DNA from: Candidatus Poribacteria bacterium
Lineage (GTDB): Bacteria > Poribacteria > WGA-4E > WGA-3G
Assembly (NCBI GenBank): GCA_026702755.1
Contig: JAPPBX010000049.1
Coordinates: 12,057 to 76,056, forward strand
Length of the DNA: 64,000 bases
Direction of reading: 5' to 3'
A model generated the notes under the pieces. The model searched no databases and was not told where the DNA came from. It was given only the letters and a program-made list of their open reading frames with translations. Shown piece by piece: positions 1 to 64,000 of this stretch (positions within the stretch are counted from its first letter, which is position 1; every line of letters starts with the position of its first letter). Made by a program: the position numbers and the translations under genes.

Positions 1-7547: not shown

Positions 7548-9701
7548 ATGCGTTACAGAGCCGTCCTTTTGATATTCGCGGTGATCGCTGCGATGAATCT
7601 AAATGCCGAAGCCATCAAAGAAATCAAACCACTGTTCACCCAAGAAACAATCGAAATCAATGGACACCTCAACGAGGAACCTTGGATAGAGACACAAGTC
7701 ATCGACGACTTTACACAACAATCTCCCGATGAAGGGCAACCAACTACTGAACGCACAGAAGTTCGCATGCTGTATGACGCTGAAAAACTTTACATCGGGT
7801 TTGAGTGCTACGACTCGGAACCTGAAAAAATCGTTGCGAACGAAATGCGCCGCGATGGGAGACTCTGGCAAAATGATAACGTTTATATTATGCTTGACAC
7901 CTACGGCGATAAACGACAATGCTTCTTTTTTCGGACGAATGCGCTCGGCGCGCTGTCAGACACCGCCGTCACTGATGGTGGTGAAAACCTGAATGGGAGT
8001 TGGGACTGTATCTGGGAAGCCGCTGGACGGCAACATGAAAAAGGATGGACAGTTGAAATCGCGATTCCCTTTAATCAGTTACGGTTCAAAAAAGACGATT
8101 CGATGGTTTGGGGTGTAAATTTCGGACGCAATATTGCGAGGCTTAATCAAACGACGCAGTGGATTCAGGTGCCGCGAAGTCAGAGTTGGCCCGGGACATA
8201 CCATCCAATATATCAAGGCAAACTAACCGGGCTTCACGGTATTGCGTCGCCATCGTATTTTAATGTAAAACCGTATCTTCTCGGCGGTTTGGGACGGAAT
8301 CCTGATGATGAAAATTGGCAGCGTACTACCGAAGGCGACATTGGATTGGACATGAAATACGGTGTTACCTCGAACCTGACACTGGATTTGACACTGAATA
8401 CCGATTTTGCACAGGTAGAGGCGGACCAAGAGGAGGTTAACCTTACACGGTTTAGTCTTTATTTTCCAGAGCGGCGTGATTTTTTTCTTGAGGGTAGCGG
8501 ACTGTTCGCCTTTGGCGCAGGGATCGGAGATTTCGGTCCGCCACCTTTATCGGTTTTTTATAGCCGCCGCATCGGTATCGAAGACGACAAACAGGTTCGA
8601 CTTCTCGGTGGTGGTAAACTAACAGGAAAGGTCGGAGCATACAGTGTAGGCGCGCTCAATATGACGACTGCTGCCTCAGAGGAATCACCGATGACGAACT
8701 TCTCTGTGCTAAGAATGCAGCGTGATATTCTCAGCGATTCAACCGTCGGCTTTATCCTCACGAACCGACAGAGCGATTTGGGTAGCGACTATCATCGCAA
8801 CGGTGGGATAGACCTGTTTTTCAGACCACACGATCAGTGGCGGATGCGTGCAATGAGCGTCGGGAGTTGGTCGCCAGATCCAGAAGAACGCGATCTCGCT
8901 TGGTATCTCTCAAATGACTGGCGCAACAAGCATTTCCGCGTCAACGCTTCTTACCTCGACATCGGTCCCCAATTTACGAGTGAAATGGGATTCATGCATC
9001 GGCGGGACATTCGGTCGCTCATGTTGAATACGAATTACGAAGTCCAAGTCAGTCGGTATGGTATACGGGATGTCGGTGCAGGTCTCTCCGGTGGTTACCT
9101 ACTGGATCACGATAACACTCCTATCGGTTGGGACTTCGGGATCAGCGCGGATATGATTCGGTATTCAGACGACGGGCTGAATCTTGATTTCCGACGGTTT
9201 TTTGACCGTGTCGATGAATCTTTTAGTATCAATGATGCTGAGATTCCCGCTGGCGATTACGAGATGAATCAGGTTTCGCTAAGAGGGTTCACCGAGAGCA
9301 GCAGACCGTTTGCTGTATTCGGCCGTGTAGAGTATGGGGACTACTTTCACGGTAACCGCGTGGGGTTCAGTATTGATAGTCAGTGGCGCATAACTTATCA
9401 ACTCGCCATCGAAACCCGTTATCAACGTAACTGGATTCAATTGCCCGAAATTGATTTGTTGACAACAAACGTTGTTGGCGCGAGGATTAGTTATGCGTTA
9501 AACACACGGTTCTTTACGAAACTGTACACACAGTGGAACGACAGCGCGGAACGGGCAAGCGCGAATTTTTTGCTCAATTACATCTACCGTCCCGGAAGCG
9601 ATTTTTACCTCGTGTACGATCAGGGATGGGATACATCGGACGGTTTCCACGCACACGAATGGACAGTGTTGAGTAAGTTTACTTACCTGTTTAGTCTATA
9701 A
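7548..9701 (+). CDS. secreted protein with CBM9/DOMON-like N-terminal domain and DUF5916-like C-terminal region, about 717 aa
   Basis: GAGGAG ribosome-binding site, then ATG at 7548 (MRYRAVLLIFAVIAAMNLNAEA signal peptide). N-terminal segment YIGFECYDSEPEKIV...NDNVYIMLDTYGD resembles family 9 carbohydrate-binding-like modules. Confidence 0.55.
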   Translation: MRYRAVLLIFAVIAAMNLNAEAIKEIKPLFTQETIEINGHLNEEPWIETQVIDDFTQQSPDEGQPTTERTEVRMLYDAEKLYIGFECYDSEPEKIVANEMRRDGRLWQNDNVYIMLDTYGDKRQCFFFRTNALGALSDTAVTDGGENLNGSWDCIWEAAGRQHEKGWTVEIAIPFNQLRFKKDDSMVWGVNFGRNIARLNQTTQWIQVPRSQSWPGTYHPIYQGKLTGLHGIASPSYFNVKPYLLGGLGRNPDDENWQRTTEGDIGLDMKYGVTSNLTLDLTLNTDFAQVEADQEEVNLTRFSLYFPERRDFFLEGSGLFAFGAGIGDFGPPPLSVFYSRRIGIEDDKQVRLLGGGKLTGKVGAYSVGALNMTTAASEESPMTNFSVLRMQRDILSDSTVGFILTNRQSDLGSDYHRNGGIDLFFRPHDQWRMRAMSVGSWSPDPEERDLAWYLSNDWRNKHFRVNASYLDIGPQFTSEMGFMHRRDIRSLMLNTNYEVQVSRYGIRDVGAGLSGGYLLDHDNTPIGWDFGISADMIRYSDDGLNLDFRRFFDRVDESFSINDAEIPAGDYEMNQVSLRGFTESSRPFAVFGRVEYGDYFHGNRVGFSIDSQWRITYQLAIETRYQRNWIQLPEIDLLTTNVVGARISYALNTRFFTKLYTQWNDSAERASANFLLNYIYRPGSDFYLVYDQGWDTSDGFHAHEWTVLSKFTYLFSL

Positions 9702-9829
9702 GTGAGCGCATTACGTTAAACACAGATTCTCTGTTCATTTTTTACGCGGATCGGGTATAATAATAACAAGACCTACGTAAATTGAGAAAATATCGGACAT
9801 TCAGACGCAAAAAATCGGTAACGTATTTA

Positions 9830-9908
9830 AACCCCCTAAATCCCCCAACCCCCCATATCCCCCCTTATCAGGGGGGCAGGGACTTTAAGAGGAAATGCGT
9901 AAGTCCTA
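9830..9908. repeat. interspersed repeat family 2 copy
   Basis: ACCCCCTAAATCCCCCAACCCCCCATATCCCCCCTTATCAGGGGGGCAGGGACTTTAAGAGGAAATGCG, about 90% identical to 5523..5600. Confidence 0.7.
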
Positions 9909-9984
9909 AATAAGTATAAAATAGAGTGTTTCGTTTTTGGTAAGGATTTCATCAAACAACAATCAAGAAAAAGGAGTTCGACCC

Positions 9985-10473
9985 ATGCGAAAACAACAAA
10001 TTGCAGCGAGTTACCAAAACTTCCACGTCATTGCCCACAATTTGGACGAGACAGGTGACCTTAAAGCTGAATGTAAGGCACAATTGGGTGAAGGCGTTCG
10101 GCTTGCTGACTGGAATGACATCCTCGCCTATTATCGAGAAGGCGGTTCACTGGAGGATTTCATCGAGGCTCTTGAGATACCGCTTGAGTATGTTACGCCT
10201 GAAGATACGGATCCGCTACCGAATACCTACTATCGCGTTTCGATGAACGGCGAGCTGCGATGGGAGGGAGATCGCCACTATTTCTTTACGCGGCACGACC
10301 ACACCAAGCGGGCAGGTTTTTTGTCCCACAACGACATTGATAATTACCACCTAACGCTGGGTTCCTGGTTCGGTAAGGGCGGTTTTGCGCTCTGCTACGG
10401 AGACCCGGATAGCACTGTGCCACCGCCAGAACCAGATACCACCGAACCGGTGCAGACATCGGGCGGCGGCTGA
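9985..10473 (+). CDS. hypothetical protein, 162 aa
   Basis: AAGGAG ribosome-binding site before ATG at 9985. Ends in a GGG tail immediately followed by a (GAGGCT)x3 microsatellite. Confidence 0.5.
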   Translation: MRKQQIAASYQNFHVIAHNLDETGDLKAECKAQLGEGVRLADWNDILAYYREGGSLEDFIEALEIPLEYVTPEDTDPLPNTYYRVSMNGELRWEGDRHYFFTRHDHTKRAGFLSHNDIDNYHLTLGSWFGKGGFALCYGDPDSTVPPPEPDTTEPVQTSGGG

Positions 10474-10547
10474 GGCTGAGGCTGAGGCAGCTAATGCAGT
10501 GGCGGTGCCATTGCTCGTTTTTTGCTCGGTAAGTGCGTTTATACAGC

Positions 10548-10765
10548 GTACCATAGGTGTCTATTTAGGGATTTTTCGCTGTATTTTATAGGCCCGTCTT
10601 TACAAATGCCGCCCCTACAGGGCTTAGATTTTTTGGTCCACACGCTGCTATAAACATTTCGTCCCTACGGGACTGAAGAGGGTTTCTGGCGTGTACAAAG
10701 TTCATGGCTAAAACCCGGCGCAGTTAGAATGCAGGTCGCATTTGGGCGTGTACGCCGCAAAACAG
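10548..10765. repeat. repeat family 1 copy (diverged) followed by a shared 30-mer, TCGCATTTGGGCGTGTACGCCGCAAA
   Basis: Aligns to 3301..3400 (ACAGGTGTCAATTTAAGGATTTTTCACGGTATTTTGTAGG and related). The 30-mer also occurs at 6944..6975. Confidence 0.6.
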
Positions 10766-10974
10766 TGCCTACCGGATCTGAGACTACAACGGTCATTTGC
10801 TCTAAAATTGACAGTTATGGTGCGTTTACACAGCGTACCTATGAGGCATTTATATCGGACCCCAGTGAGTTAAAGCAGATGTTTGGGAAATATATAAAAA
10901 CAGAGAAATCATATAACGACAATTCTTAAGTCCAAAACGACTTATTGCGCGTAATTATTTATACACCAACACAA

Positions 10975-11065
10975 GGGCGAGGATACAATCCTCGCGAGCG
11001 GCGGCGAGGAGTTTGTTCCCTGACGAACTGTAACATATTTTCGGATTTTACTATAAAGAACACTC
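10975..11065. repeat. interspersed repeat family 3 copy
   Basis: GGCGAGGATACAATCCTCGCGAGCGG ... TTTTCGGATTTTACTATAAAG. Confidence 0.6.
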
Positions 11066-11178
11066 AATGAAACCGAATACCCCATTTATGTCGTATTATG
11101 CAAGTGGATTTCACCTTTTTTTAAATTTACATGGGGGCATATCAGTTTTGATATTTCGCATTTAATTCGACTCTAATT

Positions 11179-11796
11179 GTGGGTATGAAACAAAACACAC
11201 TTTCAAAATTCAAAAGGAAATTGGTAAAGATGATAGAACCAGATAACTTTGCATGCCACAATGTTCACTTGGAGACTGAACGTCTGAAACTCCGCCCTTT
11301 TAAGGATGCCGATTTTGATATTGCTGTTCCTTTCTACAGAGATCCCGAATTTCTAAACGCGATTGAGGAATCTCCGCCTGACGAACCTGTGACAAAGGAG
11401 TATCTCAAAAAAGCAGGTAAATTCATGAGGGATAGCGGATTTCTGTTTGCAATTGTAGAAAAGTCGAGTGGACGAGCTATTGGCGAGGTATGTCTGCAAT
11501 GGATGAACTTGGAACGGGCGAAAATTGCTGGAGAAAAAATAATGCGTCTACCCATCGCGATTTGGGACAAGAGCTTGTGGGGCAAAGGCTACGGGAAAGA
11601 GGTCGTGCGATGCTTGATGGCGCATGCGTTTGAAAAACTGGAAATAGATCGGTTCTGTCCGGTGGACGTTCCGGTGGACAATGTCCGTTCACAAGCGTTG
11701 TGGCGGTCGCTTGGACTAAGTGTTTCACGAGAAGCGGACGGCGGGAAGATGTTGGACTATGAGATCACACGCGCAGAATATGAGAAAATTAACTGA
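11179..11796 (+). CDS. GNAT family N-acetyltransferase (RimJ/RimL-like)
   Basis: ETERLKLRPF N-terminus typical of RimL-type GNATs. Motif A WGKGYGKE. Alternative start at 11230 (MIEPD) is possible. Confidence 0.75.
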   Translation: MGMKQNTLSKFKRKLVKMIEPDNFACHNVHLETERLKLRPFKDADFDIAVPFYRDPEFLNAIEESPPDEPVTKEYLKKAGKFMRDSGFLFAIVEKSSGRAIGEVCLQWMNLERAKIAGEKIMRLPIAIWDKSLWGKGYGKEVVRCLMAHAFEKLEIDRFCPVDVPVDNVRSQALWRSLGLSVSREADGGKMLDYEITRAEYEKIN

Positions 11797-11836
11797 AGTG
11801 GTGCTCGAATAGAATCCTAAATCAAAGGAGTTTCCG

Positions 11837-13186
11837 ATGTTCAGCACACAACTCGCGCAGCGTGCGGCAGAGAACAACCCGATCCGTGTCGGGATCATCG
11901 GTGCGGGAAAATTTGGTGCAGGGCTGGTCGCGCAGCTTTCACAGATGCAAGGGATGGTAGCAAGTGCGATTGCAGACATCAATCTGGAACACGCTACAAA
12001 CGCTTATACTGCCAGCAATGTCCCATCCGATGCAATCCTGCAGGCACGAAATGTGAACGCGATGAACGATGCCATCCGTAGCGGTAAACGCGCAGTTACC
12101 GAAGACGGGATGCACGTTATTCAGTCTGACCTGATTGATGTAGTTGTGGAAGCGACTGGCATTCCAGAAGTCGGTGCGCGAATGGCTTACCATACGCTCA
12201 TGCATCGGAAGCATCTGGTGATGGTTAACGTTGAAACGGATGTCACCGTCGGTCCTTTCCTCAGACGCTTAGCGGACAATGCTGGTGTCGTGTATACGCT
12301 CGTCGATGGCGACCAACCCGGTGTGACGATGAATATGGTTGAGTGGGCAAAAACGCTCGGTTTTGAGATCGTTGCTGCGGGACGCGGTACGGTGTTCTAT
12401 GATGATGACCGTGCCGGAATACCAGATACCGTTCCACAACGGTTCGGATTTAGTGAAGAATTGATTGAGCGACGCACGATTAACTTCAAGATGTTCAATT
12501 CGTTCCGAGATGGATCGAAGGCACAGATCGAGATGACCTCCTTGGCGAACATGGCAGGACTACCGCCGGATGTGCGCGGCATGCACGAACCCTCCGTAGA
12601 CATTGCGGACATCGCGGAGGTCTTCAGCTTAAAAGAAGAAGGCGGTATTCTGAGTCGCCACGGTGTTGTTGAACTCGCAAATAGTATTACCACGGATGGC
12701 AAGACGATGCTGGACAATCCACTTCGGATGGGGGTATTCGTCGTTATTCGGACGGATCACCCATTCACCCAAGAAGACCTCGCCAGTTACAACCTGCATC
12801 CGGGGGGTAATGACAATAACTATCTTCTCTACCGTCCCTATCACCTCGTGGCTGTTGAAGCACCGATTTCAATCGCGAAAGCCGCACTCTATGGGCAACC
12901 GACAGGCACACCACTCTCGACACCCGTGGCTGACGTTATCACCGTTGCTAAACGCGACCTGAAAGCGGGAGAGGTCCTCGACGGAAGCGGAGGGTATACC
13001 GTTAACGGACTGATTGAAAAAGCGGAAATTTCACGTGCTGAAAATCTACTTCCCCTCGGTTTAGCGGACAACGCGAAATTAAAATGCGATGCTTCTCAAG
13101 GGGAAGCGATCTCTTATGATATGGTAACGTTAGATGAGGACTCTTTCGTGCTTAAACTTCGCCGCCTCCAAGACGCAACTGTTTGA
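11837..13186 (+). CDS. NAD(P)-binding oxidoreductase with C-terminal SAF-like domain (COG4091-like, predicted homoserine dehydrogenase-like)
   Basis: AAGGAG ribosome-binding site. N-terminal Rossmann motif IRVGIIGAGKFG. Size 449 aa. Confidence 0.5.
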   Translation: MFSTQLAQRAAENNPIRVGIIGAGKFGAGLVAQLSQMQGMVASAIADINLEHATNAYTASNVPSDAILQARNVNAMNDAIRSGKRAVTEDGMHVIQSDLIDVVVEATGIPEVGARMAYHTLMHRKHLVMVNVETDVTVGPFLRRLADNAGVVYTLVDGDQPGVTMNMVEWAKTLGFEIVAAGRGTVFYDDDRAGIPDTVPQRFGFSEELIERRTINFKMFNSFRDGSKAQIEMTSLANMAGLPPDVRGMHEPSVDIADIAEVFSLKEEGGILSRHGVVELANSITTDGKTMLDNPLRMGVFVVIRTDHPFTQEDLASYNLHPGGNDNNYLLYRPYHLVAVEAPISIAKAALYGQPTGTPLSTPVADVITVAKRDLKAGEVLDGSGGYTVNGLIEKAEISRAENLLPLGLADNAKLKCDASQGEAISYDMVTLDEDSFVLKLRRLQDATV

Positions 13187-13214
13187 CAAGCGGTCCGTGA
13201 AACGTTCCGATAGG

Positions 13215-14237
13215 TTATGCCCACGGATGCAGCACGACTTTACCGCACTCACCGGTCGCCTGCAATTCCCACGCCTCCTGTACGTCACGCATCGGGAAGG
13301 TGTGTGTGATAAATGTGTCCAAAGTTTCAGGTGAATCTTGGATTACCTTCATTAATTTTGGATAGACACCAAGGTTGTAGTGCCAATTCCCACGTAGGAC
13401 TAAGCCCTTCCGAATCATGTCTCGGCTTGCTGCGAGCGGAAATTCGCCGCCTTCCCCAACGAATGTGACTTGTCCCTTTCTGCGGGCTGCGTCTACCATC
13501 AACCGGTGCGCTGCTGATGCTCCTGAGCAGTCCACTGCCTTGTCAATCCCGACACCGTCCGTTAAATCCCGAATTTGATCGAGAATATCTTCGTTAGTCG
13601 GGTCCAAGACGACCTCTGCGCCCAACTTTCTCGCGAGTTCAGCACGATACGGATGACTCTCTACACCAATGACACGCGCACCGCGATAGTGAGCATTGAT
13701 AATACCGCCAAGTCCGACGGGACCTAACCCAGTTACCATGACTGTATCCAATGAATTGACCTGCATCTGCTCCATGGCACCGAACGTCGGTCCGAGTCCA
13801 CAGCATGCCATCCCAGCGTGTTCATAACTGACACCCTCTGGAATCGGACATAACATATCCTCCATTTTGTGCATATACTGTGCATAAGTTGCCGAAGCCA
13901 CGTCTTCTCCGACGAGATCCCGGATACTTGGACGACTGCCTCCCATACAGTGGATGTGCTCACCAATGACACACATCTGACATTTACCACAGGTGTTCTG
14001 TGGTTGAACAACGACGCGGTCCCCTACTTTGACGCGGCCGGGTTGTGCGACTTCCACAACTTCGCCAGCGGCTTCGTGACCAAAACCTTCACCGGTGCCC
14101 CCATGTATGAACCCTTTATATTCCGTACACATCGGGACGGCATGGATTTTGACGACGGCGATATCTCCACCAGCGCGGGGATCCGGTTTTTCAACGACGC
14201 CCCCTTTTTGATCACCGAACATTGCTGCAACCTGCAT
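13215..14237 (-). CDS. zinc-dependent alcohol dehydrogenase family (MDR; threonine/sorbitol dehydrogenase-like)
   Basis: GHEAAGEV zinc-ligand motif. Structural-zinc cysteines CGKCQMC. Rossmann VMVTGLGPVGLG. Confidence 0.85.
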   Translation of the reverse strand: MQVAAMFGDQKGGVVEKPDPRAGGDIAVVKIHAVPMCTEYKGFIHGGTGEGFGHEAAGEVVEVAQPGRVKVGDRVVVQPQNTCGKCQMCVIGEHIHCMGGSRPSIRDLVGEDVASATYAQYMHKMEDMLCPIPEGVSYEHAGMACCGLGPTFGAMEQMQVNSLDTVMVTGLGPVGLGGIINAHYRGARVIGVESHPYRAELARKLGAEVVLDPTNEDILDQIRDLTDGVGIDKAVDCSGASAAHRLMVDAARRKGQVTFVGEGGEFPLAASRDMIRKGLVLRGNWHYNLGVYPKLMKVIQDSPETLDTFITHTFPMRDVQEAWELQATGECGKVVLHPWA

Positions 14238-14403
14238 AAAGCGTATAAAACCGAGACTCTCCGCATCCTCGACAAAGGTTTACGAGGCTTGCATCGCGAA
14301 GAGAAAAGGTTCTCCTCCTTCCTAAAATGTGTTAATACCATAGCATACGTGATGAAATCTATCAAGGTAAATTGATGGGAGCATTGAAGACAAAATTATA
14401 GCG

Positions 14404-15153
14404 TTATCCTCGCCTTAAAAGATCGGCTAAAGGCGTATACTCGCTGTTTTGAGATAATTCCGTAATAACAGCGTTTCCGCTACGCTTGAAGAACTTGTAT
14501 GCCCTTCCATCAGGTGCAGAGGTGAGGATACGGTAGTTTTCCCCAACGATCTCAATCGCTGCGTTATTATCACAAGCGATTCCGATACCACCCCGTTTTG
14601 CGATCATCTGTGAGAAGGAGGCTTCTCGTTTCTCGACGTGATAATGCGGACAGTAGACTGCGTTGATGAATCCGAGTCCCCTGACACGGATATAGTCCCA
14701 GTCGGCGTTGCTGTAGAAAGAACTGGAATCGCTATGTCCGTATCTAAACCAGCAGATCGCGCCGGCACTGAGACCCGATAGAACGGTGCCGCGGGACGCA
14801 GCCTCCGCCAATACGGTATCTAATCCCAATCTTCGCCATAACTTCATCATCTTGTAGGTGTTCCCACCCCCAACATAGACGAGGTCCGAATCCAAGACCA
14901 ACGTGGACATTTCATCAAACGAAGGTGGATTTTGAATGAGTTTGAGCGTGCGCGTCTGGCATCCAAGATGTTCACCGTAAACCTTTTCAAAAGTATCAAT
15001 GTATCCAGGCGCGTCGCTGCTGGCGGTTGGAATGAAGAGTGCCTTCGGTCGTGTCTTACCGGTCAATTCAACAATGCGTTTGTCAATCGCAGCGGTTTCC
15101 AATTCTCTAATTTCTCCGCCACCAATTGCAACAATTTTCGGTACTGCTTTCAT
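14404..15153 (-). CDS. peptidase S51 family (dipeptidase E / cyanophycinase-like)
   Basis: Start chosen at internal ATG (MKAVPKIVAIGGG). VYVGGGNTYKMM and GLSAGAICW motifs typical of PepE-like class I glutamine-amidotransferase-like peptidases. Confidence 0.7.
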   Translation of the reverse strand: MKAVPKIVAIGGGEIRELETAAIDKRIVELTGKTRPKALFIPTASSDAPGYIDTFEKVYGEHLGCQTRTLKLIQNPPSFDEMSTLVLDSDLVYVGGGNTYKMMKLWRRLGLDTVLAEAASRGTVLSGLSAGAICWFRYGHSDSSSFYSNADWDYIRVRGLGFINAVYCPHYHVEKREASFSQMIAKRGGIGIACDNNAAIEIVGENYRILTSAPDGRAYKFFKRSGNAVITELSQNSEYTPLADLLRRG

Positions 15154-15311
15154 AAATCGTCCTTTTATTTCATTAACATTTCGGTTGTGTTGCAAACTCG
15201 ATTTGCGCACGCCAAAGGCAAGAATCGTAGCACAAACTTTGAGTGTATGGTATATTTGGCGCAAACTGGAAAGTTTGTGCTACATTTATCAAACTCACAT
15301 TGATTAAAAGC

Positions 15312-15330
15312 ACTCCGCTGGAGTGGGAGA
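15312..15330. promoter_or_regulatory. 17-bp palindrome AGCACTCCGCTGGAGTG in a divergent promoter region; second copy at 30305..30321
   Basis: Perfect inverted repeat CACTCC/GGAGTG with a 3-nt spacer, identical in both places. Confidence 0.35.
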
Positions 15331-15533
15331 ATTCATCCACGATCAAATCTGCAGTAGCATGATACATCGCGTCGGGTTCCTAAAACTTTAAGTTGACCTC
15401 ACGTTAACACTAACAACTTCGAGAAAAACTATCAAGTACATTTAGAAATTTAACTACATTTTCACCAAATAATTGTGGTAAAATGAAAAGGGAAACGCAT
15501 AAAAGTGTCCCTAACGTCTTAAGGAGGAACGTG

Positions 15534-16289
15534 ATGGCATCTGAACAGACAGGTTTGACACCTGCGCAAAAAACGTCCTACGAGGAAAACGGGTATCTCA
15601 TCCTTGAAAGTGTCCTTGCGCCCGAAGAGTGCGAGACCTTCGTTGAACATATAGAAGACCTTCACGCGGGACGTAAGCACCTTGAAGGTTTTTTTCAACA
15701 GGATAAATACGGCGCAAGGACCTTCAATCAGCATCTCTACGACCCGCGCGTATTGGATTTACTTATTGACTCCCGCTTGCATAAACCGCTATCGGACTGT
15801 TTTGGCGGCGAACCGGAAGGGGTTCAATCGATGCATTTTTTTGAAGGGTCCGAGCATCCGTTGCATCAAGATCAGTACTATCTACCGGATTGTATGTCAG
15901 CATGGATTGCGATGGTTCGTGTCGATGAAGACAACGGACCGCTGATAGTCCAGCCCGGTTCACACAGAGGCAGGTTGATTACAAAGAGCGATGTGCCTAT
16001 GACATTGCAACCGGGAGAGACGTACGAGCTGCAGCAGCATAATCGTTATTTTCCCGCGGTCAAACAAGTCTTTCGCGAAAATGGTAAAGACGCAGTCGAG
16101 GTCATGGTAAATCCGGGAGATGTGGTTCTGTTTGACGGGAAACTGATTCATGGTGGTGCGAAAGTTTTAAAACCCGGCACGCGTAGGCACGCATTGGCAT
16201 GCCACTATATCCCTTATGCCTCGGAAAACTGGGAACGGGATTGGCCTCGCATTTCATTTGACGGCAGTCGGCGGATTCATTATCAGTAA
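15534..16289 (+). CDS. phytanoyl-CoA dioxygenase (PhyH) family Fe(II)/2OG oxygenase
   Basis: AGGAGG ribosome-binding site before ATG at 15534. HQDQYY (HxD) and distal LIHGG histidine. Confidence 0.8.
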   Translation: MASEQTGLTPAQKTSYEENGYLILESVLAPEECETFVEHIEDLHAGRKHLEGFFQQDKYGARTFNQHLYDPRVLDLLIDSRLHKPLSDCFGGEPEGVQSMHFFEGSEHPLHQDQYYLPDCMSAWIAMVRVDEDNGPLIVQPGSHRGRLITKSDVPMTLQPGETYELQQHNRYFPAVKQVFRENGKDAVEVMVNPGDVVLFDGKLIHGGAKVLKPGTRRHALACHYIPYASENWERDWPRISFDGSRRIHYQ

Positions 16290-16437
16290 AGTCGGAGTCG
16301 CAATTTAAAAAAAGAAATTGAGAATTGACATTCCACAACTTGTGTGCTATCTTTAATGACTAACGCCTTGGCAATTGGCAACGCTTGAATGTCTCCAAAC
16401 GGAAAAAGACAACGAAATGAAATAAGGAGAAGAGATA

Positions 16438-19053
16438 ATGCGATATCTACTGACATTTTGGATCTGTTTAACCCTAATAAGTGGTTATTGCCTATCAGTT
16501 TCTGCGCAGGAAGCAGCACAACCCGCGGCACAAGCAGCACCCGCAAAAAAGAAAAAAGAGTTTGAAGATTTTTCAAAAATTACTGAAGACAGCAAAAGCT
16601 ACCAAGGTTTTTTCAAACTATACGAAAAAAAAGAGAATCTCTATTGTGAAATACAACCCTCACAATTAGACAAACCTTTTCTGTGCATGATTAGTCTTTC
16701 ACGCGGTTTAGCGCGAGGTCGCCTTATTTCTGGAATGACGATGGAAGAGTGGCTGCTCGTCTGGCGGCGTGTCGGCGACAAGGTGCACCTCGTGCGAAAA
16801 AACGTACGTTTCCGCGCTGATAAAGGGACACCGACCGCACAATCCGTTGACTACAGCTACAGCGATTCTGTGCTCTTCTCTCTCAAGATTGAAAGTATAC
16901 ACCCACAACGAGGCAGTCTATTGGTGAATATTTCGCCTGTCTTTATGTCTGACCTACCACCGTTAGCAGGTAGTATTGGCGGAGGTGCCCGTTTTGACAA
17001 AACGCGTAGCACTTGGGGAAAAATCAAAGCATTCCCGAAGAACGTTGAATTGAGAGTTGAAGCGGTATACGCATCGAACAGCTATATAACAACGGTTCCT
17101 GACAGTCGCGGTATCCAGTTGACGTTGCACTATAGTCTCGCTGAACTTCCATCAAACAACTACCGCCCGCGGCTTGCTGATGACCGGGTCGGACATTTCA
17201 TGACAACCGTCAAGGACTACTCGCTTCAAACCAGCGATGCGCCGTATATTCGTTACGTCAATAGATGGCATTTAGAGAAAGCGGACAAAAAGGCGAAACT
17301 TTCGCCACCAATGGATCCAATCATTTTCTATATTGAGAAAACAGTACCACATCGTTTCCGTCCGTACATTCGTCAAGGGATCCTGGAATGGAACAAGGCG
17401 TTTGAAAAAGCAGGATTTGTTGACGCAATAGAAGCACGGATCCAACAAGATTATGAGGATTGGGACCCGGAAGACGCACGGTATAACACGATTCGTTGGG
17501 TTGTTGATGCGGGTTTCGCTATTGGTCCGTCCCGCGTGAATCCATTGACGGGTCAGATATTGGATGCCGATATCCTTATCAGCGACGGCTTCATCAGATC
17601 CTGGCAGCGGGAGTATTCGACGTACTTTGATGAACTCGATCATGAACGGGACCACCCGATGGATCACTCCTCACGGTTCCATTGTCAGATGGCATCCGGA
17701 TTGGCACGCCAGATGGGGTTCATGGCGAGCGTTCTGCAGGCGCGGGGTGTGGTCGGTGAAGACGGCGAATTGCCGGAAGCGTTTATCGGTCAGGCACTTA
17801 AAGCACTGACGATGCACGAAGTTGGACATACGTTGGGGTTGCGTCACAACTTTAAAGCGAGTACGATACATTCGCTTGATGACTTGAACAAGAAAAGCGA
17901 TGAAGCACTCCTCGGCTCCGTAATGGAATACGACGCTGTGAACATTGCCCCTGAAGGTAAAAAACAGGGCGATTACTATACAACAACAATTGGGCCCTGG
18001 GACTACTGGGTGATCGAGTATGCCTATAAATCGATCAATGCGAGTAACCCTGAAGGTGAACTAAAGGAGTTGGGCAAGATCGCTTCCCGTGTCGCAACAC
18101 CAGGACTGACGTACGGCACAGACGGCGATGCGTCCTCATATCAATATAGGGATTTGGACCCGCTGGTTAATCGGTGGGACCTCGGTTCGGATCCGCTCGA
18201 TTTTGCCAAACAACGTCGCGAGATTGTCGTTGAACTCTGGGACAAGATTGCTGACAAAGTTGCAAAAGAAGGGATGGGTTATCAGCGTGTCAGGCGTGCC
18301 TTCGGGTCCCTGCTTGGTGAACACGGTTATTCCATGTACCTTGCAAGCCGTTATATCGGCGGGCAGTATCACCATCGCGATCATCGTGGCGATGAGAATG
18401 GACGTTTACCCTTCGTGCCTGTTCCGGCGGCGAAACAACGCGAGGCACTTGAGTTCCTCAAAGAACATGCGCTCTCGGACAAAGCCTTCGATTTTCCTCC
18501 TGATTTACTCAACAGTCTCGCTGTCACACGTTGGAGCGACTGGGGCTCCGGGACCGGGGGGTCTACACGTTTGGATTATCCGGTGCATACTGTCATCCTA
18601 CGCAATCAGACCCGCATTTTGGGACGCTTGCTCTATCCGAATGTGCTTGCCCGCGTTCAGGACACAGAGTTGAAGTTTCCTGAGGGTGAAGACGCGTTTA
18701 CACTACCAGAACTCTTCTCAGGTATTACGGATGCGGTTTGGACAGAACTGGATCGGAATGTCGGAGAAAAGCAGTGGTCGAATACGGATGCATTCATCTC
18801 CAGTTTCCGGCGCGCGTTGCAACGTGAACACTTGAAGCAACTCATCAAATTGATACTGGATGCGGATAGTGGAACGCCTGAGGATGCAAGGTCGCTTGCT
18901 CGACATCATCTCGGACAAATCAATACTCGGATACAAGGCGTGCTTCAGAATGCCCAAGGGAGACTTGACGACTATAGCTTGGCACACCTCCAAGAATCGC
19001 AAGTCCGAGTCGCGAAGGCGTTGGATGCCAGTTTCCAAGTCCAGAAGCGTTAA
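16438..19053 (+). CDS. secreted zinc-dependent metalloprotease, 871 aa (DUF4953/DUF5117-like), tandem copy 1
   Basis: Signal peptide. MHEVGHTLGLRHNF zinc-binding HExxHxxGxxH motif followed by SVMEY. AAGGAG ribosome-binding site. Confidence 0.8.
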   Translation: MRYLLTFWICLTLISGYCLSVSAQEAAQPAAQAAPAKKKKEFEDFSKITEDSKSYQGFFKLYEKKENLYCEIQPSQLDKPFLCMISLSRGLARGRLISGMTMEEWLLVWRRVGDKVHLVRKNVRFRADKGTPTAQSVDYSYSDSVLFSLKIESIHPQRGSLLVNISPVFMSDLPPLAGSIGGGARFDKTRSTWGKIKAFPKNVELRVEAVYASNSYITTVPDSRGIQLTLHYSLAELPSNNYRPRLADDRVGHFMTTVKDYSLQTSDAPYIRYVNRWHLEKADKKAKLSPPMDPIIFYIEKTVPHRFRPYIRQGILEWNKAFEKAGFVDAIEARIQQDYEDWDPEDARYNTIRWVVDAGFAIGPSRVNPLTGQILDADILISDGFIRSWQREYSTYFDELDHERDHPMDHSSRFHCQMASGLARQMGFMASVLQARGVVGEDGELPEAFIGQALKALTMHEVGHTLGLRHNFKASTIHSLDDLNKKSDEALLGSVMEYDAVNIAPEGKKQGDYYTTTIGPWDYWVIEYAYKSINASNPEGELKELGKIASRVATPGLTYGTDGDASSYQYRDLDPLVNRWDLGSDPLDFAKQRREIVVELWDKIADKVAKEGMGYQRVRRAFGSLLGEHGYSMYLASRYIGGQYHHRDHRGDENGRLPFVPVPAAKQREALEFLKEHALSDKAFDFPPDLLNSLAVTRWSDWGSGTGGSTRLDYPVHTVILRNQTRILGRLLYPNVLARVQDTELKFPEGEDAFTLPELFSGITDAVWTELDRNVGEKQWSNTDAFISSFRRALQREHLKQLIKLILDADSGTPEDARSLARHHLGQINTRIQGVLQNAQGRLDDYSLAHLQESQVRVAKALDASFQVQKR

Positions 19054-19142
19054 GTGCTTGTACGTTTCGGTCAGGATTTTCATAAAACCCAACTACTTTC
19101 TGGCGGGGTTGATGAAGATTAAGAATTTAATTTGGTAATGTA

Positions 19143-19180
19143 GGGGCAGGCACAAGACCTGCCCCTACAATCATTTTCCT
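19143..19180 (+). terminator. hairpin GGGGCAGGCACAAGACCTGCCCC downstream of copy 1 (terminator-like; weak T-tract)
   Basis: 8-bp perfect stem. The same hairpin recurs at 24592 and a variant at 45620. Confidence 0.4.
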
Positions 19181-19279
19181 CAAGGATATTACCGAAATAT
19201 TTATTTAAACTTCATCAAACCCCGCCAACCTCAGTAAGTTTTCGCTTGTCAGCTGCACCCAAAATCAGGAGAAAAAATA

Positions 19280-21898
19280 GTGCGACCTCTATTCACTTTT
19301 TGGATCTGTTTAACGCTAATATGTAGTTATTGCCTTTCGGTAGCTGCTCAGGAAGCAGCACAACCCGCAAAACCCGCAACACAGGAAACACCTAAAAAAA
19401 CAAAAAAAGAGTTCCAAGATTTCGCAAAGGTAACTGAAGACAGCAAAAGCTACCAAGGCTTTTTCAAACTCTACCAGAAGAAAGAGAACCTCTATTGCGA
19501 GATACAACCCGCACAACTGAACCAGCCTTTTTTATTTTTGATTACGATTTCAGGCGGTATGGGGAACAACTTCCTCGCCGCAGGGGAGATCTGGGATCAG
19601 TGGCTGCTTGCTTGGCGACGTGTCGGCGACAATGTGCATCTCGTGCGAAAAAACACCCGTTTCCGCGCTGATAAAGGGACACCGACCGCACAAGCCGTTG
19701 CGTATGGTTATAGTGACTCTGTGCTATTTTCTCTCAAGATTGAAAGTATCCATGCACAACGGAAAAGCCTTTTGGTAAACATTTCACCCGTTTTCATCTC
19801 CGATCTACCCCCCTTGGCACGCTATATTGGTGGTGCTTTCGACAAAACGCGTAGCACTTGGGGAAAAATCAAGGCGTTCCCAAAGAATGTCGAGTTGAAA
19901 GTCAAAGCCGTCTACACATCAACACGCTACATAGAGGCTGTCCCCGATAGTCGTGGGATTCAGTTGACGCTGCATTACAGCCTCGCGAAACTCCCAGAAA
20001 ACAACTATCGTCCTCGGTTGGCTGACGACCGGCTTGGGCACTTTATGACAGCGATCAAAGACTATTCACTTCAAACCAGTGATGCCCCCTTCACCCGCTA
20101 TGTCCAGCGATGGCATCTGGAGAAGGCAGACAAAAAAGCGAAACTTTCACCGCCGAAAAAACCGATTATCTTTTACATCGAGAAAACGGTGCCACACCGC
20201 TACCGTCCCTACATCCGACAAGGGATTCTCGAATGGAACAAGGCGTTTGAAAAGGCAGGCTTTGTCGATGCAATTGAGGCACGCATTCAACAAGATTATG
20301 AAGATTGGGATCCCGAAGACGCACGCTATAATACGATCCGTTGGATTGTCGGTGCAACTTTTGGGTATGGTCCATCCCGCGTGAATCCACTCACAGGCGA
20401 GATCTTGGATGCCGATATCCTTTTGGGTGACGGTTGGATCAGATACTGGCAGCAAGATCACAGAACCTTCTTTGATAAACTGGCGTATGAACGCGATCAT
20501 CCGATGGATCACACTTCACACTTTCGGTGTCAGATGTCATCCGGCTTGGCACATCAGATGAACCTCATGGCGAGTGTGTTGCAGGCGCGTGGTTTGACAG
20601 ATGAAGGCGGTGAACCATCAGAAGTTTATGTCGGGGAAGCAATGAAATTATTGGTGATGCATGAAGTAGGACATACGTTAGGGTTACGTCACAACTTTAA
20701 AGCGAGTACAATACTCTCCCTTGAAGAACTGAACACGAAAAAAGACGAACCCCTCTACGGTTCCGTCATGGAATACGAAGCCGTGAATATCGCTCCCGAA
20801 GGCGAAAAGCAAGGACATTTCTTTTCACCGACAGTCGGTCCTTGGGATGACTGGGTGATCGAGTATGCCTATAAACCGATCGACGCAAGCAAACCTGAAG
20901 ATGAATTGGAAGCGTTGGGTAAAATCGCTTCCCGTGTCGCAGCACCGGAACTCACTTACGGCACAGATGAAGATGTTTACGGCTATCAATACCGTAATCT
21001 GGATCCGCTGGTAAATCTTTGGGATCTGGGTGCCGACCCATTTGAGTTCGCCAAACAACGGCGCGAGATCATCGTTAAACTTTGGGAGAAAATTGCGGAC
21101 AAGGTTATAAAAGAGGGGATGGGCTATCAACGTGTCCGGCGAGCCTTCGAGACCCTACTCTATGAACATGAGAGTGCGATGTATCTCGCAAGTCGCTATA
21201 TCGGCGGGCAGTATCACCATCGCGATCACCGCGGCGATGAAAATGGACGTTTACCCTTCGTGCCAGTTCCGGCGGCGAAACAACGCGAAGCACTCCAATT
21301 CCTGAAAGAATACGCCCTTTCCGACAGTGCCTTCGATTTTCCACCCGATCTACTTAACAGCCTCGCTGTCACGCGTTGGAGCGATTGGGGATCAAGTAGC
21401 GGTGGTTCCACACGTTTGGACTACCCCGTGCATCAGGTCATCCTATGGAATCAAACCTTTATCTTGGAACGGCTGCTTTATCCGAATGTTCTCGCGCGGA
21501 TTCAGGACACAGAATTGAAGTTTCCCAAAGGTGAAGATGTGTTCACACTGCCTGAACTCTTTTCAGGTATCACGGACGCGGTCTGGGTAGAACTCGATCG
21601 GAATGTCGGCGAAAAGCAGTGGTCGAATACCGATGCTTTCATTTCCAGTTTCCGGCGCGGGCTGCAGCGGGAACACCTCAAGCAGCTTATCAAACTGGTG
21701 TTGGATGCCGACAGTGGCACCCCCGAAGATGCGCGATCCCTCGCACGCCTACATCTCGAAGAAATCAACACGCAGATACAAGGTGTGCTTCAGAATGCCC
21801 AAGGGAGACTCGATGATTATAGTCTGGCGCACCTCAAAGAGTCGCAAGTTCGCGTCGCGAAGGCGTTGGATGCAAGTTTTCAAGTTCAGAAACGTTAG
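19280..21898 (+). CDS. secreted zinc-dependent metalloprotease, 872 aa, tandem copy 2 (GTG start)
   Basis: Same architecture and LVMHEVGHTLGLRHNF motif. Starts with GTG after a CAGGAG ribosome-binding site. Confidence 0.8.
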   Translation: MRPLFTFWICLTLICSYCLSVAAQEAAQPAKPATQETPKKTKKEFQDFAKVTEDSKSYQGFFKLYQKKENLYCEIQPAQLNQPFLFLITISGGMGNNFLAAGEIWDQWLLAWRRVGDNVHLVRKNTRFRADKGTPTAQAVAYGYSDSVLFSLKIESIHAQRKSLLVNISPVFISDLPPLARYIGGAFDKTRSTWGKIKAFPKNVELKVKAVYTSTRYIEAVPDSRGIQLTLHYSLAKLPENNYRPRLADDRLGHFMTAIKDYSLQTSDAPFTRYVQRWHLEKADKKAKLSPPKKPIIFYIEKTVPHRYRPYIRQGILEWNKAFEKAGFVDAIEARIQQDYEDWDPEDARYNTIRWIVGATFGYGPSRVNPLTGEILDADILLGDGWIRYWQQDHRTFFDKLAYERDHPMDHTSHFRCQMSSGLAHQMNLMASVLQARGLTDEGGEPSEVYVGEAMKLLVMHEVGHTLGLRHNFKASTILSLEELNTKKDEPLYGSVMEYEAVNIAPEGEKQGHFFSPTVGPWDDWVIEYAYKPIDASKPEDELEALGKIASRVAAPELTYGTDEDVYGYQYRNLDPLVNLWDLGADPFEFAKQRREIIVKLWEKIADKVIKEGMGYQRVRRAFETLLYEHESAMYLASRYIGGQYHHRDHRGDENGRLPFVPVPAAKQREALQFLKEYALSDSAFDFPPDLLNSLAVTRWSDWGSSSGGSTRLDYPVHQVILWNQTFILERLLYPNVLARIQDTELKFPKGEDVFTLPELFSGITDAVWVELDRNVGEKQWSNTDAFISSFRRGLQREHLKQLIKLVLDADSGTPEDARSLARLHLEEINTQIQGVLQNAQGRLDDYSLAHLKESQVRVAKALDASFQVQKR

Positions 21899-21948
21899 AC
21901 CGAATTTACAACGTGAAAGTAAATAATGTAAAATAAGGAGAAAATTCA

Positions 21949-24564
21949 ATGCAACGCCAATTGACTTTTTGGCTCTGTTTAATTCTAATCAGCAGTTGTT
22001 ACCTGCCGATATTCGCACAACAAGCAGCACAACCCGCAACACAAGAAGCACCCACGAAACCAAAAAAAGAGTTCCCAGACTTCTCGAAAGTTATCGAGGA
22101 TAGCAAAAGCTACCAAGGTTTTTTCAAACTATACCAGAAAAAAGAGAATCTTTATTGTGAGATACAACCCGCACAATTGAACCAACCCTTTCTATGCATG
22201 ATTAGTCTTGCGCGCGGCTTAGGGAGAGGATCCCTTATCTCTGGGATGACGATGGATGAGTGGCTGCTGGTCTGGCGACGCGTTGGCGACAACGTGCATC
22301 TCATGCGAAAAAATGTGCGTTTCCGCGCTGATAAAGGGACACCGACCGCACAGGCGGTTGACTACGGTTATAGTGACTCTGTGCTGTTCTCTCTTAAGAT
22401 TGAAAGTATCCATCCACAACGGAAAAGCCTTTTGGTAAATATCTCACCTGTTTTTGTATCCGATCTACCGCCTTTGGCACGTAGGATCGCCCCAGATGCG
22501 CGCTTCGACAGAACGCGCAGCACTTGGGGAAAAATCAAGACATTCCCAAAGAATGTGGAGTTGAAAGTTAACGCGGCGTACACCTCGTCAAGTTATATAG
22601 AAACTGTGCCCGACAGTCGTGGGATTCAATTGACGCTGCACTATAGCCTCGCGAAACTTCCATCGAACAACTACCGTCCTCGGTTGGCTGACGACCGGCT
22701 TGGACACTTTATGACAACAATCAAAGATTACTCGCTTCAAACCAGCGATGCGCCGTATATCCGTTACGTCAATCGATGGCATCTGGAGAAAGCAGACAAA
22801 AAGGCGAAACTCTCACCTCCGATGGATCCGATCATTTTCTACATTGAGAAAACGGTGCCGCACCGGTTTCGTCCGTACATTCGCCAAGGGATCCTGGAAT
22901 GGAACAAGGCATTTGAAAAGGCAGGCTTTGTCGATGCAATTGAGGCACGTATTCAACAAGATTACGAGGATTGGGACCCCGAAGATGCCCGCTATAACAC
23001 GATCCGCTGGGTTGTTGACGCAGGCTTCGCGATTGGTCCGTCCCGCGTGAACCCGTTGACAGGACAGATATTGGATGCCGATATTCTTATCAGCGACGTT
23101 TTTATCAGAAGTTGGCAGCGACAGTATAAAACATACTTTGATGAGTTAGCACACGAGCGCGATCATCCGATGGATCACACCTCACACTTTCAGTGTCAAC
23201 TGGCATCTGGATTGACACGTCAGATGGGGTTCATGGCGAGCGTCTTGCAGGCACGCGGTCTGACGGGCGAAGACGGTGAATTACCAGAAAAATTTATCGG
23301 CGAGGCACTGAAAACACTGACGATGCATGAGGTCGGTCACACATTGGGATTACGTCACAATTTTAAATCGAGTACGATATACTCTCTTGACGATCTGAAC
23401 GACAAAACAGACGAGGCAACCGTCGGTTCCGTCATGGATTACTGGGGCGTGAATGTTGCTCCCGAAGGTAAAGAACAGGGACATTACTATACGCCGACGG
23501 TTGGTCCTTGGGATTATTGGGTCGTCGAGTATGCCTATAAACCGATTGCTGCAAGTAACCCTGAAGGTGAATTGGAGGCATTGGGTAAAATCGCCTCCCG
23601 TGTCGCAACACCGGAACTTACCTACGGAACAGATGGCGATGTTTACAGCTATCAATACCGTAATCTGGATCCGCTGGTAAATGTTTGGGATCTGGGTGCC
23701 GACCCGCTTGAGTTTGCCAAACAACGGCGAGAAATTGTCGTTAACCTTTGGGACAAAATTGCGGATAAGGTCACAAAAGAGGGGATGGGCTATCAACGGG
23801 TCCGACAGGCATTTGGGAGATTGCTTGGTGAACATGCGAATGCGATGTACTTTGCAAGCCGATATATCGGTGGGCAGTATCACCATCGCGATCATCGCGG
23901 TGATGAAAATGGACGTTTACCTTTTGTGCCGGTTCTCGCAGCGAAACAACGCGAAGCACTCCAATTCCTCAAAGAACACGCCCTCTCGGACAAAGCCTTC
24001 GATTTCTCGGCTGACCTACTCAACAGTCTCGCTGTCACGCGTTGGAGTGATTGGGGATCAAGTAGTGGGAGTTCTACGCGTTTGGATTATCCCGTGCATC
24101 AGATCATTCTGAACAATCAAACCTTTATCTTGGGACGACTGCTTTATCCGAATGTTCTGGCGCGGATTCAGGACACAGAGTTGAAGTTTCCTAAGGGTGA
24201 AGATGTGTTCACACTGCCAGAACTCTTTTCAGGTATCACGGACGCTGTCTGGGTAGAACTTGATCGGAATGTCGGCGAAAAGCAGTGGTCGAATACCGAT
24301 GCTTTCATTTCCAGTTTCCGGCGCGGTTTGCAGCGGGAACACCTCAAGCAGCTTATCAAACTGGTGTTGGAGGCTGATAGTGGCACCCCGGAGGATGCAA
24401 GGTCGCTCGCACGCCTACATCTCGAAGAAATCAACACGCAGATACAAGGCGTACTTCAGAATGCGCAAGGGAGACTTGACGATTATAGTTTAGCACACCT
24501 CGAAGAATCGCAGGTCCGAGTCGCAAAGGCTCTGGATGCGAGTTTCCAAGTTCAGAAACGGTGA
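21949..24564 (+). CDS. secreted zinc-dependent metalloprotease, 871 aa, tandem copy 3
   Basis: Same architecture. LTMHEVGHTLGLRHNF. AAGGAG ribosome-binding site. Only 50 bp after copy 2. Confidence 0.8.
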   Translation: MQRQLTFWLCLILISSCYLPIFAQQAAQPATQEAPTKPKKEFPDFSKVIEDSKSYQGFFKLYQKKENLYCEIQPAQLNQPFLCMISLARGLGRGSLISGMTMDEWLLVWRRVGDNVHLMRKNVRFRADKGTPTAQAVDYGYSDSVLFSLKIESIHPQRKSLLVNISPVFVSDLPPLARRIAPDARFDRTRSTWGKIKTFPKNVELKVNAAYTSSSYIETVPDSRGIQLTLHYSLAKLPSNNYRPRLADDRLGHFMTTIKDYSLQTSDAPYIRYVNRWHLEKADKKAKLSPPMDPIIFYIEKTVPHRFRPYIRQGILEWNKAFEKAGFVDAIEARIQQDYEDWDPEDARYNTIRWVVDAGFAIGPSRVNPLTGQILDADILISDVFIRSWQRQYKTYFDELAHERDHPMDHTSHFQCQLASGLTRQMGFMASVLQARGLTGEDGELPEKFIGEALKTLTMHEVGHTLGLRHNFKSSTIYSLDDLNDKTDEATVGSVMDYWGVNVAPEGKEQGHYYTPTVGPWDYWVVEYAYKPIAASNPEGELEALGKIASRVATPELTYGTDGDVYSYQYRNLDPLVNVWDLGADPLEFAKQRREIVVNLWDKIADKVTKEGMGYQRVRQAFGRLLGEHANAMYFASRYIGGQYHHRDHRGDENGRLPFVPVLAAKQREALQFLKEHALSDKAFDFSADLLNSLAVTRWSDWGSSSGSSTRLDYPVHQIILNNQTFILGRLLYPNVLARIQDTELKFPKGEDVFTLPELFSGITDAVWVELDRNVGEKQWSNTDAFISSFRRGLQREHLKQLIKLVLEADSGTPEDARSLARLHLEEINTQIQGVLQNAQGRLDDYSLAHLEESQVRVAKALDASFQVQKR

Positions 24565-24591
24565 ATGCTCGGACGTTTCGGTCAGTAATTG

Positions 24592-24628
24592 CGGGCAGGC
24601 ACAAGACCTGCCCCTACAATGTTTTTTA
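24592..24628 (+). terminator. rho-independent terminator-like hairpin (GGGCAGGCACAAGACCTGCCC followed by TGTTTTTTAC)
   Basis: Perfect stem plus downstream T-tract, just after the copy 3 stop. Confidence 0.55.
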
Positions 24629-24667
24629 CGGGTAACATTACTGAAGTATTTATTTAAACTTCATCAA

Positions 24668-24860
24668 ACCGCACTATAGGTATCAATTTAGGGGTTTTCG
24701 AGGTATTTTGTAACAGCCTTTCTACAGTTTTTCTACAAAGATACTGAAGAAATACCCAAGCAAATAAACCCTACGGGATTCAAGAGGGTTTTGGAATCTT
24801 CAAGGGTTCTGTGTAAAATCCGATGCGGTTAGAAACTGCACCTACCGGGCTTGCGGGGAA
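24668..24860. repeat. repeat family 1 copy
   Basis: Collinear with 3294..3520, except that 3294..3520 carries an extra CCCTACGG module of about 50 bp. Confidence 0.7.
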
Positions 24861-24980
24861 TTGGGATTACCGATTTAAATAATTAAACTTCATACAGTTT
24901 GTGGTACAAAAACACCGCCCATCGCAAAGCAAAACGCGCAATGAATTGCGCTACTACAAACAAAAACTTAGGAGGAACGG

Positions 24981-25913
24981 ATGGAAATTCTTCAATATAC
25001 GCCCGATATGCAAGCATCCTTAACCCAATTTTATAATCACTTGACCGTCGATGTTCCGCACTGTTATCCAGTCAAGGAGGAAGAATTTGCTATTGCGGTA
25101 CGTGAGGTTACGACCGATAAATCAGATGTAAAGGACGGAGGTCTTGACTCGGAAACTGCCTTTGTTGCAATGGTGAACGGTGCTGTGCAAGCGTTTATTC
25201 ATATCGGCATCGGTCAGGTCTGGAATCACGAGGAAAGGAAAGAGAACGCTGGCATTATTCGGTTTCTTGGTTACGAACGCGGGGCGCGGCAAGTTGGGCA
25301 AGCCGTGCTTGAAAAGGCGGAAGATTATCTGAAAACTTATGATATTTCTCAGATTTTCGCCTTTTCACAGGACTGCCGATACCGCTTCTATCATTTTGCA
25401 CACGCCTATCTATCGGACGCGCTTGATCAAGTTCAAGGCCTCCTTGGATATAATGGATACCACCGTTCCAATGGCGAGGTCTTTCTGGATTGGGAAGACT
25501 ATTCCGTTACACCAGTACCTTCAAATCTGCCGGTAACGCTTTCTATCGACTGGAAGGACGGGCGTGGACAACTCCCGAATTGTACTGTGCTCGCCCACCA
25601 AGACGGCGAACAGGTCGGCATCTGTGAGTCCCTCTGCGGTGGTGAGTTCTCAAGCCACGCCGATGCACAAAACTGGCTTCATACTGTCTGGCTCGGTATT
25701 GAAGATGATTTTCAGGGACAGGGTTTGGGACGCTATCTGCTTCAATACGCGCTTCAAGAGATGAAGAAAATCGGATACCAACATGCAGCGATTAGCACTG
25801 CTTGGGATAACCACCGCGCGTTCCTCTTTTATAGCAACTGCGGTTATTGGACCGTAGATTGGACTTATGAATTCGTCAAAGACCTCTCCAAAGCACCAAC
25901 GGAAAAGTGGTAA
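24981..25913 (+). CDS. GNAT-fold acyltransferase-like protein, 310 aa (paralog A)
   Basis: AGGAGG ribosome-binding site. C-terminal QGQGLGRYLLQYALQEMKKIGY...FYSNCGY resembles GNAT motifs A and B. Confidence 0.6.
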   Translation: MEILQYTPDMQASLTQFYNHLTVDVPHCYPVKEEEFAIAVREVTTDKSDVKDGGLDSETAFVAMVNGAVQAFIHIGIGQVWNHEERKENAGIIRFLGYERGARQVGQAVLEKAEDYLKTYDISQIFAFSQDCRYRFYHFAHAYLSDALDQVQGLLGYNGYHRSNGEVFLDWEDYSVTPVPSNLPVTLSIDWKDGRGQLPNCTVLAHQDGEQVGICESLCGGEFSSHADAQNWLHTVWLGIEDDFQGQGLGRYLLQYALQEMKKIGYQHAAISTAWDNHRAFLFYSNCGYWTVDWTYEFVKDLSKAPTEKW

Positions 25914-26035
25914 CCTCAGATTCAGACAATCAGCACGACCTTAAAGGCAGCATCTCACTTCTCGTTTTCTGGGTGGAAGTGGGGACGGAGCAATTCTGCT
26001 GTGAGATGTTCCGTAAAAGGAGAGTAGAAAAAGAG

Positions 26036-26950
26036 ATGGAAATTTTACAATATACACCCGACATGCAAGCACCTCTCACCCAATTTTATAATCGCTTGAT
26101 CACCGATGTTCCGCATTGCTACCCTGTAACGGAGGGAGAATTTGCTATTGTACTACGCGGGGTTACGACTGGTAAAGCCGACAAAGATGACTTTGGACGT
26201 GGACTCGACTCCGAAACTGCCTTCGTCGCGATGACGGAGGGTGCAGTGCAGGCGTTTATTCACGTCGGTCTCACTCAGATGAGAGATGAGGATGTAGGTA
26301 TTATTCGGTTCTTGGGCTACGAACGTGGGGCACGGCGCGCTGGACAAGCCGCCCTTGAAAAGGCGGAAACCTATCTGAAATCATTTAATGTAACCCGAAT
26401 TTTCGCTGCCGAGCGTCGATATCGTTTCTATCATTTTGAATACGCCTGTCTATCGGATGCACTTGATCAGGTTCAAGGACTCCTTGGATTCAACGGATAC
26501 CACCGTTCCAACGGATGGGTCTTTTTAGACTGGGAAAACTACGATGTTACACCAATACCGGCACCTATACCGGTAACGCTTTCTGTAGAGTGGAAGGACG
26601 AACGCGGACAACGTCCAGATAGCGTCATAAAAGCCTATCAAGGTGATGAAGAGATTGGCTTATGTGTATCTGTCTCTGGTGGTGAGTATTCGGACCACCC
26701 GGATGCACAGGATTGGTTCCATACGGTTTATCTTGAGATTGAAGGTGAGTTTCAAGGACAGGGGTTAGGACGCTACCTGCTCCAATACGCACTTCAAGAG
26801 ATGAAGAAAATCGGATACCAGCACGCAACAATCAGCACGCGCTGGGATGATTATCGCGCACTTCTCTTTTACAGCAACTGCGGTTATCGGGTTGCAGATT
26901 GGACCTACGCCTATGAAAAAGTGCTCTCTGAACCGCCAACGCCCAATTAA
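26036..26950 (+). CDS. GNAT-fold acyltransferase-like protein, 304 aa (paralog B)
   Basis: Start moved to the ATG at 26036 with an AAGGAG ribosome-binding site (the ORF-track start at 25907 lacks one). Collinear with paralog A throughout. Confidence 0.6.
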   Translation: MEILQYTPDMQAPLTQFYNRLITDVPHCYPVTEGEFAIVLRGVTTGKADKDDFGRGLDSETAFVAMTEGAVQAFIHVGLTQMRDEDVGIIRFLGYERGARRAGQAALEKAETYLKSFNVTRIFAAERRYRFYHFEYACLSDALDQVQGLLGFNGYHRSNGWVFLDWENYDVTPIPAPIPVTLSVEWKDERGQRPDSVIKAYQGDEEIGLCVSVSGGEYSDHPDAQDWFHTVYLEIEGEFQGQGLGRYLLQYALQEMKKIGYQHATISTRWDDYRALLFYSNCGYRVADWTYAYEKVLSEPPTPN

Positions 26951-27630
26951 CATGCCCTTAACCGCAGCATTTCGTTTCCTGTTTTCTGGAAATGGTACGG
27001 GACGCGTTCCACTGTGCAAATAATTCCGTCCTTTTCAAGCTCGTCAATAACGGGTGATAAGAAAGGCGAGGGGTTGCTGTTCACATCAACGATGGGGAAA
27101 ATTTTCACCTCGGCTCCGATGCGAAGTAACTCGCGTACAGCATCAAGATGGAATGCCAAATCTCTGTTTGCTGAGTAGAAAAAGAGGAGATGCGCGGAAA
27201 GCACGAGGTCGAAATGACCGTCGGGGAAAGGTAAATTGGGGAGTGATGCGTCTATATAGCGTCCTTGTCGCTTACCGCTCTCGAAATCTTGGCAGAACGC
27301 GTCCATCGCCTGCATTCTGACTTCTGCCAATTCATCAACAGACGAGAATTTTGTCCAGACGAATTTATCCCGATTTTGGCGGGCTTGTGCGATGACATCG
27401 TCGTAGGTTTCCTGGATGCGTTGACGCAATTCCGCCTCAGAATACCGATAAATTGGATCGACCGAGACTATCGGTGTCTTACGCTGGTACATCCGAAAAT
27501 TGAACGACGCGGGACCGTCGCCTATGCCAACAATGTCCCGCGCCAAGTCATCTTCGGAGAGGTTGAACATATCAAGGTATTCGTCATACGACCTACCCCA
27601 CGGCACGATGTCTTTGTAATGGAAATCCAC
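26947..27630 (-). CDS. putative SAM-dependent methyltransferase-like protein
   Basis: GTG start that overlaps the PhyH stop (translational coupling). Weak glycine-rich motif VGIGDGPASFNF. Confidence 0.4.
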   Translation of the reverse strand: MDFHYKDIVPWGRSYDEYLDMFNLSEDDLARDIVGIGDGPASFNFRMYQRKTPIVSVDPIYRYSEAELRQRIQETYDDVIAQARQNRDKFVWTKFSSVDELAEVRMQAMDAFCQDFESGKRQGRYIDASLPNLPFPDGHFDLVLSAHLLFFYSANRDLAFHLDAVRELLRIGAEVKIFPIVDVNSNPSPFLSPVIDELEKDGIICTVERVPYHFQKTGNEMLRLRAC

Positions 27631-28673
27631 TATTGCGCAGCCCCGGCATTGATTTCTTGTAGCACTGCCACTGCCCGCTGTGCCAATTCGGTTGTAGCGT
27701 CACGCTTGATTGCCCGGTTTAAATGTATGATGGCGCGTTCATCTCCATCTTTTGCCAACTCCAATGCTTCCTCAAACCCTTTGTTCCCGTAACTGAAATC
27801 TCTTGGCAGAACCGTCAGGTCGCGGTCTTTCCAATAATACTTCAGTTCATCGGACTCCCAATTGCGGTAGACATCTTCCCACTTAAGGGAGTTGAAGAGG
27901 TTCAGGTGCGGTTCAAGCATGTGCTCAGCGATGGGATCATCGACAGCCTGATAACGGTTGTCGAGCGATACACGCAGCCGATCCTCGGTCAAATTCGGTA
28001 GTGCCTTATGAATGGTCAAAGCAGGGAAGATGAGCGTGTCGCCGACTTCGTAGTTCGTGGAATGCCATTCACCTGACAATTCGTCCTCGTTGACGCACAG
28101 ACTGCCAGCACCGAGTGAAAAGTGGTGCTCCATGACCTTATTGACTTTATGCGAACCGGGTAGGACTGCCAAGCCTCCCAACTCTATCGGGCAATCTCCG
28201 ACAGGTGCCCAACAGGTATAGGTCTGAAAATTCCCTTGGAAGTGGACGAAGTCTTGGTGTATCGGTGTTGTATGTGCGGTGTACTTAGGAAACCAGAGGC
28301 GCGCAATTTTTTGCGGATGCGGCAGCACCTCTCTACCGATAATTTTCTCCACCATATCAACGACTTCGTGCCAGTGTCCGGAACGGTGAAACGCTTGTAA
28401 TTTATACACCGCGTGGTATACATCTGTGTATTCGGGATCGCCCTCGGTACACTGGGTGGAAATATCGGCGATGCCGTCCATTGGGTCGGTCCCGGCGACG
28501 AGCCAACCGCCTTCCTGCATTGTCGTTAGCATCTCTCGCCGCAACGCCCAGAGTTTGTCGGGATCTTGCAGCTTCTTGAAGAAGAGGTACCCTTCTTCCG
28601 AGATCCGGTGACGCAATTTTTCCGGATCATTCATCGCATCGTTTGATACGCGAAGTTCTTTCAAGGTTTCCAT
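27630..28673 (-). CDS. phytanoyl-CoA dioxygenase (PhyH) family oxygenase
   Basis: TPIHQDFVHFQG (HxD) and distal LPGSHK histidine. 347 aa. Confidence 0.8.
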   Translation of the reverse strand: METLKELRVSNDAMNDPEKLRHRISEEGYLFFKKLQDPDKLWALRREMLTTMQEGGWLVAGTDPMDGIADISTQCTEGDPEYTDVYHAVYKLQAFHRSGHWHEVVDMVEKIIGREVLPHPQKIARLWFPKYTAHTTPIHQDFVHFQGNFQTYTCWAPVGDCPIELGGLAVLPGSHKVNKVMEHHFSLGAGSLCVNEDELSGEWHSTNYEVGDTLIFPALTIHKALPNLTEDRLRVSLDNRYQAVDDPIAEHMLEPHLNLFNSLKWEDVYRNWESDELKYYWKDRDLTVLPRDFSYGNKGFEEALELAKDGDERAIIHLNRAIKRDATTELAQRAVAVLQEINAGAAQ

Positions 28674-28690
28674 CTGACTTCTCCTTGGAT

Positions 28691-29122
28691 CTACCCATGT
28701 TGGTGTCCATTCTGTGACGGAGGCGGTTCATTGAAAGGGATACCTTTCGCCTCGGCTGCGAGTCGGCGTTTATTCCAGGCGGAGATAACTTCATATACCT
28801 CTGCCCGCCCCTGCTCTATACCTTGTTCGATGCCTTGTTCTTTGGCTTTCTCAAGGCTTTGTGCGTGTTCAGCACGCCATTCGTTAAAACGTCTTAGCAT
28901 GATATCCACTCCTTCTTTGAAAATAATGAACGCAATTGCGACTCGATTAAAAACCGGCGACGTTGCGTCTAACTTTCTTAACATCTGCAGGACACCGTTC
29001 CATCCGACGACAAGTTCGTAGAGACATATTCCGATGATATAGAGAAGTCCTAACACCGTGTAAGTAATGATTGCACTTTCTGCGTCTCGGACGGTAAATA
29101 AGGATCCCCGTTTTTTTTCCAT
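28691..29122 (-). CDS. hypothetical single-pass membrane protein with EQGIEQGIEQG repeat
   Basis: Hydrophobic stretch ITYTVLGLLYIIGICLYELVV. No recognisable family. Confidence 0.4.
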   Translation of the reverse strand: MEKKRGSLFTVRDAESAIITYTVLGLLYIIGICLYELVVGWNGVLQMLRKLDATSPVFNRVAIAFIIFKEGVDIMLRRFNEWRAEHAQSLEKAKEQGIEQGIEQGRAEVYEVISAWNKRRLAAEAKGIPFNEPPPSQNGHQHG

Positions 29123-29222
29123 AGATCGGTTCTTTGTCTTTCTTCTTGGTTAGGTGGTAACTTTGGATATTTATAGTATAGCATATACGAAACGAGAAAT
29201 TCAATTTTTTAAGCTCTCCAAT

Positions 29223-30053
29223 TTATTTGCCTCTATTTTTCTGAAGCCAATCGACGGCGAAGTCAACGACGGAGCGTTGCGGCATGAGTTGGCACGCCGC
29301 GATGCTGACTTTGCCGTGTTGAACCACTTTTCCTGCATCAGATCGTATAAAATCCTTACCGAGGCGATCGAAATCTGAATCATCTACATCGATATCTTCA
29401 AAGGTAGTCCATGTCCTTGAACCCGCCTGTGAGATCGGGGCACCCTCCCGGACGACGCGTTTGGTTGGGAAGTCCGCTCGGTATTCCGCGAGATGTATGG
29501 ATGTATTGCTCGAATGATCGACACCGAGGAGCAGGACAAAACCGTGCAAGTCATAGATTCTGGCAAGCGGTGAGTGTTCACCAAAGCCATAAGCTAAAGA
29601 GTGGTTATTTACGATGGATGATGCTTGAGGACCGCGTGCACAAAATGAACTCTGTGGATGTGCGCTGCGGAGAACGTCTTTTTGTTTTCGGAACGTTTCG
29701 GCAATTTTGCCCATTGAACGGGTTGGCGTTAAATCAGGATCGTAGGCAGGCATCGTCTCGCGTATTGTCTGCCACCACGATTCGGGGACAGGCGGATTTT
29801 CCCATTGGCTTGGGTCGCTGAGGTCGGTCGAGTGGGTCGGCATTACAAGCGTTCCTGTTTCTCCCAAAACCTCCTGAAGCGCGATGATCACAGCAACAGC
29901 ACCACCACAGACCCATCCCATTGCGCTCAAAGACGAATGAACGAGTAAGACCATCCCCTTTTCAATACCGAGTGCCTTAAAATCCGCCTGCAGTGATTCT
30001 ACTGTAGCGAGTGTTTCCGTCTTTTGAACCACTTGACCTTCAGGCATTGTCAA
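29223..30053 (-). CDS. aminoglycoside N3-acetyltransferase (AAC(3)) family protein
   Basis: LLVHSSLSAMGWVCGGAVAVIIAL...TLVMPTHS...PPVPESWW...RSAHPQSSFCARGP matches conserved blocks of the AAC(3)/Antibiotic_NAT family. Confidence 0.8.
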   Translation of the reverse strand: MTMPEGQVVQKTETLATVESLQADFKALGIEKGMVLLVHSSLSAMGWVCGGAVAVIIALQEVLGETGTLVMPTHSTDLSDPSQWENPPVPESWWQTIRETMPAYDPDLTPTRSMGKIAETFRKQKDVLRSAHPQSSFCARGPQASSIVNNHSLAYGFGEHSPLARIYDLHGFVLLLGVDHSSNTSIHLAEYRADFPTKRVVREGAPISQAGSRTWTTFEDIDVDDSDFDRLGKDFIRSDAGKVVQHGKVSIAACQLMPQRSVVDFAVDWLQKNRGK

Positions 30054-30259
30054 CTATCTCCGTCTTTTGATTTTCTCAGTTTCATTGCTGCATCACTGAT
30101 CTCCTCCATGCTCTTTTCAACCCACAGTTTCCTCTGCCATTTGGTGTAATCAAACCGAGAACGCATAACCAACGCAATGAACTTTTCAGCCTGGATGTCA
30201 CCCAAAGCTTCCGTAAGAGCCTTTAAGCCTTCTACTTTGAGTTGTTCATCTGTTACCAT
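30050..30259 (-). CDS. small hypothetical protein (about 69 aa); stop overlaps the AAC(3) start
   Basis: 4-bp overlap suggests co-translation. ATG at 30259. Confidence 0.35.
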   Translation of the reverse strand: MVTDEQLKVEGLKALTEALGDIQAEKFIALVMRSRFDYTKWQRKLWVEKSMEEISDAAMKLRKSKDGDS

Positions 30260-30466
30260 GGAATATACTCCTACTCTAACACAAGCCACCTATTTACTTA
30301 CATAGCACTCCGCTGGAGTGCAGGACGTTGATATACCTTTTTCTATTCTCACTGCGAAGCAATTCCACCCCTCTGGGGTGAGGAAAGTGTCTGAAAAACT
30401 GTGTTGAAACGCTCAAAATCCGTTAGTAGCAACTTGGGTTACTCTAATAGAACATTCTCAAGCATT

Positions 30467-31288
30467 TTATTTCTTGCCTATTGCAAGGATATGCGAACTC
30501 ATACCGAGTATTGACGGCTCCGCTTCAACTTTCCGAATTAAATCTAAAACTACAGCGCGCTGGTCAGGGTCTGCCCAATAACTTTCAACCGACCTAAAAA
30601 GCCACGTTGGTCCTTGTACAGCAAGTGTTGTCTGATGCTGGAAACCTGCTTCGACCACTTCAGAACCGAGTTCTTCTGGCCGGTGAAGATATGCATCTGT
30701 AAAGTACTTAAGGTCCTCGGTTAGGTTGCGATGGTAACCCGTTTCAAGGTCGTTTTGAACAATATCCATGTGAACAGGATTTCCAAATCGATCCTCGAAA
30801 AAACTGTGGAGCATAGACGCAAACCGTGAGATACCGGCGGCAAGCATAACCCCACCCTCTCTTAAGACACGATACGCTTCTCTCAGTGCAAGCAGCCGTT
30901 CACTTTTATCAATTAGATGATAGAGGGGTCCCAACAACAGAACAGCGTCCGCAGACATTGATGAAAAACGTAACTCACGCGCGTCACCGAGTGACACACT
31001 GGCAATCGGGTGTTCTGACTGTTGATTGGAGGCTTCTTTCGCTTGCTCAATATGTAAATCCACAGGGTCCACGAGGTGAACCTCATAGTCCGCCTGTGCC
31101 AACCAACAGGCGTATGGACCAGAACCGCCACCGATGTCTAAAACAACAGCGGGGGGATCGGATAAATAGCGGGTGATAATTTCTTGTGTCCTCGTAAATT
31201 CTATCTGTCCTTGGACGCTACTTGTAAGTCTTTTCGATTCTTGTGTCTGTCTATAGAACGAAAGAATCTCATCTGAAAATTGATACAA
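30467..31288 (-). CDS. class I SAM-dependent methyltransferase
   Basis: Motif I VVLDIGGGSGPYACWLA. Acidic post-I residue in HLVDPVD. Confidence 0.75.
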   Translation of the reverse strand: MYQFSDEILSFYRQTQESKRLTSSVQGQIEFTRTQEIITRYLSDPPAVVLDIGGGSGPYACWLAQADYEVHLVDPVDLHIEQAKEASNQQSEHPIASVSLGDARELRFSSMSADAVLLLGPLYHLIDKSERLLALREAYRVLREGGVMLAAGISRFASMLHSFFEDRFGNPVHMDIVQNDLETGYHRNLTEDLKYFTDAYLHRPEELGSEVVEAGFQHQTTLAVQGPTWLFRSVESYWADPDQRAVVLDLIRKVEAEPSILGMSSHILAIGKK

Positions 31289-31295
31289 CCAAGAA

Positions 31296-31330
31296 ACCCC
31301 CTAAATCCCCCTTATCAGGGGGACTTGCAA
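31296..31330. repeat. short copy of repeat family 2
   Basis: AACCCCCTAAATCCCCCTTATCAGGGGGACTTGCAA. Confidence 0.55.
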
Positions 31331-31346
31331 TATATTCCGAAACTGG

Positions 31347-32105
31347 TTATCGGGTCTGCTTCACCCATGCCCACGTTATCGCCAACTTATCTTCAGGGTC
31401 AACGGAAAGTGGTTCGAGGTCAAGGGCGTTGGTGACATCAAGGTAATTCGGCTTTCCAAATCCACCCTTGCCATCATTTCCGTTTTTGGTATTATCGCTG
31501 GCATCACCTTCATCGAAAGTGTAGTGTGCGTTCAGACCCTTTTCATCGCCGTTGAGTACCTTCATCATGAATTCATTAATCTCTTCTTCGGTCCGAGCGA
31601 CTTCCCAGATACGGATTTCATCAATGGCTCCTGTACAGAACCAATTTTGACTATCACCGACACCGATATAGAGCGAAGCGTCGGTTGCTGCTAATTCCTT
31701 TGCCTCAAAAGGTAAGGCACCCTTTTCTTCTCCATCAATATATGTGCGCATCTCTTTACCGTCCCAGACACCAGCGACATGCTGCCATTCATTCGGCTTC
31801 AATCCAGGGACATCAAGGATCTTCGTGCCGGGCCAGAGGACAAATCGCAATCCGTTTCCATTTTGGACGATCTCTGGAAAGATGTAATCCCTTTTGCCGC
31901 CCCAATCCTTCGCGAGGCACTCACCAACGGGTTTGCTCATGTTCATCCACGCTTCTATGGTTATCGCGTTTTTGGGATTTAGACTGTCACTGTTTGGAAC
32001 TTCGATAGCCGTTTTGCCATCTAATTCCAATGCCAGATTTTTTGCCCAAAGTGTGCCAGGCATTACCAGCCCAATAATGAGGATCAGAAAAAATAGAACT
32101 TTCAT
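31347..32105 (-). CDS. secreted concanavalin A-like lectin / LamG-domain protein
   Basis: Signal peptide. LALELDG...AITIEAWM...WQHVAGVWDGKEMRTYIDGE pattern typical of LamG-fold domains. Confidence 0.55.
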   Translation of the reverse strand: MKVLFFLILIIGLVMPGTLWAKNLALELDGKTAIEVPNSDSLNPKNAITIEAWMNMSKPVGECLAKDWGGKRDYIFPEIVQNGNGLRFVLWPGTKILDVPGLKPNEWQHVAGVWDGKEMRTYIDGEEKGALPFEAKELAATDASLYIGVGDSQNWFCTGAIDEIRIWEVARTEEEINEFMMKVLNGDEKGLNAHYTFDEGDASDNTKNGNDGKGGFGKPNYLDVTNALDLEPLSVDPEDKLAITWAWVKQTR

Positions 32106-32119
32106 GATTTGTTTCTCCT

Positions 32120-33016
32120 CTATGATGCCAGATCGTCAAGCATCTGACGGATGTTGTGTTCACCACTATCAATAAATAGCGGTGCTAAAGGACCTCTACC
32201 GTGTAAGGTTTGAAGTAAGGTATCAATCTGTATCATACGCTGTTGCGGCGTGCGGCATCTGAGCCACTTTTGAACAAATTCACGCGCCGGTCTTGGGTTA
32301 CCCGTTCTCAGTGAACGGACACTTTTACGCCACGTCTGCCATCTGAAGGTATATTCACAATTTGGACATTCGAGTTTCTCATCTTTCTTTTTTAAACTCT
32401 TGCGATAATCTCGCCACCGGCGTTTGTAGCCGCAGGCTGTACATTCGATATTGCCGTGCTGATGAAGCGCAACTGCTTGACACTTCGGACATTGCAACTC
32501 AGGACTGGATTTCCGCATTCTGACAGTGCGTTCCATTGCGGGTGGATCTGGTCTACGGACAAGGTTAAGGCAGTGCGGACAGGGTAAAAGGACACGGGTT
32601 CTCACCGATTGATTGTAGGCTTCCTTGGACCATGTTTTACCACAGGCACATCGCAACCCAACTTCTTTGTATAGAACAGCGCAACAGTCAAAACATCGGG
32701 GGGTGTCTCGGAGTGCTTGACGGCAGTCGCGCCAGAGGAGCCGTCCGGTGCAGTGGGGGCAGTGGAACCAGTGTTCGTGCGTTCCACCTTCGCCAGAACT
32801 AAAGAGCGGATCAATCCGACGTGTAATCTTCGTGCTGCATTGTGGACAAGGCACACGCCCGCCTCGATAAACATCAGCAACTGTAGCGATGTCCGTACAC
32901 CGTGCGTAAAGTTCCCAACCGACATCGTGTAGTAGCAAATCATCATAGATACCGAGCCGAGCATATCGGTAAAGTTGGCGGATTTTGATGGGTTTTACGC
33001 GGGGTGACCAATTCAT
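32120..33016 (-). CDS. cysteine-rich multi-zinc-ribbon protein, 298 aa, unknown function
   Basis: Six or more CxxC pairs (CPQC, CPHC, CDCC, CPHC, CPKC, CTAC, CPNC), arranged as serial zinc ribbons. No catalytic motif recognised. Confidence 0.55.
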   Translation of the reverse strand: MNWSPRVKPIKIRQLYRYARLGIYDDLLLHDVGWELYARCTDIATVADVYRGGRVPCPQCSTKITRRIDPLFSSGEGGTHEHWFHCPHCTGRLLWRDCRQALRDTPRCFDCCAVLYKEVGLRCACGKTWSKEAYNQSVRTRVLLPCPHCLNLVRRPDPPAMERTVRMRKSSPELQCPKCQAVALHQHGNIECTACGYKRRWRDYRKSLKKKDEKLECPNCEYTFRWQTWRKSVRSLRTGNPRPAREFVQKWLRCRTPQQRMIQIDTLLQTLHGRGPLAPLFIDSGEHNIRQMLDDLAS

Positions 33017-33039
33017 ACGGGTTTCCTTTGAATTTCGAC

Positions 33040-33240
33040 TTACGAGATCAGTGTGGCGTACTTCATCGCCTCTTGGACATCAGCAGCCTCCAATTCCGGA
33101 TAATCCTCAATAACCTCCTCAACTGACCGACCGTTGGCTAATAATTTGAGAATTACGCTGACCGTGATTCGGGTGCCTCGAATTACAGGTTGCCCAAGAC
33201 AAATCTTTGGATTAATTTGAATTCGATTCAGTTTTTCCAT
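33040..33240 (-). CDS. DUF433 family protein (antitoxin-like)
   Basis: Hallmark ICLGQPVIRGTRITV. ATG at 33240, or GTG at 33252 overlapping the upstream stop. Confidence 0.7.
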   Translation of the reverse strand: MEKLNRIQINPKICLGQPVIRGTRITVSVILKLLANGRSVEEVIEDYPELEAADVQEAMKYATLIS

Positions 33241-33251
33241 TTCTATCTCCA

Positions 33252-33458
33252 CTAAACTACGGCTAACAACGCCTCAAGATGTTCTTCAGGCACCGACAGC
33301 CCATCTTCTTTAAGGGCAACAATATATCCTTCAATTGCTTCTCTGATATTACTGACAACTTCTTGCTTTGTTTCAGCTTGACTGATACAACCGGGTAAAC
33401 TGGGGCATTCAGCAACCCAATACCCATCTTCACCCGGATAAATAACTACTTGTCTCAT
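33252..33458 (-). CDS. HicB-like / UPF0150 family antitoxin-like protein
   Basis: YWVAECPSLPGCISQAETKQE...NIREAIE matches the HicB/UPF0150 N-terminal fold signature. Confidence 0.6.
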   Translation of the reverse strand: MRQVVIYPGEDGYWVAECPSLPGCISQAETKQEVVSNIREAIEGYIVALKEDGLSVPEEHLEALLAVV

Positions 33459-33544
33459 TTTTTACCTCCAATACAAAGGCTTTGCTCAAGAACCAAGGTT
33501 GCGAAAAACTATGGTGGATTTTAGAATTACCGATGCACCGCCAG

Positions 33545-33630
33545 TCGATGTTTGACCTCCAGTGCGGTTGCAAACCGCACCTACCAGATTTGGGGTGTGG
33601 TTGCAAACCGCATCTGCCAGATTTGGGGTT
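33545..33630. repeat. two tandem copies of the CGGTTGCAAACCGCAYCTRCCAGATTTGGGG module (repeat family 1 end module)
   Basis: GCGGTTGCAAACCGCACCTACCAGATTTGGGGTG, then TGGTTGCAAACCGCATCTGCCAGATTTGGGGTTG. Confidence 0.6.
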
Positions 33631-33635
33631 GTAGG

Positions 33636-34655
33636 TTACGCGGAAATTTGAACGACTTCTCCGGTTTCGATGCTACGGCTAATCGCTTCTAAGACGCGCA
33701 TGTTCTGGTAGGAATCTTCGAGACTTGAGTGTGGCTGCGTTCCCGCTTGCAGCGACTGTGCCCAATGTTGCATCTCTTCGAGATAACCGGGTCTGCCAAT
33801 ACCGTGATATGCGGTATTGAGGGTCCATTCTTCAGTTGGTGTATCGGCATAACCACCACCTTCGCCGAGCCATGTCGGCATACGGTAACGGCGCAACTTG
33901 CGTGTCTCCAATACCTGAATCGCCTGATTTCCGGTACCTTTGATAAAAACCATTGCTTCTAAAACCGGACCGGTGCCGAGCGTCATCGTGCCGATACCAC
34001 CGTTCGCGTAACGCAGATTCACGGACATGGAGACAGTACTCGATGCGGCCTCAACTGTACCCATTGCGAAAACCTCGCTGACCTGTCCCATAAAGAAACG
34101 CATACAATCGGTCGGATGGATCACCTGATCAAGCATGAAGGGCCATGCAAAGGGGGATCCCGCTTCGTTTAGACGGGGACCTGGTGCGAGATACCGGGTA
34201 TGATATTGGCACGGTATACCGAACTCATCTTCGTCCATCAACTGCTTAGCGATCCGATTCGCCGGGGCATGTCGCCACATGGTGCCGACCATACCTGTTT
34301 TACCGCTCTCAATAGAGGCATCAACCAACATCTTCGCGCCTTCAGCGGTGGTCGCGGGCGGCTTCTCGGTATAAATATGATACCCCTCTCGGAGGCACTC
34401 AATACCGATGTCGCGATGTAATTTATCCTCTGGTCTGCCGACAACAGCCACAGCATAGAGGTCTTCATTTTTGAACATCTCATTGTAATCGGTGTAATGA
34501 CGGAGTGCGCCAAACCTACGGGCGTTTGATGCTGCCTTCTCCTCAACGAGATCACAGGTGGCTACGAATTCAAATTCTGGTACCATCGGTATACACTGTT
34601 GTAATTGCGACGACATACCACCACAACCAATAAAAGCAATTCGGATTTTATCCAT
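33636..34655 (-). CDS. Gfo/Idh/MocA family NAD(P)-dependent oxidoreductase
   Basis: N-terminal IRIAFIGCGGMSS Rossmann fold. EKP motif ...YTEKPPA. Confidence 0.85.
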   Translation of the reverse strand: MDKIRIAFIGCGGMSSQLQQCIPMVPEFEFVATCDLVEEKAASNARRFGALRHYTDYNEMFKNEDLYAVAVVGRPEDKLHRDIGIECLREGYHIYTEKPPATTAEGAKMLVDASIESGKTGMVGTMWRHAPANRIAKQLMDEDEFGIPCQYHTRYLAPGPRLNEAGSPFAWPFMLDQVIHPTDCMRFFMGQVSEVFAMGTVEAASSTVSMSVNLRYANGGIGTMTLGTGPVLEAMVFIKGTGNQAIQVLETRKLRRYRMPTWLGEGGGYADTPTEEWTLNTAYHGIGRPGYLEEMQHWAQSLQAGTQPHSSLEDSYQNMRVLEAISRSIETGEVVQISA

Positions 34656-34726
34656 AAGGTATTCTCCAATTCGTGTTTAGTAGGACTTACGCAATTTTCT
34701 ATGAATCCTATATATTACGTGCAGCT

Positions 34727-34790
34727 GGCGAGGTTACAAACCTCGCCAGCGAAGGGGCTGCGTAACTCGTGTTTAGGTGAGGTCCCTATT
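34727..34790. repeat. repeat family 3 copy
   Basis: GGCGAGGTTACAAACCTCGCCAGCGAAGGGGCTGCG. Confidence 0.55.
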
Positions 34791-35352
34791 CAAAAAGTTG
34801 TGCAACCGGACAGGAAAATCCTGGCACGACATCCTCACCAGTAAGTGTGTCCGCACCCGTAAACACCTTAATGTCTGTTTCAGAACGATATACTGTTACT
34901 GTTTTCATGACAGATTCAACAACCCATACCATTTGAGTTCCTGCCTCCAGATAAGCTTGTACCTTTTCAGTGACACGCCACTGAACATCTGTTGGTGAGA
35001 TGACTTCAACAGCAAAATCCGGTGGCATTGGAGATCCTTTACTCTCATCTTCAGGTAGGCGCGCGGTTGAAATAAACGCGACATCCGGTTTCATTCCGCG
35101 TTCTCCGACTTTAAATCCTGCTTCTACATACACATCCCCTAACTGATTTTCACTTACGTGTGTAAATAAATAGTGGGTGATTCTCGCACTAATTTTACCA
35201 TGTCCTAATGACGGAGACGACATCGGCACTAATTCTCCTTTAACGTATTCATACCCCTCTATATCGCGTGCCAGAAATTCCTCCACTGTCATCGTAGTAG
35301 GTTCGGGCGGGTATATTTCTTGCGCGACTTCTGAAACTTCCTGTAAATCCAT
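34786..35352 (-). CDS. Uma2 family (DUF820) PD-(D/E)xK endonuclease-like protein
   Basis: TVEEFLARD...YEYVKGELV...PDVAFIS pattern. GGAGGA ribosome-binding site. Confidence 0.7.
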   Translation of the reverse strand: MDLQEVSEVAQEIYPPEPTTMTVEEFLARDIEGYEYVKGELVPMSSPSLGHGKISARITHYLFTHVSENQLGDVYVEAGFKVGERGMKPDVAFISTARLPEDESKGSPMPPDFAVEVISPTDVQWRVTEKVQAYLEAGTQMVWVVESVMKTVTVYRSETDIKVFTGADTLTGEDVVPGFSCPVAQLFE

Positions 35353-35372
35353 TTTCCGTTCCTCCTTACGGA

Positions 35373-36092
35373 CTATGTTATCCCCAACAAGTCTGCCAGC
35401 TCGTTAAAATCGTTGGCGACGAGGTCAGAGGGGTGCGCGTTTACGCCTTGAACTCCACCAGGTCCATATTCTAAAGGACGCGGCACCAGGGCAGTTTGAA
35501 AACCGACCGCCTGTGAGGCTCGAAGATCACCAGGGTGTGCGGCTACCATCATAACTTCACCGGGGGACAAACCAAGCAGGGAAGCGGCGGTTTGGTAAAC
35601 TTCGGGATCCGGTTTGTAATGCCCTGTTAATTCGGCAGACAGGATACAATCCCACGGCAGTCCCCCAAATTTCGCCATGTTGGTCAGCAAGGCAACGTTG
35701 CCGTTAGAGAGTGTGGCGACGATATACTGCTTGCGGAGCCGTCTCAAACCGCTGACTGCATCGGGCCACGGTTTGAGCCGATGCCAGACCCGATTCAGAT
35801 GATCTTTATCGGTTTCGCTTAAGCCGACGATTTCAAATTCGTCAAGAAGACTATCTAAAATAAGTCGATGTAGTGCGTCAATGTTTTGCCACGGCAATTC
35901 GCCACGTCGGACCCTATCCATCGCGGGACCGTATCCAGAGCGCCATTTCAAGGCGAATTGCGCCCAATCAATATCAATACCGTGGATATTTCCAAATTCT
36001 TCACCTTCGGCAACAATTGAACCGTACCAATCTACAACCGTGCCAAACACATCAAAGGTGAGTGCTTTGATTTTGGAATGCTCGCTTTGCAT
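35373..36092 (-). CDS. HAD superfamily hydrolase, haloacid dehalogenase type II-like
   Basis: LTFDVFGTVVDW motif I (DxFGT). Confidence 0.8.
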   Translation of the reverse strand: MQSEHSKIKALTFDVFGTVVDWYGSIVAEGEEFGNIHGIDIDWAQFALKWRSGYGPAMDRVRRGELPWQNIDALHRLILDSLLDEFEIVGLSETDKDHLNRVWHRLKPWPDAVSGLRRLRKQYIVATLSNGNVALLTNMAKFGGLPWDCILSAELTGHYKPDPEVYQTAASLLGLSPGEVMMVAAHPGDLRASQAVGFQTALVPRPLEYGPGGVQGVNAHPSDLVANDFNELADLLGIT

Positions 36093-36455
36093 CGTCCTAT
36101 CCCTTTCTGTCGTTCAAAATTTACCAAGAAGAATAGGTTCATTTCCTTTTCAGTTCATGTCACATCATACACCAATTCAGCTCAATTGTCCATTGAATTG
36201 TTTTCTCTATTCCTTTGGACCCATTCACTGAAAATTGTTGAGGATCCGCACGGTTTTGTAGCGTATCCTGTTAGGTTGCGCACCCTTAGGCACAGACTAA
36301 CAGTCTATGCTACAAAAATGGCGACTTGCGTTACTTTAGTAAGATGTGAAGATTGACGCTATCATAGAAGCGTCCGTAAAAAAAAGCACTCTGACGTGAA
36401 GTCGGACGCCAGAGTGCAAAGAGGGTTATATGTTTAGAACCTAAGGACCTATATC

Positions 36456-37046
36456 TCATAAGCTTGTCCTGTAGGGTGCCAAAAATTTCCGGAGTTGTCG
36501 AATCGCAGCGTTCTTGCGCGAGGCAACAGTCCCAATCGGACATTCGAGGATCGTCGCGACTTCTTGATAAGACAATCCTTGAACCTCTGTCATCCGAAAC
36601 ACCACTTGGTGTTCCTTCGACAACTTATCAATCGCGGACTGAATCGCCTCATAGGTCTCTTTAGCAATGAGCAGTGCCTCCGGAGAATAACGTGTATCCG
36701 CTATAGCGACAGCGATAGGGTGAGAGTTTTCATCTTCATCACTATAGGCGGCATCCAATGATTCAATCTGGGGTGTCCTTTGCTCTGTCGCCAATTGTTT
36801 TAAACAGACATTCTTGGCGATATGATAAAGGAACGTCCTGAATTTGGCAATCGGGCGGTACGTTGGTACACAACGCCACAGCCGCAGGAACGTCTCTTGA
36901 CAAAGGTCCTCCGCGAGTGTTTGGTTTTTGACAAATCGATAGATAAAATTTAAAGTATTTGCGTAATGTCGCTCCGTTAAAATTCGGAATGCATCTCTGT
37001 TTCCATCCTTCACAGAAAGCATCAACTGTTCGTCAGTGTGTAACAT
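36456..37046 (-). CDS. ECF-type RNA polymerase sigma-70 factor
   Basis: Region 2: FRILTERHYANTLNFIYRFV...DLCQETFLRLW. Region 4 HTH: LSYQEVATILECPIGTVASR. Start set at MLHTDEQ with a GGAGA ribosome-binding site. Confidence 0.85.
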   Translation of the reverse strand: MLHTDEQLMLSVKDGNRDAFRILTERHYANTLNFIYRFVKNQTLAEDLCQETFLRLWRCVPTYRPIAKFRTFLYHIAKNVCLKQLATEQRTPQIESLDAAYSDEDENSHPIAVAIADTRYSPEALLIAKETYEAIQSAIDKLSKEHQVVFRMTEVQGLSYQEVATILECPIGTVASRKNAAIRQLRKFLAPYRTSL

Positions 37047-37324
37047 GCTTGTCTCCTCTAAAGAGGAGCTTCTCAAGCGAAGGCGCGCAACCCTCCTTCC
37101 ATGCGATAACGGAGGATGCCTGCTTGTTCACTCCTCTGTCCGTGCCTTCCCCATAATCGAGCTCTGGTCCAACAACGAAACACATTGGCAATTTTGAATG
37201 CCTGTGTCTTCAGGGAGATCCCGTCTCCCAAAGTACAGTCTCGTTCATCTCCAGCGTGAGGCGTTGCCTCCGTTAAACACAAAACGTACTGACGCATTAT
37301 GAAACTCCTTTCTAACTTATTCGT

Positions 37325-37358
37325 CAGGTAGGGGCAGCATTTGATGCCCCTTTTTCGG
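37325..37358 (+). terminator. hairpin GGGGCAGCATTTGATGCCCC followed by TTTTTCGG
   Basis: Stem-loop plus T-tract in plus orientation. Variant of the GGGGYAGG hairpin family. Confidence 0.3.
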
Positions 37359-37480
37359 TCAATAAAAAAGATTTGCTAATGGTTTAACCCATGTCATCGG
37401 AAATAATTCATTTAAAATTCAAAAAAAATTATATTTTCACCTTATAACCCCAATTTTCCGGAGTATACGCTCCGTTTTTC

Positions 37481-38608
37481 TTACATTTCTGGCTGAAACG
37501 GCTCCAGTGACAGTGAGGGTTTCCCTGTCGTGATCAGTTCACCGATGAGTTGCCCCGTGATCGGTGCGAGCAGAATGCCGTTTTTGAAATGTCCAGATGC
37601 CAAAACGACGTTATTATATCCCGGCAAGTAACCGAGAAGCGGTCCTTTTTTCACATAAGGACGCAAACCTGCCCACGTTTGCACAAAAGTGCTGTTCGCG
37701 AGTTGCGGGGCGATGGCAATACCAGCATCAATCATCTGCTTGGTACCGTCCACTGTTGCGGTTTTGTCATAACCGACAAATTCGACTGTAGCACCGAGCA
37801 AAATTTTGCCATCGGCTCTCGGTACGACGTAGATGCCGAGTCCATCAACGATATGCTGAAAAGGCGGCGGCATCGCTTCAACGAGGACGATCTGCCCCTT
37901 CGCGGGTCCAATCTGTATCGGCACGTCAAGTTGGGCAATCAACGCACCTGCCCAGCATCCGGCAGCAATCACGAACGTGTCCGCGTATAAGGTTTCGCCG
38001 TTCACGACGACCCCGACAACGCGGTTTCCACCGTTTTCACTGTCTCGGACAAAGTCGGTGACAGGATTGCCTACTTGGAATTCCGCACCGAGTTTTGCTG
38101 CTCCCTTTGTGAGTGCCGTCACCATCTTCGGGTTGCGGACTTGTGCATCTTCAGGAAACAGAACGGCACCAGCAATAGATTTCGAGAGTGCTGGCTCCAA
38201 CTCCCACGCTTGTTCGGCTGTCAAGACTTCCGCTGAAAAACCGCGTTTCACGCGCCGGTCTGCGAGACCAATTAATCCCGCTGCCTCAGCCTGATTGAAG
38301 AATACCGATAGGGTCCCAGATTGGATGAACTCAATATCTATCTGGGTCTCTGTACGGAGTTCCTCCGCTAACGACGGATACAACTCAAGGCTTGCGCGGC
38401 AGAGCGTTGGATACGGTTCATGTGTTGACGCGTGTGAGGTTAAGATGCCTGCGCCTGCCCATGAAGCCTCCGTACCCACAGCGTGCGCTTTGTCAATCAC
38501 CAAGGGTTTCACGCCTCGCTTGGCAAGATCGTAAGCGATGGCACACCCGATAATCCCTCCACCAATAATGATGACATCGGCGTGATTTTGATTCAAGTTT
38601 TCCTCCAC
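37481..38608 (-). CDS. FAD-dependent oxidoreductase, glycine oxidase (ThiO)/D-amino acid oxidase family
   Basis: DVIIIGGGIIGCAIAYDLAKRG dinucleotide-binding motif. 375 aa. GTG start. Confidence 0.75.
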   Translation of the reverse strand: MEENLNQNHADVIIIGGGIIGCAIAYDLAKRGVKPLVIDKAHAVGTEASWAGAGILTSHASTHEPYPTLCRASLELYPSLAEELRTETQIDIEFIQSGTLSVFFNQAEAAGLIGLADRRVKRGFSAEVLTAEQAWELEPALSKSIAGAVLFPEDAQVRNPKMVTALTKGAAKLGAEFQVGNPVTDFVRDSENGGNRVVGVVVNGETLYADTFVIAAGCWAGALIAQLDVPIQIGPAKGQIVLVEAMPPPFQHIVDGLGIYVVPRADGKILLGATVEFVGYDKTATVDGTKQMIDAGIAIAPQLANSTFVQTWAGLRPYVKKGPLLGYLPGYNNVVLASGHFKNGILLAPITGQLIGELITTGKPSLSLEPFQPEM

Positions 38609-38866
38609 TTTACCCTAAAATTGCAACAATTTAGTTTAGCACATTGTTGGGTCGCCTGTCAATCTCAGTTGCCAAATGCCAATTTGACTACTTATATACA
38701 TTTTCGGATGCACTTATTCTGACAATGCAGATTGCAACTTGAAATTTCGGCGGATTCGGTGTATAATTACTACAAACATTATCAAGCAAACTATCTCAAA
38801 TTCGGTGGTGCAGGAAAAAGTAGATTAGCACAAAAACCTCGCCCAACATGAAAGGTCTTTTATTAC

Positions 38867-39154
38867 ATGATCCTTGGAAAAGTGACCGGGACAATCGTCG
38901 CGACGCAGAAAGATGAAAAATTGATCGGAAGCAAGCTGATGGTTGTCCAAGATGTAAACCTGGACGGAGACGTTGATCGGAAATATACAGTCGCTGTAGA
39001 TGCGGTAGGTGCTGGCATCGGTGAAATCGTCCTTATCGCCACCGGTAGTTCCGCTCGACAGACCGCAGTGACGAGCAATAAACCGGTTGACGCTGTAATC
39101 ATGGCGATTGTTGATACCGTGGAAGTCGCTGGAAAAGTCAGGTATCAAAAGTAG
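38867..39154 (+). CDS. bacterial microcompartment vertex (pentamer) protein, EutN/CcmL/PduN family
   Basis: MILGKVTGTIVATQKD..LIGSKLMVVQ....VAVDAVGAGIGEIVLIATGSSARQ matches the conserved EutN_CcmL blocks. 95 aa. Confidence 0.8.
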   Translation: MILGKVTGTIVATQKDEKLIGSKLMVVQDVNLDGDVDRKYTVAVDAVGAGIGEIVLIATGSSARQTAVTSNKPVDAVIMAIVDTVEVAGKVRYQK

Positions 39155-39159
39155 AAACA

Positions 39160-39735
39160 ATGAAGATCGCGACCGAACGGAAACGCGTCCGCACTGAAAC
39201 ACTCCACCGTCGCGAGGCACTCATCTCAGAAGAGAGGGCAAGGCTCAGCCAGCGTATCGTTAATTCCGTTTCACGCTGGATACAGCGTGAGGGTTTCGAT
39301 TCCGTGATGCTCTACCTGAGTATGAGAAGCGAGGTTGAAACTACCGATCTGCTTGAAGGGTTACTTAATTCAGGTAAGCAGGTTTGCGCGCCAGTGATAA
39401 ATACCGAACAGGTAAAACTCACACCAAGGCGGGTTCAGAATCCGAAAACAGAACTGGTACGTCATCGCTACGGCATGTTGGAACCTAAAGACGCATGTCC
39501 AATTTTCCCGACTGAACACCTTCAACTCATCGTGGTTCCCGGTATCGCCTTCGATCGGAAGGGGTATCGTCTCGGCTATGGCAAGGGTTTCTACGACCGA
39601 TTCCTCACGAAATGCCCACACGCCATTCCCATTGGATTAGCATATCAGATACAGGTTGTAGAAGATACGTTTCCACAAGCGTGGGATGTCCCTGTTCAAC
39701 ACATCTTCACAGAGACCGGTAGGATAGCGATTTAA
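39160..39735 (+). CDS. 5-formyltetrahydrofolate cyclo-ligase (MTHFS)
   Basis: LRxxxxxLS N-terminal region, then LIVVPGIAFDRKGYRLGYGKGFYDRF C-terminal motif. Confidence 0.85.
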   Translation: MKIATERKRVRTETLHRREALISEERARLSQRIVNSVSRWIQREGFDSVMLYLSMRSEVETTDLLEGLLNSGKQVCAPVINTEQVKLTPRRVQNPKTELVRHRYGMLEPKDACPIFPTEHLQLIVVPGIAFDRKGYRLGYGKGFYDRFLTKCPHAIPIGLAYQIQVVEDTFPQAWDVPVQHIFTETGRIAI

Positions 39736-40122
39736 CTATTTGACATCAACGAAAGGTCTCAATTTCTCCAGCGTCTTTGCACCAATCCCCTTGACTTTCT
39801 GGAGAGCATCTACACTGGTGAAGTTCCCGTGCTGTGTGCGGTAGTCAATAATTTTTTGTGCCATCTCCGCGCCGATATTTGGAAGCGTTTGGAGTTCTTC
39901 GGCAGAGGCGGTGTTGATATTAAGAAGTGCGGGTTTACTGGGTATTACCCGGCTTTGTGGACGTTCCTCATTTGGACCAACGATCAGATCTGGTTTTCCG
40001 AGGAAGATCGCAGGTGCGAACCGTCTCACACCCCAAAAACCGGTCCCAGCCAAAATCAGTACCACGAGAAAAACGACAGCTTTCCAATAATGGCGTTCAA
40101 TAGTATCCGATACGCTATTCAT
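39736..40122 (-). CDS. ComEA-like helix-hairpin-helix DNA-binding protein
   Basis: N-terminal membrane anchor. LNINTASAEELQTLPNIGAEMAQKIIDYR...GIGAKTLEKL tandem HhH. Confidence 0.75.
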   Translation of the reverse strand: MNSVSDTIERHYWKAVVFLVVLILAGTGFWGVRRFAPAIFLGKPDLIVGPNEERPQSRVIPSKPALLNINTASAEELQTLPNIGAEMAQKIIDYRTQHGNFTSVDALQKVKGIGAKTLEKLRPFVDVK

Positions 40123-40589
40123 CTCTCACATCACCTCCTTCAATTCACGCAGTTTGATAACTACCTCTTGAAATCTTTGCTTCCAATTTTGAAAAAAATG
40201 AAAATTATTTATCAGTATACTACATTTTCACGCGCTGTCAAGTGACGAACCTTTGGTAGACAAATAACCTTGCATTCCTCTACCAAATGTGGTGTACTAC
40301 TTAAACCAGTTTTGGGTGGCATTGCTACGAGATGGTATCTCAACACCGTTCTCTGCTACCCTTCCACCGTAGGTAGCAAGTGGATAACGGACTGTGGATT
40401 GGAAAACCTTAAAATGGAGTACACGATGAACTTTGAGAACCGATGACAACGACGAGATCCGCTGCCGGTAAACTGCACAGAACATTTTGTGACGCGAGAG
40501 TCAATTATATCCGCTGCTTTCCTGATTTATACTCAATTTTTATTTGCCATTTCACATTATGTATGGTATTGTATGTATCGGAATAATTT

Positions 40590-41042
40590 ATGGTAAACGC
40601 TCAGAAAGTCATATATTCAGATCAGGAAATAGAAGAATTTGTACAAGAACGCAAGATTTTGCCAGATGATTGGTATAGTAGACTGATTAGACGAAATAAA
40701 GAGAAGGGAGAATTGACTGTCATAGGCGATAAAGGGAATGAGTTCCGAATCATTGTCAGACCAGACGACCTTGTGCCTTTAGATTTTTCAGTTATTTTGG
40801 TAGTTGTTACTAAATCAAACCCAAATTTTAAACTCCGGCGCTACAATGGGCGGACCAGTGGGCACAGAAACCGGATTGAGAAAGAAAGAATTGAAGGGTT
40901 TCATATTCATTACGCTACAGAGCGGTATCAACGGAGAGGATTAAAGGAAGAAGCTTATGCGCTACCAACGGATCGCTATAACAGCTACGAGGGTGCCCTT
41001 CGCTGCTTAATCAAAGATGCGAATTTTGTGGAACCGCTGTAA
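40590..41042 (+). CDS. hypothetical protein, 150 aa (AT-rich cassette gene 1)
   Basis: ORF in a locally AT-rich block. No family recognised. Confidence 0.45.
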   Translation: MVNAQKVIYSDQEIEEFVQERKILPDDWYSRLIRRNKEKGELTVIGDKGNEFRIIVRPDDLVPLDFSVILVVVTKSNPNFKLRRYNGRTSGHRNRIEKERIEGFHIHYATERYQRRGLKEEAYALPTDRYNSYEGALRCLIKDANFVEPL

Positions 41043-41069
41043 CAGGTACTTTTTTTCGGGGAGTAAGCA

Positions 41070-41852
41070 ATGTCTGCCAATACCATACAACAAGACTTTA
41101 TTAATAAGGTCTCCGCACAGATAAGTCTTTCAGCAGATGGTAAAGACCGTTTCCGGGTATTAACGCCCTTCCAATTCGAGGATGGTGATGAATTAGTTAT
41201 CGTCCTAAAGAAGGAGAGTGAACGGTGGCTGCTCTCCGACGAATCGCATACCTACAGGCACCTCGCCTACGATATTGATGAGAAACTTCTTTATAGCGGT
41301 GCACGCTGGAAACTTATCTCTAAAGCCCTTTCTATGTTTGAGGTTGAAAACCGCAGTGGAGAATTAATACTTGATGTATCGGATGAGCGTTACGGTGAAG
41401 CACTATACGACTTCGTTCAAGCTCTTCTCAAGATAACGGATGTGTCATATTTGTCAAGGGACCGAGTTCAATCCACATTTATGGAAGATTTCCATGAACT
41501 CTTACATGAAAAGGTGAAAACGACGCGCATGGCATTTGAATGGCATGATAAGGATCGTGATCCGCAAGCAAATTATAAAGTAGATTGTCTAATTAATGGG
41601 ATGCCGGAGTCTCTTTTTGTGTATGCTCTTGCCAATGATAATAAAACACGTGATGCTACAATCTCGATTCACCAATTCAAAGAGTGGGGTATATCTTTTA
41701 GGTCCGTAGGAATTGTCAAGGATGAGAAGGCTACGAGTCGCAAAGTGCTTGCCCGTTTCCGAGATGTGTGTGATGCGTGTTTTGTTGACCTAAAAAAAAG
41801 CGGTAAAGACATCAGACAATATCTGGATAATAATATCTCTTTACCTTCGTAA
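41070..41852 (+). CDS. hypothetical protein, 260 aa (AT-rich cassette gene 2; possibly DUF1828/DUF1829-like)
   Basis: 27 bp after gene 1, same strand. No catalytic motif recognised. Confidence 0.45.
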   Translation: MSANTIQQDFINKVSAQISLSADGKDRFRVLTPFQFEDGDELVIVLKKESERWLLSDESHTYRHLAYDIDEKLLYSGARWKLISKALSMFEVENRSGELILDVSDERYGEALYDFVQALLKITDVSYLSRDRVQSTFMEDFHELLHEKVKTTRMAFEWHDKDRDPQANYKVDCLINGMPESLFVYALANDNKTRDATISIHQFKEWGISFRSVGIVKDEKATSRKVLARFRDVCDACFVDLKKSGKDIRQYLDNNISLPS

Positions 41853-42070
41853 ACTATCGCGCGGTAGCATGCGTCACTAACTGGGCAATTTCGATTGGCG
41901 TTGAAAGTGTACCCGTTTAATAATACGTCTGGCAAAGCTGGTAAAGGTAAATAATGTGCCGCGGTTCGTGACTATAGCGTTTTAGAGTGTGTATGGCAGC
42001 TTACGGTTAAACATACCGTAGGCTGCCATTTTTTTTGTTCTTATCCGCAGTGTGAAAACTGACCTACCCC

Positions 42071-42270
42071 GACAACCCCCTAACCCCCCTTATCAGCGGA
42101 ATAAGAAGTCGGGAGGGTTATTCTGAGATGTTTCTTCTGATGCATTTATAGATGCCGCCCCTACGGGGCTTAGGTTTGGGGTGTACTGTTTTTCTACACA
42201 GATGTCACCCCTACGGGGTTGAAGAGGATGGGCGAGGTTGGAAAACTCGCCTACCGAGTGTAGAGTGAAA
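42071..42270. repeat. degenerate repeat family 2 copy plus partial repeat family 1 copy
   Basis: CCCCCTTATCAGCGG at about 42085. GATGCCGCCCCTACGGGGCT at about 42151. GATGTCACCCCTACGGGGTTGAAGAGG at about 42203. GGCGAGGTTGGAAAACTCGCCTACCGAG end module. Confidence 0.6.
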
Positions 42271-42313
42271 CGGACAGGATAAACCACGATATGGAGATCA
42301 CTCCTACATTAAC

Positions 42314-42853
42314 TTAATCAAAATACTCGTCTTCGCTAAACTTTGTCCACGATTCAAATATGGGGAAAGGTCGGGGAAAATTGTCATTGTCAATATTCAA
42401 CTTGAATCGAATCCTTTTGCTATCAAAAAGATTTCGGACCGAAATGGAGACTCCTGAAGTTTCAATGCAGTTGTCACACTGGGTCGGGAGTATTTGTACC
42501 GAACGCGGTGCCTGAAAATAAATTCTGTATTCCGAACCCGCCTTTTCAACGCGATAATCGTCCGCTAAAATCTCCCACTCGCTTAAGGCAGTATTGCCTT
42601 CGGCATACTGCGCCCACAAACTGACACCACTAAAGAAATCAAGAATAACGCCTTTTCTTTTCGTTGCGTCTTTAGATGGATCGAATTGCCGAAATGAACG
42701 ACCTTTCAGTGCTGCCTTTATTTCCTCTTCTTCTTGCATACTTACCGGCTGCAGCGGATTGAGACACGAAGAAAGCATTAGACATATAAACGCAAGCGTG
42801 AAAGGCATAAGATGTATTTTTGTGTTCGCATTGAAGGTTTTATGGTGACGCAT
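42314..42853 (-). CDS. hypothetical lipoprotein
   Basis: Likely true start at internal MPFTLAFICLMLSSC lipobox (about 42808). Confidence 0.45.
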   Translation of the reverse strand: MRHHKTFNANTKIHLMPFTLAFICLMLSSCLNPLQPVSMQEEEEIKAALKGRSFRQFDPSKDATKRKGVILDFFSGVSLWAQYAEGNTALSEWEILADDYRVEKAGSEYRIYFQAPRSVQILPTQCDNCIETSGVSISVRNLFDSKRIRFKLNIDNDNFPRPFPIFESWTKFSEDEYFD

Positions 42854-43009
42854 GTTTTGTCCTCCGATTTTTTAAGTACATTGTAGCGTTAATCGAATCG
42901 TTTTATCCAAAGAAAACGGATCGTGCGTATTGAAGTATTTGGATTATACTTGATATGGAAACCCGTCTCTGCTAAAATAGGCAGTGAATTCACGATTGGA
43001 GAGGATATT

Positions 43010-44038
43010 ATGCAGGAGATTGTTGTACATTCAGCGCGATTACACGATTTCGCCCGGACGCTTTGTGACAAGGCAGGATTGCGCTCTGAAGACGGGAAGA
43101 CGATCGCGATACATCAGGTGCTAACCGATCTGCGCGGTGTGCATTCACACGGCACACGTGCCTTGCCGGGTTACCTCAACCTTATCCTTGATGGGAAGAT
43201 GAACGCACAACCCGCCCTTCGCATCGCGACAGAGGGTCCAAGCTTCGCTGTCGTTGACGGAGATAATGGGATGGGTCATCTGGCAAGCACGCTGGCAATG
43301 GAGACAGCGATAGCAAAGGCGAAAACGACAGGCATCGCTGCTGTAGGGGTTCGCAACGCTGGACATTTCGGTGCAGCCGCATGCTACGCAATTATGGCGG
43401 CATCGAACCAGATGATCGGATTTTCGACAACAAACACAGGTGGCGCATCTATTGTCGCTCCGGGTGGTGCTGAAGCGGTGGTCGCCAACAACGCGATGAG
43501 TTACGCCTTGCCCATCGGTGACGGGCATCCGATCGTATTAGACATGGCGTGTGGGGTATCGGCGTGGGGAAAGATAGGTACACTACGGATGTACGGTAAA
43601 CCGATTCCAGACGGTTGGCTTATAGATGAAACAGGCCAACCTACCAGCGATCCAGATAAGGGACGCTTCCTTGCACCAGCAGCGGGACCGAGGGGTTATG
43701 GATTGGCACTCATTATGGGCATTTTAGCGGGTCCTCTCAGTGGTGGTTTGATGGCTTGCAATAAATCAGGCGATCCCTCTGAGCACTTCTTCTTCGCTAT
43801 GGATGTTGCGAGTTTCACAGACTACGACGGCTATGTTGCGGAAATCCAACGGGGCATAGATAAGATTCACGCTTCAAAAACGGCAGAAGGCGTGGAACAG
43901 GCATACCTCCCCGGCGAAATTGAGTGGAACAACTACGACAATTACCTTGAGAATGGCATTCCCATTCATGTAGACCATTTACGAGGCCTCGCAGGCATCG
44001 CTGATAAGTTAGATGTTCCTATCTGTTGGGAGTGGTAG
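43010..44038 (+). CDS. Ldh_2 family (malate/L-lactate/ureidoglycolate type 2) dehydrogenase
   Basis: Start moved to ATG at 43010 with a GGAGAGG ribosome-binding site. HSHGTRALPGY and VGVRNAGHFGAAA motifs. Confidence 0.75.
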   Translation: MQEIVVHSARLHDFARTLCDKAGLRSEDGKTIAIHQVLTDLRGVHSHGTRALPGYLNLILDGKMNAQPALRIATEGPSFAVVDGDNGMGHLASTLAMETAIAKAKTTGIAAVGVRNAGHFGAAACYAIMAASNQMIGFSTTNTGGASIVAPGGAEAVVANNAMSYALPIGDGHPIVLDMACGVSAWGKIGTLRMYGKPIPDGWLIDETGQPTSDPDKGRFLAPAAGPRGYGLALIMGILAGPLSGGLMACNKSGDPSEHFFFAMDVASFTDYDGYVAEIQRGIDKIHASKTAEGVEQAYLPGEIEWNNYDNYLENGIPIHVDHLRGLAGIADKLDVPICWEW

Positions 44039-44103
44039 GAAAGGGGCGATAACAGGTCAACGCCTCAATCCATAACCAAAATTAGAGGGGGAAGGGGTAC
44101 ACT

Positions 44104-45600
44104 ATGGCAGAAACGAAAGAAACTGTATCAGGCGGCACACTCCCCGATTGGGAGGTTGAAGATTTACCTGCACCACCGAAGTACCAATTTGGAAAAGCGT
44201 TTCGGAGTATCTTAGGTCCCGGCATCATCGCCTTAGGAGGTTCAATCGGTAGTGGTGAGTGGTTGCTCGGTCCCGCGATAACCGCCCAATATGGAGGCAG
44301 TCTCCTGTGGATTGCAACAATCGCTATCTTGCTTCAAGCAATTCTTAACACGGAAGCAATCCGCTACACACTTTATACCGGCGAACCGATGTTGAGTGGT
44401 TATATGCGCTGCAAACCGGGCGCGCCTTTCTGGGCATCTTTCTATTCGGGAGTTAACTTTTTTGGCATTTGGCCCGGTTGGGCGATGACCGCTGCGACGG
44501 CACTCGGTGCGGCATGGCTCGGCTATATGCCGCAAGATGCGGATAGTAGCACGGTACGTCTGTTCGCATATCTCATCTTTTTCGCGTGTTTAGGGATCGT
44601 GTTGTTTGGTGGAAAGATTTACAACGCACTTGAGAAGGTGCAGCTATTCATGGTCATCTGGATTATCAGTTACCTTGTCGTTATTGATCTGTTTATGGTG
44701 CCGCCACGCGTGTGGTGGACTGCTATCAAAGGGTTCTTTAGCTTCGGGGCACTCCCCGCACCAGGGCCAGATGGACAAGTCAATTGGCTGTTGCTTGGGG
44801 CATTCGCTGCTTACGCCGGAAGTGGTGGGTTAGGCAATGTCACAATCACCAATTATGTCCGCGATAAAGGGTGGGGCATGAGCAGTCTCGTCGGTGCGAT
44901 CCCATCAATGATCGGTGGACAAAATGTAACGCTTTCACACTGGGGCAAGGTGTTTCGTATCTCACCAGAAAACCTCAAGCGGTTCAAGGAGTGGTGGAAA
45001 TATGTCCGATTTGAGCAGTACGGTATCTGGATGATCGGATGTTTCATAGGTATTGCCCTGCCCGCGATGCTGACCCTGGAATTTGTGCCTTCAGGGCAGG
45101 AGATGGACCAGTGGTCTGCAGCAGGATTCCAAGCGGAAGGACTCGCAGCAAAAGGCGGTAGAGTGATGTGGTATCTCACACTGTTGTGCGGGTTCTGGGT
45201 ACTGTTCTCGACGCAACTTGGTGGTGTGGACGGCGTGCCTCGTACTTACACGGATATTATATGGACCGGATTGAAGCGTGCGCGAAATCTCGGTGAACAC
45301 AACGCAAAATGGATCTATTACCCGATTCTCGGTGTCTACATTATCTGGGGCATCATCGCGATATATCTCGTCAAACCGTTCTTTATGATTCTGGTATCGG
45401 CAACGATTGGTGGCTACTTACTTGTAATTACCGCGTTACATACGCTTTACGTCAACTGGAAATTCTTACCCCCAGAGATACAAGCACCGTTGTGGAAACA
45501 GATTGGGTTGGTATTGTGCGCGGGATATTATTCGATCTTCGGAACGATTACCGTCTATCAGAAAGTACTTGTGCCTTATGTTTTCCCGATTTTTGGGTAA
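44104..45600 (+). CDS. polytopic membrane transporter, distantly Nramp/APC-like; function uncertain
   Basis: Ten or more hydrophobic helices. GPGIIALGGSIGSGEWLLGP resembles Nramp TM1 but lacks the DPGN motif. Confidence 0.4.
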   Translation: MAETKETVSGGTLPDWEVEDLPAPPKYQFGKAFRSILGPGIIALGGSIGSGEWLLGPAITAQYGGSLLWIATIAILLQAILNTEAIRYTLYTGEPMLSGYMRCKPGAPFWASFYSGVNFFGIWPGWAMTAATALGAAWLGYMPQDADSSTVRLFAYLIFFACLGIVLFGGKIYNALEKVQLFMVIWIISYLVVIDLFMVPPRVWWTAIKGFFSFGALPAPGPDGQVNWLLLGAFAAYAGSGGLGNVTITNYVRDKGWGMSSLVGAIPSMIGGQNVTLSHWGKVFRISPENLKRFKEWWKYVRFEQYGIWMIGCFIGIALPAMLTLEFVPSGQEMDQWSAAGFQAEGLAAKGGRVMWYLTLLCGFWVLFSTQLGGVDGVPRTYTDIIWTGLKRARNLGEHNAKWIYYPILGVYIIWGIIAIYLVKPFFMILVSATIGGYLLVITALHTLYVNWKFLPPEIQAPLWKQIGLVLCAGYYSIFGTITVYQKVLVPYVFPIFG

Positions 45601-45619
45601 AACGCTACACAGTTCCTAT

Positions 45620-45642
45620 GGGGTAGGTACAAGACCTACCCC
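45620..45642. terminator. hairpin GGGGTAGGTACAAGACCTACCCC between convergent genes
   Basis: Same loop (ACAAGA) and stem type as the hairpins at 19143 and 24592. Confidence 0.4.
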
Positions 45643-47150
45643 TACGTATAGGTTTCCGACACAATTGCTGCCACAAGACTCTTGACGGAGGCTTCCTTTG
45701 CCATCACGTCAACGTGAACGCCATGTTCCACTGCTGTTTTCTGTGTTGTGGGACCGATGACTGCGACCTTGACATCGGCGAGTAGGACTGTAGGTTGGTG
45801 TGCGGGGAACATCTCTAAGAAGTTCGTAACCGTTGAGGAACTGGTGAAGGTGACGAAGTCTATGCTGCCGTTTAGGAGTTCCGCTTCAATTGCCTCTCGG
45901 TTTTCGCCCGGTACCCTGACGGTATCATAGAGCGGTACATTATCGACATGTGCTCCTTTCTCGCGCAAAGCATCGGGGAGATCAGCAGTGGCGATTTTTG
46001 CACGCGGCAGGAGGATTTTCTTCCCGCATACATCCCCTATTTCAACGGCGATCGCACTTCCACGGGCGTTGGATGGGACAAAATCGGGGTGGATACCGAT
46101 GTCGTTGAGGGCTTCCACCGTTTTCGATCCAACCGCGCAGACGCTGCTTTCGCCGAATGCTCGTGCATCCTTGTCCTTTTCTCGTAAACTCTCATAGAAA
46201 ATCTCTACAGCATTGACACTCGTGAAGATAACCCAATCGTATTCGTTGGGAGAAGGCACGTCTACACCTTCAATAGGTTGAATCCTTATCGTGGGGAATT
46301 GGATGACTTCGGCACCGTTTGCTTCTAAAAGATCCGCGAATTCGCTTGCCTGTGCGCGGGCGCGCGTGACAAGGATCCGTTTTCCGAAGAGCGGTTTGGT
46401 GTCAAACCATCGGAGTTGCTCACGCAAACGGTTCACCTCACCGACCACGATAAGTGCTGGACTCTTGAGTTGGGCTGCCTCTACTTTTTGTACAATATCG
46501 GTAAGGGTGCCTTGGACGACGTGCTGTTGCGGTGTCGTTCCGACGCGGACTAAACTAACAGGTGTTTCAGGATCTCTACCGTTTGTTATCAGCCGTTCTA
46601 CAATTTGGCGAAGGTGTGCAACCCCCATGTAGACAACGAGTGTATCCACCGCCGTAGCGAGCTGTTCCCAGTTGATATTTGAATCTGAACGCAGTGCAGC
46701 GGAATGCCCCGTAACAAAAGCGACTGACGAGGCATAGTCACGATGCGTGACTGGAATACCGGCATAAGCGGTTGCAGCAACCGCAGAAGTGACACCGGGA
46801 ACGATCTCAAATGGAATGTTTGCTTCGGTGAGCGCAATCGCTTCCTCGCCGCCTCGCCCGAAGATATATGGGTCTCCACCCTTGAGACGAACAACAATTT
46901 TGCCTGCTTTCGCGTGCTCAACCAGCAAATGATTGAGTTCATCTTGGCGGGTGGCGCGGACTCTCGGATCGGGTGCTTGGATTTTTTCGGTGTGCGCGGG
47001 ACAATGTTCCAGTAATGCATCGTTGAGCAGTAGATCGTAGATGACGACATCGGCGCGTTGAAGGCATTCCACGCCTTTGAGGGTGATAAGTTTTCTATCC
47101 CCCGGACCTGCCCCTACGATATAGACGATACCCGTGCTCGGTTTGTTCAT
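45642..47150 (-). CDS. cobA-hemD: uroporphyrinogen-III C-methyltransferase / uroporphyrinogen-III synthase fusion (CobA-HemD)
   Basis: N-terminal IVYIVGAGPGDRKLITLKG...GGDPYIFGRGGEE SUMT motifs. C-terminal HemD-like half. Confidence 0.85.
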   Translation of the reverse strand: MNKPSTGIVYIVGAGPGDRKLITLKGVECLQRADVVIYDLLLNDALLEHCPAHTEKIQAPDPRVRATRQDELNHLLVEHAKAGKIVVRLKGGDPYIFGRGGEEAIALTEANIPFEIVPGVTSAVAATAYAGIPVTHRDYASSVAFVTGHSAALRSDSNINWEQLATAVDTLVVYMGVAHLRQIVERLITNGRDPETPVSLVRVGTTPQQHVVQGTLTDIVQKVEAAQLKSPALIVVGEVNRLREQLRWFDTKPLFGKRILVTRARAQASEFADLLEANGAEVIQFPTIRIQPIEGVDVPSPNEYDWVIFTSVNAVEIFYESLREKDKDARAFGESSVCAVGSKTVEALNDIGIHPDFVPSNARGSAIAVEIGDVCGKKILLPRAKIATADLPDALREKGAHVDNVPLYDTVRVPGENREAIEAELLNGSIDFVTFTSSSTVTNFLEMFPAHQPTVLLADVKVAVIGPTTQKTAVEHGVHVDVMAKEASVKSLVAAIVSETYT

Positions 47151-48073
47151 TTGTCGCTCTCCTGCGCCTTCAACAGTTCAGTCGCGCCACTATTCTTGAG
47201 TTTTTCGGCGACGACCCTACCTAAGTGTTTTGCTGCGCCTGGCGTTCCTGTGGCACGCTCCATAATGCGTACGCTACCTTCTGGATGACAGACCGTCCCG
47301 ACGAGTGAGAGTTTACCATCAGTATGCTTGGCATACGCGCCAATCGGTACTTGACATCCACCACCGAGGCTTTCCAAAACGGCTCTTTCAGCGGCGATTT
47401 CTGCTGTTGCACGGTGGTTGTTTAAAGGCGAGATCAGTTTTTCAACCCGGTCATCCGCTTCCCGTGTTTCAATCGCGAGTGCCCCTTGTCCAACTGCTGG
47501 GACCATCTGTTCTGTATGAAAAAATTGTGTAATAACCTCCTGTTTGAGAAGACGCTTAATGCCAGCAGCGGCGAGGATAATTCCGTCAAGATCGGTTTCA
47601 TGAAGTTTGCGTAATCGGGTATCAACGTTGCCGCGAACATCAACAACTTGCACGTCTGGGCGGATGTAGAGGAGTTGTGCTTTTCGGCGTGGGCTTGTGG
47701 TGCCGATTTTTGCACCTCCTGGTAGGCTTTCTAAGGGGAGTCCCGTGGCAGTGATGAGCACATCGCGTGGATCTTCTCGTGCGGGAATAGCAGCTATGCA
47801 GAGTCCTGCGGGTAATTCTGTCGGAAGATCCTTCAAACTATGAACAGCGAGGTCAATGTCGTCAATTAGGAGCGCATTTTCTATCTCTTTGGTAAAAACA
47901 CCTTTGCCCAGTCCGACCAACGAGCGGTTTTGAATCGTGTCGCCCGTGGTTTTGATGACTTTGAGGTGGACCTCAATATCCGAAAAATGGCGTTCTAATT
48001 GATCTTTGACGAATTGCGACTGCCAAAGCGCGAGTTGACTACCACGTGTGCCGATTGTGAGCGAGTTGTGCAT
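47147..48073 (-). CDS. hemC: hydroxymethylbilane synthase (porphobilinogen deaminase)
   Basis: TIGTRGSQLALWQ N-terminus. 4-bp overlap with cobA-hemD. Confidence 0.9.
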   Translation of the reverse strand: MHNSLTIGTRGSQLALWQSQFVKDQLERHFSDIEVHLKVIKTTGDTIQNRSLVGLGKGVFTKEIENALLIDDIDLAVHSLKDLPTELPAGLCIAAIPAREDPRDVLITATGLPLESLPGGAKIGTTSPRRKAQLLYIRPDVQVVDVRGNVDTRLRKLHETDLDGIILAAAGIKRLLKQEVITQFFHTEQMVPAVGQGALAIETREADDRVEKLISPLNNHRATAEIAAERAVLESLGGGCQVPIGAYAKHTDGKLSLVGTVCHPEGSVRIMERATGTPGAAKHLGRVVAEKLKNSGATELLKAQESDK

Positions 48074-48209
48074 TTTTTTTATAGTTGTCGGTTGTCAGAA
48101 GAATGGCTGTCGGTTTCCATCAGCAGTCAGCGGTCAGTCGCATAAGGCAGTGAAAGCGTCGGTAAATACCACGCGTCCTCTTAACTCTCACTGCGAGGCA
48201 AACTGATAA
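48074..48209. repeat. operon-internal GTCRG-rich spacer repeat plus AACTCTCACTGCGAGGCAAACTG box
   Basis: TGTCGGTTGTCAG...GCTGTCGG...CAGTCAGCGGTCAGTC. The box is also at 55383..55405. Confidence 0.6.
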
Positions 48210-49499
48210 CTATTCATCGTTAACATCCAAGGCGAATAATTCCCGTAACGCTTGAACATACTGTCCGTGATCAGCATCGCCATCGTTAACGGCGCAGCGA
48301 AGGTTCTCCATGGGATGGTGGAGCAGTTTTTTGACGATTGCTTGGGTCATAGAGGCGACAGCTGCCTCCTGCTGATCAGAAAGTGTTGCCTTGTAGAAAC
48401 ATGCTTGCAATTCAGTGTCAGCGATCTCTCGAAACTGCTGGTGGAGTGCTTTAATAGTGGGATTGACCTGAAAGATTTGCAATTGGTCGTAGAACCGCTT
48501 CGCCTCCTCAGCGACAATCTGTTCTGCTCGGGTTGCTTCCTGTTGTCGATCCTTGAGGTTGGAGGCGACAACGGCTTCGAGGTCGTCAATATTATACAGG
48601 AAGGCGTGGTCAATCTTACTCACATCGGGTTCTATATCGCGTGGTACAGCGATGTCAATGAGAAACATATACCGGTGCTTCCGTTTCCGCATAATGTTAG
48701 CGAGTGGCTGTCGTTTGATAAGATAATCCGGGGCATCGGTAGAACTAATAACGATGTCAGCATCAATGAGGAAACCGAGGTCGCTATTATAAGGGAGAGG
48801 TGTGCCGTTAAACTTCTCGGCGATTTTGACCGCCCGCTGGTATGTACGATTCGCGACAATCACGTTAGAGACACCATTTGCAACGAGATGCTTTGCTGTG
48901 AGTTCACTCATTTCACCTGCGCCGACAATCGCAACAGTCTTACCCTCAAGTGTATTGAAAATCCTTTTGGCGAGTTCAACGGCGGCGTAACTAATAGAAA
49001 CGGCACCTGTAGCAATAGTTGTCTCGGAGCGGATGCGTTTGCCAACGCTGAAAGCTTTGGTGAAAAGACGATTGAGAACCGTACCCGTGCTACCTGACGC
49101 ACGAGAGAAGTCGTAAGCGGCTTTGATTTGCCCCAGTATTTGGGATTCACCGACGACCATAGAATCAAGGCTCGATGTCACCCTGAAGAGATGTTGGATC
49201 GTCTCCAAGTTATAGTGAACATAACTCCATTTCTTGAGCGATTCCATGTCAATCTGGTGGTAACGGGAGAGGAATTGAACCAATATCTTGGCAGCTGCAT
49301 CGGCACTCCGCACGGGGTTCGCGACCGCATAGATTTCTACGCGGTTGCAAGTAGAGAGAATGACGGCTTCTTGAACCTGATCAGATTCACGAAGGTGCTG
49401 GAGGGATTCAGTAAGTTGTTCTTCGGAAAACGCCAATCTTTCCCTGAATTCAATGGGAGCGACATGATGGCTGGTTCCGACGGAAACGATTTGGTTCAT
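48210..49499 (-). CDS. hemA: glutamyl-tRNA reductase
   Basis: Start set at MNQIVSVGTSHHVAPIEFRE with a GAAGGA ribosome-binding site. Catalytic Cys in STCNRVEIY. Confidence 0.85.
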   Translation of the reverse strand: MNQIVSVGTSHHVAPIEFRERLAFSEEQLTESLQHLRESDQVQEAVILSTCNRVEIYAVANPVRSADAAAKILVQFLSRYHQIDMESLKKWSYVHYNLETIQHLFRVTSSLDSMVVGESQILGQIKAAYDFSRASGSTGTVLNRLFTKAFSVGKRIRSETTIATGAVSISYAAVELAKRIFNTLEGKTVAIVGAGEMSELTAKHLVANGVSNVIVANRTYQRAVKIAEKFNGTPLPYNSDLGFLIDADIVISSTDAPDYLIKRQPLANIMRKRKHRYMFLIDIAVPRDIEPDVSKIDHAFLYNIDDLEAVVASNLKDRQQEATRAEQIVAEEAKRFYDQLQIFQVNPTIKALHQQFREIADTELQACFYKATLSDQQEAAVASMTQAIVKKLLHHPMENLRCAVNDGDADHGQYVQALRELFALDVNDE

Positions 49500-49605
49500 T
49501 CCTTCTACCAAAAAATCTAAAAACGTGAAATGTTGTTTATATGCTTCGTAAATTATATCACATGTCAGCGGTTGTGTCAAATTTAGAATGGGTAACTGGA
49601 ATTAT

Positions 49606-51075
49606 TCAATTGTCCTGTGGTTTCTCAATATCTTGATGTTTTTGCTCGGTCTGTTTTCCGACATCTGGATTTAGTTCCCTAGCTTTTTCATAGTCAACTC
49701 GTGCTTCTTCTTGCAATCCGAGTGCCTGCTTTACCAGACTGCGGCTGTAGTAGGCGAGTGCACAATCCGGTTTGAGGTTGATAGTTTCAGTATAATCCTC
49801 TATAGCATCACGATAGTGGCTTTCTGTCTGCTCCATATTCCCCTGATCCGTTTCCAATTTACCGAAGTAAAATTTTGCATCACCACGATTTCTGTAAGTA
49901 TCGGTATCCTCCGGTTCAAGCAAAAGTTTCGCGTAATGGCGCATTAGAGAATCCTCGGCATACTCCGCTGAATTTAATCTAAGGGCTTCAGTACAATCGT
50001 CAATCGCTGCACAGTAGTACTCTTGTGCTTGCTCTTGGTCGCCTTGGGAGGCTGCGGATTGCGCCAGTTTAGTTTTCGTATAACCGCGATTACTATAGGC
50101 ACCTGCATACTCTGAGTTAAGTTTGATGGCTTTATTAAAGTCTGCAATCGCCTCGTTATAGTAGTTCAGTGCCTGTTCCACATTTCCCTTAGCCACCTCA
50201 GATTCACCTAATTTAGTCTTCGCATAACCGAGAATTCTGTCATCCTGTCCTAAACCTTCTTCCGCGTCGAGTTTGTTAGCTGTATTAAAGTCTGCAACAG
50301 CTTCGTGATAATAATGTTGTGCTTCCTCTGCGTTTTCCTTGACTTCTTCAAATTGGCCGAGATGTAACTTTGCAAGACCGCAAATTCCGTAAGCAGCAGC
50401 AAACTCCGGATTTAGCTCAACGGTTTTATCAAAAGCATCTATCGCTTCAGCATGGGCACCATGAAGAAATTTGAATTGTCCTTGAGCGTAGTAAGTATAG
50501 GCACGTATAGGATCTTTTTTCCGAAACTGTGCTAAAGGTTCGGTTAACTCCGATTGAGAAAGCAATACCTTGAGAGCGTTTGAGGGAACAGCAACACCGT
50601 AAGTTCCTGTGCTGCCAGCAGCAACACCTATAACTTCACTTTTACTGTTGAGCATAGGACCACCACTCATGCCCCCCACATACTCAGCGTCCACCCAAAA
50701 CTTTTTGCTGTCACCGCGGATACCCTGTATGATTCCGGTTGTGACCTTGTATTCAGTTTCTGGGAAACCTAAAGTAAAAACTCGTTCGCCGATCTGAACA
50801 GCGTCACTGTTCCCAAGTGGAAGAGGTTTACCTTCAGCCAACACCTTTAAGATAACCAAGTCATTTTTAAGATCAAACGTTGTTACACCGTCTACTTCCC
50901 ACACGGTTTCTCCATCAACTGACTTCGCAGAAACCAGTCCCTCCCCATAAACAGCATGGATGTTGGTAACAACCTTTTCAGGTTCTACAAAGAATCCACT
51001 ACCGACACCAACGAGTTTTCCCGATTCCGCCTCAATCGAGCGGATTTGTACAATAGATTCTCCGTTATGTTTCAT
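49606..51075 (-). CDS. trypsin-like serine protease with TPR repeats (paralog 3, no signal peptide at chosen start)
   Basis: Triad contexts TNIHAV, NDLVILK and GGMSGGP. Long TPR C-terminus. Start set at MKHNGES to avoid a 150 bp overlap with the upstream gene. Confidence 0.7.
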   Translation of the reverse strand: MKHNGESIVQIRSIEAESGKLVGVGSGFFVEPEKVVTNIHAVYGEGLVSAKSVDGETVWEVDGVTTFDLKNDLVILKVLAEGKPLPLGNSDAVQIGERVFTLGFPETEYKVTTGIIQGIRGDSKKFWVDAEYVGGMSGGPMLNSKSEVIGVAAGSTGTYGVAVPSNALKVLLSQSELTEPLAQFRKKDPIRAYTYYAQGQFKFLHGAHAEAIDAFDKTVELNPEFAAAYGICGLAKLHLGQFEEVKENAEEAQHYYHEAVADFNTANKLDAEEGLGQDDRILGYAKTKLGESEVAKGNVEQALNYYNEAIADFNKAIKLNSEYAGAYSNRGYTKTKLAQSAASQGDQEQAQEYYCAAIDDCTEALRLNSAEYAEDSLMRHYAKLLLEPEDTDTYRNRGDAKFYFGKLETDQGNMEQTESHYRDAIEDYTETINLKPDCALAYYSRSLVKQALGLQEEARVDYEKARELNPDVGKQTEQKHQDIEKPQDN

Positions 51076-51101
51076 GAATGGACCTCCGTCAGTTTTTTGA
51101 A

Positions 51102-51944
51102 TTATCGGTATGTATGCATGCTGTCTAAAAAGAGATCCACGCCGACATAGGTGCAGAGCACAGCAACGAAACCGAGGATTGCAGCGTACGCAGCTCTTCG
51201 TCCGTGCCACCCCCAAAACTGGCGGAGACCAATTTGGACGATATAGATGAACCACGTCACGAAGGTGGAGATTACCTTCGCATCAAGCCACCTCCACGGG
51301 ACATCTCGGATATATTGGGTCCAAAGACTCCCAACGATGACCCCCATTGTGAGCAGAATTACACCAAGAATTGTGCAGCGATACCCAAGCTCATCGGAAG
51401 TCCCGAGAGAAGGAAGGAGATTGTCAAGGAGTGCGTCCGTCTTCTGGCGAATCTTCCGCTCCGTCATCAGGTACATCAGTCCAAACCCAAACGCGGCGAT
51501 AAACGCTGCATAGGCGAGGAAAATAAGTGTGGTATGCGCCAGAAGCCAATAGTTTTGCAACGGTTCCGGGAGTGCAGCGGTGTGCGTGGCGAAACTATAC
51601 GAAATGAGGATAGCAATGAATGCAACAGGCATCACAAAACTACCGAGTGTGCGGAGATGCGTCAAACGCACGATGATGAGATAGATAAGTGTGATTGCCC
51701 ATGCAAAGAAGGCAGTGGAGTCGGTCCAGTGCGTCATCGGAAAATGCCCTTGTTGGAGCCACCAGAGCGCGATAAAGAGGGTCAGAAAAGCAAAACCGAT
51801 GCTGGTGCTCCAAAAAGCGATTCGTTCAATTGTCGGACGGATCACCGCCGCTCCGGATCTATTGCCGATAGCCAGCGAAAGGGTTTGAAAAATGCTCGCT
51901 GCTAAGTATATTAGAAGGGTGAGGAGAAACAGAAAATTTATCAT
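51102..51944 (-). CDS. cytochrome c assembly protein family (CcsA/HemX-like) membrane protein
   Basis: Eight hydrophobic helices and a tryptophan-rich segment. Position upstream of hemA as in hemAXCDBL-type operons. Confidence 0.6.
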   Translation of the reverse strand: MINFLFLLTLLIYLAASIFQTLSLAIGNRSGAAVIRPTIERIAFWSTSIGFAFLTLFIALWWLQQGHFPMTHWTDSTAFFAWAITLIYLIIVRLTHLRTLGSFVMPVAFIAILISYSFATHTAALPEPLQNYWLLAHTTLIFLAYAAFIAAFGFGLMYLMTERKIRQKTDALLDNLLPSLGTSDELGYRCTILGVILLTMGVIVGSLWTQYIRDVPWRWLDAKVISTFVTWFIYIVQIGLRQFWGWHGRRAAYAAILGFVAVLCTYVGVDLFLDSMHTYR

Positions 51945-52011
51945 ACGCTGTACTTTTTGAAACCATCAGGGCACACAGCAGGTGAATAATATGCCTCTCC
52001 GTTAGTCTTTT

Positions 52012-52875
52012 TCATTCGTTTTCATTTTCGCTGTTGACGAGTTGTGCCTGAAGGCGTTCTAACTCAGCCTCCACAGTCTGTCGCCGTTCCGTTTCCTCTC
52101 TGGCGAGTCTTTCTGCCACCTGTCGCCGTTCTGCTTCTTCTCTGGCGAGTCTTTCTGCCACCTGTCGCCGTTCTGCTTCTTCTTCTATCAACGTTTCCGC
52201 TGCCACTCGTAGGTGATGTTCTTCCATAGAAGTTGTAATCGGGGTTCCATCAGGGAGATAGGGACGTAACAGCCGCAGCTCCCACGCCTCATGCAGCTCC
52301 CACCGAAAATAAAGATTTAATGACGCACTGAACAAACCATCATCAGCATCTTCTTCAATCTCAACGATGTCGCCTAATGCATCCCGTCGCCACCCACGAA
52401 ATTCTATAGGGCGATTCATATCGGGTTGATGAATGAAATACTCCGCAACCCCCATATCACGCAGATACACCTCAACTTTTTCATGCCGGTCCTCAGACGC
52501 TGTTGTATCTGAAAGGAACTCAAAAACTGCTGTAGGGACGGTGCCTTCTGCCCAGGTATAAAAACTCCTTCGTAACGGAAGTTTCGGGGCACCGAGGGCG
52601 ACATACACATCGGGAGCCACGACCTTTCTGATATCGCCTTCTCGGTAATAGATAAAGTTGTCCATACCGACATGGATATACGGGTGTGCCTGAAAATATC
52701 GTAAGAATTGGTCAAATAAGCTATGCATCTGCATCCCGTGAAATTCGCCTGCTGGCATAGGTTCATCGTCCTCATAAGGGTAGCCTTGGATGTAAACGGT
52801 CGGTTTTCCACTCGCTTTTGGAAAGACAGGCATATACTTTCTTTGCTTGAGTTCAAAATCGTTTAGCGTCTTCAT
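52012..52875 (-). CDS. Uma2 family (DUF820) nuclease-like protein with C-terminal coiled-coil tandem repeat
   Basis: PDVYVALG...AVFEFLSDTT...KVEVY Uma2-type PD-(D/E)xK pattern. C-terminal (AERRQVAERLAREE)x2.5 encoded by a 39-bp tandem repeat at about 52063..52190. Confidence 0.55.
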   Translation of the reverse strand: MKTLNDFELKQRKYMPVFPKASGKPTVYIQGYPYEDDEPMPAGEFHGMQMHSLFDQFLRYFQAHPYIHVGMDNFIYYREGDIRKVVAPDVYVALGAPKLPLRRSFYTWAEGTVPTAVFEFLSDTTASEDRHEKVEVYLRDMGVAEYFIHQPDMNRPIEFRGWRRDALGDIVEIEEDADDGLFSASLNLYFRWELHEAWELRLLRPYLPDGTPITTSMEEHHLRVAAETLIEEEAERRQVAERLAREEAERRQVAERLAREETERRQTVEAELERLQAQLVNSENENE

Positions 52876-53000
52876 GATTTTCTTCCTTTGCCTATCGGGA
52901 CAGGAATGTCACTCATCCACGTAAGATGATTAAAGCAGTTCTCAACCGTTTTGAATTGAAAATCTTTAAAAAAGCAGACTATTTTCGATTTCGGGCAATT

Positions 53001-54176
53001 TTAACAACTCTCGTCCGCTTTGTCAAGTAGTTTGGCGGTAAAGGCGTTAGCGCGTTCCAAGTTGCCGTGCCGAACCCAGTTGAAAAGGCATTCGGCAGAA
53101 CATTCAGGATTTGTGAGACCGAGACAGCATGTTGTAGGAGGGGTTTGTAACCCCGATACCGAATCTTCAACGGTGTCAATGAGCATTTCAAAGAAGTCAG
53201 CACGCTTTTTAGGCGTTGGAAAAGCCTTGAGAATCTCAGAGCGGCGTGTTCCAAGGAATTCAACAAATGCTCCGTAGCCGTTGTTTTCAAATTGATTTGC
53301 GAGTTTTTTATGCAGGCGTTTCACCTTGTCAATGCCCGCGCCGCTCCGAGCCGATATACTGATTATTAGATTGTCATCTATTATGAGTTCAGGTGTGAAG
53401 TAGGTGCCGGTATCTGGTTCATCAAGGTATTCTCGAATGAAAGTACCTTCACTTCCATAAAACGCGCTTACAACAGAAGATTTATCTGCAATAACAAGGA
53501 ATGCATCTTCAAAGTGATGCGGTTCCATTTCGTCGGGTGCCGGGCATAACACAGAAGCACCACACTGATGTAGCAATGAGATACGGCGTTCAATTTCTGA
53601 CGTTCTTTCTTCACATAAGACGATACACGTGCGATTTTCCAATAGGAGATAGACTGGATAGGGCAGTCCTTGATTCTCGATCGGGACTGGTTCTCCATTT
53701 TCGTATCCGAGCGTATATAACGAAGTGGCGTTCAGCATGTCCTCAAAATATTCACGGATACGGCGGCTCGTCGCGGGACTTTTTCCACTTGTTGAGATGC
53801 TCAGCATGAGGTCGCCATCGGTTACGACAGAGGCAGCGGCAAAGGTGCATTGCGGGATAACATCAACAACATTGACCAAGCGAATTTTGTTTTTTTTGTG
53901 CGCTTCTGTGAAAACAGCACTATTAATATCCGTGAAATCAGTGGCTGTACAGACAAGAAAATAACCGTCTGTATCGCCAGGTTTCAACTGCCGCTCGTGC
54001 CAGCGGATTGTGCCGATATCTGAAAGGAAGGTCAGTAATTCCGTTGCGTCGGGACTGATTACGGTGACATCGCCGCCGCTGAGCAGCATAGCGACAACTT
54101 TTCGCTCCGCGACGGTGCCGCCACCGACAACGAGGCATTTCCGGTCCTGAAGGTTTATGTATGCAGGATAAAACAT
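53001..54176 (-). CDS. siroheme synthase N-terminal-type protein (precorrin-2 dehydrogenase / sirohydrochlorin ferrochelatase, SirC/Met8-like), apparently with a duplicated domain
   Basis: N-terminus MFYPAYINLQDRKCLVVGGGTVAERKV closely parallels the CysG N-terminus. A second similar block PVYLLLENRTCIVLCEERTSEIERRI follows. Confidence 0.65.
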   Translation of the reverse strand: MFYPAYINLQDRKCLVVGGGTVAERKVVAMLLSGGDVTVISPDATELLTFLSDIGTIRWHERQLKPGDTDGYFLVCTATDFTDINSAVFTEAHKKNKIRLVNVVDVIPQCTFAAASVVTDGDLMLSISTSGKSPATSRRIREYFEDMLNATSLYTLGYENGEPVPIENQGLPYPVYLLLENRTCIVLCEERTSEIERRISLLHQCGASVLCPAPDEMEPHHFEDAFLVIADKSSVVSAFYGSEGTFIREYLDEPDTGTYFTPELIIDDNLIISISARSGAGIDKVKRLHKKLANQFENNGYGAFVEFLGTRRSEILKAFPTPKKRADFFEMLIDTVEDSVSGLQTPPTTCCLGLTNPECSAECLFNWVRHGNLERANAFTAKLLDKADESC

Positions 54177-54267
54177 CTTAATGGTTGTCAGTGGTCAGTT
54201 GTTAATTGCCAGTTAAAAGGGACTTTGGTTAATCAAGCCTCTTTAACCGAAAACTGAAAACTATCCC
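54177..54267. repeat. operon-internal GTCAG-rich spacer repeat
   Basis: GGTTGTCAGTGGTCAGTTGTTAATTGCCAGTT. Confidence 0.55.
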
Positions 54268-55248
54268 TTATGACTCACGTGAAACGACGTAGTCCGCAAG
54301 TTTTACTAACGCGGTCCGGGCAGGTGTTTCAGGAAAGATTGCTAACGCTGCTTTGGCGCGGTCGGCGTAGCCTTGGGCAATTTTCAGACAGTGAGGTTCG
54401 ACACCGTATCGTTGGAACAGAGATTCAACAAAAGCGATTGCCTCGGTTTCATCCGTGTCAGGGTGTAGCATTTTTTCAAGCATCCGCTTCTCACTGTCAT
54501 CGCAGACCGTTCGCGCATAGATAATAGGAAATGTGAGTTTTCCTTCGCGGAGGTCACCGAACGCATCTTTCCCCAATTTATCGGAATCTTCTGTGAAATC
54601 AAGTAGGTCATCCACGATTTGGAAAGCGGTTCCGATCTGTTGTCCATAGACTGTGAGTGCCTCGATCTGCTGTGTATCTGTTGTACCGAGATGCGCACCA
54701 AGGGTGCAGGACGCAGCGATCAGTTTGCCGGTTTTGAAACTGATAATCTTGAGGTATTCGTCTTCGGAGATGTCAAAATCACCGCTCTTATATGCGTGGA
54801 TAACCTCACCTTCACACATCGCCTGTGTGGTATCGGCGAGGATCGCCATCGCTGGGTCATCAGAGCGGCGAGCCACAAGCATAGAAAGGACCCGTGCATG
54901 CAGGTAATCTCCGACGAGGACAGCGACCTTATTGCCCCATTTCGTCTGTAACGTTTCACGTCCACGGCGGATCGCAGCTTCGTCAAGTACATCGTCGTGA
55001 ACGAGCGACGCAACATGGATGAGTTCAACAACAGCAGCAAGTGTGTGTGCATCGCTCCCTTCATAGTCGCAAACTTTGGCAGAAAGCACAACGAGAATCG
55101 GACGGAGCCGTTTACCGCCACCCTCTACAACATGTTGGACCGCCATGTCAACAAAAGTGTATTCACTCGCGGTATGCTCGGTGAGTTTCGCTTCAATAGC
55201 ACTGAGGTCGTCGGCAATTAATTCAACAATTTGATCGAAGTTGGACAT
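54268..55248 (-). CDS. polyprenyl diphosphate synthase (trans-IPPS, IspB-like)
   Basis: First DDxxD LVHDDVLDE. Second FQIVDDLLDF. Confidence 0.85.
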   Translation of the reverse strand: MSNFDQIVELIADDLSAIEAKLTEHTASEYTFVDMAVQHVVEGGGKRLRPILVVLSAKVCDYEGSDAHTLAAVVELIHVASLVHDDVLDEAAIRRGRETLQTKWGNKVAVLVGDYLHARVLSMLVARRSDDPAMAILADTTQAMCEGEVIHAYKSGDFDISEDEYLKIISFKTGKLIAASCTLGAHLGTTDTQQIEALTVYGQQIGTAFQIVDDLLDFTEDSDKLGKDAFGDLREGKLTFPIIYARTVCDDSEKRMLEKMLHPDTDETEAIAFVESLFQRYGVEPHCLKIAQGYADRAKAALAIFPETPARTALVKLADYVVSRES

Positions 55249-55419
55249 AATGTAATGGTTTTCGGTTTTAATAGTTGTCAGTTTTCAGTACGATTTTTCT
55301 GCGAAAAATCTTTCAGTTATCGGTTAAGTACTTGTAATGGTTACCTTTCCTGTTCCTGCCATAAGAGACCTCTTTAACTGATAACTCTCACTGCGAGGCA
55401 AACTGGCGACTGACAACTA
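55249..55419. repeat. operon-internal spacer repeat (GTCAG-rich plus AACTCTCACTGCGAGGCAAACTG box)
   Basis: TAGTTGTCAGTTTTCAGT ... ATAACTCTCACTGCGAGGCAAACTGGCGACTGACAAC. Confidence 0.6.

Positions 55420-64000: not shown

Follow-up and report, generated by a model that had tools for sequence, protein, structure and literature searches.

The three-gene tandem array described here lies in a window of 64,000 nucleotides, the whole stretch of DNA that was analysed, from a Candidatus Poribacteria genome (a sponge symbiont), and very probably consists of old tandem duplicates in which the second copy has accelerated and the 3' ends have been reshaped by recombination. The genes are co-oriented on the forward strand and encode proteins of 871, 872 and 871 amino acids: copy 1 at 16438..19053 (ATG start; defined by ORF, domain search and trees), copy 2 at 19280..21898 (GTG start; identical to NCBI protein MCY3550627.1) and copy 3 at 21949..24564 (ATG start). 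The spacers of 226 bp between copies 1 and 2 and 50 bp between copies 2 and 3 were found as reported by the initial annotation, whose quoted peptide strings are also correct, and copy 2 alone uses GTG, which in the alignment takes exactly the place of the ATG in the other two copies, with an AGGAG upstream common to all three. A promoter-like site with putative function is located 5' of copy 1 on the forward strand (16325..16353; TTGACA, a 17-nt spacer and TATCTT, with TG), matching at 10 of 12 positions in a consensus scan. The spacer between copies 2 and 3 (21899..21948, forward strand) contains only a ribosome-binding site, without a terminator, and its counterpart in the relative L081 measures 932 bp and carries a HicB-like ORF. 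Copies 2 and 3 are probably co-transcribed, and the hairpin 3' of copy 1 probably terminates transcription.

The three domain models named in the initial annotation, DUF5118, DUF5117 and DUF4953, are matched in this order by each of the three proteins, with every domain above its Pfam cut-off. DUF4953 (PF16313) scored 265, 257 and 259 bits in copies 1 to 3 against a gathering threshold of 24.2, DUF5117 scored 99–110 bits against a cut-off of 27, and DUF5118 scored 29.8–33 bits against a cut-off of 27, which is marginal and passes in each copy. The zinc-binding motif HEVGHTLGLRHNF, already noted for each copy, was located on the forward strand at 17815..17853 in copy 1 (H460, E461, H464 and H470), 20660–20698 in copy 2 and 23326–23364 in copy 3, and the extended motif HExxHxxGxxH is present in all of them as HEVGHTLGLRH. 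Among 76 homologs with 33–86% identity to copy 1, residues H460, E461, G463, H464, G467 and N471 are invariant and H470 is at least 90% conserved. A candidate Met-turn, SVMEY, occurs in copy 1 at 17917..17931 (forward strand), 24 residues past the third histidine, and its S494, M496 and Y498 are each at least 90% conserved in the homolog alignment; the fold of the catalytic domain resembles that of solved metzincins. A Sec signal peptide predicted by eye in copy 1 (MRYLLTFWICLTLISGYCLSVSA/Q, 16438..16506, forward strand) has equivalents in copies 2 and 3, the N-termini exhibiting a positive start (MR...), a hydrophobic core and VSA/Q, and the AF2 model places a helix at residues 2–18 followed by a disordered segment at 20–38. 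No lipobox or recognised C-terminal sorting domain was seen in the array proteins.

From its sequence, each gene is predicted to encode a zinc endopeptidase of roughly 870 amino acids that is exported by the Sec pathway and built of several domains: DUF5118 and DUF5117 form a beta region at the N-terminus, DUF4953 (carrying HExxHxxGxxH and the conserved SVM(E/D)Y) forms the metzincin-type catalytic domain, and a helical domain lies at the C-terminus. Since the catalytic residues are kept and purifying selection is observed in all copies (omega 0.08–0.14 between copies), the three proteins are probably three active isoenzymes. Nothing sets them apart at the family level from other Pfam DUF4953 ('Met-zincin') proteins, all three models being matched, and the array is particular in its lineage-specific three-copy tandem; the NCBI name of copy 2 and of the family is 'zinc-dependent metalloprotease'. 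Full-length homologs of 850–950 amino acids with 36–50% identity form 6,588 clusters at 50% identity (E≤0.001), phmmer against the PDB gave no match and no close solved structure, and no NCBIfam model exceeded its cut-off for the array proteins. Similarity to the metzincins, such as serralysin/alkaline protease, astacin, MMPs, snapalysin and EcxA, is limited to about 30–50 residues at the zinc site. In contrast to these enzymes, the catalytic domain of the array proteins is flanked on one side by a beta domain of about 260 residues that is specific to the family and on the other by a helical domain of about 280 residues. No convincing counterpart of either flanking domain exists among solved structures, and RTX, hemopexin and CUB modules are lacking. 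The literature search on the DUF5118/DUF5117/DUF4953 family and on Poribacteria metalloproteases returned nothing relevant, and no data on enzyme activity, expression or localisation of any member.

Across Poribacteria the genes occupy one syntenic slot, flanked by PhyH and GNAT genes, in one, two or three copies, with 55 species carrying one copy, 7 carrying two, and three-copy arrays in L081, L083 and L084. The initial annotation had proposed long reads and copy number in related genomes as checks on the array, and both support it. The conspecific L083, a 6.19-Mb long-read contig named circular with 540x coverage, shows the same 226- and 50-bp spacers and is collinear with the window at 96.95% identity over 13,572 bp, its synteny ending at 24830; the same architecture and spacers also occur in a 1.09-Mb contig, and in a third MAG the genes follow the same order but are separated by different spacers. 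Copy 1 is orthologous by position and sequence to the single-copy gene of most Poribacteria, having 90–94% amino-acid identity with the lone gene in each of about 25 species, and groups over alignment positions 1–1650 with the gene L018_1 (100% bootstrap). The orthologs of copy 2 are L007_2, L009_1 and L051_2 (100% bootstrap) and that of copy 3 is L022_2 (100% bootstrap), both clades also reaching 100% over positions 1–1650. The copies are old duplicates, each with its own ortholog in other Poribacteria species.

An origin of copies 2 and 3 by import from co-resident sponge Poribacteria to a place beside copy 1, by which the copy-number differences would represent gains, is unlikely. Synonymous divergence between the same two genomes is heterogeneous across the locus (0.14–0.37), so some copies may have moved between species: the orthologs of copies 2 and 3 (0.14 and 0.16) are less diverged than those of copy 1 (0.32–0.34), PhyH (0.37) and GNATa (0.33). 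Moreover, columns 1051–1650 of copy 3 are nearest to a gene of the distant species L045, and divergence from L083 is patchy, with 0 to 42 differences per 300 nt. However, ADH and pepE in the same locus (0.17–0.20) are as similar as copies 2 and 3, so that copy 1 and PhyH may be the outliers; the order of copies 1, 2 and 3 recurs in the same slot and orientation in three independent genomes, and copies 2 and 3 are mutually sister and nested among Poribacteria genes.

Overall nucleotide identity is 77.6% between copies 1 and 2, 81.1% between copies 1 and 3 and 82.2% between copies 2 and 3, and pairwise identity along the alignment bears out the non-uniform similarity first described. Copies 1 and 3 form the best pair at alignment positions of about 76–1350 (83–88% against 69–80%), and copies 2 and 3 at about 1500–1800 and 2100–2475 (88–95% against 78–86%). 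The dS values are 1.25 (copies 1 and 2), 1.07 (copies 1 and 3) and 0.70 (copies 2 and 3). At synonymous codons, copies 2 and 3 agree against copy 1 in 152 cases, compared with 90 in which copies 1 and 3 agree against copy 2, the former pattern being ahead in eight of nine segments, and trees place the copy 2 clade as sister to the copy 3 clade, giving the order copy 1, (copy 2, copy 3), with 77% bootstrap over positions 1–1650; as synonymous sites between copy 1 and the other two are near saturation, this deep duplication order rests on limited signal. Where copies 1 and 3 share a state that differs from copy 2, the outgroup agrees with them at 64 of 82 sites. Because synonymous sites and trees give this order, the amino-acid resemblance between copies 1 and 3 toward the N-terminus and in the middle of the protein mostly represents retained ancestral residues, and the grouping of these two copies proposed initially holds there as nucleotide and amino-acid resemblance, but not as shared ancestry or conversion.

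These observations bear directly on the interpretation given in the initial annotation, that copy 3 is a mosaic of the other two, with its 5' two thirds converted from or shared with copy 1 and its 3' end with copy 2, which appears quite improbable. Besides the total nucleotide identity at positions 76–1350, it is favored by a triplet test over all sites with copy 3 as the child of copies 1 and 2 (p ~0.001), and by columns 751–1050, in which the copy 3 clade falls within or next to the copy 1 clade in 90 of 100 bootstraps. Against it stand the synonymous codon counts, the ancestral state of the shared residues and the position of copy 3 with copy 2 in the trees, and also the synonymous differences in columns 1–750 and 1051–1650, where copy 3 is nearer to copy 2 (0.30–0.35) than to copy 1 (0.38–0.42). 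In columns 751–1050 the corresponding values (0.31 to copy 2 and 0.36 to copy 1) give no separation, and a conversion tract from copy 1 to copy 3 in these columns, suggested by the all-site bootstraps, is not confirmed by the synonymous codons and is equivocal.

The pattern of copies 1 and 3 against copy 2 therefore reflects faster amino-acid change in copy 2, the fast-evolving paralog, in which 111 derived residues were counted, compared with 64 in copy 1 and 87 in copy 3. Nonsynonymous codons unique to copy 2 number 48, against 19 unique to copy 3 (chi-square 12.6), while the synonymous ones number 90 and 70, respectively (chi-square 2.5). Two clusters of substitutions specific to copy 2 were observed on the forward strand: the first at 19535..19612 (copy 1 residues 83–108) in the N-terminal beta domain, many of its changes being common to the copy 2 orthologs of other species, and the second at 20357..20851 (copy 1 residues 359–523) in the part of the catalytic domain that surrounds the HExxH helix and the Met-turn. 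Stem counts by crude parsimony over amino acids 351–530 gave 20 nonsynonymous and 10 synonymous changes for copy 2, and 5 and 10 for copy 3. A rough omega of about 0.7 for the copy 2 stem, assuming about three nonsynonymous sites per synonymous site, is well above background but not above 1, for which reason positive selection is not claimed.

The old duplicates also bear marks of recombination in their 3' third. A homogenised tract is shared by copies 2 and 3 in codon-alignment columns 2191–2520 (21458..21787 in copy 2 and 24124..24453 in copy 3, both on the forward strand), where the proportion of differing synonymous codons is 0.18, compared with 0.33 in columns 1–1500. Copies 2 and 3, L007_2 and L022_2 form one star-like cluster in this tract (0.15–0.21), with L009_1 and L051_2 outside, and the exact identity runs of 65, 43 and 44 nt between copies 2 and 3 are found only here. 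In the alignment from column 2251 onwards, copies 2 and 3, L007_2, L022_2 and L018_1 cluster with 92% bootstrap, and the topology switches between segments at 92–100% bootstrap. The strong evidence for recombination comes from the orthologs in other genomes: L018_1 is chimeric, of copy 1 type over positions 1–1650 and of copy 3 type from 1651, with the parent switch at about position 1650–1680 (triplet breakpoint test, p<5e-5), and L007_2 contains a patch of copy 3 type in columns 2041–2190, with 2 synonymous differences from copy 3 against 16 from copy 2. The window's own trio, with synonymous codons alone, gives only p=0.04 for a switch in pattern, and the breakpoint testing suggested initially was significant in the triplet tests. 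The antisense shadow ORFs at 21502–21771 and 24168–24437 differ, as reported, at 3 of 89 residues, but the description of their DNA as near-identical was somewhat overstated, the identity being 93.7% (17 mismatches in 270), with copy 1 at 81–84% to copies 2 and 3 in this region.

The homogenisation of the 3' ends of copies 2 and 3 is old and common to sister species, and since most of it predates the split from these species, the similarity is mostly not recent. A smaller conversion tract of about 150 bp from copy 3 to copy 2 (21524..21673 in copy 2 and 24190–24339 in copy 3, forward strand) is probably recent and specific to the present strain, on modest and weaker evidence: over its 150 columns, copies 2 and 3 show 7 mismatches in the window compared with 15, 13 and 16 in L083, L084 and L081, and 12 of the 15 differences of copy 2 from the conspecific allele carry the base of copy 3 (Fisher p=0.02).

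That the uneven similarity arose without recombination, from selective constraint that differs along the protein, the C-terminal domain being conserved and the remainder, N-terminal and central, variable, is very improbable and already contradicted. In all pairs dN does fall far lower in the 3' third (0.02–0.08 against 0.10–0.19 elsewhere), and much of the contrast between copies 1 and 3 and copy 2 is a rate effect, but constraint cannot alter tree topology, and in the 3' segment copy 2 and L007_2 leave L009_1 and L051_2 for copy 3 and L022_2 (92%); the fall in synonymous difference between copies 2 and 3 and the parent switch of L018_1 likewise argue against it. An assembly artefact, whether from repeats that were collapsed or expanded or from a chimeric contig, has practically no likelihood and is already contradicted, as the copies differ by 18–22%, far above the level that confuses assemblers, with long exact runs between copies 2 and 3 limited to one stretch of about 190 bp, and the same array is found in the two long contigs and, in the same order, in the third MAG.

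The window contains the sequence GGGCAGGCACAAGACCTGCCCCTACA two times in all, at 19144 and 24593 (expected by chance, 0), and the flank ATTAC(C/T)GAA(A/G)TATTTATTTAAACTTCATC is present 3' of copies 1 and 3 and absent after copy 2, as first noted. This hairpin-plus-flank does not belong to an ancestral duplication unit: its inverted repeats and an empty site in L081 mark it as a MITE-like insertion, and it is missing from the closest relative with three copies. The terminator stem of copy 1 (ggcggggtt ... aaaccccgcc; 19102..19226, forward strand) is split by a 106-bp insert at 19111–19216, in which inverted terminal repeats (19111–19139 and 19188–19216, one arm being the reverse complement of the other at 22 of 29 positions) surround the hairpin at 19139–19169; in L081 the corresponding site carries the hairpin ggcggggttgcaaaccccgcc without interruption. 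No clear target-site duplication was seen at the insert. The repeat arm is matched only 4 times in the window, each time at the present locus, and 13 times across 1.56 Mb of related loci. The 3' flank of copy 3 (24565..24670, forward strand) is a flank of copy 1 type with a 67-bp internal deletion, in which the hairpin (24593–24618), the right inverted repeat (24637–24665) and a portion of the split terminator's right half remain, and the flanks of the copy 3 orthologs in L081 and L022 differ. A degenerate third copy of the right inverted repeat, with 6 mismatches, lies on the forward strand at 24866..24894 and adjoins a REP-like palindrome at 24823–24855. Membership of the hairpin in a dispersed REP family was considered and rejected, the exact motif being found in the window only at this locus, with one 74% relative at 45621. 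Rfam gave no match over the whole window, so the spacers contain no known RNA element.

The history that best fits these observations begins with two successive duplications at one slot, the first separating copy 1 from the ancestor of copies 2 and 3 and the second separating copy 2 from copy 3, both older than the separation of several Poribacteria species. Amino-acid substitutions then accumulated rapidly in copy 2, mostly in its N-terminal beta domain and near the active site, and the copy has been conserved since. The 3' ends of copies 2 and 3 were homogenised before the species split from its nearest relatives, with the smaller strain-specific tract from copy 3 to copy 2 probably added later; relatives carry chimeric genes, and deletion of copies has left the one, two or three copies observed now. 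The exchange is assumed to be of RecA-type homologous recombination, and its confinement to the 3' third may be attributed to the longest exact-identity runs there. Of the repeated duplication followed by segmental conversion proposed initially, the in-situ duplicates and the mosaic 3' third are retained.

Concerted evolution and gene conversion are familiar between duplicated bacterial genes, such as tufA/tufB in Salmonella and tandem surface-protein families. The array resembles such systems in its short tracts between co-oriented paralogs at the longest exact identity, in its chimeras and in copy loss by unequal recombination. In contrast to such systems, homogenisation here is partial and mostly old, and along most of the gene the paralogs have evaded conversion and diverged (18–22% of nucleotides), one of them asymmetrically at the protein level. 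The array is a real but ordinary case of gene-family evolution, with no new mechanism. It provides a clean and well-controlled case of how tandem paralogs are born, diverge, undergo conversion and are lost in a phylum of sponge symbionts that is uncultured but has many complete long-read genomes, and flags an abundant, unstudied protease family of thousands of sequence clusters with no paper or solved structure found. In the sponge mesohyl the proteins may help to degrade protein from the host or from particles, copy 2 perhaps being shifted in specificity, and one lineage keeping three isoforms may bear on the use of such protein by Poribacteria; copy 2 and its substituted residues are candidates for altered specificity. 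A bolder and rather doubtful reading is that copy 2 is a neofunctionalised isoenzyme, its specificity altered by the substitutions near the active-site helix, in the Met-turn region and in one beta hairpin of the N-terminal domain, and that the slot is a recombination hot spot where co-resident Poribacteria species acquire, lose and swap protease isoforms directed at sponge matrix proteins; if true, this uncultured symbiont phylum would have a protease repertoire that is adaptive and faces the host.

The array comprises three co-oriented protease genes on the forward strand, namely copy 1 (16438–19053; 871 aa, ATG start), copy 2 (19280–21898; 872 aa, GTG start) and copy 3 (21949–24564; 871 aa, ATG start), with 226 bp between copies 1 and 2 and 50 bp between copies 2 and 3; this layout, including a GTG start in copy 2 only, was read in the sequence as the initial annotation had described it. 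The whole-gene nucleotide identities were 77.6% for copies 1 and 2, 81.1% for copies 1 and 3 and 82.2% for copies 2 and 3. The similarity was also non-uniform along the gene, as had been claimed, with copies 1 and 3 being the closest pair across ~76–1350, and copies 2 and 3 at ~1500–1800 and ~2100–2475, where nucleotide identity rises to 88–95%. The paired antisense shadow ORFs do differ at 3 of 89 residues, while the description of their DNA as near-identical was mildly overstated (93.7%, 17 mismatches in 270), and copy 1 is only 81–84% identical to copies 2 and 3 in this stretch.

Three-copy arrays were detected in three additional assemblies. The conspecific L083, a 6.19-Mb long-read contig (circular and at 540x coverage, according to its name), and L084, a 1.09-Mb contig, both display the exact layout of the window (871 aa, 226 bp, 872 aa, 50 bp, 871 aa), and L083 is collinear with window positions 11260–24830 (13,572 bp, 96.95% identity). 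The close relative L081, a separate MAG (GCA_028821605.1), has the same gene order, copies 94–95.5% identical in nucleotides to copies 1, 2 and 3, and spacers of 123 and 932 bp. The three-copy feature is thus real, an assembly artefact being excluded by the same array and spacers in L083 and L084, by the third MAG and by the 18–22% separating the copies. The 932-bp spacer of L081, with a HicB-like ORF, is the counterpart of the 50-bp spacer between copies 2 and 3, so the array is structurally fluid among genomes whose protease genes are 94–97% identical in nucleotides.

One genome per species was scanned, and of the 80 loci obtained almost all carry a Candidatus or uncultured Poribacteria title, a group of sponge symbionts; the copy 2 protein is identical to NCBI MCY3550627.1 from a Poribacteria MAG. 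The gene order throughout the phylum is alcohol dehydrogenase, (peptidase S51), PhyH, protease gene(s), GNAT acetyltransferase(s) and methyltransferase, and the slot holds one protease gene in 55 and two in 7 of the species representatives that are sufficiently flanked on either side, and three in the further assemblies L081, L083 and L084. Two protease genes each also occupy this slot in L023, L024 and L038, from more distant Poribacteria lineages, where the segment-dependent similarity within genomes (74–92%) suggests independent duplication or conversion. Variable cargo was observed in the slot of relatives, such as an IS transposase in L018 (12974–14119); a secreted WD40-repeat protein gene downstream of the array in L007 (15585–17435), at whose position L009, L022, L051 and L016 have a matching signal-peptide ORF start; and an IS605 OrfB/TnpB-like gene together with the HicB-like ORF of the spacer in L081 (2006–3277, 9899–10219). 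A second tandem duplication lies directly downstream of the array, consisting of two GNAT acetyltransferase genes (24981–25913 and 26035–26950; ~310 aa) that are 74–81% identical in nucleotides, and relatives have one or two in the same slot. The 97% collinearity with L083 (13551 onward) ends at 24830, beside MITE/REP remnants, past which, at the place of the window's GNAT genes, L083 contains a large Peptidase_C25 gene and ORFs unrelated to them.

Separate orthologs of each copy were found in other species: the copy 1 orthologs are the single genes of ~25 species (90–94% amino acid identity), the copy 2 orthologs are L007_2, L009_1 and L051_2 (100% bootstrap), and the copy 3 ortholog is L022_2 (100% bootstrap), which indicates that the duplications predate several speciation events. 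The dS values between paralogs were 1.25 (copies 1 and 2), 1.07 (copies 1 and 3) and 0.70 (copies 2 and 3), with omega of 0.08–0.14, and neighbour-joining placed the copy 2 clade as sister to the copy 3 clade with support of 77% for positions 1–1650 and 100% for the whole gene.

The initial annotation took the grouping of copy 1 with copy 3 as a signal of conversion, a grouping that arose because amino acid-changing codons in the 5' 1,500 nt favour it (35 for copies 1 and 3 versus 15 for copies 2 and 3). Synonymous codons, compared where all three copies encode the same residue, gave the reverse order, 152 uniting copies 2 and 3 versus 90 uniting copies 1 and 3, with the former pattern ahead in 8 of 9 segments. 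Copy 2 alone differs at 82 sites, and polarisation with 16 more distant Poribacteria genes as the outgroup revealed the residue of copies 1 and 3 at 64 of these; derived residues numbered 111 in copy 2, 87 in copy 3 and 64 in copy 1. Nonsynonymous codons unique to copy 2 outnumbered those unique to copy 3 (48 versus 19; chi-square ~12.6), and the synonymous counts were 90 and 70 (chi-square ~2.5), both chi-square values being hand arithmetic from the codon-pattern counts. This polarisation and these rates argue that the resemblance of copies 1 and 3 is mainly retained ancestral sequence rather than conversion. The derived residues of copy 2 cluster at 51–150 and 351–523 (copy 1 numbering), most of them common to its orthologs; crude parsimony over residues 351–530 assigned N=20 and S=10 to the copy 2 stem and N=5 and S=10 to the copy 3 stem, and omega between copy 2 and L007_2 is 0.09. 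Copy 2 thus went through a phase of rapid protein change and has stayed conserved afterwards.

Recombination between the copies is nevertheless real and emerges most clearly when orthologs are included, as the window trio alone gave a pattern switch with p ~0.001 at all sites and a marginal p=0.04 at synonymous codons. The single gene of L018 is copy 1-type at 1–1650 (93–95%) and copy 3-type from 1651 (89–97%), with a parent switch at ~1680 (permutation, p<5e-5); such a chimera is the product that would be expected of unequal recombination fusing copy 1 to copy 3 and removing copy 2. A copy 3-type patch occupies alignment columns 2041–2190 of L007_2, with 2 synonymous differences from copy 3 and 16 from copy 2, and in L009_2 the first ~25 nt are copy 3-type and the body copy 1-type. 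In columns 2191–2520 (copy 2, 21458–21787; copy 3, 24124–24453; forward strand), copies 2 and 3 join L007_2 and L022_2 in a single star-like cluster at synonymous-codon differences of 0.15–0.21, outside which fall the more distant copy 2 orthologs L009_1 and L051_2 (0.28–0.39); between column 2251 and the alignment end, a segment overlapping this one, a mixed cluster of copies 2 and 3, L007_2, L022_2 and L018_1 received 92% bootstrap. This tract was homogenised between copies 2 and 3 earlier than the split of the window's species from those of L007, L022 and L018. Over a stretch of 150 columns inside it (copy 2, 21524–21673; copy 3, 24190–24339; forward strand), copies 2 and 3 mismatch at 7 positions in the window versus 15 in L083, 13 in L084 and 16 in L081, and copy 2 carries the copy 3 base at 12 of 15 differences from its conspecific allele versus 25 of 56 upstream, in columns 1–2250 (p=0.02), pointing to a smaller, recent event superimposed on the old tract. 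Exact identity between any two copies extends beyond 40 nt only within this tract, in runs of 65, 43 and 44 nt, which is consistent with homology-dependent exchange. A copy 1-type tract in columns 751–1050 of copy 3 was hinted at by all-site bootstraps and unconfirmed at synonymous codons. In columns 1051–1650 (23000–23583), copy 3 shows a synonymous difference of 0.29 to the single-copy gene (10001–12625) of L045, a more distant Poribacteria species, against 0.41–0.46 to copy 1-type genes and 0.35–0.39 to copy 2 and L007_2, a closeness that hints at between-species exchange. The proposed duplication with segmental gene conversion held in outline, but the proposal erred on which similarity marks conversion and on the shared flank.

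The window has exactly two occurrences of the hairpin motif, 3' of copies 1 and 3, and likewise two of the AT-rich flank. The spacer between copies 1 and 2 in L081 has an intact terminator-like hairpin, ggcggggttgcaaaccccgcc, whose stem halves lie in the window at 19102–19110 and 19217–19226 with 106 bp between them. This insert has imperfect inverted ends (19111–19139 and 19188–19216; 22 of 29 positions matching) and an internal GC hairpin (19139–19169) followed by a T-rich stretch, terminator-like itself. Inserts that share these ends and differ in their internal palindromes occur at the same site in L007, L018 and L051, in the 3' flank of the first protease gene, suggesting a MITE-like mobile insert; the terminator loop is thus a reused insertion site (window 19111–19216), empty in L081 (6878–7000). 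The copy 3 flank is a copy of the copy 1-type flank with a 67-bp internal deletion, and the flanks of the copy 3 orthologs in L081 and L022 are quite different, so the shared flank arose later in this lineage, by acquisition or by flank conversion, and does not descend from the duplication unit. Just past the stop of copy 2-type genes, a dockerin/EF-hand-like remnant, DVDGDGAVNILDF, was observed (L081 9620–9700, L022 12187–12270, L009 9824–9900), perhaps left over from a C-terminal extension since lost or from a neighbouring gene. Elsewhere in the window, intergenic REP-like GC-rich palindromes of several families, such as GGCGAGGATACAATCCTCGCC and GTGCGGTTGCAAACCGCACCTACC, and a 90-nt repeated element were observed (5417–5462, 10969–11014, 34720–34765, 33562–33627, 24823–24855, 45621–45654, 5525–5614, 9824–9913); coding-region repeats (52078–52203; 2178–4434, 50084–50167) are a 42-nt tandem repeat, made up of three units with one further copy at a distance, and a degenerate 84-nt family that may encode TPR-like repeats.

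Each copy contains HEVGHTLGLRHNF and, as the profile search established, matches DUF5118, DUF5117 and DUF4953 ('Met-zincin') above the Pfam curated cut-offs. The family comprises 6,588 clusters at 50% identity (E<=0.001), with a typical length of 850–950 aa; no literature on the DUF5118-DUF5117-DUF4953 protease family was found. In an alignment of 76 homologs (33–86% identity to copy 1), H460, E461, H464, G467 and N471 are invariant and conservation is 90% or more at H470, S494, M496 and Y498, and all three copies retain the conserved catalytic-region residues. The confident AlphaFold2 model of copy 1 (pLDDT 88.7, pTM 0.89) displays a signal-like helix (residues 2–18) and a disordered linker, a beta-rich domain (~45–300), an alpha/beta catalytic domain (~300–560) with the HExxH helix at 447–465, and a helical domain (586–863). 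The three copies are most simply predicted to be active exported zinc endopeptidases. The second substitution cluster of copy 2 (359–523) takes in the active-site helix and the strand preceding it, together with the Met-turn region and the segment that follows, and this position around the active site makes a shifted specificity of copy 2 plausible.

Only known kinds are represented here: the proteases belong to a metzincin-clan family that Pfam already holds, and the array is one of tandem paralogs with asymmetric divergence, conversion and unequal-crossover loss. That it constitutes a protease repertoire that is adaptive and exchangeable, with copy 2 neofunctionalised, is tenable but rather unlikely; judging from the lifestyle of the organism, the proteases may help to break down particulate protein or the host matrix within the sponge mesohyl.

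Follow-up and report, generated by a model that had tools for sequence, protein, structure and literature searches.

The window, i.e., the whole 64-kb stretch of DNA that was analysed, carries a gene for a microcompartment vertex protein of the EutN/CcmL (BMC-P) type, which is followed by a gene of folate metabolism and flanked by two genes on the opposite strand. The features of the locus are:

38867-39154, + strand: EutN/CcmL (BMC-P) vertex protein gene, 95 aa (PF03319)
39160-39735, + strand: 5-formyltetrahydrofolate cyclo-ligase (MTHFS) gene, 191 aa (TIGR02727, PF01812)
37481-38608, - strand: glycine oxidase ThiO-type FAD oxidase gene, divergent neighbour, listed as a context gene (TIGR02352)
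39736-40122, - strand: ComEA-type helix-hairpin-helix (HhH) gene, convergent, abutting the MTHFS stop codon (PF12836, TIGR00426)
38739-38767, + strand: predicted sigma70-like promoter, TTGAAA-17 nt-TATAAT, ~100 nt 5′ of the EutN ATG

The EutN ORF matched the PF03319 (EutN_CcmL) profile over its full length (positions 1-83 of 83) with 104.4 bits, against a cut-off of 25. The BMC-P identity that the earlier note had assigned to this ORF is therefore confirmed, and failure of the EutN_CcmL profile to detect it, an outcome named beforehand as fatal to that assignment, did not occur. The second ORF was recognized as MTHFS by PF01812 (138.9 bits) and by TIGR02727 (170.7 bits, cut-off 84.9), with residues 7-185 of 191 covered. 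Only 5 nt (39155-39159) separate the EutN stop codon from the MTHFS ATG, in agreement with the claim that MTHFS lies directly downstream of the BMC-P gene. The divergent FAD oxidase, which had been described as ThiO-like, exceeded the ThiO equivalog threshold of TIGR02352 (278.4 bits versus 250.8); it is treated here as a context gene. The ComEA-type gene gave 86.4 bits with PF12836 and 70.3 bits with TIGR00426.

When the window was searched by tblastn with PduA, CcmK2 and EutM as seeds, no BMC-H or BMC-T gene was observed (best E = 0.057), and with EutN as the seed a single EutN copy was found. All window ORFs of at least 100 aa were annotated, by a Pfam search or by means of the genes called on near-identical contigs, and among them there was no match to PF00936, PF00171 (aldehyde dehydrogenase), PF06130 (PduL) or PF00596 (class II aldolase). 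Since neither the seeded tblastn searches nor the ORF annotation gave any other shell gene, the BMC-P gene is alone in the window, with shell-gene-free flanks of ~38.8 kb upstream and 24.8 kb downstream. Hence, both methods agree with the earlier reading of a lone BMC-P gene, with no BMC-H/T shell gene or signature enzyme in the 64 kb. Rfam gave no match in the whole window, and no 6S RNA or TPP riboswitch was found near MTHFS or ThiO. PADLOC gave no credible defence-system match: there was none for EutN, and for MTHFS a single match to Cas11f at 15.2 bits. Other genes of the window code for TPR-trypsin proteases, three tandem met-zincins, PhyH dioxygenases, and acetyl- and methyltransferases; an ECF sigma factor, a heme-biosynthesis cluster and TnpB are also present.

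The transcription of the two genes was addressed with published data. In sponge metatranscriptomes, the orthologues of the Poribacterial single-cell genome (SAG) 3G were recorded at 299.6 FPKM for EutN and 306.7 FPKM for the adjacent MTHFS, with BMC-H at 1047 FPKM and PduL at 323.6 FPKM (Jahn et al. 2016). Transcription in hospite is thus on record for Poribacterial BMC-H, PduL, MTHFS and the BMC-P of the published "group C" region described below (Jahn et al. 2016). The near-equal levels of EutN and MTHFS in SAG 3G fit a single transcript. Because the spacer is only 5 nt, no terminator-like site was found between the two genes, and their SAG 3G orthologues have near-equal transcript levels, it is likely that EutN and MTHFS are co-transcribed, as the earlier note had supposed.

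Fold, contact motifs and constraint of the vertex protein

The closest solved relative of the window protein is a BMC-P from Haliangium ochraceum (5v74; E = 8.5e-28, 56% identity over all 95 residues), and the 5v74 structure is that of BMC-P within an intact 6.5-MDa shell. An AlphaFold2 (AF2) monomer model of the window protein (pLDDT 91.9, pTM 0.83) superposed on CcmL, H. ochraceum BMC-P and EutN with TM values of 0.91-0.94 and an rmsd of 1.2-1.3 Å. When the PDB was searched for similar folds, all 47 significant matches (E <= 0.001) were BMC-P proteins, with TM values of up to 0.94.

The protein carries the motifs GAGIGE (residues 48-53), GSSAR (residues 60-64) and IVD (residues 81-83). G48, A49, G50, E53, the whole of GSSAR 60-64, I81 and D83 are invariant among the window protein, its Poribacterial and locus-embedded relatives, H. 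ochraceum BMC-P and Escherichia coli EutN. The same contact-motif positions are also invariant in 66 Poribacterial orthologues, among which 43 of the 95 positions do not vary. GAGxGE and I(V/I)D reportedly form the pentamer-hexamer contact with BMC-H in shells of solved structure. As to the pentamer-interface conservation that the earlier note had proposed to examine, these contact positions are invariant both in the 66 orthologues and in locus-embedded relatives.

Median pairwise dN/dS was 0.062 for EutN, 0.077 for ThiO, 0.128 for ComEA and 0.156 for MTHFS, values that are approximate because dS is near 1.1. By this measure, constraint in the neighbourhood is strongest on EutN. Likewise, in the clade in which EutN and MTHFS are directly adjacent (see below), the median identity to the window protein is 91% for EutN versus 73% for MTHFS. 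We conclude that the Poribacterial gene is a bona fide BMC-P in identity, fold, conserved motifs and purifying selection. Retention of the motifs under such constraint would be unexpected after loss of the assembly partners, and we infer that the protein probably assembles as a pentamer into a shell with BMC-H encoded elsewhere. In the protein itself, with its invariant shell-contact motifs, strong purifying selection and the fold of a shell-embedded subunit, nothing favours the non-shell role that had been raised as a possibility.

A role of BMC-P outside a closed shell has nevertheless to be weighed, since several observations on Poribacteria point in that direction. In the only localisation study, the BMC-H signal was at the cell periphery or membrane; the immunolabel was ring-shaped, and reactions "confined by BMC-like proteins" at the cytoplasmic membrane were proposed (Jahn et al. 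2016). The Poribacterial SAGs carry three PF03319 genes but only one or two PF00936 genes (Kamke et al. 2014, PMC3909097), and the BMC-P gene is detached from all other shell genes. No polyhedral bodies have been reported in Poribacteria, and with the peripheral or membrane label of BMC-H the closed shell is a putative structure in these bacteria. However, the residues for contact with BMC-H are invariant, the model is indistinguishable from shell-embedded subunits, and three BMC-P beside one BMC-H are a normal set for an assembling shell, e.g., that of H. ochraceum. We consider a role outside a closed shell unlikely.

Gene order in Poribacteria and in relatives outside the phylum

To place the locus among its relatives, one genome per species was scanned, which gave 80 loci, and four more came from exact-protein look-ups. 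Of these, 66 are of the Poribacterial type, many of them on closed chromosomes of 4-7 Mb. The closest proteins (up to 99% identity) and their loci are all from Candidatus Poribacteria, the taxon expected for the published FRAG2 type (see below). GCA_028821605.1 codes for a protein identical to the window EutN, and chromosome OZ220722.1 for one that is 99% identical. In none of the 66 Poribacterial loci does a BMC-H gene lie within 10 kb of the EutN orthologue. Thus, the vertex gene is separated from BMC-H on every one of dozens of closed Poribacterial chromosomes, and the fragmentation is real rather than an assembly artefact of single-cell genomes or MAGs.

Two arrangements were observed downstream of EutN. 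In 35 loci MTHFS follows directly, with a gap of 3-144 nt, and a 36th such locus (L016) breaks off within MTHFS. A sigma54-dependent response regulator lies 3′ of EutN in 28 loci, preceded in most of them by a PAS/HisKA histidine kinase; MTHFS was seen downstream of the regulator in 24 of these 28. MTHFS is missing within 10 kb in L055, L057, L066, L067 and L068. Across most of Poribacteria, EutN and MTHFS lie within 4 kb of each other, and it could be that selection, and not only inertia, maintains this proximity. On the other side of EutN, ThiO is a conserved divergent neighbour in most crown-group loci, but it is absent beside EutN in the deep lineages L064, L066, L067, L068, L087 and L089.

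In a neighbour-joining (NJ) tree of EutN with a non-Poribacterial root, the loci with direct EutN-MTHFS adjacency form one clade nested among the kinase-regulator loci; this tree is unbootstrapped and built on 95 residues, and is indicative only, including for the polarity of the regulator loss. The kinase-regulator arrangement is found in the deepest lineages (L064, L066, L087 and L089), whose EutN is 69-77% identical to that of the window. Judged from gene order and this tree, the direct junction appears to be derived, and the deeper order to be EutN, histidine kinase, sigma54 regulator, MTHFS. Given the nested position of the direct-junction clade, the 5-nt junction would most simply be the product of a secondary deletion. 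A derived junction, with regulators between the two genes in the deeper lineages, argues against an obligatory functional coupling of EutN and MTHFS. A junction born of the loss of a sigma54 two-component system would also be a warning against inferring function from the adjacency of the two genes.

The predicted promoter matches the consensus at 11 of 12 positions. Identical hexamers with identical spacing were found 50-180 nt 5′ of the EutN orthologue in 28 of the 37 loci of the direct-adjacency clade, and also upstream of EutN in six loci of the kinase-regulator clade. This phylogenetic footprint is consistent with a constitutive-type promoter, whose use is suggested by the sequence pattern. 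No sigma54 -24/-12 element matched near the window EutN, and the 15 matches in the whole window compare with 19.5 expected by chance; in the kinase-regulator loci, no conserved intergenic sigma54 match was found. A recurrent sigma54-like match at +20 was discarded, as it falls within the coding region of EutN, where it is explained by the conserved peptide GTVVAT.

Outside the phylum, the nearest relatives are 17 proteins, 57-66% identical to the window EutN. A PduA-like BMC-H gene lies immediately upstream in 14 of the 17 loci, most of which have two further BMC-P genes nearby, and MTHFS is near none of the 17. Examples are L072 (Anaerolineae), with the order RpiB-DeoC-H-P-P-P of the SPU type, and L086 (a Pseudomonadota MAG), with the HO-like order H-P-AldDH-T-P-P. 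L076 and L078 (Calditrichaceae) have no adjacent BMC-H and are sister to the Poribacterial clade in the unbootstrapped NJ tree, a position that agrees with the report by Sutter et al. of FRAG2-like sets in Calditrichaeota. The comparison with locus-associated copies that the earlier note had called for therefore places the window protein in a Poribacterial clade, the nearest outside relatives of which mostly follow BMC-H in canonical loci. Two protein searches were aimed at the partner shell genes of Poribacteria, and both led to other phyla. A search with the BMC-H of L086 gave matches that were all at least 82% identical to the query, the named ones being from Myxococcota. With the second BMC-P of a Calditrichaceae FRAG-like locus as the query, only proteins of Calditrichota and Bacteroidota were found.

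Scattered shell genes and a proposed history of the locus

Shell genes of Poribacteria, a sponge-associated phylum, have been described before. Three conserved shell-gene regions, groups A-C, were reported from single-cell genomes, and a fourth, group D, from SAG 4E only (Kamke et al. 2014, PMC3909097). Group A is a single BMC-H gene with PduL and ExbD genes, and group B consists of tandem EutN genes beside an NtrC-type two-component system and riboflavin genes (PMC3909097). "BMC group C" of SAG 3G comprises ThiO (POR3G_02617), EutN (02618), MTHFS (02619) and ComEA (POR3G_02620) (PMC3909097). These are the same four genes as in the window, in the same order and orientation, and we found no substantive difference; the window belongs to a further Poribacterial genome within that clade. 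The earlier view of the EutN-MTHFS pairing as an unusual novelty cannot be upheld, because the ThiO-EutN-MTHFS-ComEA set was already group C of Kamke et al. (2014, PMC3909097). EutN and MTHFS of SAG 4E flank a two-component system (PMC3909097), an arrangement that has its counterpart in the 28 loci with a regulator described above. It is possible that the regulators lost from the window's clade, and the similar pair beside the tandem BMC-P genes of Kamke et al., are controllers of the organelle.

Later surveys gave this scattering a name. Every Poribacterial locus was classed as "satellite-like" by Axen et al. (2014). The single PF03319 gene of the window is likewise an insufficient shell gene complement, as in the satellite loci of these authors. 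The FRAG types have their shell genes dispersed among as many as six sites (Sutter et al. 2021, PMC8217296). Of the 33 FRAG2 loci, 21 are Poribacterial; the set consists of a BMC-P triplet and two BMC-H, with no main locus, and a Poribacterial BMC-P of 95 aa in the green clade bears the label "FRAG2 (sat)" (PMC8217296). By phylum, length and description, the window protein would be the counterpart of this entry. As in FRAG2, no BMC-H or core enzyme gene lies beside the BMC-P gene, either in the 64-kb window or within 10 kb in the Poribacterial loci. Both cases present shell genes without locus organisation, and the BMC-H and triplet partners are those reported in the literature.

The earlier note had also suggested that a main BMC locus lies elsewhere in the genome. 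That other shell genes are present elsewhere in Poribacterial genomes stands, on the data of Kamke et al. (2014), Jahn et al. (2016) and Sutter et al. (2021). A main locus, in contrast, is improbable: since the fragmented FRAG2 type, with its scattered genes, is carried mainly by this phylum, there is probably none. For the same reason the strict satellite definition of Axen et al., which calls for a main locus elsewhere, probably does not apply, as these authors list all Poribacterial loci as "satellite-like" and no main locus was found by Sutter et al.

Known systems resemble the window gene in different respects. The H. ochraceum BMC-P (Hoch_5814 type; 5v74 and 6mzx) has the same fold (TM 0.93) and the same GAGxGE, GSSAR and IVD motifs, and belongs to a system in which three BMC-P accompany one BMC-H and satellite loci encode some of the components. 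However, the H. ochraceum gene lies beside BMC-H, aldehyde dehydrogenase and BMC-T in a main locus, whereas none of these is found within at least 10 kb of the Poribacterial gene. The first BMC-P of the SPU- and HO-like loci L069-L086 (Anaerolineae, Myxococcota, Gemmatimonadota and Pseudomonadota MAGs) has the same length and motifs; these loci differ in that BMC-H lies just upstream, two further BMC-P genes are near, RpiB/DeoC or aldehyde dehydrogenase is present, and MTHFS is not. The obligately distal cyanobacterial ccmK3/ccmK4 satellites, like the window gene with its predicted promoter, have their own promoter away from other shell genes, but these paralogues of BMC-H are additions to a main carboxysome locus, whereas the detached Poribacterial gene is a BMC-P for which no main locus is known.

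Taken together, the detached Poribacterial vertex gene is real and ordinary, and it is already known, having been both described and assigned to a type. The window adds another instance of scattered Poribacterial shell genes and little beyond published work. What is new is the absence of BMC-H over 10 kb in the 66 loci, in contrast to the BMC-H next to nearly all of the nearest outside relatives, the clade with the derived junction, the constraint on EutN, the superposition of folds and the conserved promoter. A constraint on EutN above that on its housekeeping neighbours, with the contact motifs retained, argues that the fragmented system is functional, and the function of the FRAG-type organelle in Poribacteria is the sole residual novelty of the finding.

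We propose the following history. The ancestor of the Poribacterial BMC-P would have been directly downstream of BMC-H in a canonical metabolosome locus, which would have been broken up in Poribacteria. The detached copy would then have headed a unit of EutN, histidine kinase, sigma54-dependent response regulator and MTHFS, with its own sigma70-type promoter. Loss of both regulator genes in the window's clade would have left EutN 5 nt from MTHFS, so that the neighbourhood of the two would be an inherited accident of gene order and would not speak for a folate salvage in, or dependent on, the compartment. It is probable that the window gene codes for the vertex protein of a scattered FRAG2 shell, that the ancestral locus was broken up in this way, and that MTHFS is its accidental neighbour.

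The neighbourhood could instead be functional, i.e., the compartment could be linked to glycine and one-carbon metabolism, with the vertex gene co-expressed with ThiO and MTHFS, which would act in or at it. ThiO-type glycine oxidase produces glyoxylate, an aldehyde, and H2O2, and MTHFS removes 5-formyl-THF, a by-product of serine hydroxymethyltransferase (SHMT) when glycine is present; the two enzymes thus have a common glycine/one-carbon theme. ThiO, EutN and MTHFS adjoin in most crown-group loci, transcript levels of EutN and MTHFS are equal in SAG 3G, and FRAG-type compartments have no recognisable signature enzymes (Sutter et al. 2021, PMC8217296). However, the family profiles, which cover residues 12-362 of 375 in ThiO and nearly all of MTHFS (7-185), leave no terminal extension of the required length on either protein, and hence no candidate encapsulation peptide. 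Furthermore, the deep lineages have no ThiO beside EutN, the five loci named above have no MTHFS within 10 kb, regulators part EutN from MTHFS in 28 loci, MTHFS is near none of the 17 outside relatives, and its dN/dS is 2.5 times that of EutN. A literature search for a link between microcompartments and MTHFS found nothing relevant. Such a functional neighbourhood is quite improbable. If it were true, the conserved ThiO/BMC-P/MTHFS neighbourhood would not be an accident of gene order. Its more specific form, in which the three genes are a clue to a constitutive, glycine- or one-carbon-linked FRAG2 chemistry, with glyoxylate sequestered and 5-formyl-THF cleared by MTHFS, is very improbable.

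That the BMC-P gene is the edge gene of a complete microcompartment locus just outside the window, which the earlier note had allowed for and which only the general rule that shell genes cluster would favour, is scarcely conceivable, being effectively refuted by 38.8 kb upstream and 24.8 kb downstream without shell or core enzyme genes and by the closed chromosomes of more than 30 species, which have the same housekeeping neighbours and no BMC-H over 10 kb on each side; the published surveys likewise report no main locus in Poribacteria.

With the scattered FRAG2 shell as the preferred reading, two single observations on divergent loci may be added. In L068, the most divergent Poribacterial MAG, of pelagic origin, the gene after EutN codes for a protein that partially matches class II aldolase, and in L067 a 2-hydroxyacid dehydrogenase gene lies 1.3 kb upstream of EutN. 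No counterpart of either was found in the window or in any other compared locus. Both families, class II aldolase and 2-hydroxyacid dehydrogenase, are part of the ACI-type locus (Sutter et al. 2021, PMC8217296). It is possible that the aldolase of L068 and the dehydrogenase of L067, each a single case, are traces of the ancestral locus.

MTHFS, the EutN unit and intervening regulators

In one deep Poribacterial lineage (locus L087, 14110-20288), the gene for 5-formyl-THF cyclo-ligase (MTHFS) has rsmH-ftsL-ftsI-murE-murF, a cluster of division and cell-wall genes, immediately downstream. A similar arrangement, MTHFS followed by MraW, is found in the single-cell genome 4E (Kamke et al. 2014, PMC3909097). 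These arrangements suggest that MTHFS is part of a housekeeping block, and that the unit of EutN, the gene for the microcompartment vertex protein, was inserted into that block.

In 28 Poribacterial loci EutN and MTHFS are separated by a sigma54-dependent response regulator (Response_reg, Sigma54_activat and HTH_8 domains), and in most of these loci a histidine kinase (PAS/HisKA/HATPase) lies ahead of the regulator:

L033-L066 and L087-L089, about 330 to 3500 nt past the EutN start: kinase and regulator genes

Kamke et al. (PMC3909097) describe a second, non-homologous pair beside the tandem EutN genes. A search of the vicinity of the sigma54 regulators for a conserved -24/-12 promoter found none. 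A sigma54-promoter-like string (e.g. TGGGACAGTCGTTGCA) is present at window positions 38886-38901, 20 nt into the EutN coding sequence, and recurs at the matching EutN position in many loci. The string encodes the conserved peptide GTVVAT and is most likely a coding coincidence.

Enzyme neighbours of EutN in divergent MAGs

In the most divergent Poribacterial MAGs, enzyme genes accompany the EutN orthologue:

L067, 7743-8696: 2-hydroxyacid dehydrogenase, ahead of EutN
L068, 10298-11344: 348-aa protein, 9 nt after EutN, that matches class II aldolase (PF00596) in part, at 39.7 bits

Both families belong to the ACI-type microcompartment locus (Sutter et al. 2021, PMC8217296), and hence the dehydrogenase and the aldolase-like protein may be remnants of an ancestral microcompartment locus.

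Variable and other genes of the window

Between the ComEA-type gene, which is convergent with MTHFS, and a gene encoding a 179-aa protein, a low-GC insert occupies positions 40200-42300 (GC 0.419 vs about 0.48). It contains:

40590-41042: weak, sub-threshold DUF6978 match
41070-41852: DUF1828 gene

The DUF1828 protein matched the PADLOC candidate defence family PDC-M24B with 72.7 bits. Among contigs encoding an identical EutN, the insert is present in L002, L003 and L005 and absent from L001, and in L004 N6_N4 methyltransferase and HNH genes occupy the site in its place. The region looks like a strain-variable defence hotspot.

Elsewhere in the window the following genes were observed:

1844-5210 and 49606-51255 (-): three genes for proteins in which long TPR arrays are fused to trypsin-like peptidase domains
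16438-24564: tandem array of three paralogous ORFs (871, 872 and 871 aa)
60557-61903 (-): TnpB-like gene (OrfB_IS605 and Cas12f1-like TNB domain)

The trypsin-TPR fusions are reminiscent of the eukaryote-like repeat proteins that have been described from Poribacteria. A domain scan of the first tandem ORF (871 aa) identified a DUF5117/DUF5118/DUF4953 met-zincin; the second and third (872 and 871 aa) are assumed from length and position to be its paralogues. The TnpB-like gene borders a heme-biosynthesis cluster, and the related contig L093 carries one at the corresponding place.

Follow-up and report, generated by a model that had tools for sequence, protein, structure and literature searches.

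An AT-rich two-gene cassette with evidence of horizontal acquisition in a Poribacteria genome, a putative divergent member of the phage defence candidate PDC-M24

Two adjacent genes of a Poribacteria bacterium, here called gene A and gene B, differ in base composition from the 64-kb stretch of DNA in which they are located (hereafter, the window, i.e., the whole of the DNA analysed). Two questions are raised by this locus: (i) whether the pair was acquired horizontally; and (ii) what its two proteins do. An initial annotation of the same DNA had suggested horizontal acquisition, as well as a role in phage defence or as a toxin system. The features of the locus, numbered from the first nucleotide of the window, are the following:

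39736-40122, minus strand: comEA ORF with an HHH_3 match (Pfam)
40241-40214, minus strand: promoter-like site TTGACA-16-TATACT facing comEA (promoter scan, 11/12 matches)
40505..40589, plus strand: conserved upstream block and short leader that travel with the cassette and hold the promoter-like site of gene A
40544-40572, plus strand: promoter-like site TTGCCA-17-(TG)TATTGT facing gene A (promoter scan)
40590..41042, plus strand: gene A, intact ORF with ATG start, 150 aa
41058..41063, plus strand: GGGGAG ribosome-binding site of gene B, read from the sequence, within the 27-nt A-B spacer
41070..41852, plus strand: gene B, intact ORF with ATG start, 260 aa
41853..41920, plus strand: mobile block, conserved 3' tail (homology to relatives stops at ~41915-41925)
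41993..42039, plus strand: intrinsic-terminator-like hairpin (15-bp stem, 8 G-C pairs) followed by a T-run, locus-specific
42071..42270, no strand assigned: cluster of dispersed, genome-wide intergenic repeats, adjoining the cassette and outside it
42073-42100, within this cluster: degenerate CCCCCTTATCAGGGGG-type unit, also written CCCCCTTATCAG-type
42145-42177 and 42191-42227, within this cluster: two CCCCTACGGGG hairpin units, 50 nt apart

Both ORFs are found exactly where the initial annotation had placed them. Upstream of gene A, the reported ~450 bp without a credible gene correspond to a gap of 467 bp (40123-40589; GC 0.396); none of its short ORFs, which cover ≤62 aa inside the gap, matches Pfam. 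A non-coding RNA or a tRNA attachment site was considered for this gap and rejected, since an Rfam scan returned nothing better than noise (E 0.6-1) and there is no tRNA in the 64-kb window. A decayed methyltransferase gene was discarded as well: the N6_N4 methyltransferase that occupies the same place in a related locus (L001) gave, by tblastn against the window, nothing in 40123-40589. The minus-strand site at 40214..40241 is part of the host portion of the intergenic region and lies outside the cassette. On the side of gene A, the block at 40505..40589 is almost invariant in four relatives (L001, L004, L007 and L008) despite their unrelated flanks. The string quoted in the initial annotation as an example of AT-richness (40541-40577) is this conserved promoter block. 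A 12-nt perfect inverted repeat, with one copy in the promoter of A and the other at the start of B, is not supported as a regulatory element: among the relatives, the two nearest (L007 and L008) are the only ones to retain it, and chance alone would produce ~0.14 such matches in the region according to our own estimate.

The AT-richness of the cassette is real and measurable. The conserved cassette (40460-41900) has a GC content of 0.416 (gene A, 0.413; gene B, 0.418) versus 0.482 for the whole 64-kb window, which corresponds to z = -2.7, an equally low value being reached by 1.3% of the windows of the same size; the 2,131-nt span of lowest GC in the 64 kb begins at 40051. The proposed comparison of GC and codon usage was carried out on the 48 long ORFs of the window: among them, genes A and B (i) are the lowest in overall GC; (ii) are the third and fourth lowest in GC3 (0.387 and 0.396, respectively; mean 0.489, sd 0.051); and (iii) rank second and ninth in codon-usage distance.

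The initial suggestion of horizontal acquisition is supported by the following evidence: (i) the closest relatives (81-87% identity, Poribacteria) share with the window ~1.4 kb (~40460-41900), that is, the promoter, A, B and a short tail, and not one flanking gene, so that conserved synteny, the sign of core genes named in the initial annotation, is lacking even at this identity; (ii) the pair has a patchy distribution over at least 10 phyla (many bacterial ones and one archaeon), relatives having been found at no more than 328 places among 185,579 species genomes, with this branch of the family mostly in uncultivated lineages (Poribacteria, Latescibacterota and Acidobacteriota, among others); (iii) three genuine phage or prophage contigs from IMG/VR carry the pair; (iv) in two independent assemblies a different cargo is found at the same junction, the alternative allele splitting off at 42197; and (v) an AT shift relative to the host is observed in 78 of 79 loci. 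Direct or inverted repeats bracketing the mobile block were not found, and tblastn searches of B against 72,556 plasmids and against deposited phage genomes gave no match, which leaves the three IMG/VR contigs as the only viral carriers. The locus appears to be strain-variable, and the place between comEA and a lipoprotein gene would then be a strain-variable insertion point in this genome. The 109-aa ORF of the alternative allele (L089) was considered as a HigA-type antitoxin and rejected, as it has no Pfam match.

The repeat cluster downstream of the cassette had been regarded as one of its boundaries and as a further sign of acquisition. The cluster does exist at 42071-42270; nevertheless, it supports neither claim. 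The same repeat families reappear elsewhere in the window (at ~3.4, 5.2, 5.5, 9.9, 10.6 and 31.3 kb), with 6 matches versus 0.49 expected for one of two families counted and 7 versus 0.00 expected for the other. Since these repeats are generic, dispersed throughout the genome and flank the cassette on a single side, they are not its boundaries, were rejected as its termini and provide no evidence of acquisition.

Regarding the proteins, the product of gene A is a putative divergent DUF6978-family protein of 150 aa with a beta-rich fold. Its match to Pfam DUF6978 (PF22398) reaches 23.3 bits (E 8.7e-5; gathering cutoff 29.6), the same profile is matched at E ≤1e-3 by 58 of 89 diverse relatives of A, and a precomputed PF22398 match is present on many A homologs. 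Among 89 diverse members of the family, H92, H105 and H107 are invariant, while K22, R57, R84, N94, E97, R112 and Q114 are nearly so; the three invariant histidines probably form a metal centre. No solved or viral structural relative of the fold of A was found, and a comparison of its sequence with solved structures yielded no relative (best E 0.16). Weak matches of A to methyltransferase profiles (E 0.0005-0.03) were taken as noise. Domain fusions were also looked for and dismissed: among the 150 listed of 1,253 representative clusters, all are small proteins (~105-260 aa).

Protein B consists of two domains. Its N-terminal domain (approximately residues 1-128) is DUF1828, which, according to fold searches, resembles T3SS chaperones and DUF2170. 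The initial annotation had described B as possibly DUF1828/DUF1829-like: the first half of that description holds, with Pfam DUF1828 (PF08861) matching B at 82.9 bits (cutoff 22) over the full profile (1-91) and matching all 49 relatives of B examined, but the second does not, as DUF1829 (PF08862) gave no match at E ≤1 in B or in any of these 49. Charged and histidine residues of this domain form an invariant cluster (R27, D38, D40, D57, E58, H60, H64, R79 and E98), a pattern of conservation that points to the binding of a ligand or metal rather than to plain chaperoning. B also lacks the secretion-system context of T3SS class I chaperones (Spa15, SicP, InvB, SpcU, CesT-like) and DUF2170 / 3cxj.

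Approximately residues 136-260 make up the C-terminal domain of B, which has the fold of PD-(D/E)xK restriction endonucleases, with D140, D164, D172 and D190-x-K/R192, and whose secondary-structure order (alpha-beta-beta-beta-alpha-beta) is that of the PD-(D/E)xK core. D172, which lies on beta2, does not vary; 44 of 49 members have D190, and 47 have K or R at position 192. Nevertheless, B may be an inactive restriction-endonuclease fold, because (i) the canonical (D/E)xK is missing from beta3, which reads LFVYAL, without a charged residue; (ii) D190-x-K192 is displaced to the beta3/alpha2 boundary; and (iii) 22 of 49 members have R in place of K192. The type II enzymes PspGI, NgoMIV, Cfr10I, AgeI and SgrAI, as well as the nuclease domains of Can2/Card1 and NucC, share only 5-14% identity with B and differ from it in these same catalytic positions and in the N-terminal domain; furthermore, compared with type II R-M and Can2/Card1, the A-B pair has neither a cognate methyltransferase (in the window) nor a CARF domain. 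When the sequence of B was compared with solved structures, no relative was found (best E 0.086).

Both genes travel together. Of 86 loci, 82 have B downstream of A in the same orientation and the other four are contig ends, so that the order holds in all 82 testable cases; the pair is likewise present on 3 of 3 viral contigs. The two genes are separated by 27 nt in the window and mostly by -4 to +13 nt elsewhere, and these short distances suggest translational coupling. Purifying selection acts on both genes (dN/dS 0.13-0.25), and mean column identity across phyla amounts to 56% and 66% for the two proteins.

The surroundings of the relatives provide the main clue to function. In 41 of 84 loci the pair lies within an operon of one of three classes: (i) type I R-M, 27 loci; (ii) Hma-like (DUF499, DUF1156 methyltransferase, SNF2-NOV_C), 8 loci; and (iii) BrxC-like DUF6079 plus methyltransferase, 6 loci. 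HsdM occurs in 25 loci, HsdS in 25 (directly upstream of the pair), HsdR in 18 and a YgjP-like peptidase in 19; in ~17 loci the pair fills, co-directionally, its usual slot between hsdS and hsdR. Two of the loci (L006 and L039) read hsdM-hsdS-A-B-hsdR-ygjP, all co-directional and with overlapping or abutting stops and starts, two others (L001 and L095) have a methyltransferase directly beside the pair, and further loci adjoin mad2, pAgo/SIR2, HerA, SAVED or PD-Lambda-1 genes. About half of the loci have no R-M, Hma-like or BREX-like partner within 10 kb. To these belongs the window copy, which is solo: its neighbours are housekeeping genes (comEA, 5-FTHF cyclo-ligase, Ldh_2, cobA/hemD), and among 51 ORFs of the 64-kb window none matches a methyltransferase or restriction model. 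Since relatives sit in R-M and similar defence operons across many phyla, the pair is probably anti-phage. The early suggestion of a defence or toxin function is hence supported by association, both by this embedding and by the match of B to a candidate defence protein (see below), and the function is putative.

Such a pair has already been catalogued. PDC-M24 is a PADLOC phage defence candidate (cassette CAS_00098, FAM_00129>>FAM_00065) (Payne et al., bioRxiv 10.1101/2024.01.29.577857), one of 145 PDCs that are presented as candidates, and was derived from its embedding in BREX, DISARM or type I R-M (10.1101/2024.01.29.577857). Protein B (260 aa) matches the two PDC-M24B models, of 255 and 256 positions, i.e., PDLC04539 (E 8e-21, residues 3-148) and PDLC04540 (E 1.6e-16, residues 25-206). 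The likeness extends to the arrangement (an adjacent, co-directional gene pair in which A precedes B, as in FAM_00129>>FAM_00065) and to the embedding pattern, recovered independently in the 41 of 84 loci mentioned above, although the window copy itself is not embedded. PDC-M24A models are matched weakly by 6 of 43 members of the A family (PDLC04536 or PDLC04538; E 4e-4 to 5e-3); protein A of the window itself gives no match to them at E ≤1, and consequently PADLOC would probably not call this locus. From sequence comparison, the cassette is best described as a putative divergent member of PDC-M24. As PDC-M24 is a candidate only, membership is silent on mechanism, and no later paper on anti-phage activity of this candidate was found in the literature.

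Two other systems deserve comparison. The archetype of an embedded system named in the preprint is PrrC (10.1101/2024.01.29.577857). In EcoprrI (hsdM-hsdS-prrC-hsdR), it holds the same hsdS/hsdR slot, co-directionally, and this genomic slot is all that the two have in common: its ABC-ATPase N-domain and anticodon-nuclease C-domain are unmatched in A and B (Pfam, NCBIfam, PADLOC and fold searches), it is one gene instead of two, and the A-B pair is also found in Hma-like and BREX-like operons and, in about half of the loci, solo. The second is HipAD / DS-6 (DefensePredictor), a validated two-gene defence system whose DS-6B carries DUF3037 and DUF1829 (PMC13092281). Because DUF1829 is undetected in B and its 49 relatives and the A-B pair has no HipA-like kinase partner, HipAD / DS-6 is not a relative on present evidence.

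Taken as a whole, the cassette is probably a self-contained mobile operon of ~1.4 kb, a divergent PDC-M24 member whose most likely role is defence against phages or mobile DNA. The anatomy of the operon (conserved promoter block, 27-nt spacer with GGGGAG, terminator) was counted in favour of this explanation. Against it were counted the position of the window copy among housekeeping genes with no R-M gene in 64 kb, the acidic nature of B (pI ~5.3), which is unusual for a DNA-binding protein, and the cross-phylum conservation, which is unusual for immune proteins. In such an operon, A and B would share a transcript and function as a complex. B would be the effector, its restriction-endonuclease-fold domain cutting DNA, while DUF1828 (conserved, acidic and histidine-rich) and A, with its three invariant histidines, would sense the trigger or restrain the nuclease. 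In the hsdS/hsdR slot of type I R-M operons, the module could be a second line of defence; as about half of the copies are solo, the one in the window included, it must also work without a partner methyltransferase.

If the cassette is a working defence system, a compact (~1.4 kb) and very widely distributed module would be added to the prokaryotic immune repertoire, with a small subunit, A, whose fold has no solved structural relative, and with a divergent branch, from Poribacteria and other mostly-MAG lineages, that is half recognised by current PADLOC models. The high conservation of A and B across phyla suggests a conserved molecular target and, hence, that biochemical study is tractable.

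A more ambitious reading, which can be put forward only tentatively, is that the DUF6978-DUF1828 pair is a mechanistically new immune module, in which A would be a new enzyme or sensor controlling a non-canonical B, and which might guard methylation-based systems (type I R-M, Hma, BREX-like) in the manner of PrrC, being triggered once a phage inactivates them, and also act alone.

It is unlikely that the pair performs modification-dependent (type IV-like) restriction, with B cutting modified foreign DNA and DUF1828 and/or A reading the modification. Such a reading fits the fold of B and, since the modification is read directly and no cognate methyltransferase is needed, the frequent solo copies, the window included. 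Type IV enzymes typically occur next to type I R-M loci or within them, an example being the immigration control region of E. coli. BrxU and GmrSD-like genes are, moreover, among the embedded ones described in the preprint (10.1101/2024.01.29.577857). Nevertheless, no fold known to read modified bases (SRA, EVE/ASCH, YTH, DUF262) was found, the N-domain matching T3SS chaperones and DUF2170 instead; the catalytic motif of B is non-canonical; and the obligatory A is left unexplained.

Rather improbable is a selfish toxin-antitoxin or addiction module, one protein being the toxin and the other its neutraliser, which stabilises itself and neighbouring islands with no defence role. A strict, tightly coupled two-gene operon that is mobile, patchy, AT-shifted and seemingly strain-variable would suit it, and type I R-M operons also harbour embedded toxin-antitoxin modules such as MNT-HEPN. 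However, neither A nor B has a recognisable antitoxin DNA-binding domain or a match to a known toxin family, the 72,556 plasmids gave no match, addiction modules being common on plasmids, and both partners are equally and strongly conserved, unlike typical fast-evolving toxin-antitoxin pairs.

Quite doubtful is the proposal of an accessory or regulatory role for the pair in methylation-based restriction systems (type I R-M, Hma, BREX-like), for instance by tuning assembly, specificity or restriction alleviation, with the window copy as an orphan of little function. The co-directional, overlapping or abutting arrangement in L006 and L039, the adjacent methyltransferases of L001 and L095 and the chaperone-like N-domain of B are in its favour; yet in about half of the loci no such partner lies within 10 kb, the host systems are of three unrelated types, the cassette has its own conserved promoter, and the solo copies, including that of the window, are intact, keep all the invariant residues and are under purifying selection.

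Finally, that A and B are an ordinary core gene pair whose composition happens to be odd, neither mobile nor involved in conflict, is scarcely credible: the flanking genes are housekeeping ones, the AT shift could come partly from constrained amino-acid composition, and the GC of the cassette follows that of its host (slope 0.76), but the lack of conserved synteny at 81-87% identity already contradicts this reading, relatives were found only at the 328 places given above, the pair occurs in phage contigs, and GC3 is low as well.

The cassette under study comprises two genes, A and B (hereafter, the pair), whose coordinates match exactly those of the initial annotation. In the window, it is arranged as follows:

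40123-40589, upstream gap, 467 bp between the comEA side and gene A
40241-40214 (-), promoter-like site facing comEA, 11/12 matches
40544-40572 (+), promoter-like site facing gene A, TTGCCA-17-TATTGT, extended TG
40590-41042 (+), gene A, ORF, 150 aa
41070-41852 (+), gene B, ORF, 260 aa
41993-42029, strong terminator-like hairpin, 3' of B

As first described, the stretch before A shows no credible gene: the gap contains no ORF with a family match, no Rfam match and no tRNA, and its two promoter-like sites are divergent. The AT-richness initially reported was also borne out by GC and codon usage. The GC content is 0.413 in A, 0.418 in B and 0.416 in the conserved cassette (z ~ -2.7) vs. 0.482 in the window; the minimum-GC 2.1-kb span of the whole 64 kb begins at 40051; and, among 48 long ORFs, A and B show (i) the lowest overall GC; (ii) the third and fourth lowest GC3 (0.387 and 0.396 vs. 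a mean of 0.489); and (iii) the second and ninth ranks in codon-usage distance. The -10 region of the promoter of gene A (40560-40571) and codons 4-7 of gene B (41078-41089) are connected by a perfect 12-nt inverted repeat. It is retained only in the related loci L007 and L008, an unrelated 11-mer complementarity being present instead at that position in another locus, L025, and it probably reflects chance or recent inheritance.

The repeat cluster proposed as a cassette flank does exist at 42071-42270, but it lies on one side only and is composed of families dispersed over the window, so that it does not mark a boundary of the cassette. These intergenic hairpin repeats belong to several, often co-occurring, families (CCCCTACGGGG, CCCCCTTATCAGGGGG, GGCGAGGATACAATCCTCGCC), apparently REP- or MITE-like genomic elements, and are located at 3383-3452, 5204-5290, 5417-5614, 9824-9913, 10599-10681, 10969-11014, 31295-31322, 34720-34765 and 42073-42227.

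The two genes make up an obligate operon that is both conserved and mobile. Relatives of A, sought in one genome per species, were found at 328 places, from which 80 loci were fetched, including Poribacteria, Latescibacterota, Acidobacteriota, Gammaproteobacteria, Spirochaetia, Acidimicrobiia, Chloroflexota, Planctomycetota, Deltaproteobacteria, others and one Methanoregula archaeon. The gene immediately following A, in the same orientation, is B in 82 of 86 loci (in the other four, A is at a contig end), with gaps mainly of -4 to +13 nt. Horizontal acquisition, already suspected from the sequence alone, is supported by relatives without shared flanks, phage contigs and a general AT shift. The closest relatives (L004, L007 and L008; 81-87% identity) have in common with the window only ~40460-41900, and no flanks; DNA alignment places the conserved block from ~40505-40520 to ~41915-41925, including ~75 near-invariant nt of promoter and leader. 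No terminal repeats were found. Among these copies, dN/dS is 0.13-0.25 for both genes. The cassette is AT-shifted vs. its flanks in 78/79 loci (mean -6.4 GC points, p = 1.5e-14); nonetheless, its GC tracks that of the host (r = 0.87). The intact pair is present on three IMG/VR contigs, adjoining genes for portal, terminase, primase, endolysin, integrase or methyltransferase. By tblastn, B had no matches among 72,556 plasmids and 50,697 deposited phage genomes. The reading as an ordinary core gene pair is ranked lower.

The insertion site looks strain-variable, since two independent assemblies (L089 and L090) match the window exactly between the lipoprotein gene and 42197, within a repeat, beyond which an alternative allele (L089 1105-1812; L090) replaces the cassette with a 109-aa ORF (no Pfam matches) and more repeats. 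As another contig, L092, terminates at window position 40312, assemblies break on both sides of the cassette. The window copy is an intact solo insertion with its own promoter: no methyltransferase or restriction genes were detected among the 51 window ORFs scanned, nor any methyltransferase remnant upstream of A, and its neighbours are comEA, 5-FTHF cyclo-ligase, EutN, FAD oxidase, lipoprotein, Ldh_2 and cobA/hemD. The gene for the small EutN/CcmL-family protein (38867-39154, +; Pfam E 4.5e-30) immediately precedes that for 5-FTHF cyclo-ligase, and the vicinity holds no further microcompartment genes.

Elsewhere, the physical association of the pair with methylation-based defence operons is strong. 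Neighbouring ORFs, clustered and then Pfam-annotated, include:

HsdM, 25 loci, upstream of the pair
HsdS, 25 loci, directly upstream
SNF2-NOV_C helicase, 7 loci, directly upstream
DUF6079 (BrxC-like), 6 loci, directly upstream
HsdR, 18 loci, downstream
YgjP-like peptidase, 19 loci, downstream
DUF499, 8 loci, downstream
DUF1156 methyltransferase, 6 loci, downstream
946-aa N6_N4 methyltransferase, 6 loci, downstream

In total, 41 of 84 classified loci (one locus being a duplicate) are of type I R-M (27), Hma-like (8) or BrxC-like with methyltransferase (6) class. The order hsdM-hsdS-A-B-hsdR-ygjP recurs in ~17 loci (e.g., L006), where A-B occupy the slot that PrrC, the archetype of an embedded system (Payne et al., bioRxiv 10.1101/2024.01.29.577857), has in EcoprrI. 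Among the remaining 43 loci, some adjoin mad2, pAgo/SIR2, HerA, SAVED, PD-Lambda-1 or methyltransferase genes, and many lie among housekeeping genes. A methyltransferase gene directly adjoins the pair in L095 (phage contig, 9948-11590) and L001 (Poribacteria chromosome, 3391-4869; N6_N4 type, carrying a fused NA-iREase1 domain), a hint that such a gene accompanies some copies when they move.

Both proteins are unusually conserved. A protein identical to A carries a Candidatus Poribacteria MAG annotation, in line with the source of the window. Protein A scores 23.3 bits against Pfam DUF6978 (cutoff 29.6), which is matched by 58/89 of its diverse relatives; a whole-library profile search with A gave 1,253 clusters at 50% identity and, among the A-family clusters listed, 150/150 are small proteins (~105-260 aa). 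AlphaFold predicts for it, with confidence (pLDDT 92), a beta-rich structure whose fold has no solved relative. A has a three-histidine signature: in 89 members (33-50% identity), H92, H105 and H107 are invariant, mapping to adjacent strands 80-93 and 100-108, and K22, R57, R84, N94, E97, R112 and Q114 are near-invariant. The histidines plausibly form a metal or catalytic centre. For B, the proposed DUF1828/DUF1829 likeness held for DUF1828 (82.9 bits) and failed for DUF1829 (0/49 relatives). In its model (pLDDT 86), a flexible linker connects two domains, and B shows a restriction-endonuclease fold. An invariant D172 lies on beta2; the canonical (D/E)xK is missing from beta3 (LFVYAL), and a displaced D190-x-K/R192 is mostly kept (44/49 and 47/49 sequences); in consequence, the nuclease activity of B is putative.

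Regarding known systems, B matches PDC-M24B (E 8e-21), a subunit of the PADLOC phage defence candidate PDC-M24; PDC-M24A is weakly matched by 6/43 A-family members, the window's A not among them. PDC-M24 (cassette CAS_00098, FAM_00129>>FAM_00065, listed count 153) is among 145 "guilt-by-embedding" candidates, named as candidates only (Payne et al., bioRxiv 10.1101/2024.01.29.577857). Since its family is already catalogued as a defence candidate, the cassette is a divergent addition rather than a new kind. Full-text literature searches found no functional study of DUF1828, DUF6978 or PDC-M24. DUF1829 is implicated in the HipAD/DS-6 defence system (PMC13092281), whereas B has no detectable DUF1829. 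The initial annotation described a real feature and interpreted it essentially correctly: its defence suggestion agrees with the embedding in 41/84 loci and the PDC-M24B match, from which we infer that the pair probably defends against phages. B would cut nucleic acid, and A would serve it as sensor, regulator or co-catalytic partner; where embedded, the pair may act as a backup to the host system, and solo copies may act autonomously. Type IV-like restriction, a pure addiction module and an R-M accessory are ranked lower than this reading. Given the fold of A and the unusual conservation of both proteins, the pair is a reasonable experimental target.

At 60560-61903 (-), the window also encodes an RNA-guided nuclease of TnpB type (IS200/IS605 family; phmmer vs. 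PDB TnpB, E 7e-28; PADLOC Cas12f models, E 3e-39), ~19 kb away from the cassette and unlinked to it. PADLOC scanning of the 51 window ORFs gave single matches to Csx1 (1.6e-24), mad2 (1e-15), LmuA (3.6e-9) and PDC-M35A (2.9e-8), and two ORFs matched PDC-S03 (4e-17), all of which may be generic domain matches. Three ORFs matched 'RT-Protease_XI' models (E ~1e-16); these may be the ~870-aa paralogs (16438-19050, 19280-21895 and 21949-24561) encoded one per unit by three tandem copies at 16400-24600 (unit ~2.7-2.85 kb, 73-85% identical). A separate unit of ~1.04 kb is present as two tandem copies at 24980-26932, with 74-81% identity between them (ORFs 24981-25910 and 25907-26947). Paralogous genes at 1823-5000 and 50084-51000 contain internal repeats with an 84-nt period (2178-2507, 4207-4434 and 50084-50167) that look TPR-like, and three tandem copies of a 42-nt repeat (52078-52203) lie within a minus-strand ORF.

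Follow-up and report, generated by a model that had tools for sequence, protein, structure and literature searches.

Bacterial HtrA proteases are extracytoplasmic enzymes in which PDZ domains present client segments to the protease domain. The members of this family (HtrA, DegP, DegS and DegQ; MEROPS S1C) combine a chymotrypsin-like two-barrel catalytic fold, a His-Asp-Ser triad and a GGxSGGP serine motif with a C-terminal protein-binding module and with an export signal or membrane anchor. In the NlpI-Prc system of E. coli and the LbcA-CtpA system of P. aeruginosa, a lipid-anchored TPR lipoprotein acts as the adaptor that selects clients for a periplasmic serine protease, the two being separate polypeptides and the protease belonging to the S41 C-terminal processing type (PMC8764530, PMC11021448). 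An S1C domain also forms the ectodomain of RsgI9, a Firmicute anti-sigma-I factor that contains an NTF2 domain and no TPR (the crystal construct, PDB 7sjy, is an S1C-NTF2 bi-domain). Furthermore, a serine protease domain and TPRs are joined in a single chain in uncharacterised cyanobacterial proteins (for example on plasmids of Nostoc and Acaryochloris) that carry the NCBI annotation name 'tetratricopeptide repeat-containing serine protease family protein'.

To our knowledge, control of glutamyl-tRNA reductase (HemA/GtrR) has not been linked to any trypsin-like or TPR protein. Proteolysis of this enzyme is nevertheless an established theme, its abundance being controlled by Lon and ClpAP in Salmonella, by Clp in Arabidopsis and by HemX in Bacillus and Staphylococcus (PMC5801465); the known HemA proteases are AAA+ machines unrelated to S1C. 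HemX lowers GtrR post-transcriptionally by a mechanism that is open in the literature, with proteolysis suspected (PMC5801465; PMC10991733), and a gene for a protease located between hemX and hemA therefore makes a tempting candidate.

Here we describe such a gene in a 64,000-nucleotide stretch of a contig from a sponge symbiont, Candidatus Poribacteria (the window; Table 1). The initial annotation placed it within a tetrapyrrole gene cluster, and Pfam matches bear this out together with the order of the genes, which on the minus strand runs ALAD/hemB, Aminotran_3/hemL, polyprenyl synthase, NAD_binding_7/CysG-N (sirC-like), a 287-aa gene, Cytochrom_C_asm, the protease-TPR gene, GluTR/hemA, hemC and cobA-hemD. 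The one label in that order that found no confirmation is 'Uma2-like' for the 287-aa gene, for which a Pfam search gave no match even at E<=10 and the sole match is the PADLOC candidate family PDC-S03 (1e-9). This gene is a second patchy insert of the cluster, of which only some loci have one. No Rfam family reached its gathering score between positions 44000 and 59000, either as a regulatory RNA of the cluster or as a hemA leader. On balance, we think it probable that the protease-TPR gene encodes an accessory TPR-guided protease, carried as an optional cassette on the hemX transcript and, in the window allele, probably cytoplasmic.

Table 1. Features of the protease-TPR locus and its paralogs in the window.
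Feature	Coordinates	Strand	Description	Evidence
Leaderless protease-TPR gene	49606..51075	minus	489 aa	ORF, start, translation; Pfam; AlphaFold2; dN/dS
Shine-Dalgarno GGAGG	51083..51087	minus	7 nt 5' of the protease ATG, within the 26-bp spacer	sequence
HtrA-type (S1C) protease domain	50551..51054	minus	residues about 8-175	
Catalytic codons	H40 50958-50956; D72 50862-50860; S137 50667-50665	minus	S137 in motif GGMSGGP	
TPR solenoid	49672..50535	minus	residues about 181-468; 14 helices (about 7 repeats)	Pfam; model secondary structure
hemA promoter	49552..49580	minus	TTGACA-N17-(TG)n-TATAAT; starts 25 nt after the protease stop	
hemA (glutamyl-tRNA reductase)	48210..49499	minus	429 aa; heads the hemA-hemC-cobA/hemD unit	Pfam GlutR_N, Shikimate_DH, GlutR_dimer
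CcsA-like/HemX-like membrane protein gene	51102..51944	minus	280 aa; upstream cistron	PF01578 (3.9e-28)
287-aa gene ('Uma2-like' of the initial annotation)	52012..52875	minus	between sirC-like and ccsA-like genes	
Distant paralog with lipoprotein signal (MKANRISLLGLLFLSFLFSC)	3585..5120 (or 5210)	minus	42% identity	tblastn, alignment, tree
Distant paralog with lipoprotein signal (MKVDRKSIFVLLTLGFLFSC)	1844..3208	minus	38% identity	tblastn, alignment, tree

The gene upstream of the protease has several of the features used to recognize HemX (others being four conserved transmembrane residues and an effect on GtrR abundance), namely a PF01578 domain, about 8 transmembrane helices and adjacency to gtrR/hemA and early heme genes (PMC5801465): hydropathy indicates about 7-8 hydrophobic helices, and the gene adjoins hemA in 73 of 80 poribacterial loci, much as hemX-like genes adjoin hemA where HemA control has been studied. 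Its product scores below the CcsB equivalog cut-off (143 versus 187.6 bits).

With respect to the protease itself, Pfam detects Trypsin_2 over residues 25-151 (4.5e-19) as well as TPR_1, TPR_2, TPR_11 and TPR_12, and an AlphaFold2 model of the whole protein (pLDDT 89.4, pTM 0.86) shows the two-barrel fold, which Foldseek superimposes on the catalytic domains of HtrA1 and DegS (TM 0.72-0.78, rmsd 2.1-2.8 A, 23-31% identity). In phmmer searches RsgI9 and HtrA1 are matched at about 1e-11, and RsgI9 is the best match of the protease domain among solved structures. The triad is intact, and H40, D72 and S137, along with G135, G138 and P140, are invariant among 44 aligned family members. The protein differs from the HtrA family in having a TPR solenoid in place of a PDZ domain, no trace of which was found: after residue 180 Pfam reports only TPR families, and the model is all-helical from residue 181. 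None of the curated cut-offs is reached (59.4 versus 416.2 bits for the Do-family model TIGR02037 of NCBIfam, 54 versus 450 for HhoA/HtrA and 55 versus 250 for MarP). A weak match to the NlpI profile was also recorded (4e-7). The cyanobacterial proteins share the whole architecture, with 91-94% of the query aligned, but at about 25% identity, with an ordinary signal peptide in the example inspected and no link to heme genes.

A search for the family returned 965 matches, and all those with a source name are labelled Candidatus Poribacteria. The window contains, as noted in the initial annotation, three members; the two others, found by tblastn, each have an LFSC lipobox and fall on distant branches of the family tree. 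All 10 of the alleles whose location was looked up (48-100% identity) sit between a ccsA-like gene and hemA, and in neighbour-joining trees on limited data they form one clade, inside which the window protein clusters. The window gene occupies the position typical of this heme-locus subfamily, from the ccsA-like stop to the hemA promoter. Moreover, its product contains the subfamily insert motif YAEDSLMR.YAKLLLEPE, part of an irregular TPR insert around residues 368-389 (YAEDSLMRHYAKLLLEPE); this insert is diagnostic of the subfamily and common to P0008, P0009, P0013 and P0030.

What sets the window allele apart is its N-terminus. The initial annotation remarked that this copy, unlike its two paralogs, lacks an obvious signal peptide, and indeed none is found at any start. 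The open frame extends over 49606..51255 with a single plausible start, the ATG at 51075; the protein has no hydrophobic segment (the maximum 19-residue Kyte-Doolittle mean is 0.85) and neither has the 60-codon in-frame extension upstream of the ATG, which moreover overlaps the ccsA-like gene, so that an alternative start with a signal peptide was rejected. At the hemX/hemA position, an export signal, in almost every case a lipobox, was present in all other alleles examined; the L-[FL]-S-C signal of the subfamily is missing from the window allele and its group. The start of this group corresponds to a point about 40 codons into the lipoprotein forms, and an acGGAGG motif and the start position are common to all leaderless alleles (L001, L006, L010, L018); a canonical GGAGG ribosome-binding site is absent from most lipoprotein alleles. 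Judging from these alleles, truncation at the 5' end gave rise to the leaderless form, a derived state common to one allele group. Having no leader, the protein is probably cytoplasmic, like HemA. The likeness to NlpI-Prc and LbcA-CtpA holds for the ancestral alleles, with the differences that protease and TPR are here on one chain and the protease is S1C; the window allele has lost the anchor. We also considered a programmed frameshift that would fuse the protease to HemX and export it through an outward-facing HemX C-terminus. This was rejected on the direction of the shift, which would have to be -1 in L001, L006 and L018 and +1 in L010, and at the 3' end of ccsA both alternative frames are simply open.

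The spacing reported initially is exact: the distance from the ccsA-like stop (51102) to the protease ATG is 26 bp, and 106 bp lie between the protease stop (49606) and the hemA ATG (49499). The first gap agrees with the proposed tight coupling to the CcsA/HemX-like gene, and no promoter or terminator belonging to the protease-TPR gene itself was found; most likely the protease is translated as the last cistron of the hemX transcript. A candidate promoter of the hemX unit at 53026-52998 is unconvincing because it lies within the sirC-like coding sequence and occurs in only 18 of 71 loci. Co-transcription with hemA, which had also been read from the spacing, does not follow from it, since hemA has in the 106-bp gap a conserved promoter of its own, a 12/12 sigma-70 match with an extended -10 element. 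The motif recurs at 75 of the 79 poribacterial loci regardless of whether a protease gene is there; in 71 loci it occupies positions -73 to -84 relative to the hemA start codon, and in 64 it is perfect. As no terminator-like site lies between the protease stop and hemA, read-through is possible but not required. The leaderless-allele lineage L006/L014 has no consensus hemA promoter, and therefore hemA may depend there on read-through from the protease gene.

The distribution of the gene was surveyed in about 80 related poribacterial genomes, which provided 80 loci and 73 species representatives, 37 more distant HemA loci having been left out. A protease-TPR gene occupies the junction in 5 of the 73 species representatives that keep the ccsA-like gene and hemA together. 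In 63 of them, including the nearest relative of the window lineage (the sister lineage L008), hemX adjoins hemA across an empty gap of 91-440 bp; the synteny comparison suggested earlier as a check thus speaks against the heme link, and five of 73 is not the conserved presence with pathway genes that marks a component of a hem operon. The gap of L008 measures 282 bp and contained no protease remnants, so that for this pair a gain by the window lineage is indistinguishable from a loss by L008. Two empty sites do retain deletion relics, namely a 5' stub fused to the hemA promoter in L050 (MKHNRKSLFSLFIFFRMLFSC...) and a TPR relic in L060. Beyond the protease stop codon, homology to the empty sites begins again after 18 nt. 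The junction is permissive, an AAA_35 ATPase or an IS3 transposase being found there in other lineages.

These observations bear directly on regulated proteolysis of HemA, the hypothesis put forward in the initial annotation. According to it, the protease would be made together with HemX, its TPRs would bind glutamyl-tRNA reductase, and degradation would set the tetrapyrrole flux. The location of the gene 26 bp from hemX and next to hemA, the probable presence of the leaderless protein in the compartment of HemA, the intact triad, purifying selection (see below) and the suspected role of proteolysis in the effect of HemX all agree with this scheme. We nonetheless consider it very unlikely, given that most species with a hemX-hemA junction manage without the gene, that hemA is driven by its own promoter, that the same junction elsewhere holds unrelated genes and that the export-signalled alleles would be unable to reach cytoplasmic HemA. 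Furthermore, with respect to the flanking genes the allele is a lateral acquisition, and no discriminating column tracking the leaderless allele was found in HemA, HemX, HemC or SirC, which led us to reject co-adaptation of these proteins with it. The comparison shows an optional passenger gene that is often lost or exchanged, and not a demonstrable part of heme regulation; in comparison with known HemA control, both its optional nature and the export signals outside the leaderless allele group stand out. The case chiefly warns against inferring function from where a gene lies, and such reasoning fails here because the gene is optional and recombining and all other examined alleles at the site are export-signalled. 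It is highly doubtful that the leaderless allele represents a formerly periplasmic HtrA-TPR lipoprotein now serving HemX in the cytoplasm as its proteolytic arm, produced from the hemX transcript and recruited by HemX to degrade glutamyl-tRNA reductase; if it did, it would be the first identified effector of the unexplained HemX-dependent control of GtrR/HemA abundance. As a counterpoint to the accessory reading, a leaderless HtrA-like protease under purifying selection beside hemX and hemA does fit the candidate that the HemX-GtrR question invites (PMC5801465).

Comparison of the protease-TPR gene with orthologous alleles yields dN/dS values of 0.16-0.27 in both domains. Between the window and L006, L010 and L018, dS is 0.28-0.40 for the protease and 0.86-0.94 for the flanks (0.7-1.2 in all), the reverse of the pattern between L006 and L089 (flank dS 0.21, protease dS 1.68), whereas control pairs have protease/flank dS ratios near 1. 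The history of the protease is decoupled from that of its flanks, and therefore alleles have been exchanged by recombination; the dS values speak for the window lineage having acquired the allele recently. The initial annotation had envisaged that the gene might prove a recent neutral insertion, and one could likewise imagine the leaderless copy as a damaged lipoprotein gene about to disappear, considering how often the gene has been lost, the relics in L050 and L060 and the removal of the export signal by truncation. This is hardly credible: the dN/dS values in both domains, which largely refute it, together with the invariant triad led us to reject decay to a pseudogene. The leaderless form is moreover intact in at least 7 protein clusters (74-89% identity) and has the canonical ribosome-binding site that most lipoprotein alleles lack, and identities as low as 48% mark the subfamily as old. 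The gene also lacks both a promoter and a terminator, at odds with recent insertion. The locus offers a natural case of an HtrA-like protease that would have left the envelope for the cytoplasm through a clean 5' truncation and been retained under selection thereafter.

The presence/absence polymorphism, repeated loss, lateral exchange and deeply divergent alleles in close relatives could also be those of a conflict or host-interaction cassette, that is, a rapidly diversifying surface or periplasmic protease-TPR protein under balancing or diversifying selection exerted by phage or by the sponge host. In support of this view, TPRs are the commonest eukaryote-like repeats in Poribacteria, often occur with signal peptides and have been postulated to mediate host interaction (PMC3909097), and adjacent patchy inserts match PADLOC candidate families. 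We regard it as unlikely, though, because the overall dN/dS gives no sign of positive selection on the whole gene, a cytoplasmic allele is unfit for a surface role, close phage relatives are lacking and the PADLOC matches of the protease are at the domain level only. Specifically, RT-Protease_XI and LmuA match just the trypsin-like domain (residues 17-155) and no partner genes are present, on which grounds membership in a defence system was rejected. An origin from mobile elements was rejected as well, since phages yielded two weak partial matches and no close relatives, and the only plasmid homologs are the cyanobacterial ones at 25% identity. Leaderless and sigma-fused forms might, under the cassette hypothesis, be alternative deployments.

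Another possibility is that the ancestral lipoprotein is a periplasmic partner of the CcsA-like protein, for example in clearing apo-cytochromes or heme-handling intermediates, and that the leaderless form is a neo-functionalised offshoot. The distance of about 12-27 nt between all alleles and the PF01578 gene, the predicted extracytoplasmic termini of HemX (PMC5801465) and the role of TPR proteins as client adaptors of periplasmic proteases (PMC8764530, PMC11021448) are consistent with such a partnership. It seems quite improbable to us, however, as most species with a HemX-like gene do without the protease, deeply divergent alleles in near-identical backgrounds argue against a fixed partner, the conserved position follows automatically from recombination through the flanks, and direct evidence of a heme or cytochrome link is absent. 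The same close spacing is a counterpoint to the accessory reading too: it has persisted while the alleles diverged to 48% identity, and it could point to a functional link with HemX in addition to an inherited position.

Under the accessory reading that we prefer, the gene product is a PDZ-less HtrA-type serine endopeptidase with a seven-repeat TPR solenoid, from a family that has greatly expanded in Candidatus Poribacteria and whose members are normally export-signalled, mostly by a lipobox. One subfamily settled, apparently once, in the short interval that separates the HemX-like stop codon from the -35 element of the hemA promoter, where it has persisted as an optional cassette, repeatedly deleted and with its alleles swapped among lineages by homologous recombination through the conserved flanks. 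The window allele is a derived one that has lost some 40 5'-terminal codons, for signal peptide and linker, and uses a new start with a strong Shine-Dalgarno sequence; the protein most likely stays in the cytoplasm. The hemX transcript would carry the protease as its last cistron, with hemA-hemC-cobA/hemD driven by the separate promoter. By analogy with the PDZ domains of HtrA proteases and with the TPR lipoproteins of NlpI/Prc and LbcA/CtpA, the TPR solenoid most likely binds extended client peptide segments and presents them to the protease, and a dedicated role in heme control is unlikely.

The protease-TPR module is also found fused to an ECF sigma factor via one transmembrane helix. These ECF-sigma/TM/protease-TPR fusions are nested in the heme-locus subfamily and parallel RsgI9, with the difference that RsgI9 is an anti-sigma factor and not a sigma fusion; the window gene has neither a sigma nor a transmembrane part.

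The initial annotation placed a protease-TPR gene between a ccsA/HemX-like gene and hemA in a minus-strand heme biosynthesis cluster. This observation of the gene and its setting is correct: the reported gene order is borne out by Pfam matches (ALAD, Aminotran_3, polyprenyl synthase, CysG-N/NAD_binding_7, PF01578, GluTR, porphobilinogen deaminase and a TP_methylase-HEM4 fusion), the gaps of 26 bp on the ccsA-like side and 106 bp on the hemA side are exact, and two further family members are indeed present in the window. The ATG at 51075, with GGAGG in front of it and the upstream stop codon 26 bp away, is the only sensible predicted start. For the 287-aa gene that separates the sirC-like gene from the ccsA-like gene, previously labeled Uma2-like, Pfam returns nothing up to E<=10 and NCBIfam likewise gives no match; its sole match is the PADLOC candidate family PDC-S03 (1e-9), its C-terminus is repetitive and charged (EEAERRQVAERLAREE repeated), and it is found in only some related loci.

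Pfam detects Trypsin_2 on residues 25-151 of the protease-TPR protein (4.5e-19) and several TPR families across residues ~185 to 470. The confident AlphaFold2 model (44 homologs as input; pLDDT 89.4, pTM 0.86) is all-beta over residues 8-164, a domain behind which come 14 helices. In Foldseek comparisons, the beta domain superposes on the catalytic domains of HtrA1, DegS, DegQ, Deg1 and MucD, with TM ~0.72-0.78, rmsd 2.1-2.8 Å and 23-31% identity to the isolated HtrA1 and DegS domains; no solved structure spanning protease and TPR together was found. A PDB sequence search agrees (RsgI9 S1C domain, 7e-12; HtrA1, 3e-11), and the residues H40, D72 and S137 (GGMSGGP) are invariant in 44 of the 44 aligned family members. 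Thus, the protein is an HtrA-type serine protease that lacks PDZ domains; a TPR solenoid stands where these follow the protease in HtrA proteins. Its scores against the DegP/HtrA, HhoA and MarP models are far under the curated thresholds.

Of the candidates scored, 965 matched the family, two-module proteins and fusions among them, and all homologs with a source name are labeled Candidatus Poribacteria, a phylum in which TPRs are the most abundant eukaryote-like repeats and many such genes encode signal peptides or transmembrane helices (PMC3909097). Outside the phylum, full-length homologs at 25% identity reside on cyanobacterial plasmids under the NCBI name 'tetratricopeptide repeat-containing serine protease family protein'; a signal peptide is present in the single homolog inspected. 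The architecture is therefore a recognized, uncharacterized kind that is normally exported, and what is unusual about the present gene is its leaderless allele, i.e., one without an N-terminal export signal, and its population history.

This history emerges from a survey of species-representative genomes scanned with HemA, which returned 80 loci, all from poribacterial or uncultured-bacterium MAGs. The ccsA-like gene lies directly upstream of hemA in 73 of these; the gap between them contains no gene in 63 (gap length 91-440 bp), a protease-TPR gene in five (L010, L014, L018, L021 and L038) and other content in the remaining five (Table). Accessory genes have repeatedly landed in the ccsA-like|hemA junction. 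When seven cluster proteins are concatenated for a neighbour-joining tree, the loci with the protease gene fall in at least five separate places, and L008, the sister of the window locus (L001), lacks the gene. Adjacency of hemX and hemA without the gene, which the initial annotation would have taken, together with independent promoters and terminators around the gene, to indicate a recent neutral insertion, is thus common in relatives. Nevertheless, the gene is not a recent arrival: all looked-up members of the closest subfamily, from 100% to 48% identity (the window protein, P0003, P0008, P0029, P0030, P0035, P0047, P0066, P0068 and the translated L010 and L018 alleles), occupy the same junction and form one clade of the family tree, well away from the two window paralogs. 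Loss by deletion is directly visible in relatives, two of whose "empty" junctions retain remnants of the gene. Compared with empty sites, homology resumes 18 nt past the protease stop, with 8 nt left to the -35 box, so that the cassette is no more than the ORF with a short leader and a few further bases, and has neither a promoter nor a terminator of its own. Elsewhere in the heme cluster, the ankyrin gene of L004 is another lineage-specific eukaryote-like repeat insert.

Coordinates of features in the window and in the compared poribacterial loci (L handles)
Feature	Locus	Position (strand)	Remarks
Protease-TPR gene	window	49606-51075 (-)	489 codons; frame open upstream to 51255
Shine-Dalgarno GGAGG	window	51087-51083 (-)	
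Divergent C-terminal tail	window	49606-49780 (-)	part of protease-TPR gene
hemA promoter	window	49580-49552 (-)	perfect TTGACA-N17-TGnTATAAT (extended -10)
hemA	window	48210-49499 (-)	
ccsA/HemX-like gene	window	51102-51944 (-)	
287-aa gene	window	52012-52875 (-)	
Tandem lipoprotein protease-TPR pair with adjoining gene	window	1844-6768 (-)	
Protease-TPR paralog	window	1844-3208 (-)	38% identity
Protease-TPR paralog	window	3585-5120 (-)	42% identity
Lamin Tail Domain gene	window	5569-6768 (-)	adjoins the tandem pair
DUF5118-DUF5117-DUF4953 paralogs	window	16438-24564 (+)	
AAA_35 ATPase (530-543 aa) at junction	L057	6303-7895	
AAA_35 ATPase (530-543 aa) at junction	L077	6203-7828	
AAA_35 ATPase (530-543 aa) at junction	L086	6126-7757	
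IS3-type transposase at junction	L068	6967-7806	
Fragments at junction	L059		
5' stub of 34 codons (MKHNRKSLFSLFIFFRMLFSCTRAPQLIVK...)	L050	7817-7921	signal peptide and lipobox; fused directly to hemA promoter
TPR relic of 41 residues	L060	7708-8000	
Ankyrin-repeat protein gene	L004	3743-4873	between polyprenyl synthase and sirC-like genes
ECF sigma/TM/protease-TPR fusion (P0018)	L088	6001-8448	

Synonymous divergence of the protease-TPR gene and its flanks
Loci compared	Median flank dS	Protease dS	Remarks
Window vs L006, L010, L018	0.86-0.94	0.28-0.40	more recent sharing of protease than of flanks
L006 vs L089	0.21	1.68 (dN 0.36)	close relatives; leaderless vs lipoprotein allele
L004 vs L021	0.50	1.38	close relatives; divergent alleles
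L038 vs L090	0.57	0.53	control, ratio 0.94
L021 vs L089	0.74	0.73	control, ratio 0.99
L004 vs L038	1.19	1.12	control, ratio 0.95

The control pairs show that the intrinsic synonymous rate of the gene equals that of its flanks, so that the dS discrepancies in the other pairs are real; alleles at the junction are thus exchanged between lineages, presumably by homologous recombination via the conserved ccsA-like and hemA genes. Single flanking genes in the window comparisons range from dS 0.64 to 1.25, and a sliding comparison with L006 gives 90-97% nucleotide identity over the protease (10400-11300 in L001 coordinates) against 75-90% in the flanks. In the final ~170 nt of the gene, the window sequence drops from >90% to 43-70% nucleotide identity with L006, and the encoded tail (…DVGKQTEQKHQDIEKPQDN) matches the P0009/P0013 allele group, whereas the nearest alleles end …ELNRQIEGSRDK. 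The window allele itself is a recombinant mosaic.

Such exchange probably brought the leaderless allele to the window lineage. The absence of a signal peptide holds up: the heme-cluster copy has zero hydrophobic stretches, as does the in-frame extension to alternative upstream starts, unlike the two paralogs, both of which begin with a lipoprotein signal ending LFSC. All other subfamily members have signal peptides, and P0068, which has no cysteine, is the only one of these without a subsequent lipobox (LFSC or LLSC). The leaderless group (window, L006/L014, L010, L018 and P0002-P0007) has a common start ~40 codons further in and a common acGGAGG Shine-Dalgarno that is missing from most lipoprotein alleles, which points to a single truncation event that gave an efficiently translated, signal-less protein; the leaderless state is thus derived. 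A decaying gene is ruled out by dN/dS values of 0.16-0.27 among leaderless alleles, alike in the protease and TPR halves, that match those among lipoprotein alleles (0.22-0.26); no positive selection is evident from dN/dS at the level of the whole gene.

With respect to transcription, the 106-bp gap had been taken as a sign of co-transcription with hemA; instead, it holds a perfect promoter motif. Of 79 poribacterial loci, 75 have the motif (71 with it -73 to -84 from the hemA ATG, 64 with a perfect match), an unusually strong conservation of a promoter across a candidate phylum. Since it is there with or without an upstream gene and persists even where hemA and the ccsA-like gene are not adjacent, hemA-hemC-cobA/hemD is predicted to have its own strong promoter. 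The protease gene lies upstream of this promoter; in all alleles ~12-27 nt separate it from the ccsA-like gene, and the simplest view is that it ends the hemX unit as its last cistron. Between the protease gene and hemA there is no terminator-like site, so read-through into hemA is possible, yet not needed. An exception is the leaderless L014 (= L006) locus, whose 209-bp gap lacks the consensus hemA promoter and instead has other sequence that includes a GC-rich hairpin (GGCGGGGTTTCAAACCCCGCC) 110 nt upstream of hemA; expression of hemA there may depend on read-through or another promoter.

Regulated proteolysis of HemA, the role proposed in the initial annotation, addresses a real gap. The upstream gene (PF01578, ~8 hydrophobic helices, under the true CcsB cut-off, next to gtrR/hemA and early heme genes) fits the description of HemX (PMC5801465), which lowers GtrR abundance post-transcriptionally, with proteolysis as the suspected mechanism (PMC5801465, PMC10991733). 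However, the synteny, allele, dS and covariation comparisons leave this interpretation mostly unsupported, and we consider a dedicated role in HemA proteolysis very improbable: the gene is absent from most species that keep hemX-hemA, an export signal is present in all examined alleles outside the leaderless group, the leaderless allele is derived and has been exchanged laterally, its presence is not tracked by any residue of HemA, HemX, HemC or SirC, and the same junction accepts unrelated genes.

Parallels for the most likely mechanism are offered by NlpI-Prc and LbcA-CtpA, in which a lipid-anchored TPR module picks clients for a periplasmic serine protease (PMC8764530, PMC11021448). The ancestral protease-TPR forms probably work like a single-chain version of these two-protein pairs; the window allele would keep the client-binding and catalytic parts of those forms and, with its export signal gone, most likely has a cytoplasmic site of action and putative clients there. 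That the gene is lost repeatedly, that close relatives carry deeply divergent alleles and that alleles are exchanged all hint at selection that varies and may be related to conflict or the host. Membership in a defense system was rejected, as PADLOC matches to the protease are domain-level only, as was phage origin, there being no close phage relatives. A HemX-protease frameshift fusion was also discarded: the required shift is -1 in L001, L006 and L018 but +1 in L010. No Rfam family reaches its gathering score in window 44000-59000.

Fusions of ~803-819 aa (P0018, P0013, P0017, P0021 and P0024) join an N-terminal ECF sigma-70 factor (PF04542, PF08281) and one transmembrane helix to a protease-TPR with an intact triad, and look like a transmembrane sigma factor in one chain whose ectodomain is a protease; this is paralleled by the anti-sigma factor RsgI9, whose S1C ectodomain is the top PDB match of the protease domain. 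These fusions nest within the heme-locus subfamily tree and are encoded elsewhere in the genome, beside R-M and MBOAT/AlgX genes. Elsewhere in the window, three tandem paralogs of ~871 aa each combine DUF5118, DUF5117 and DUF4953 (Met-zincin).
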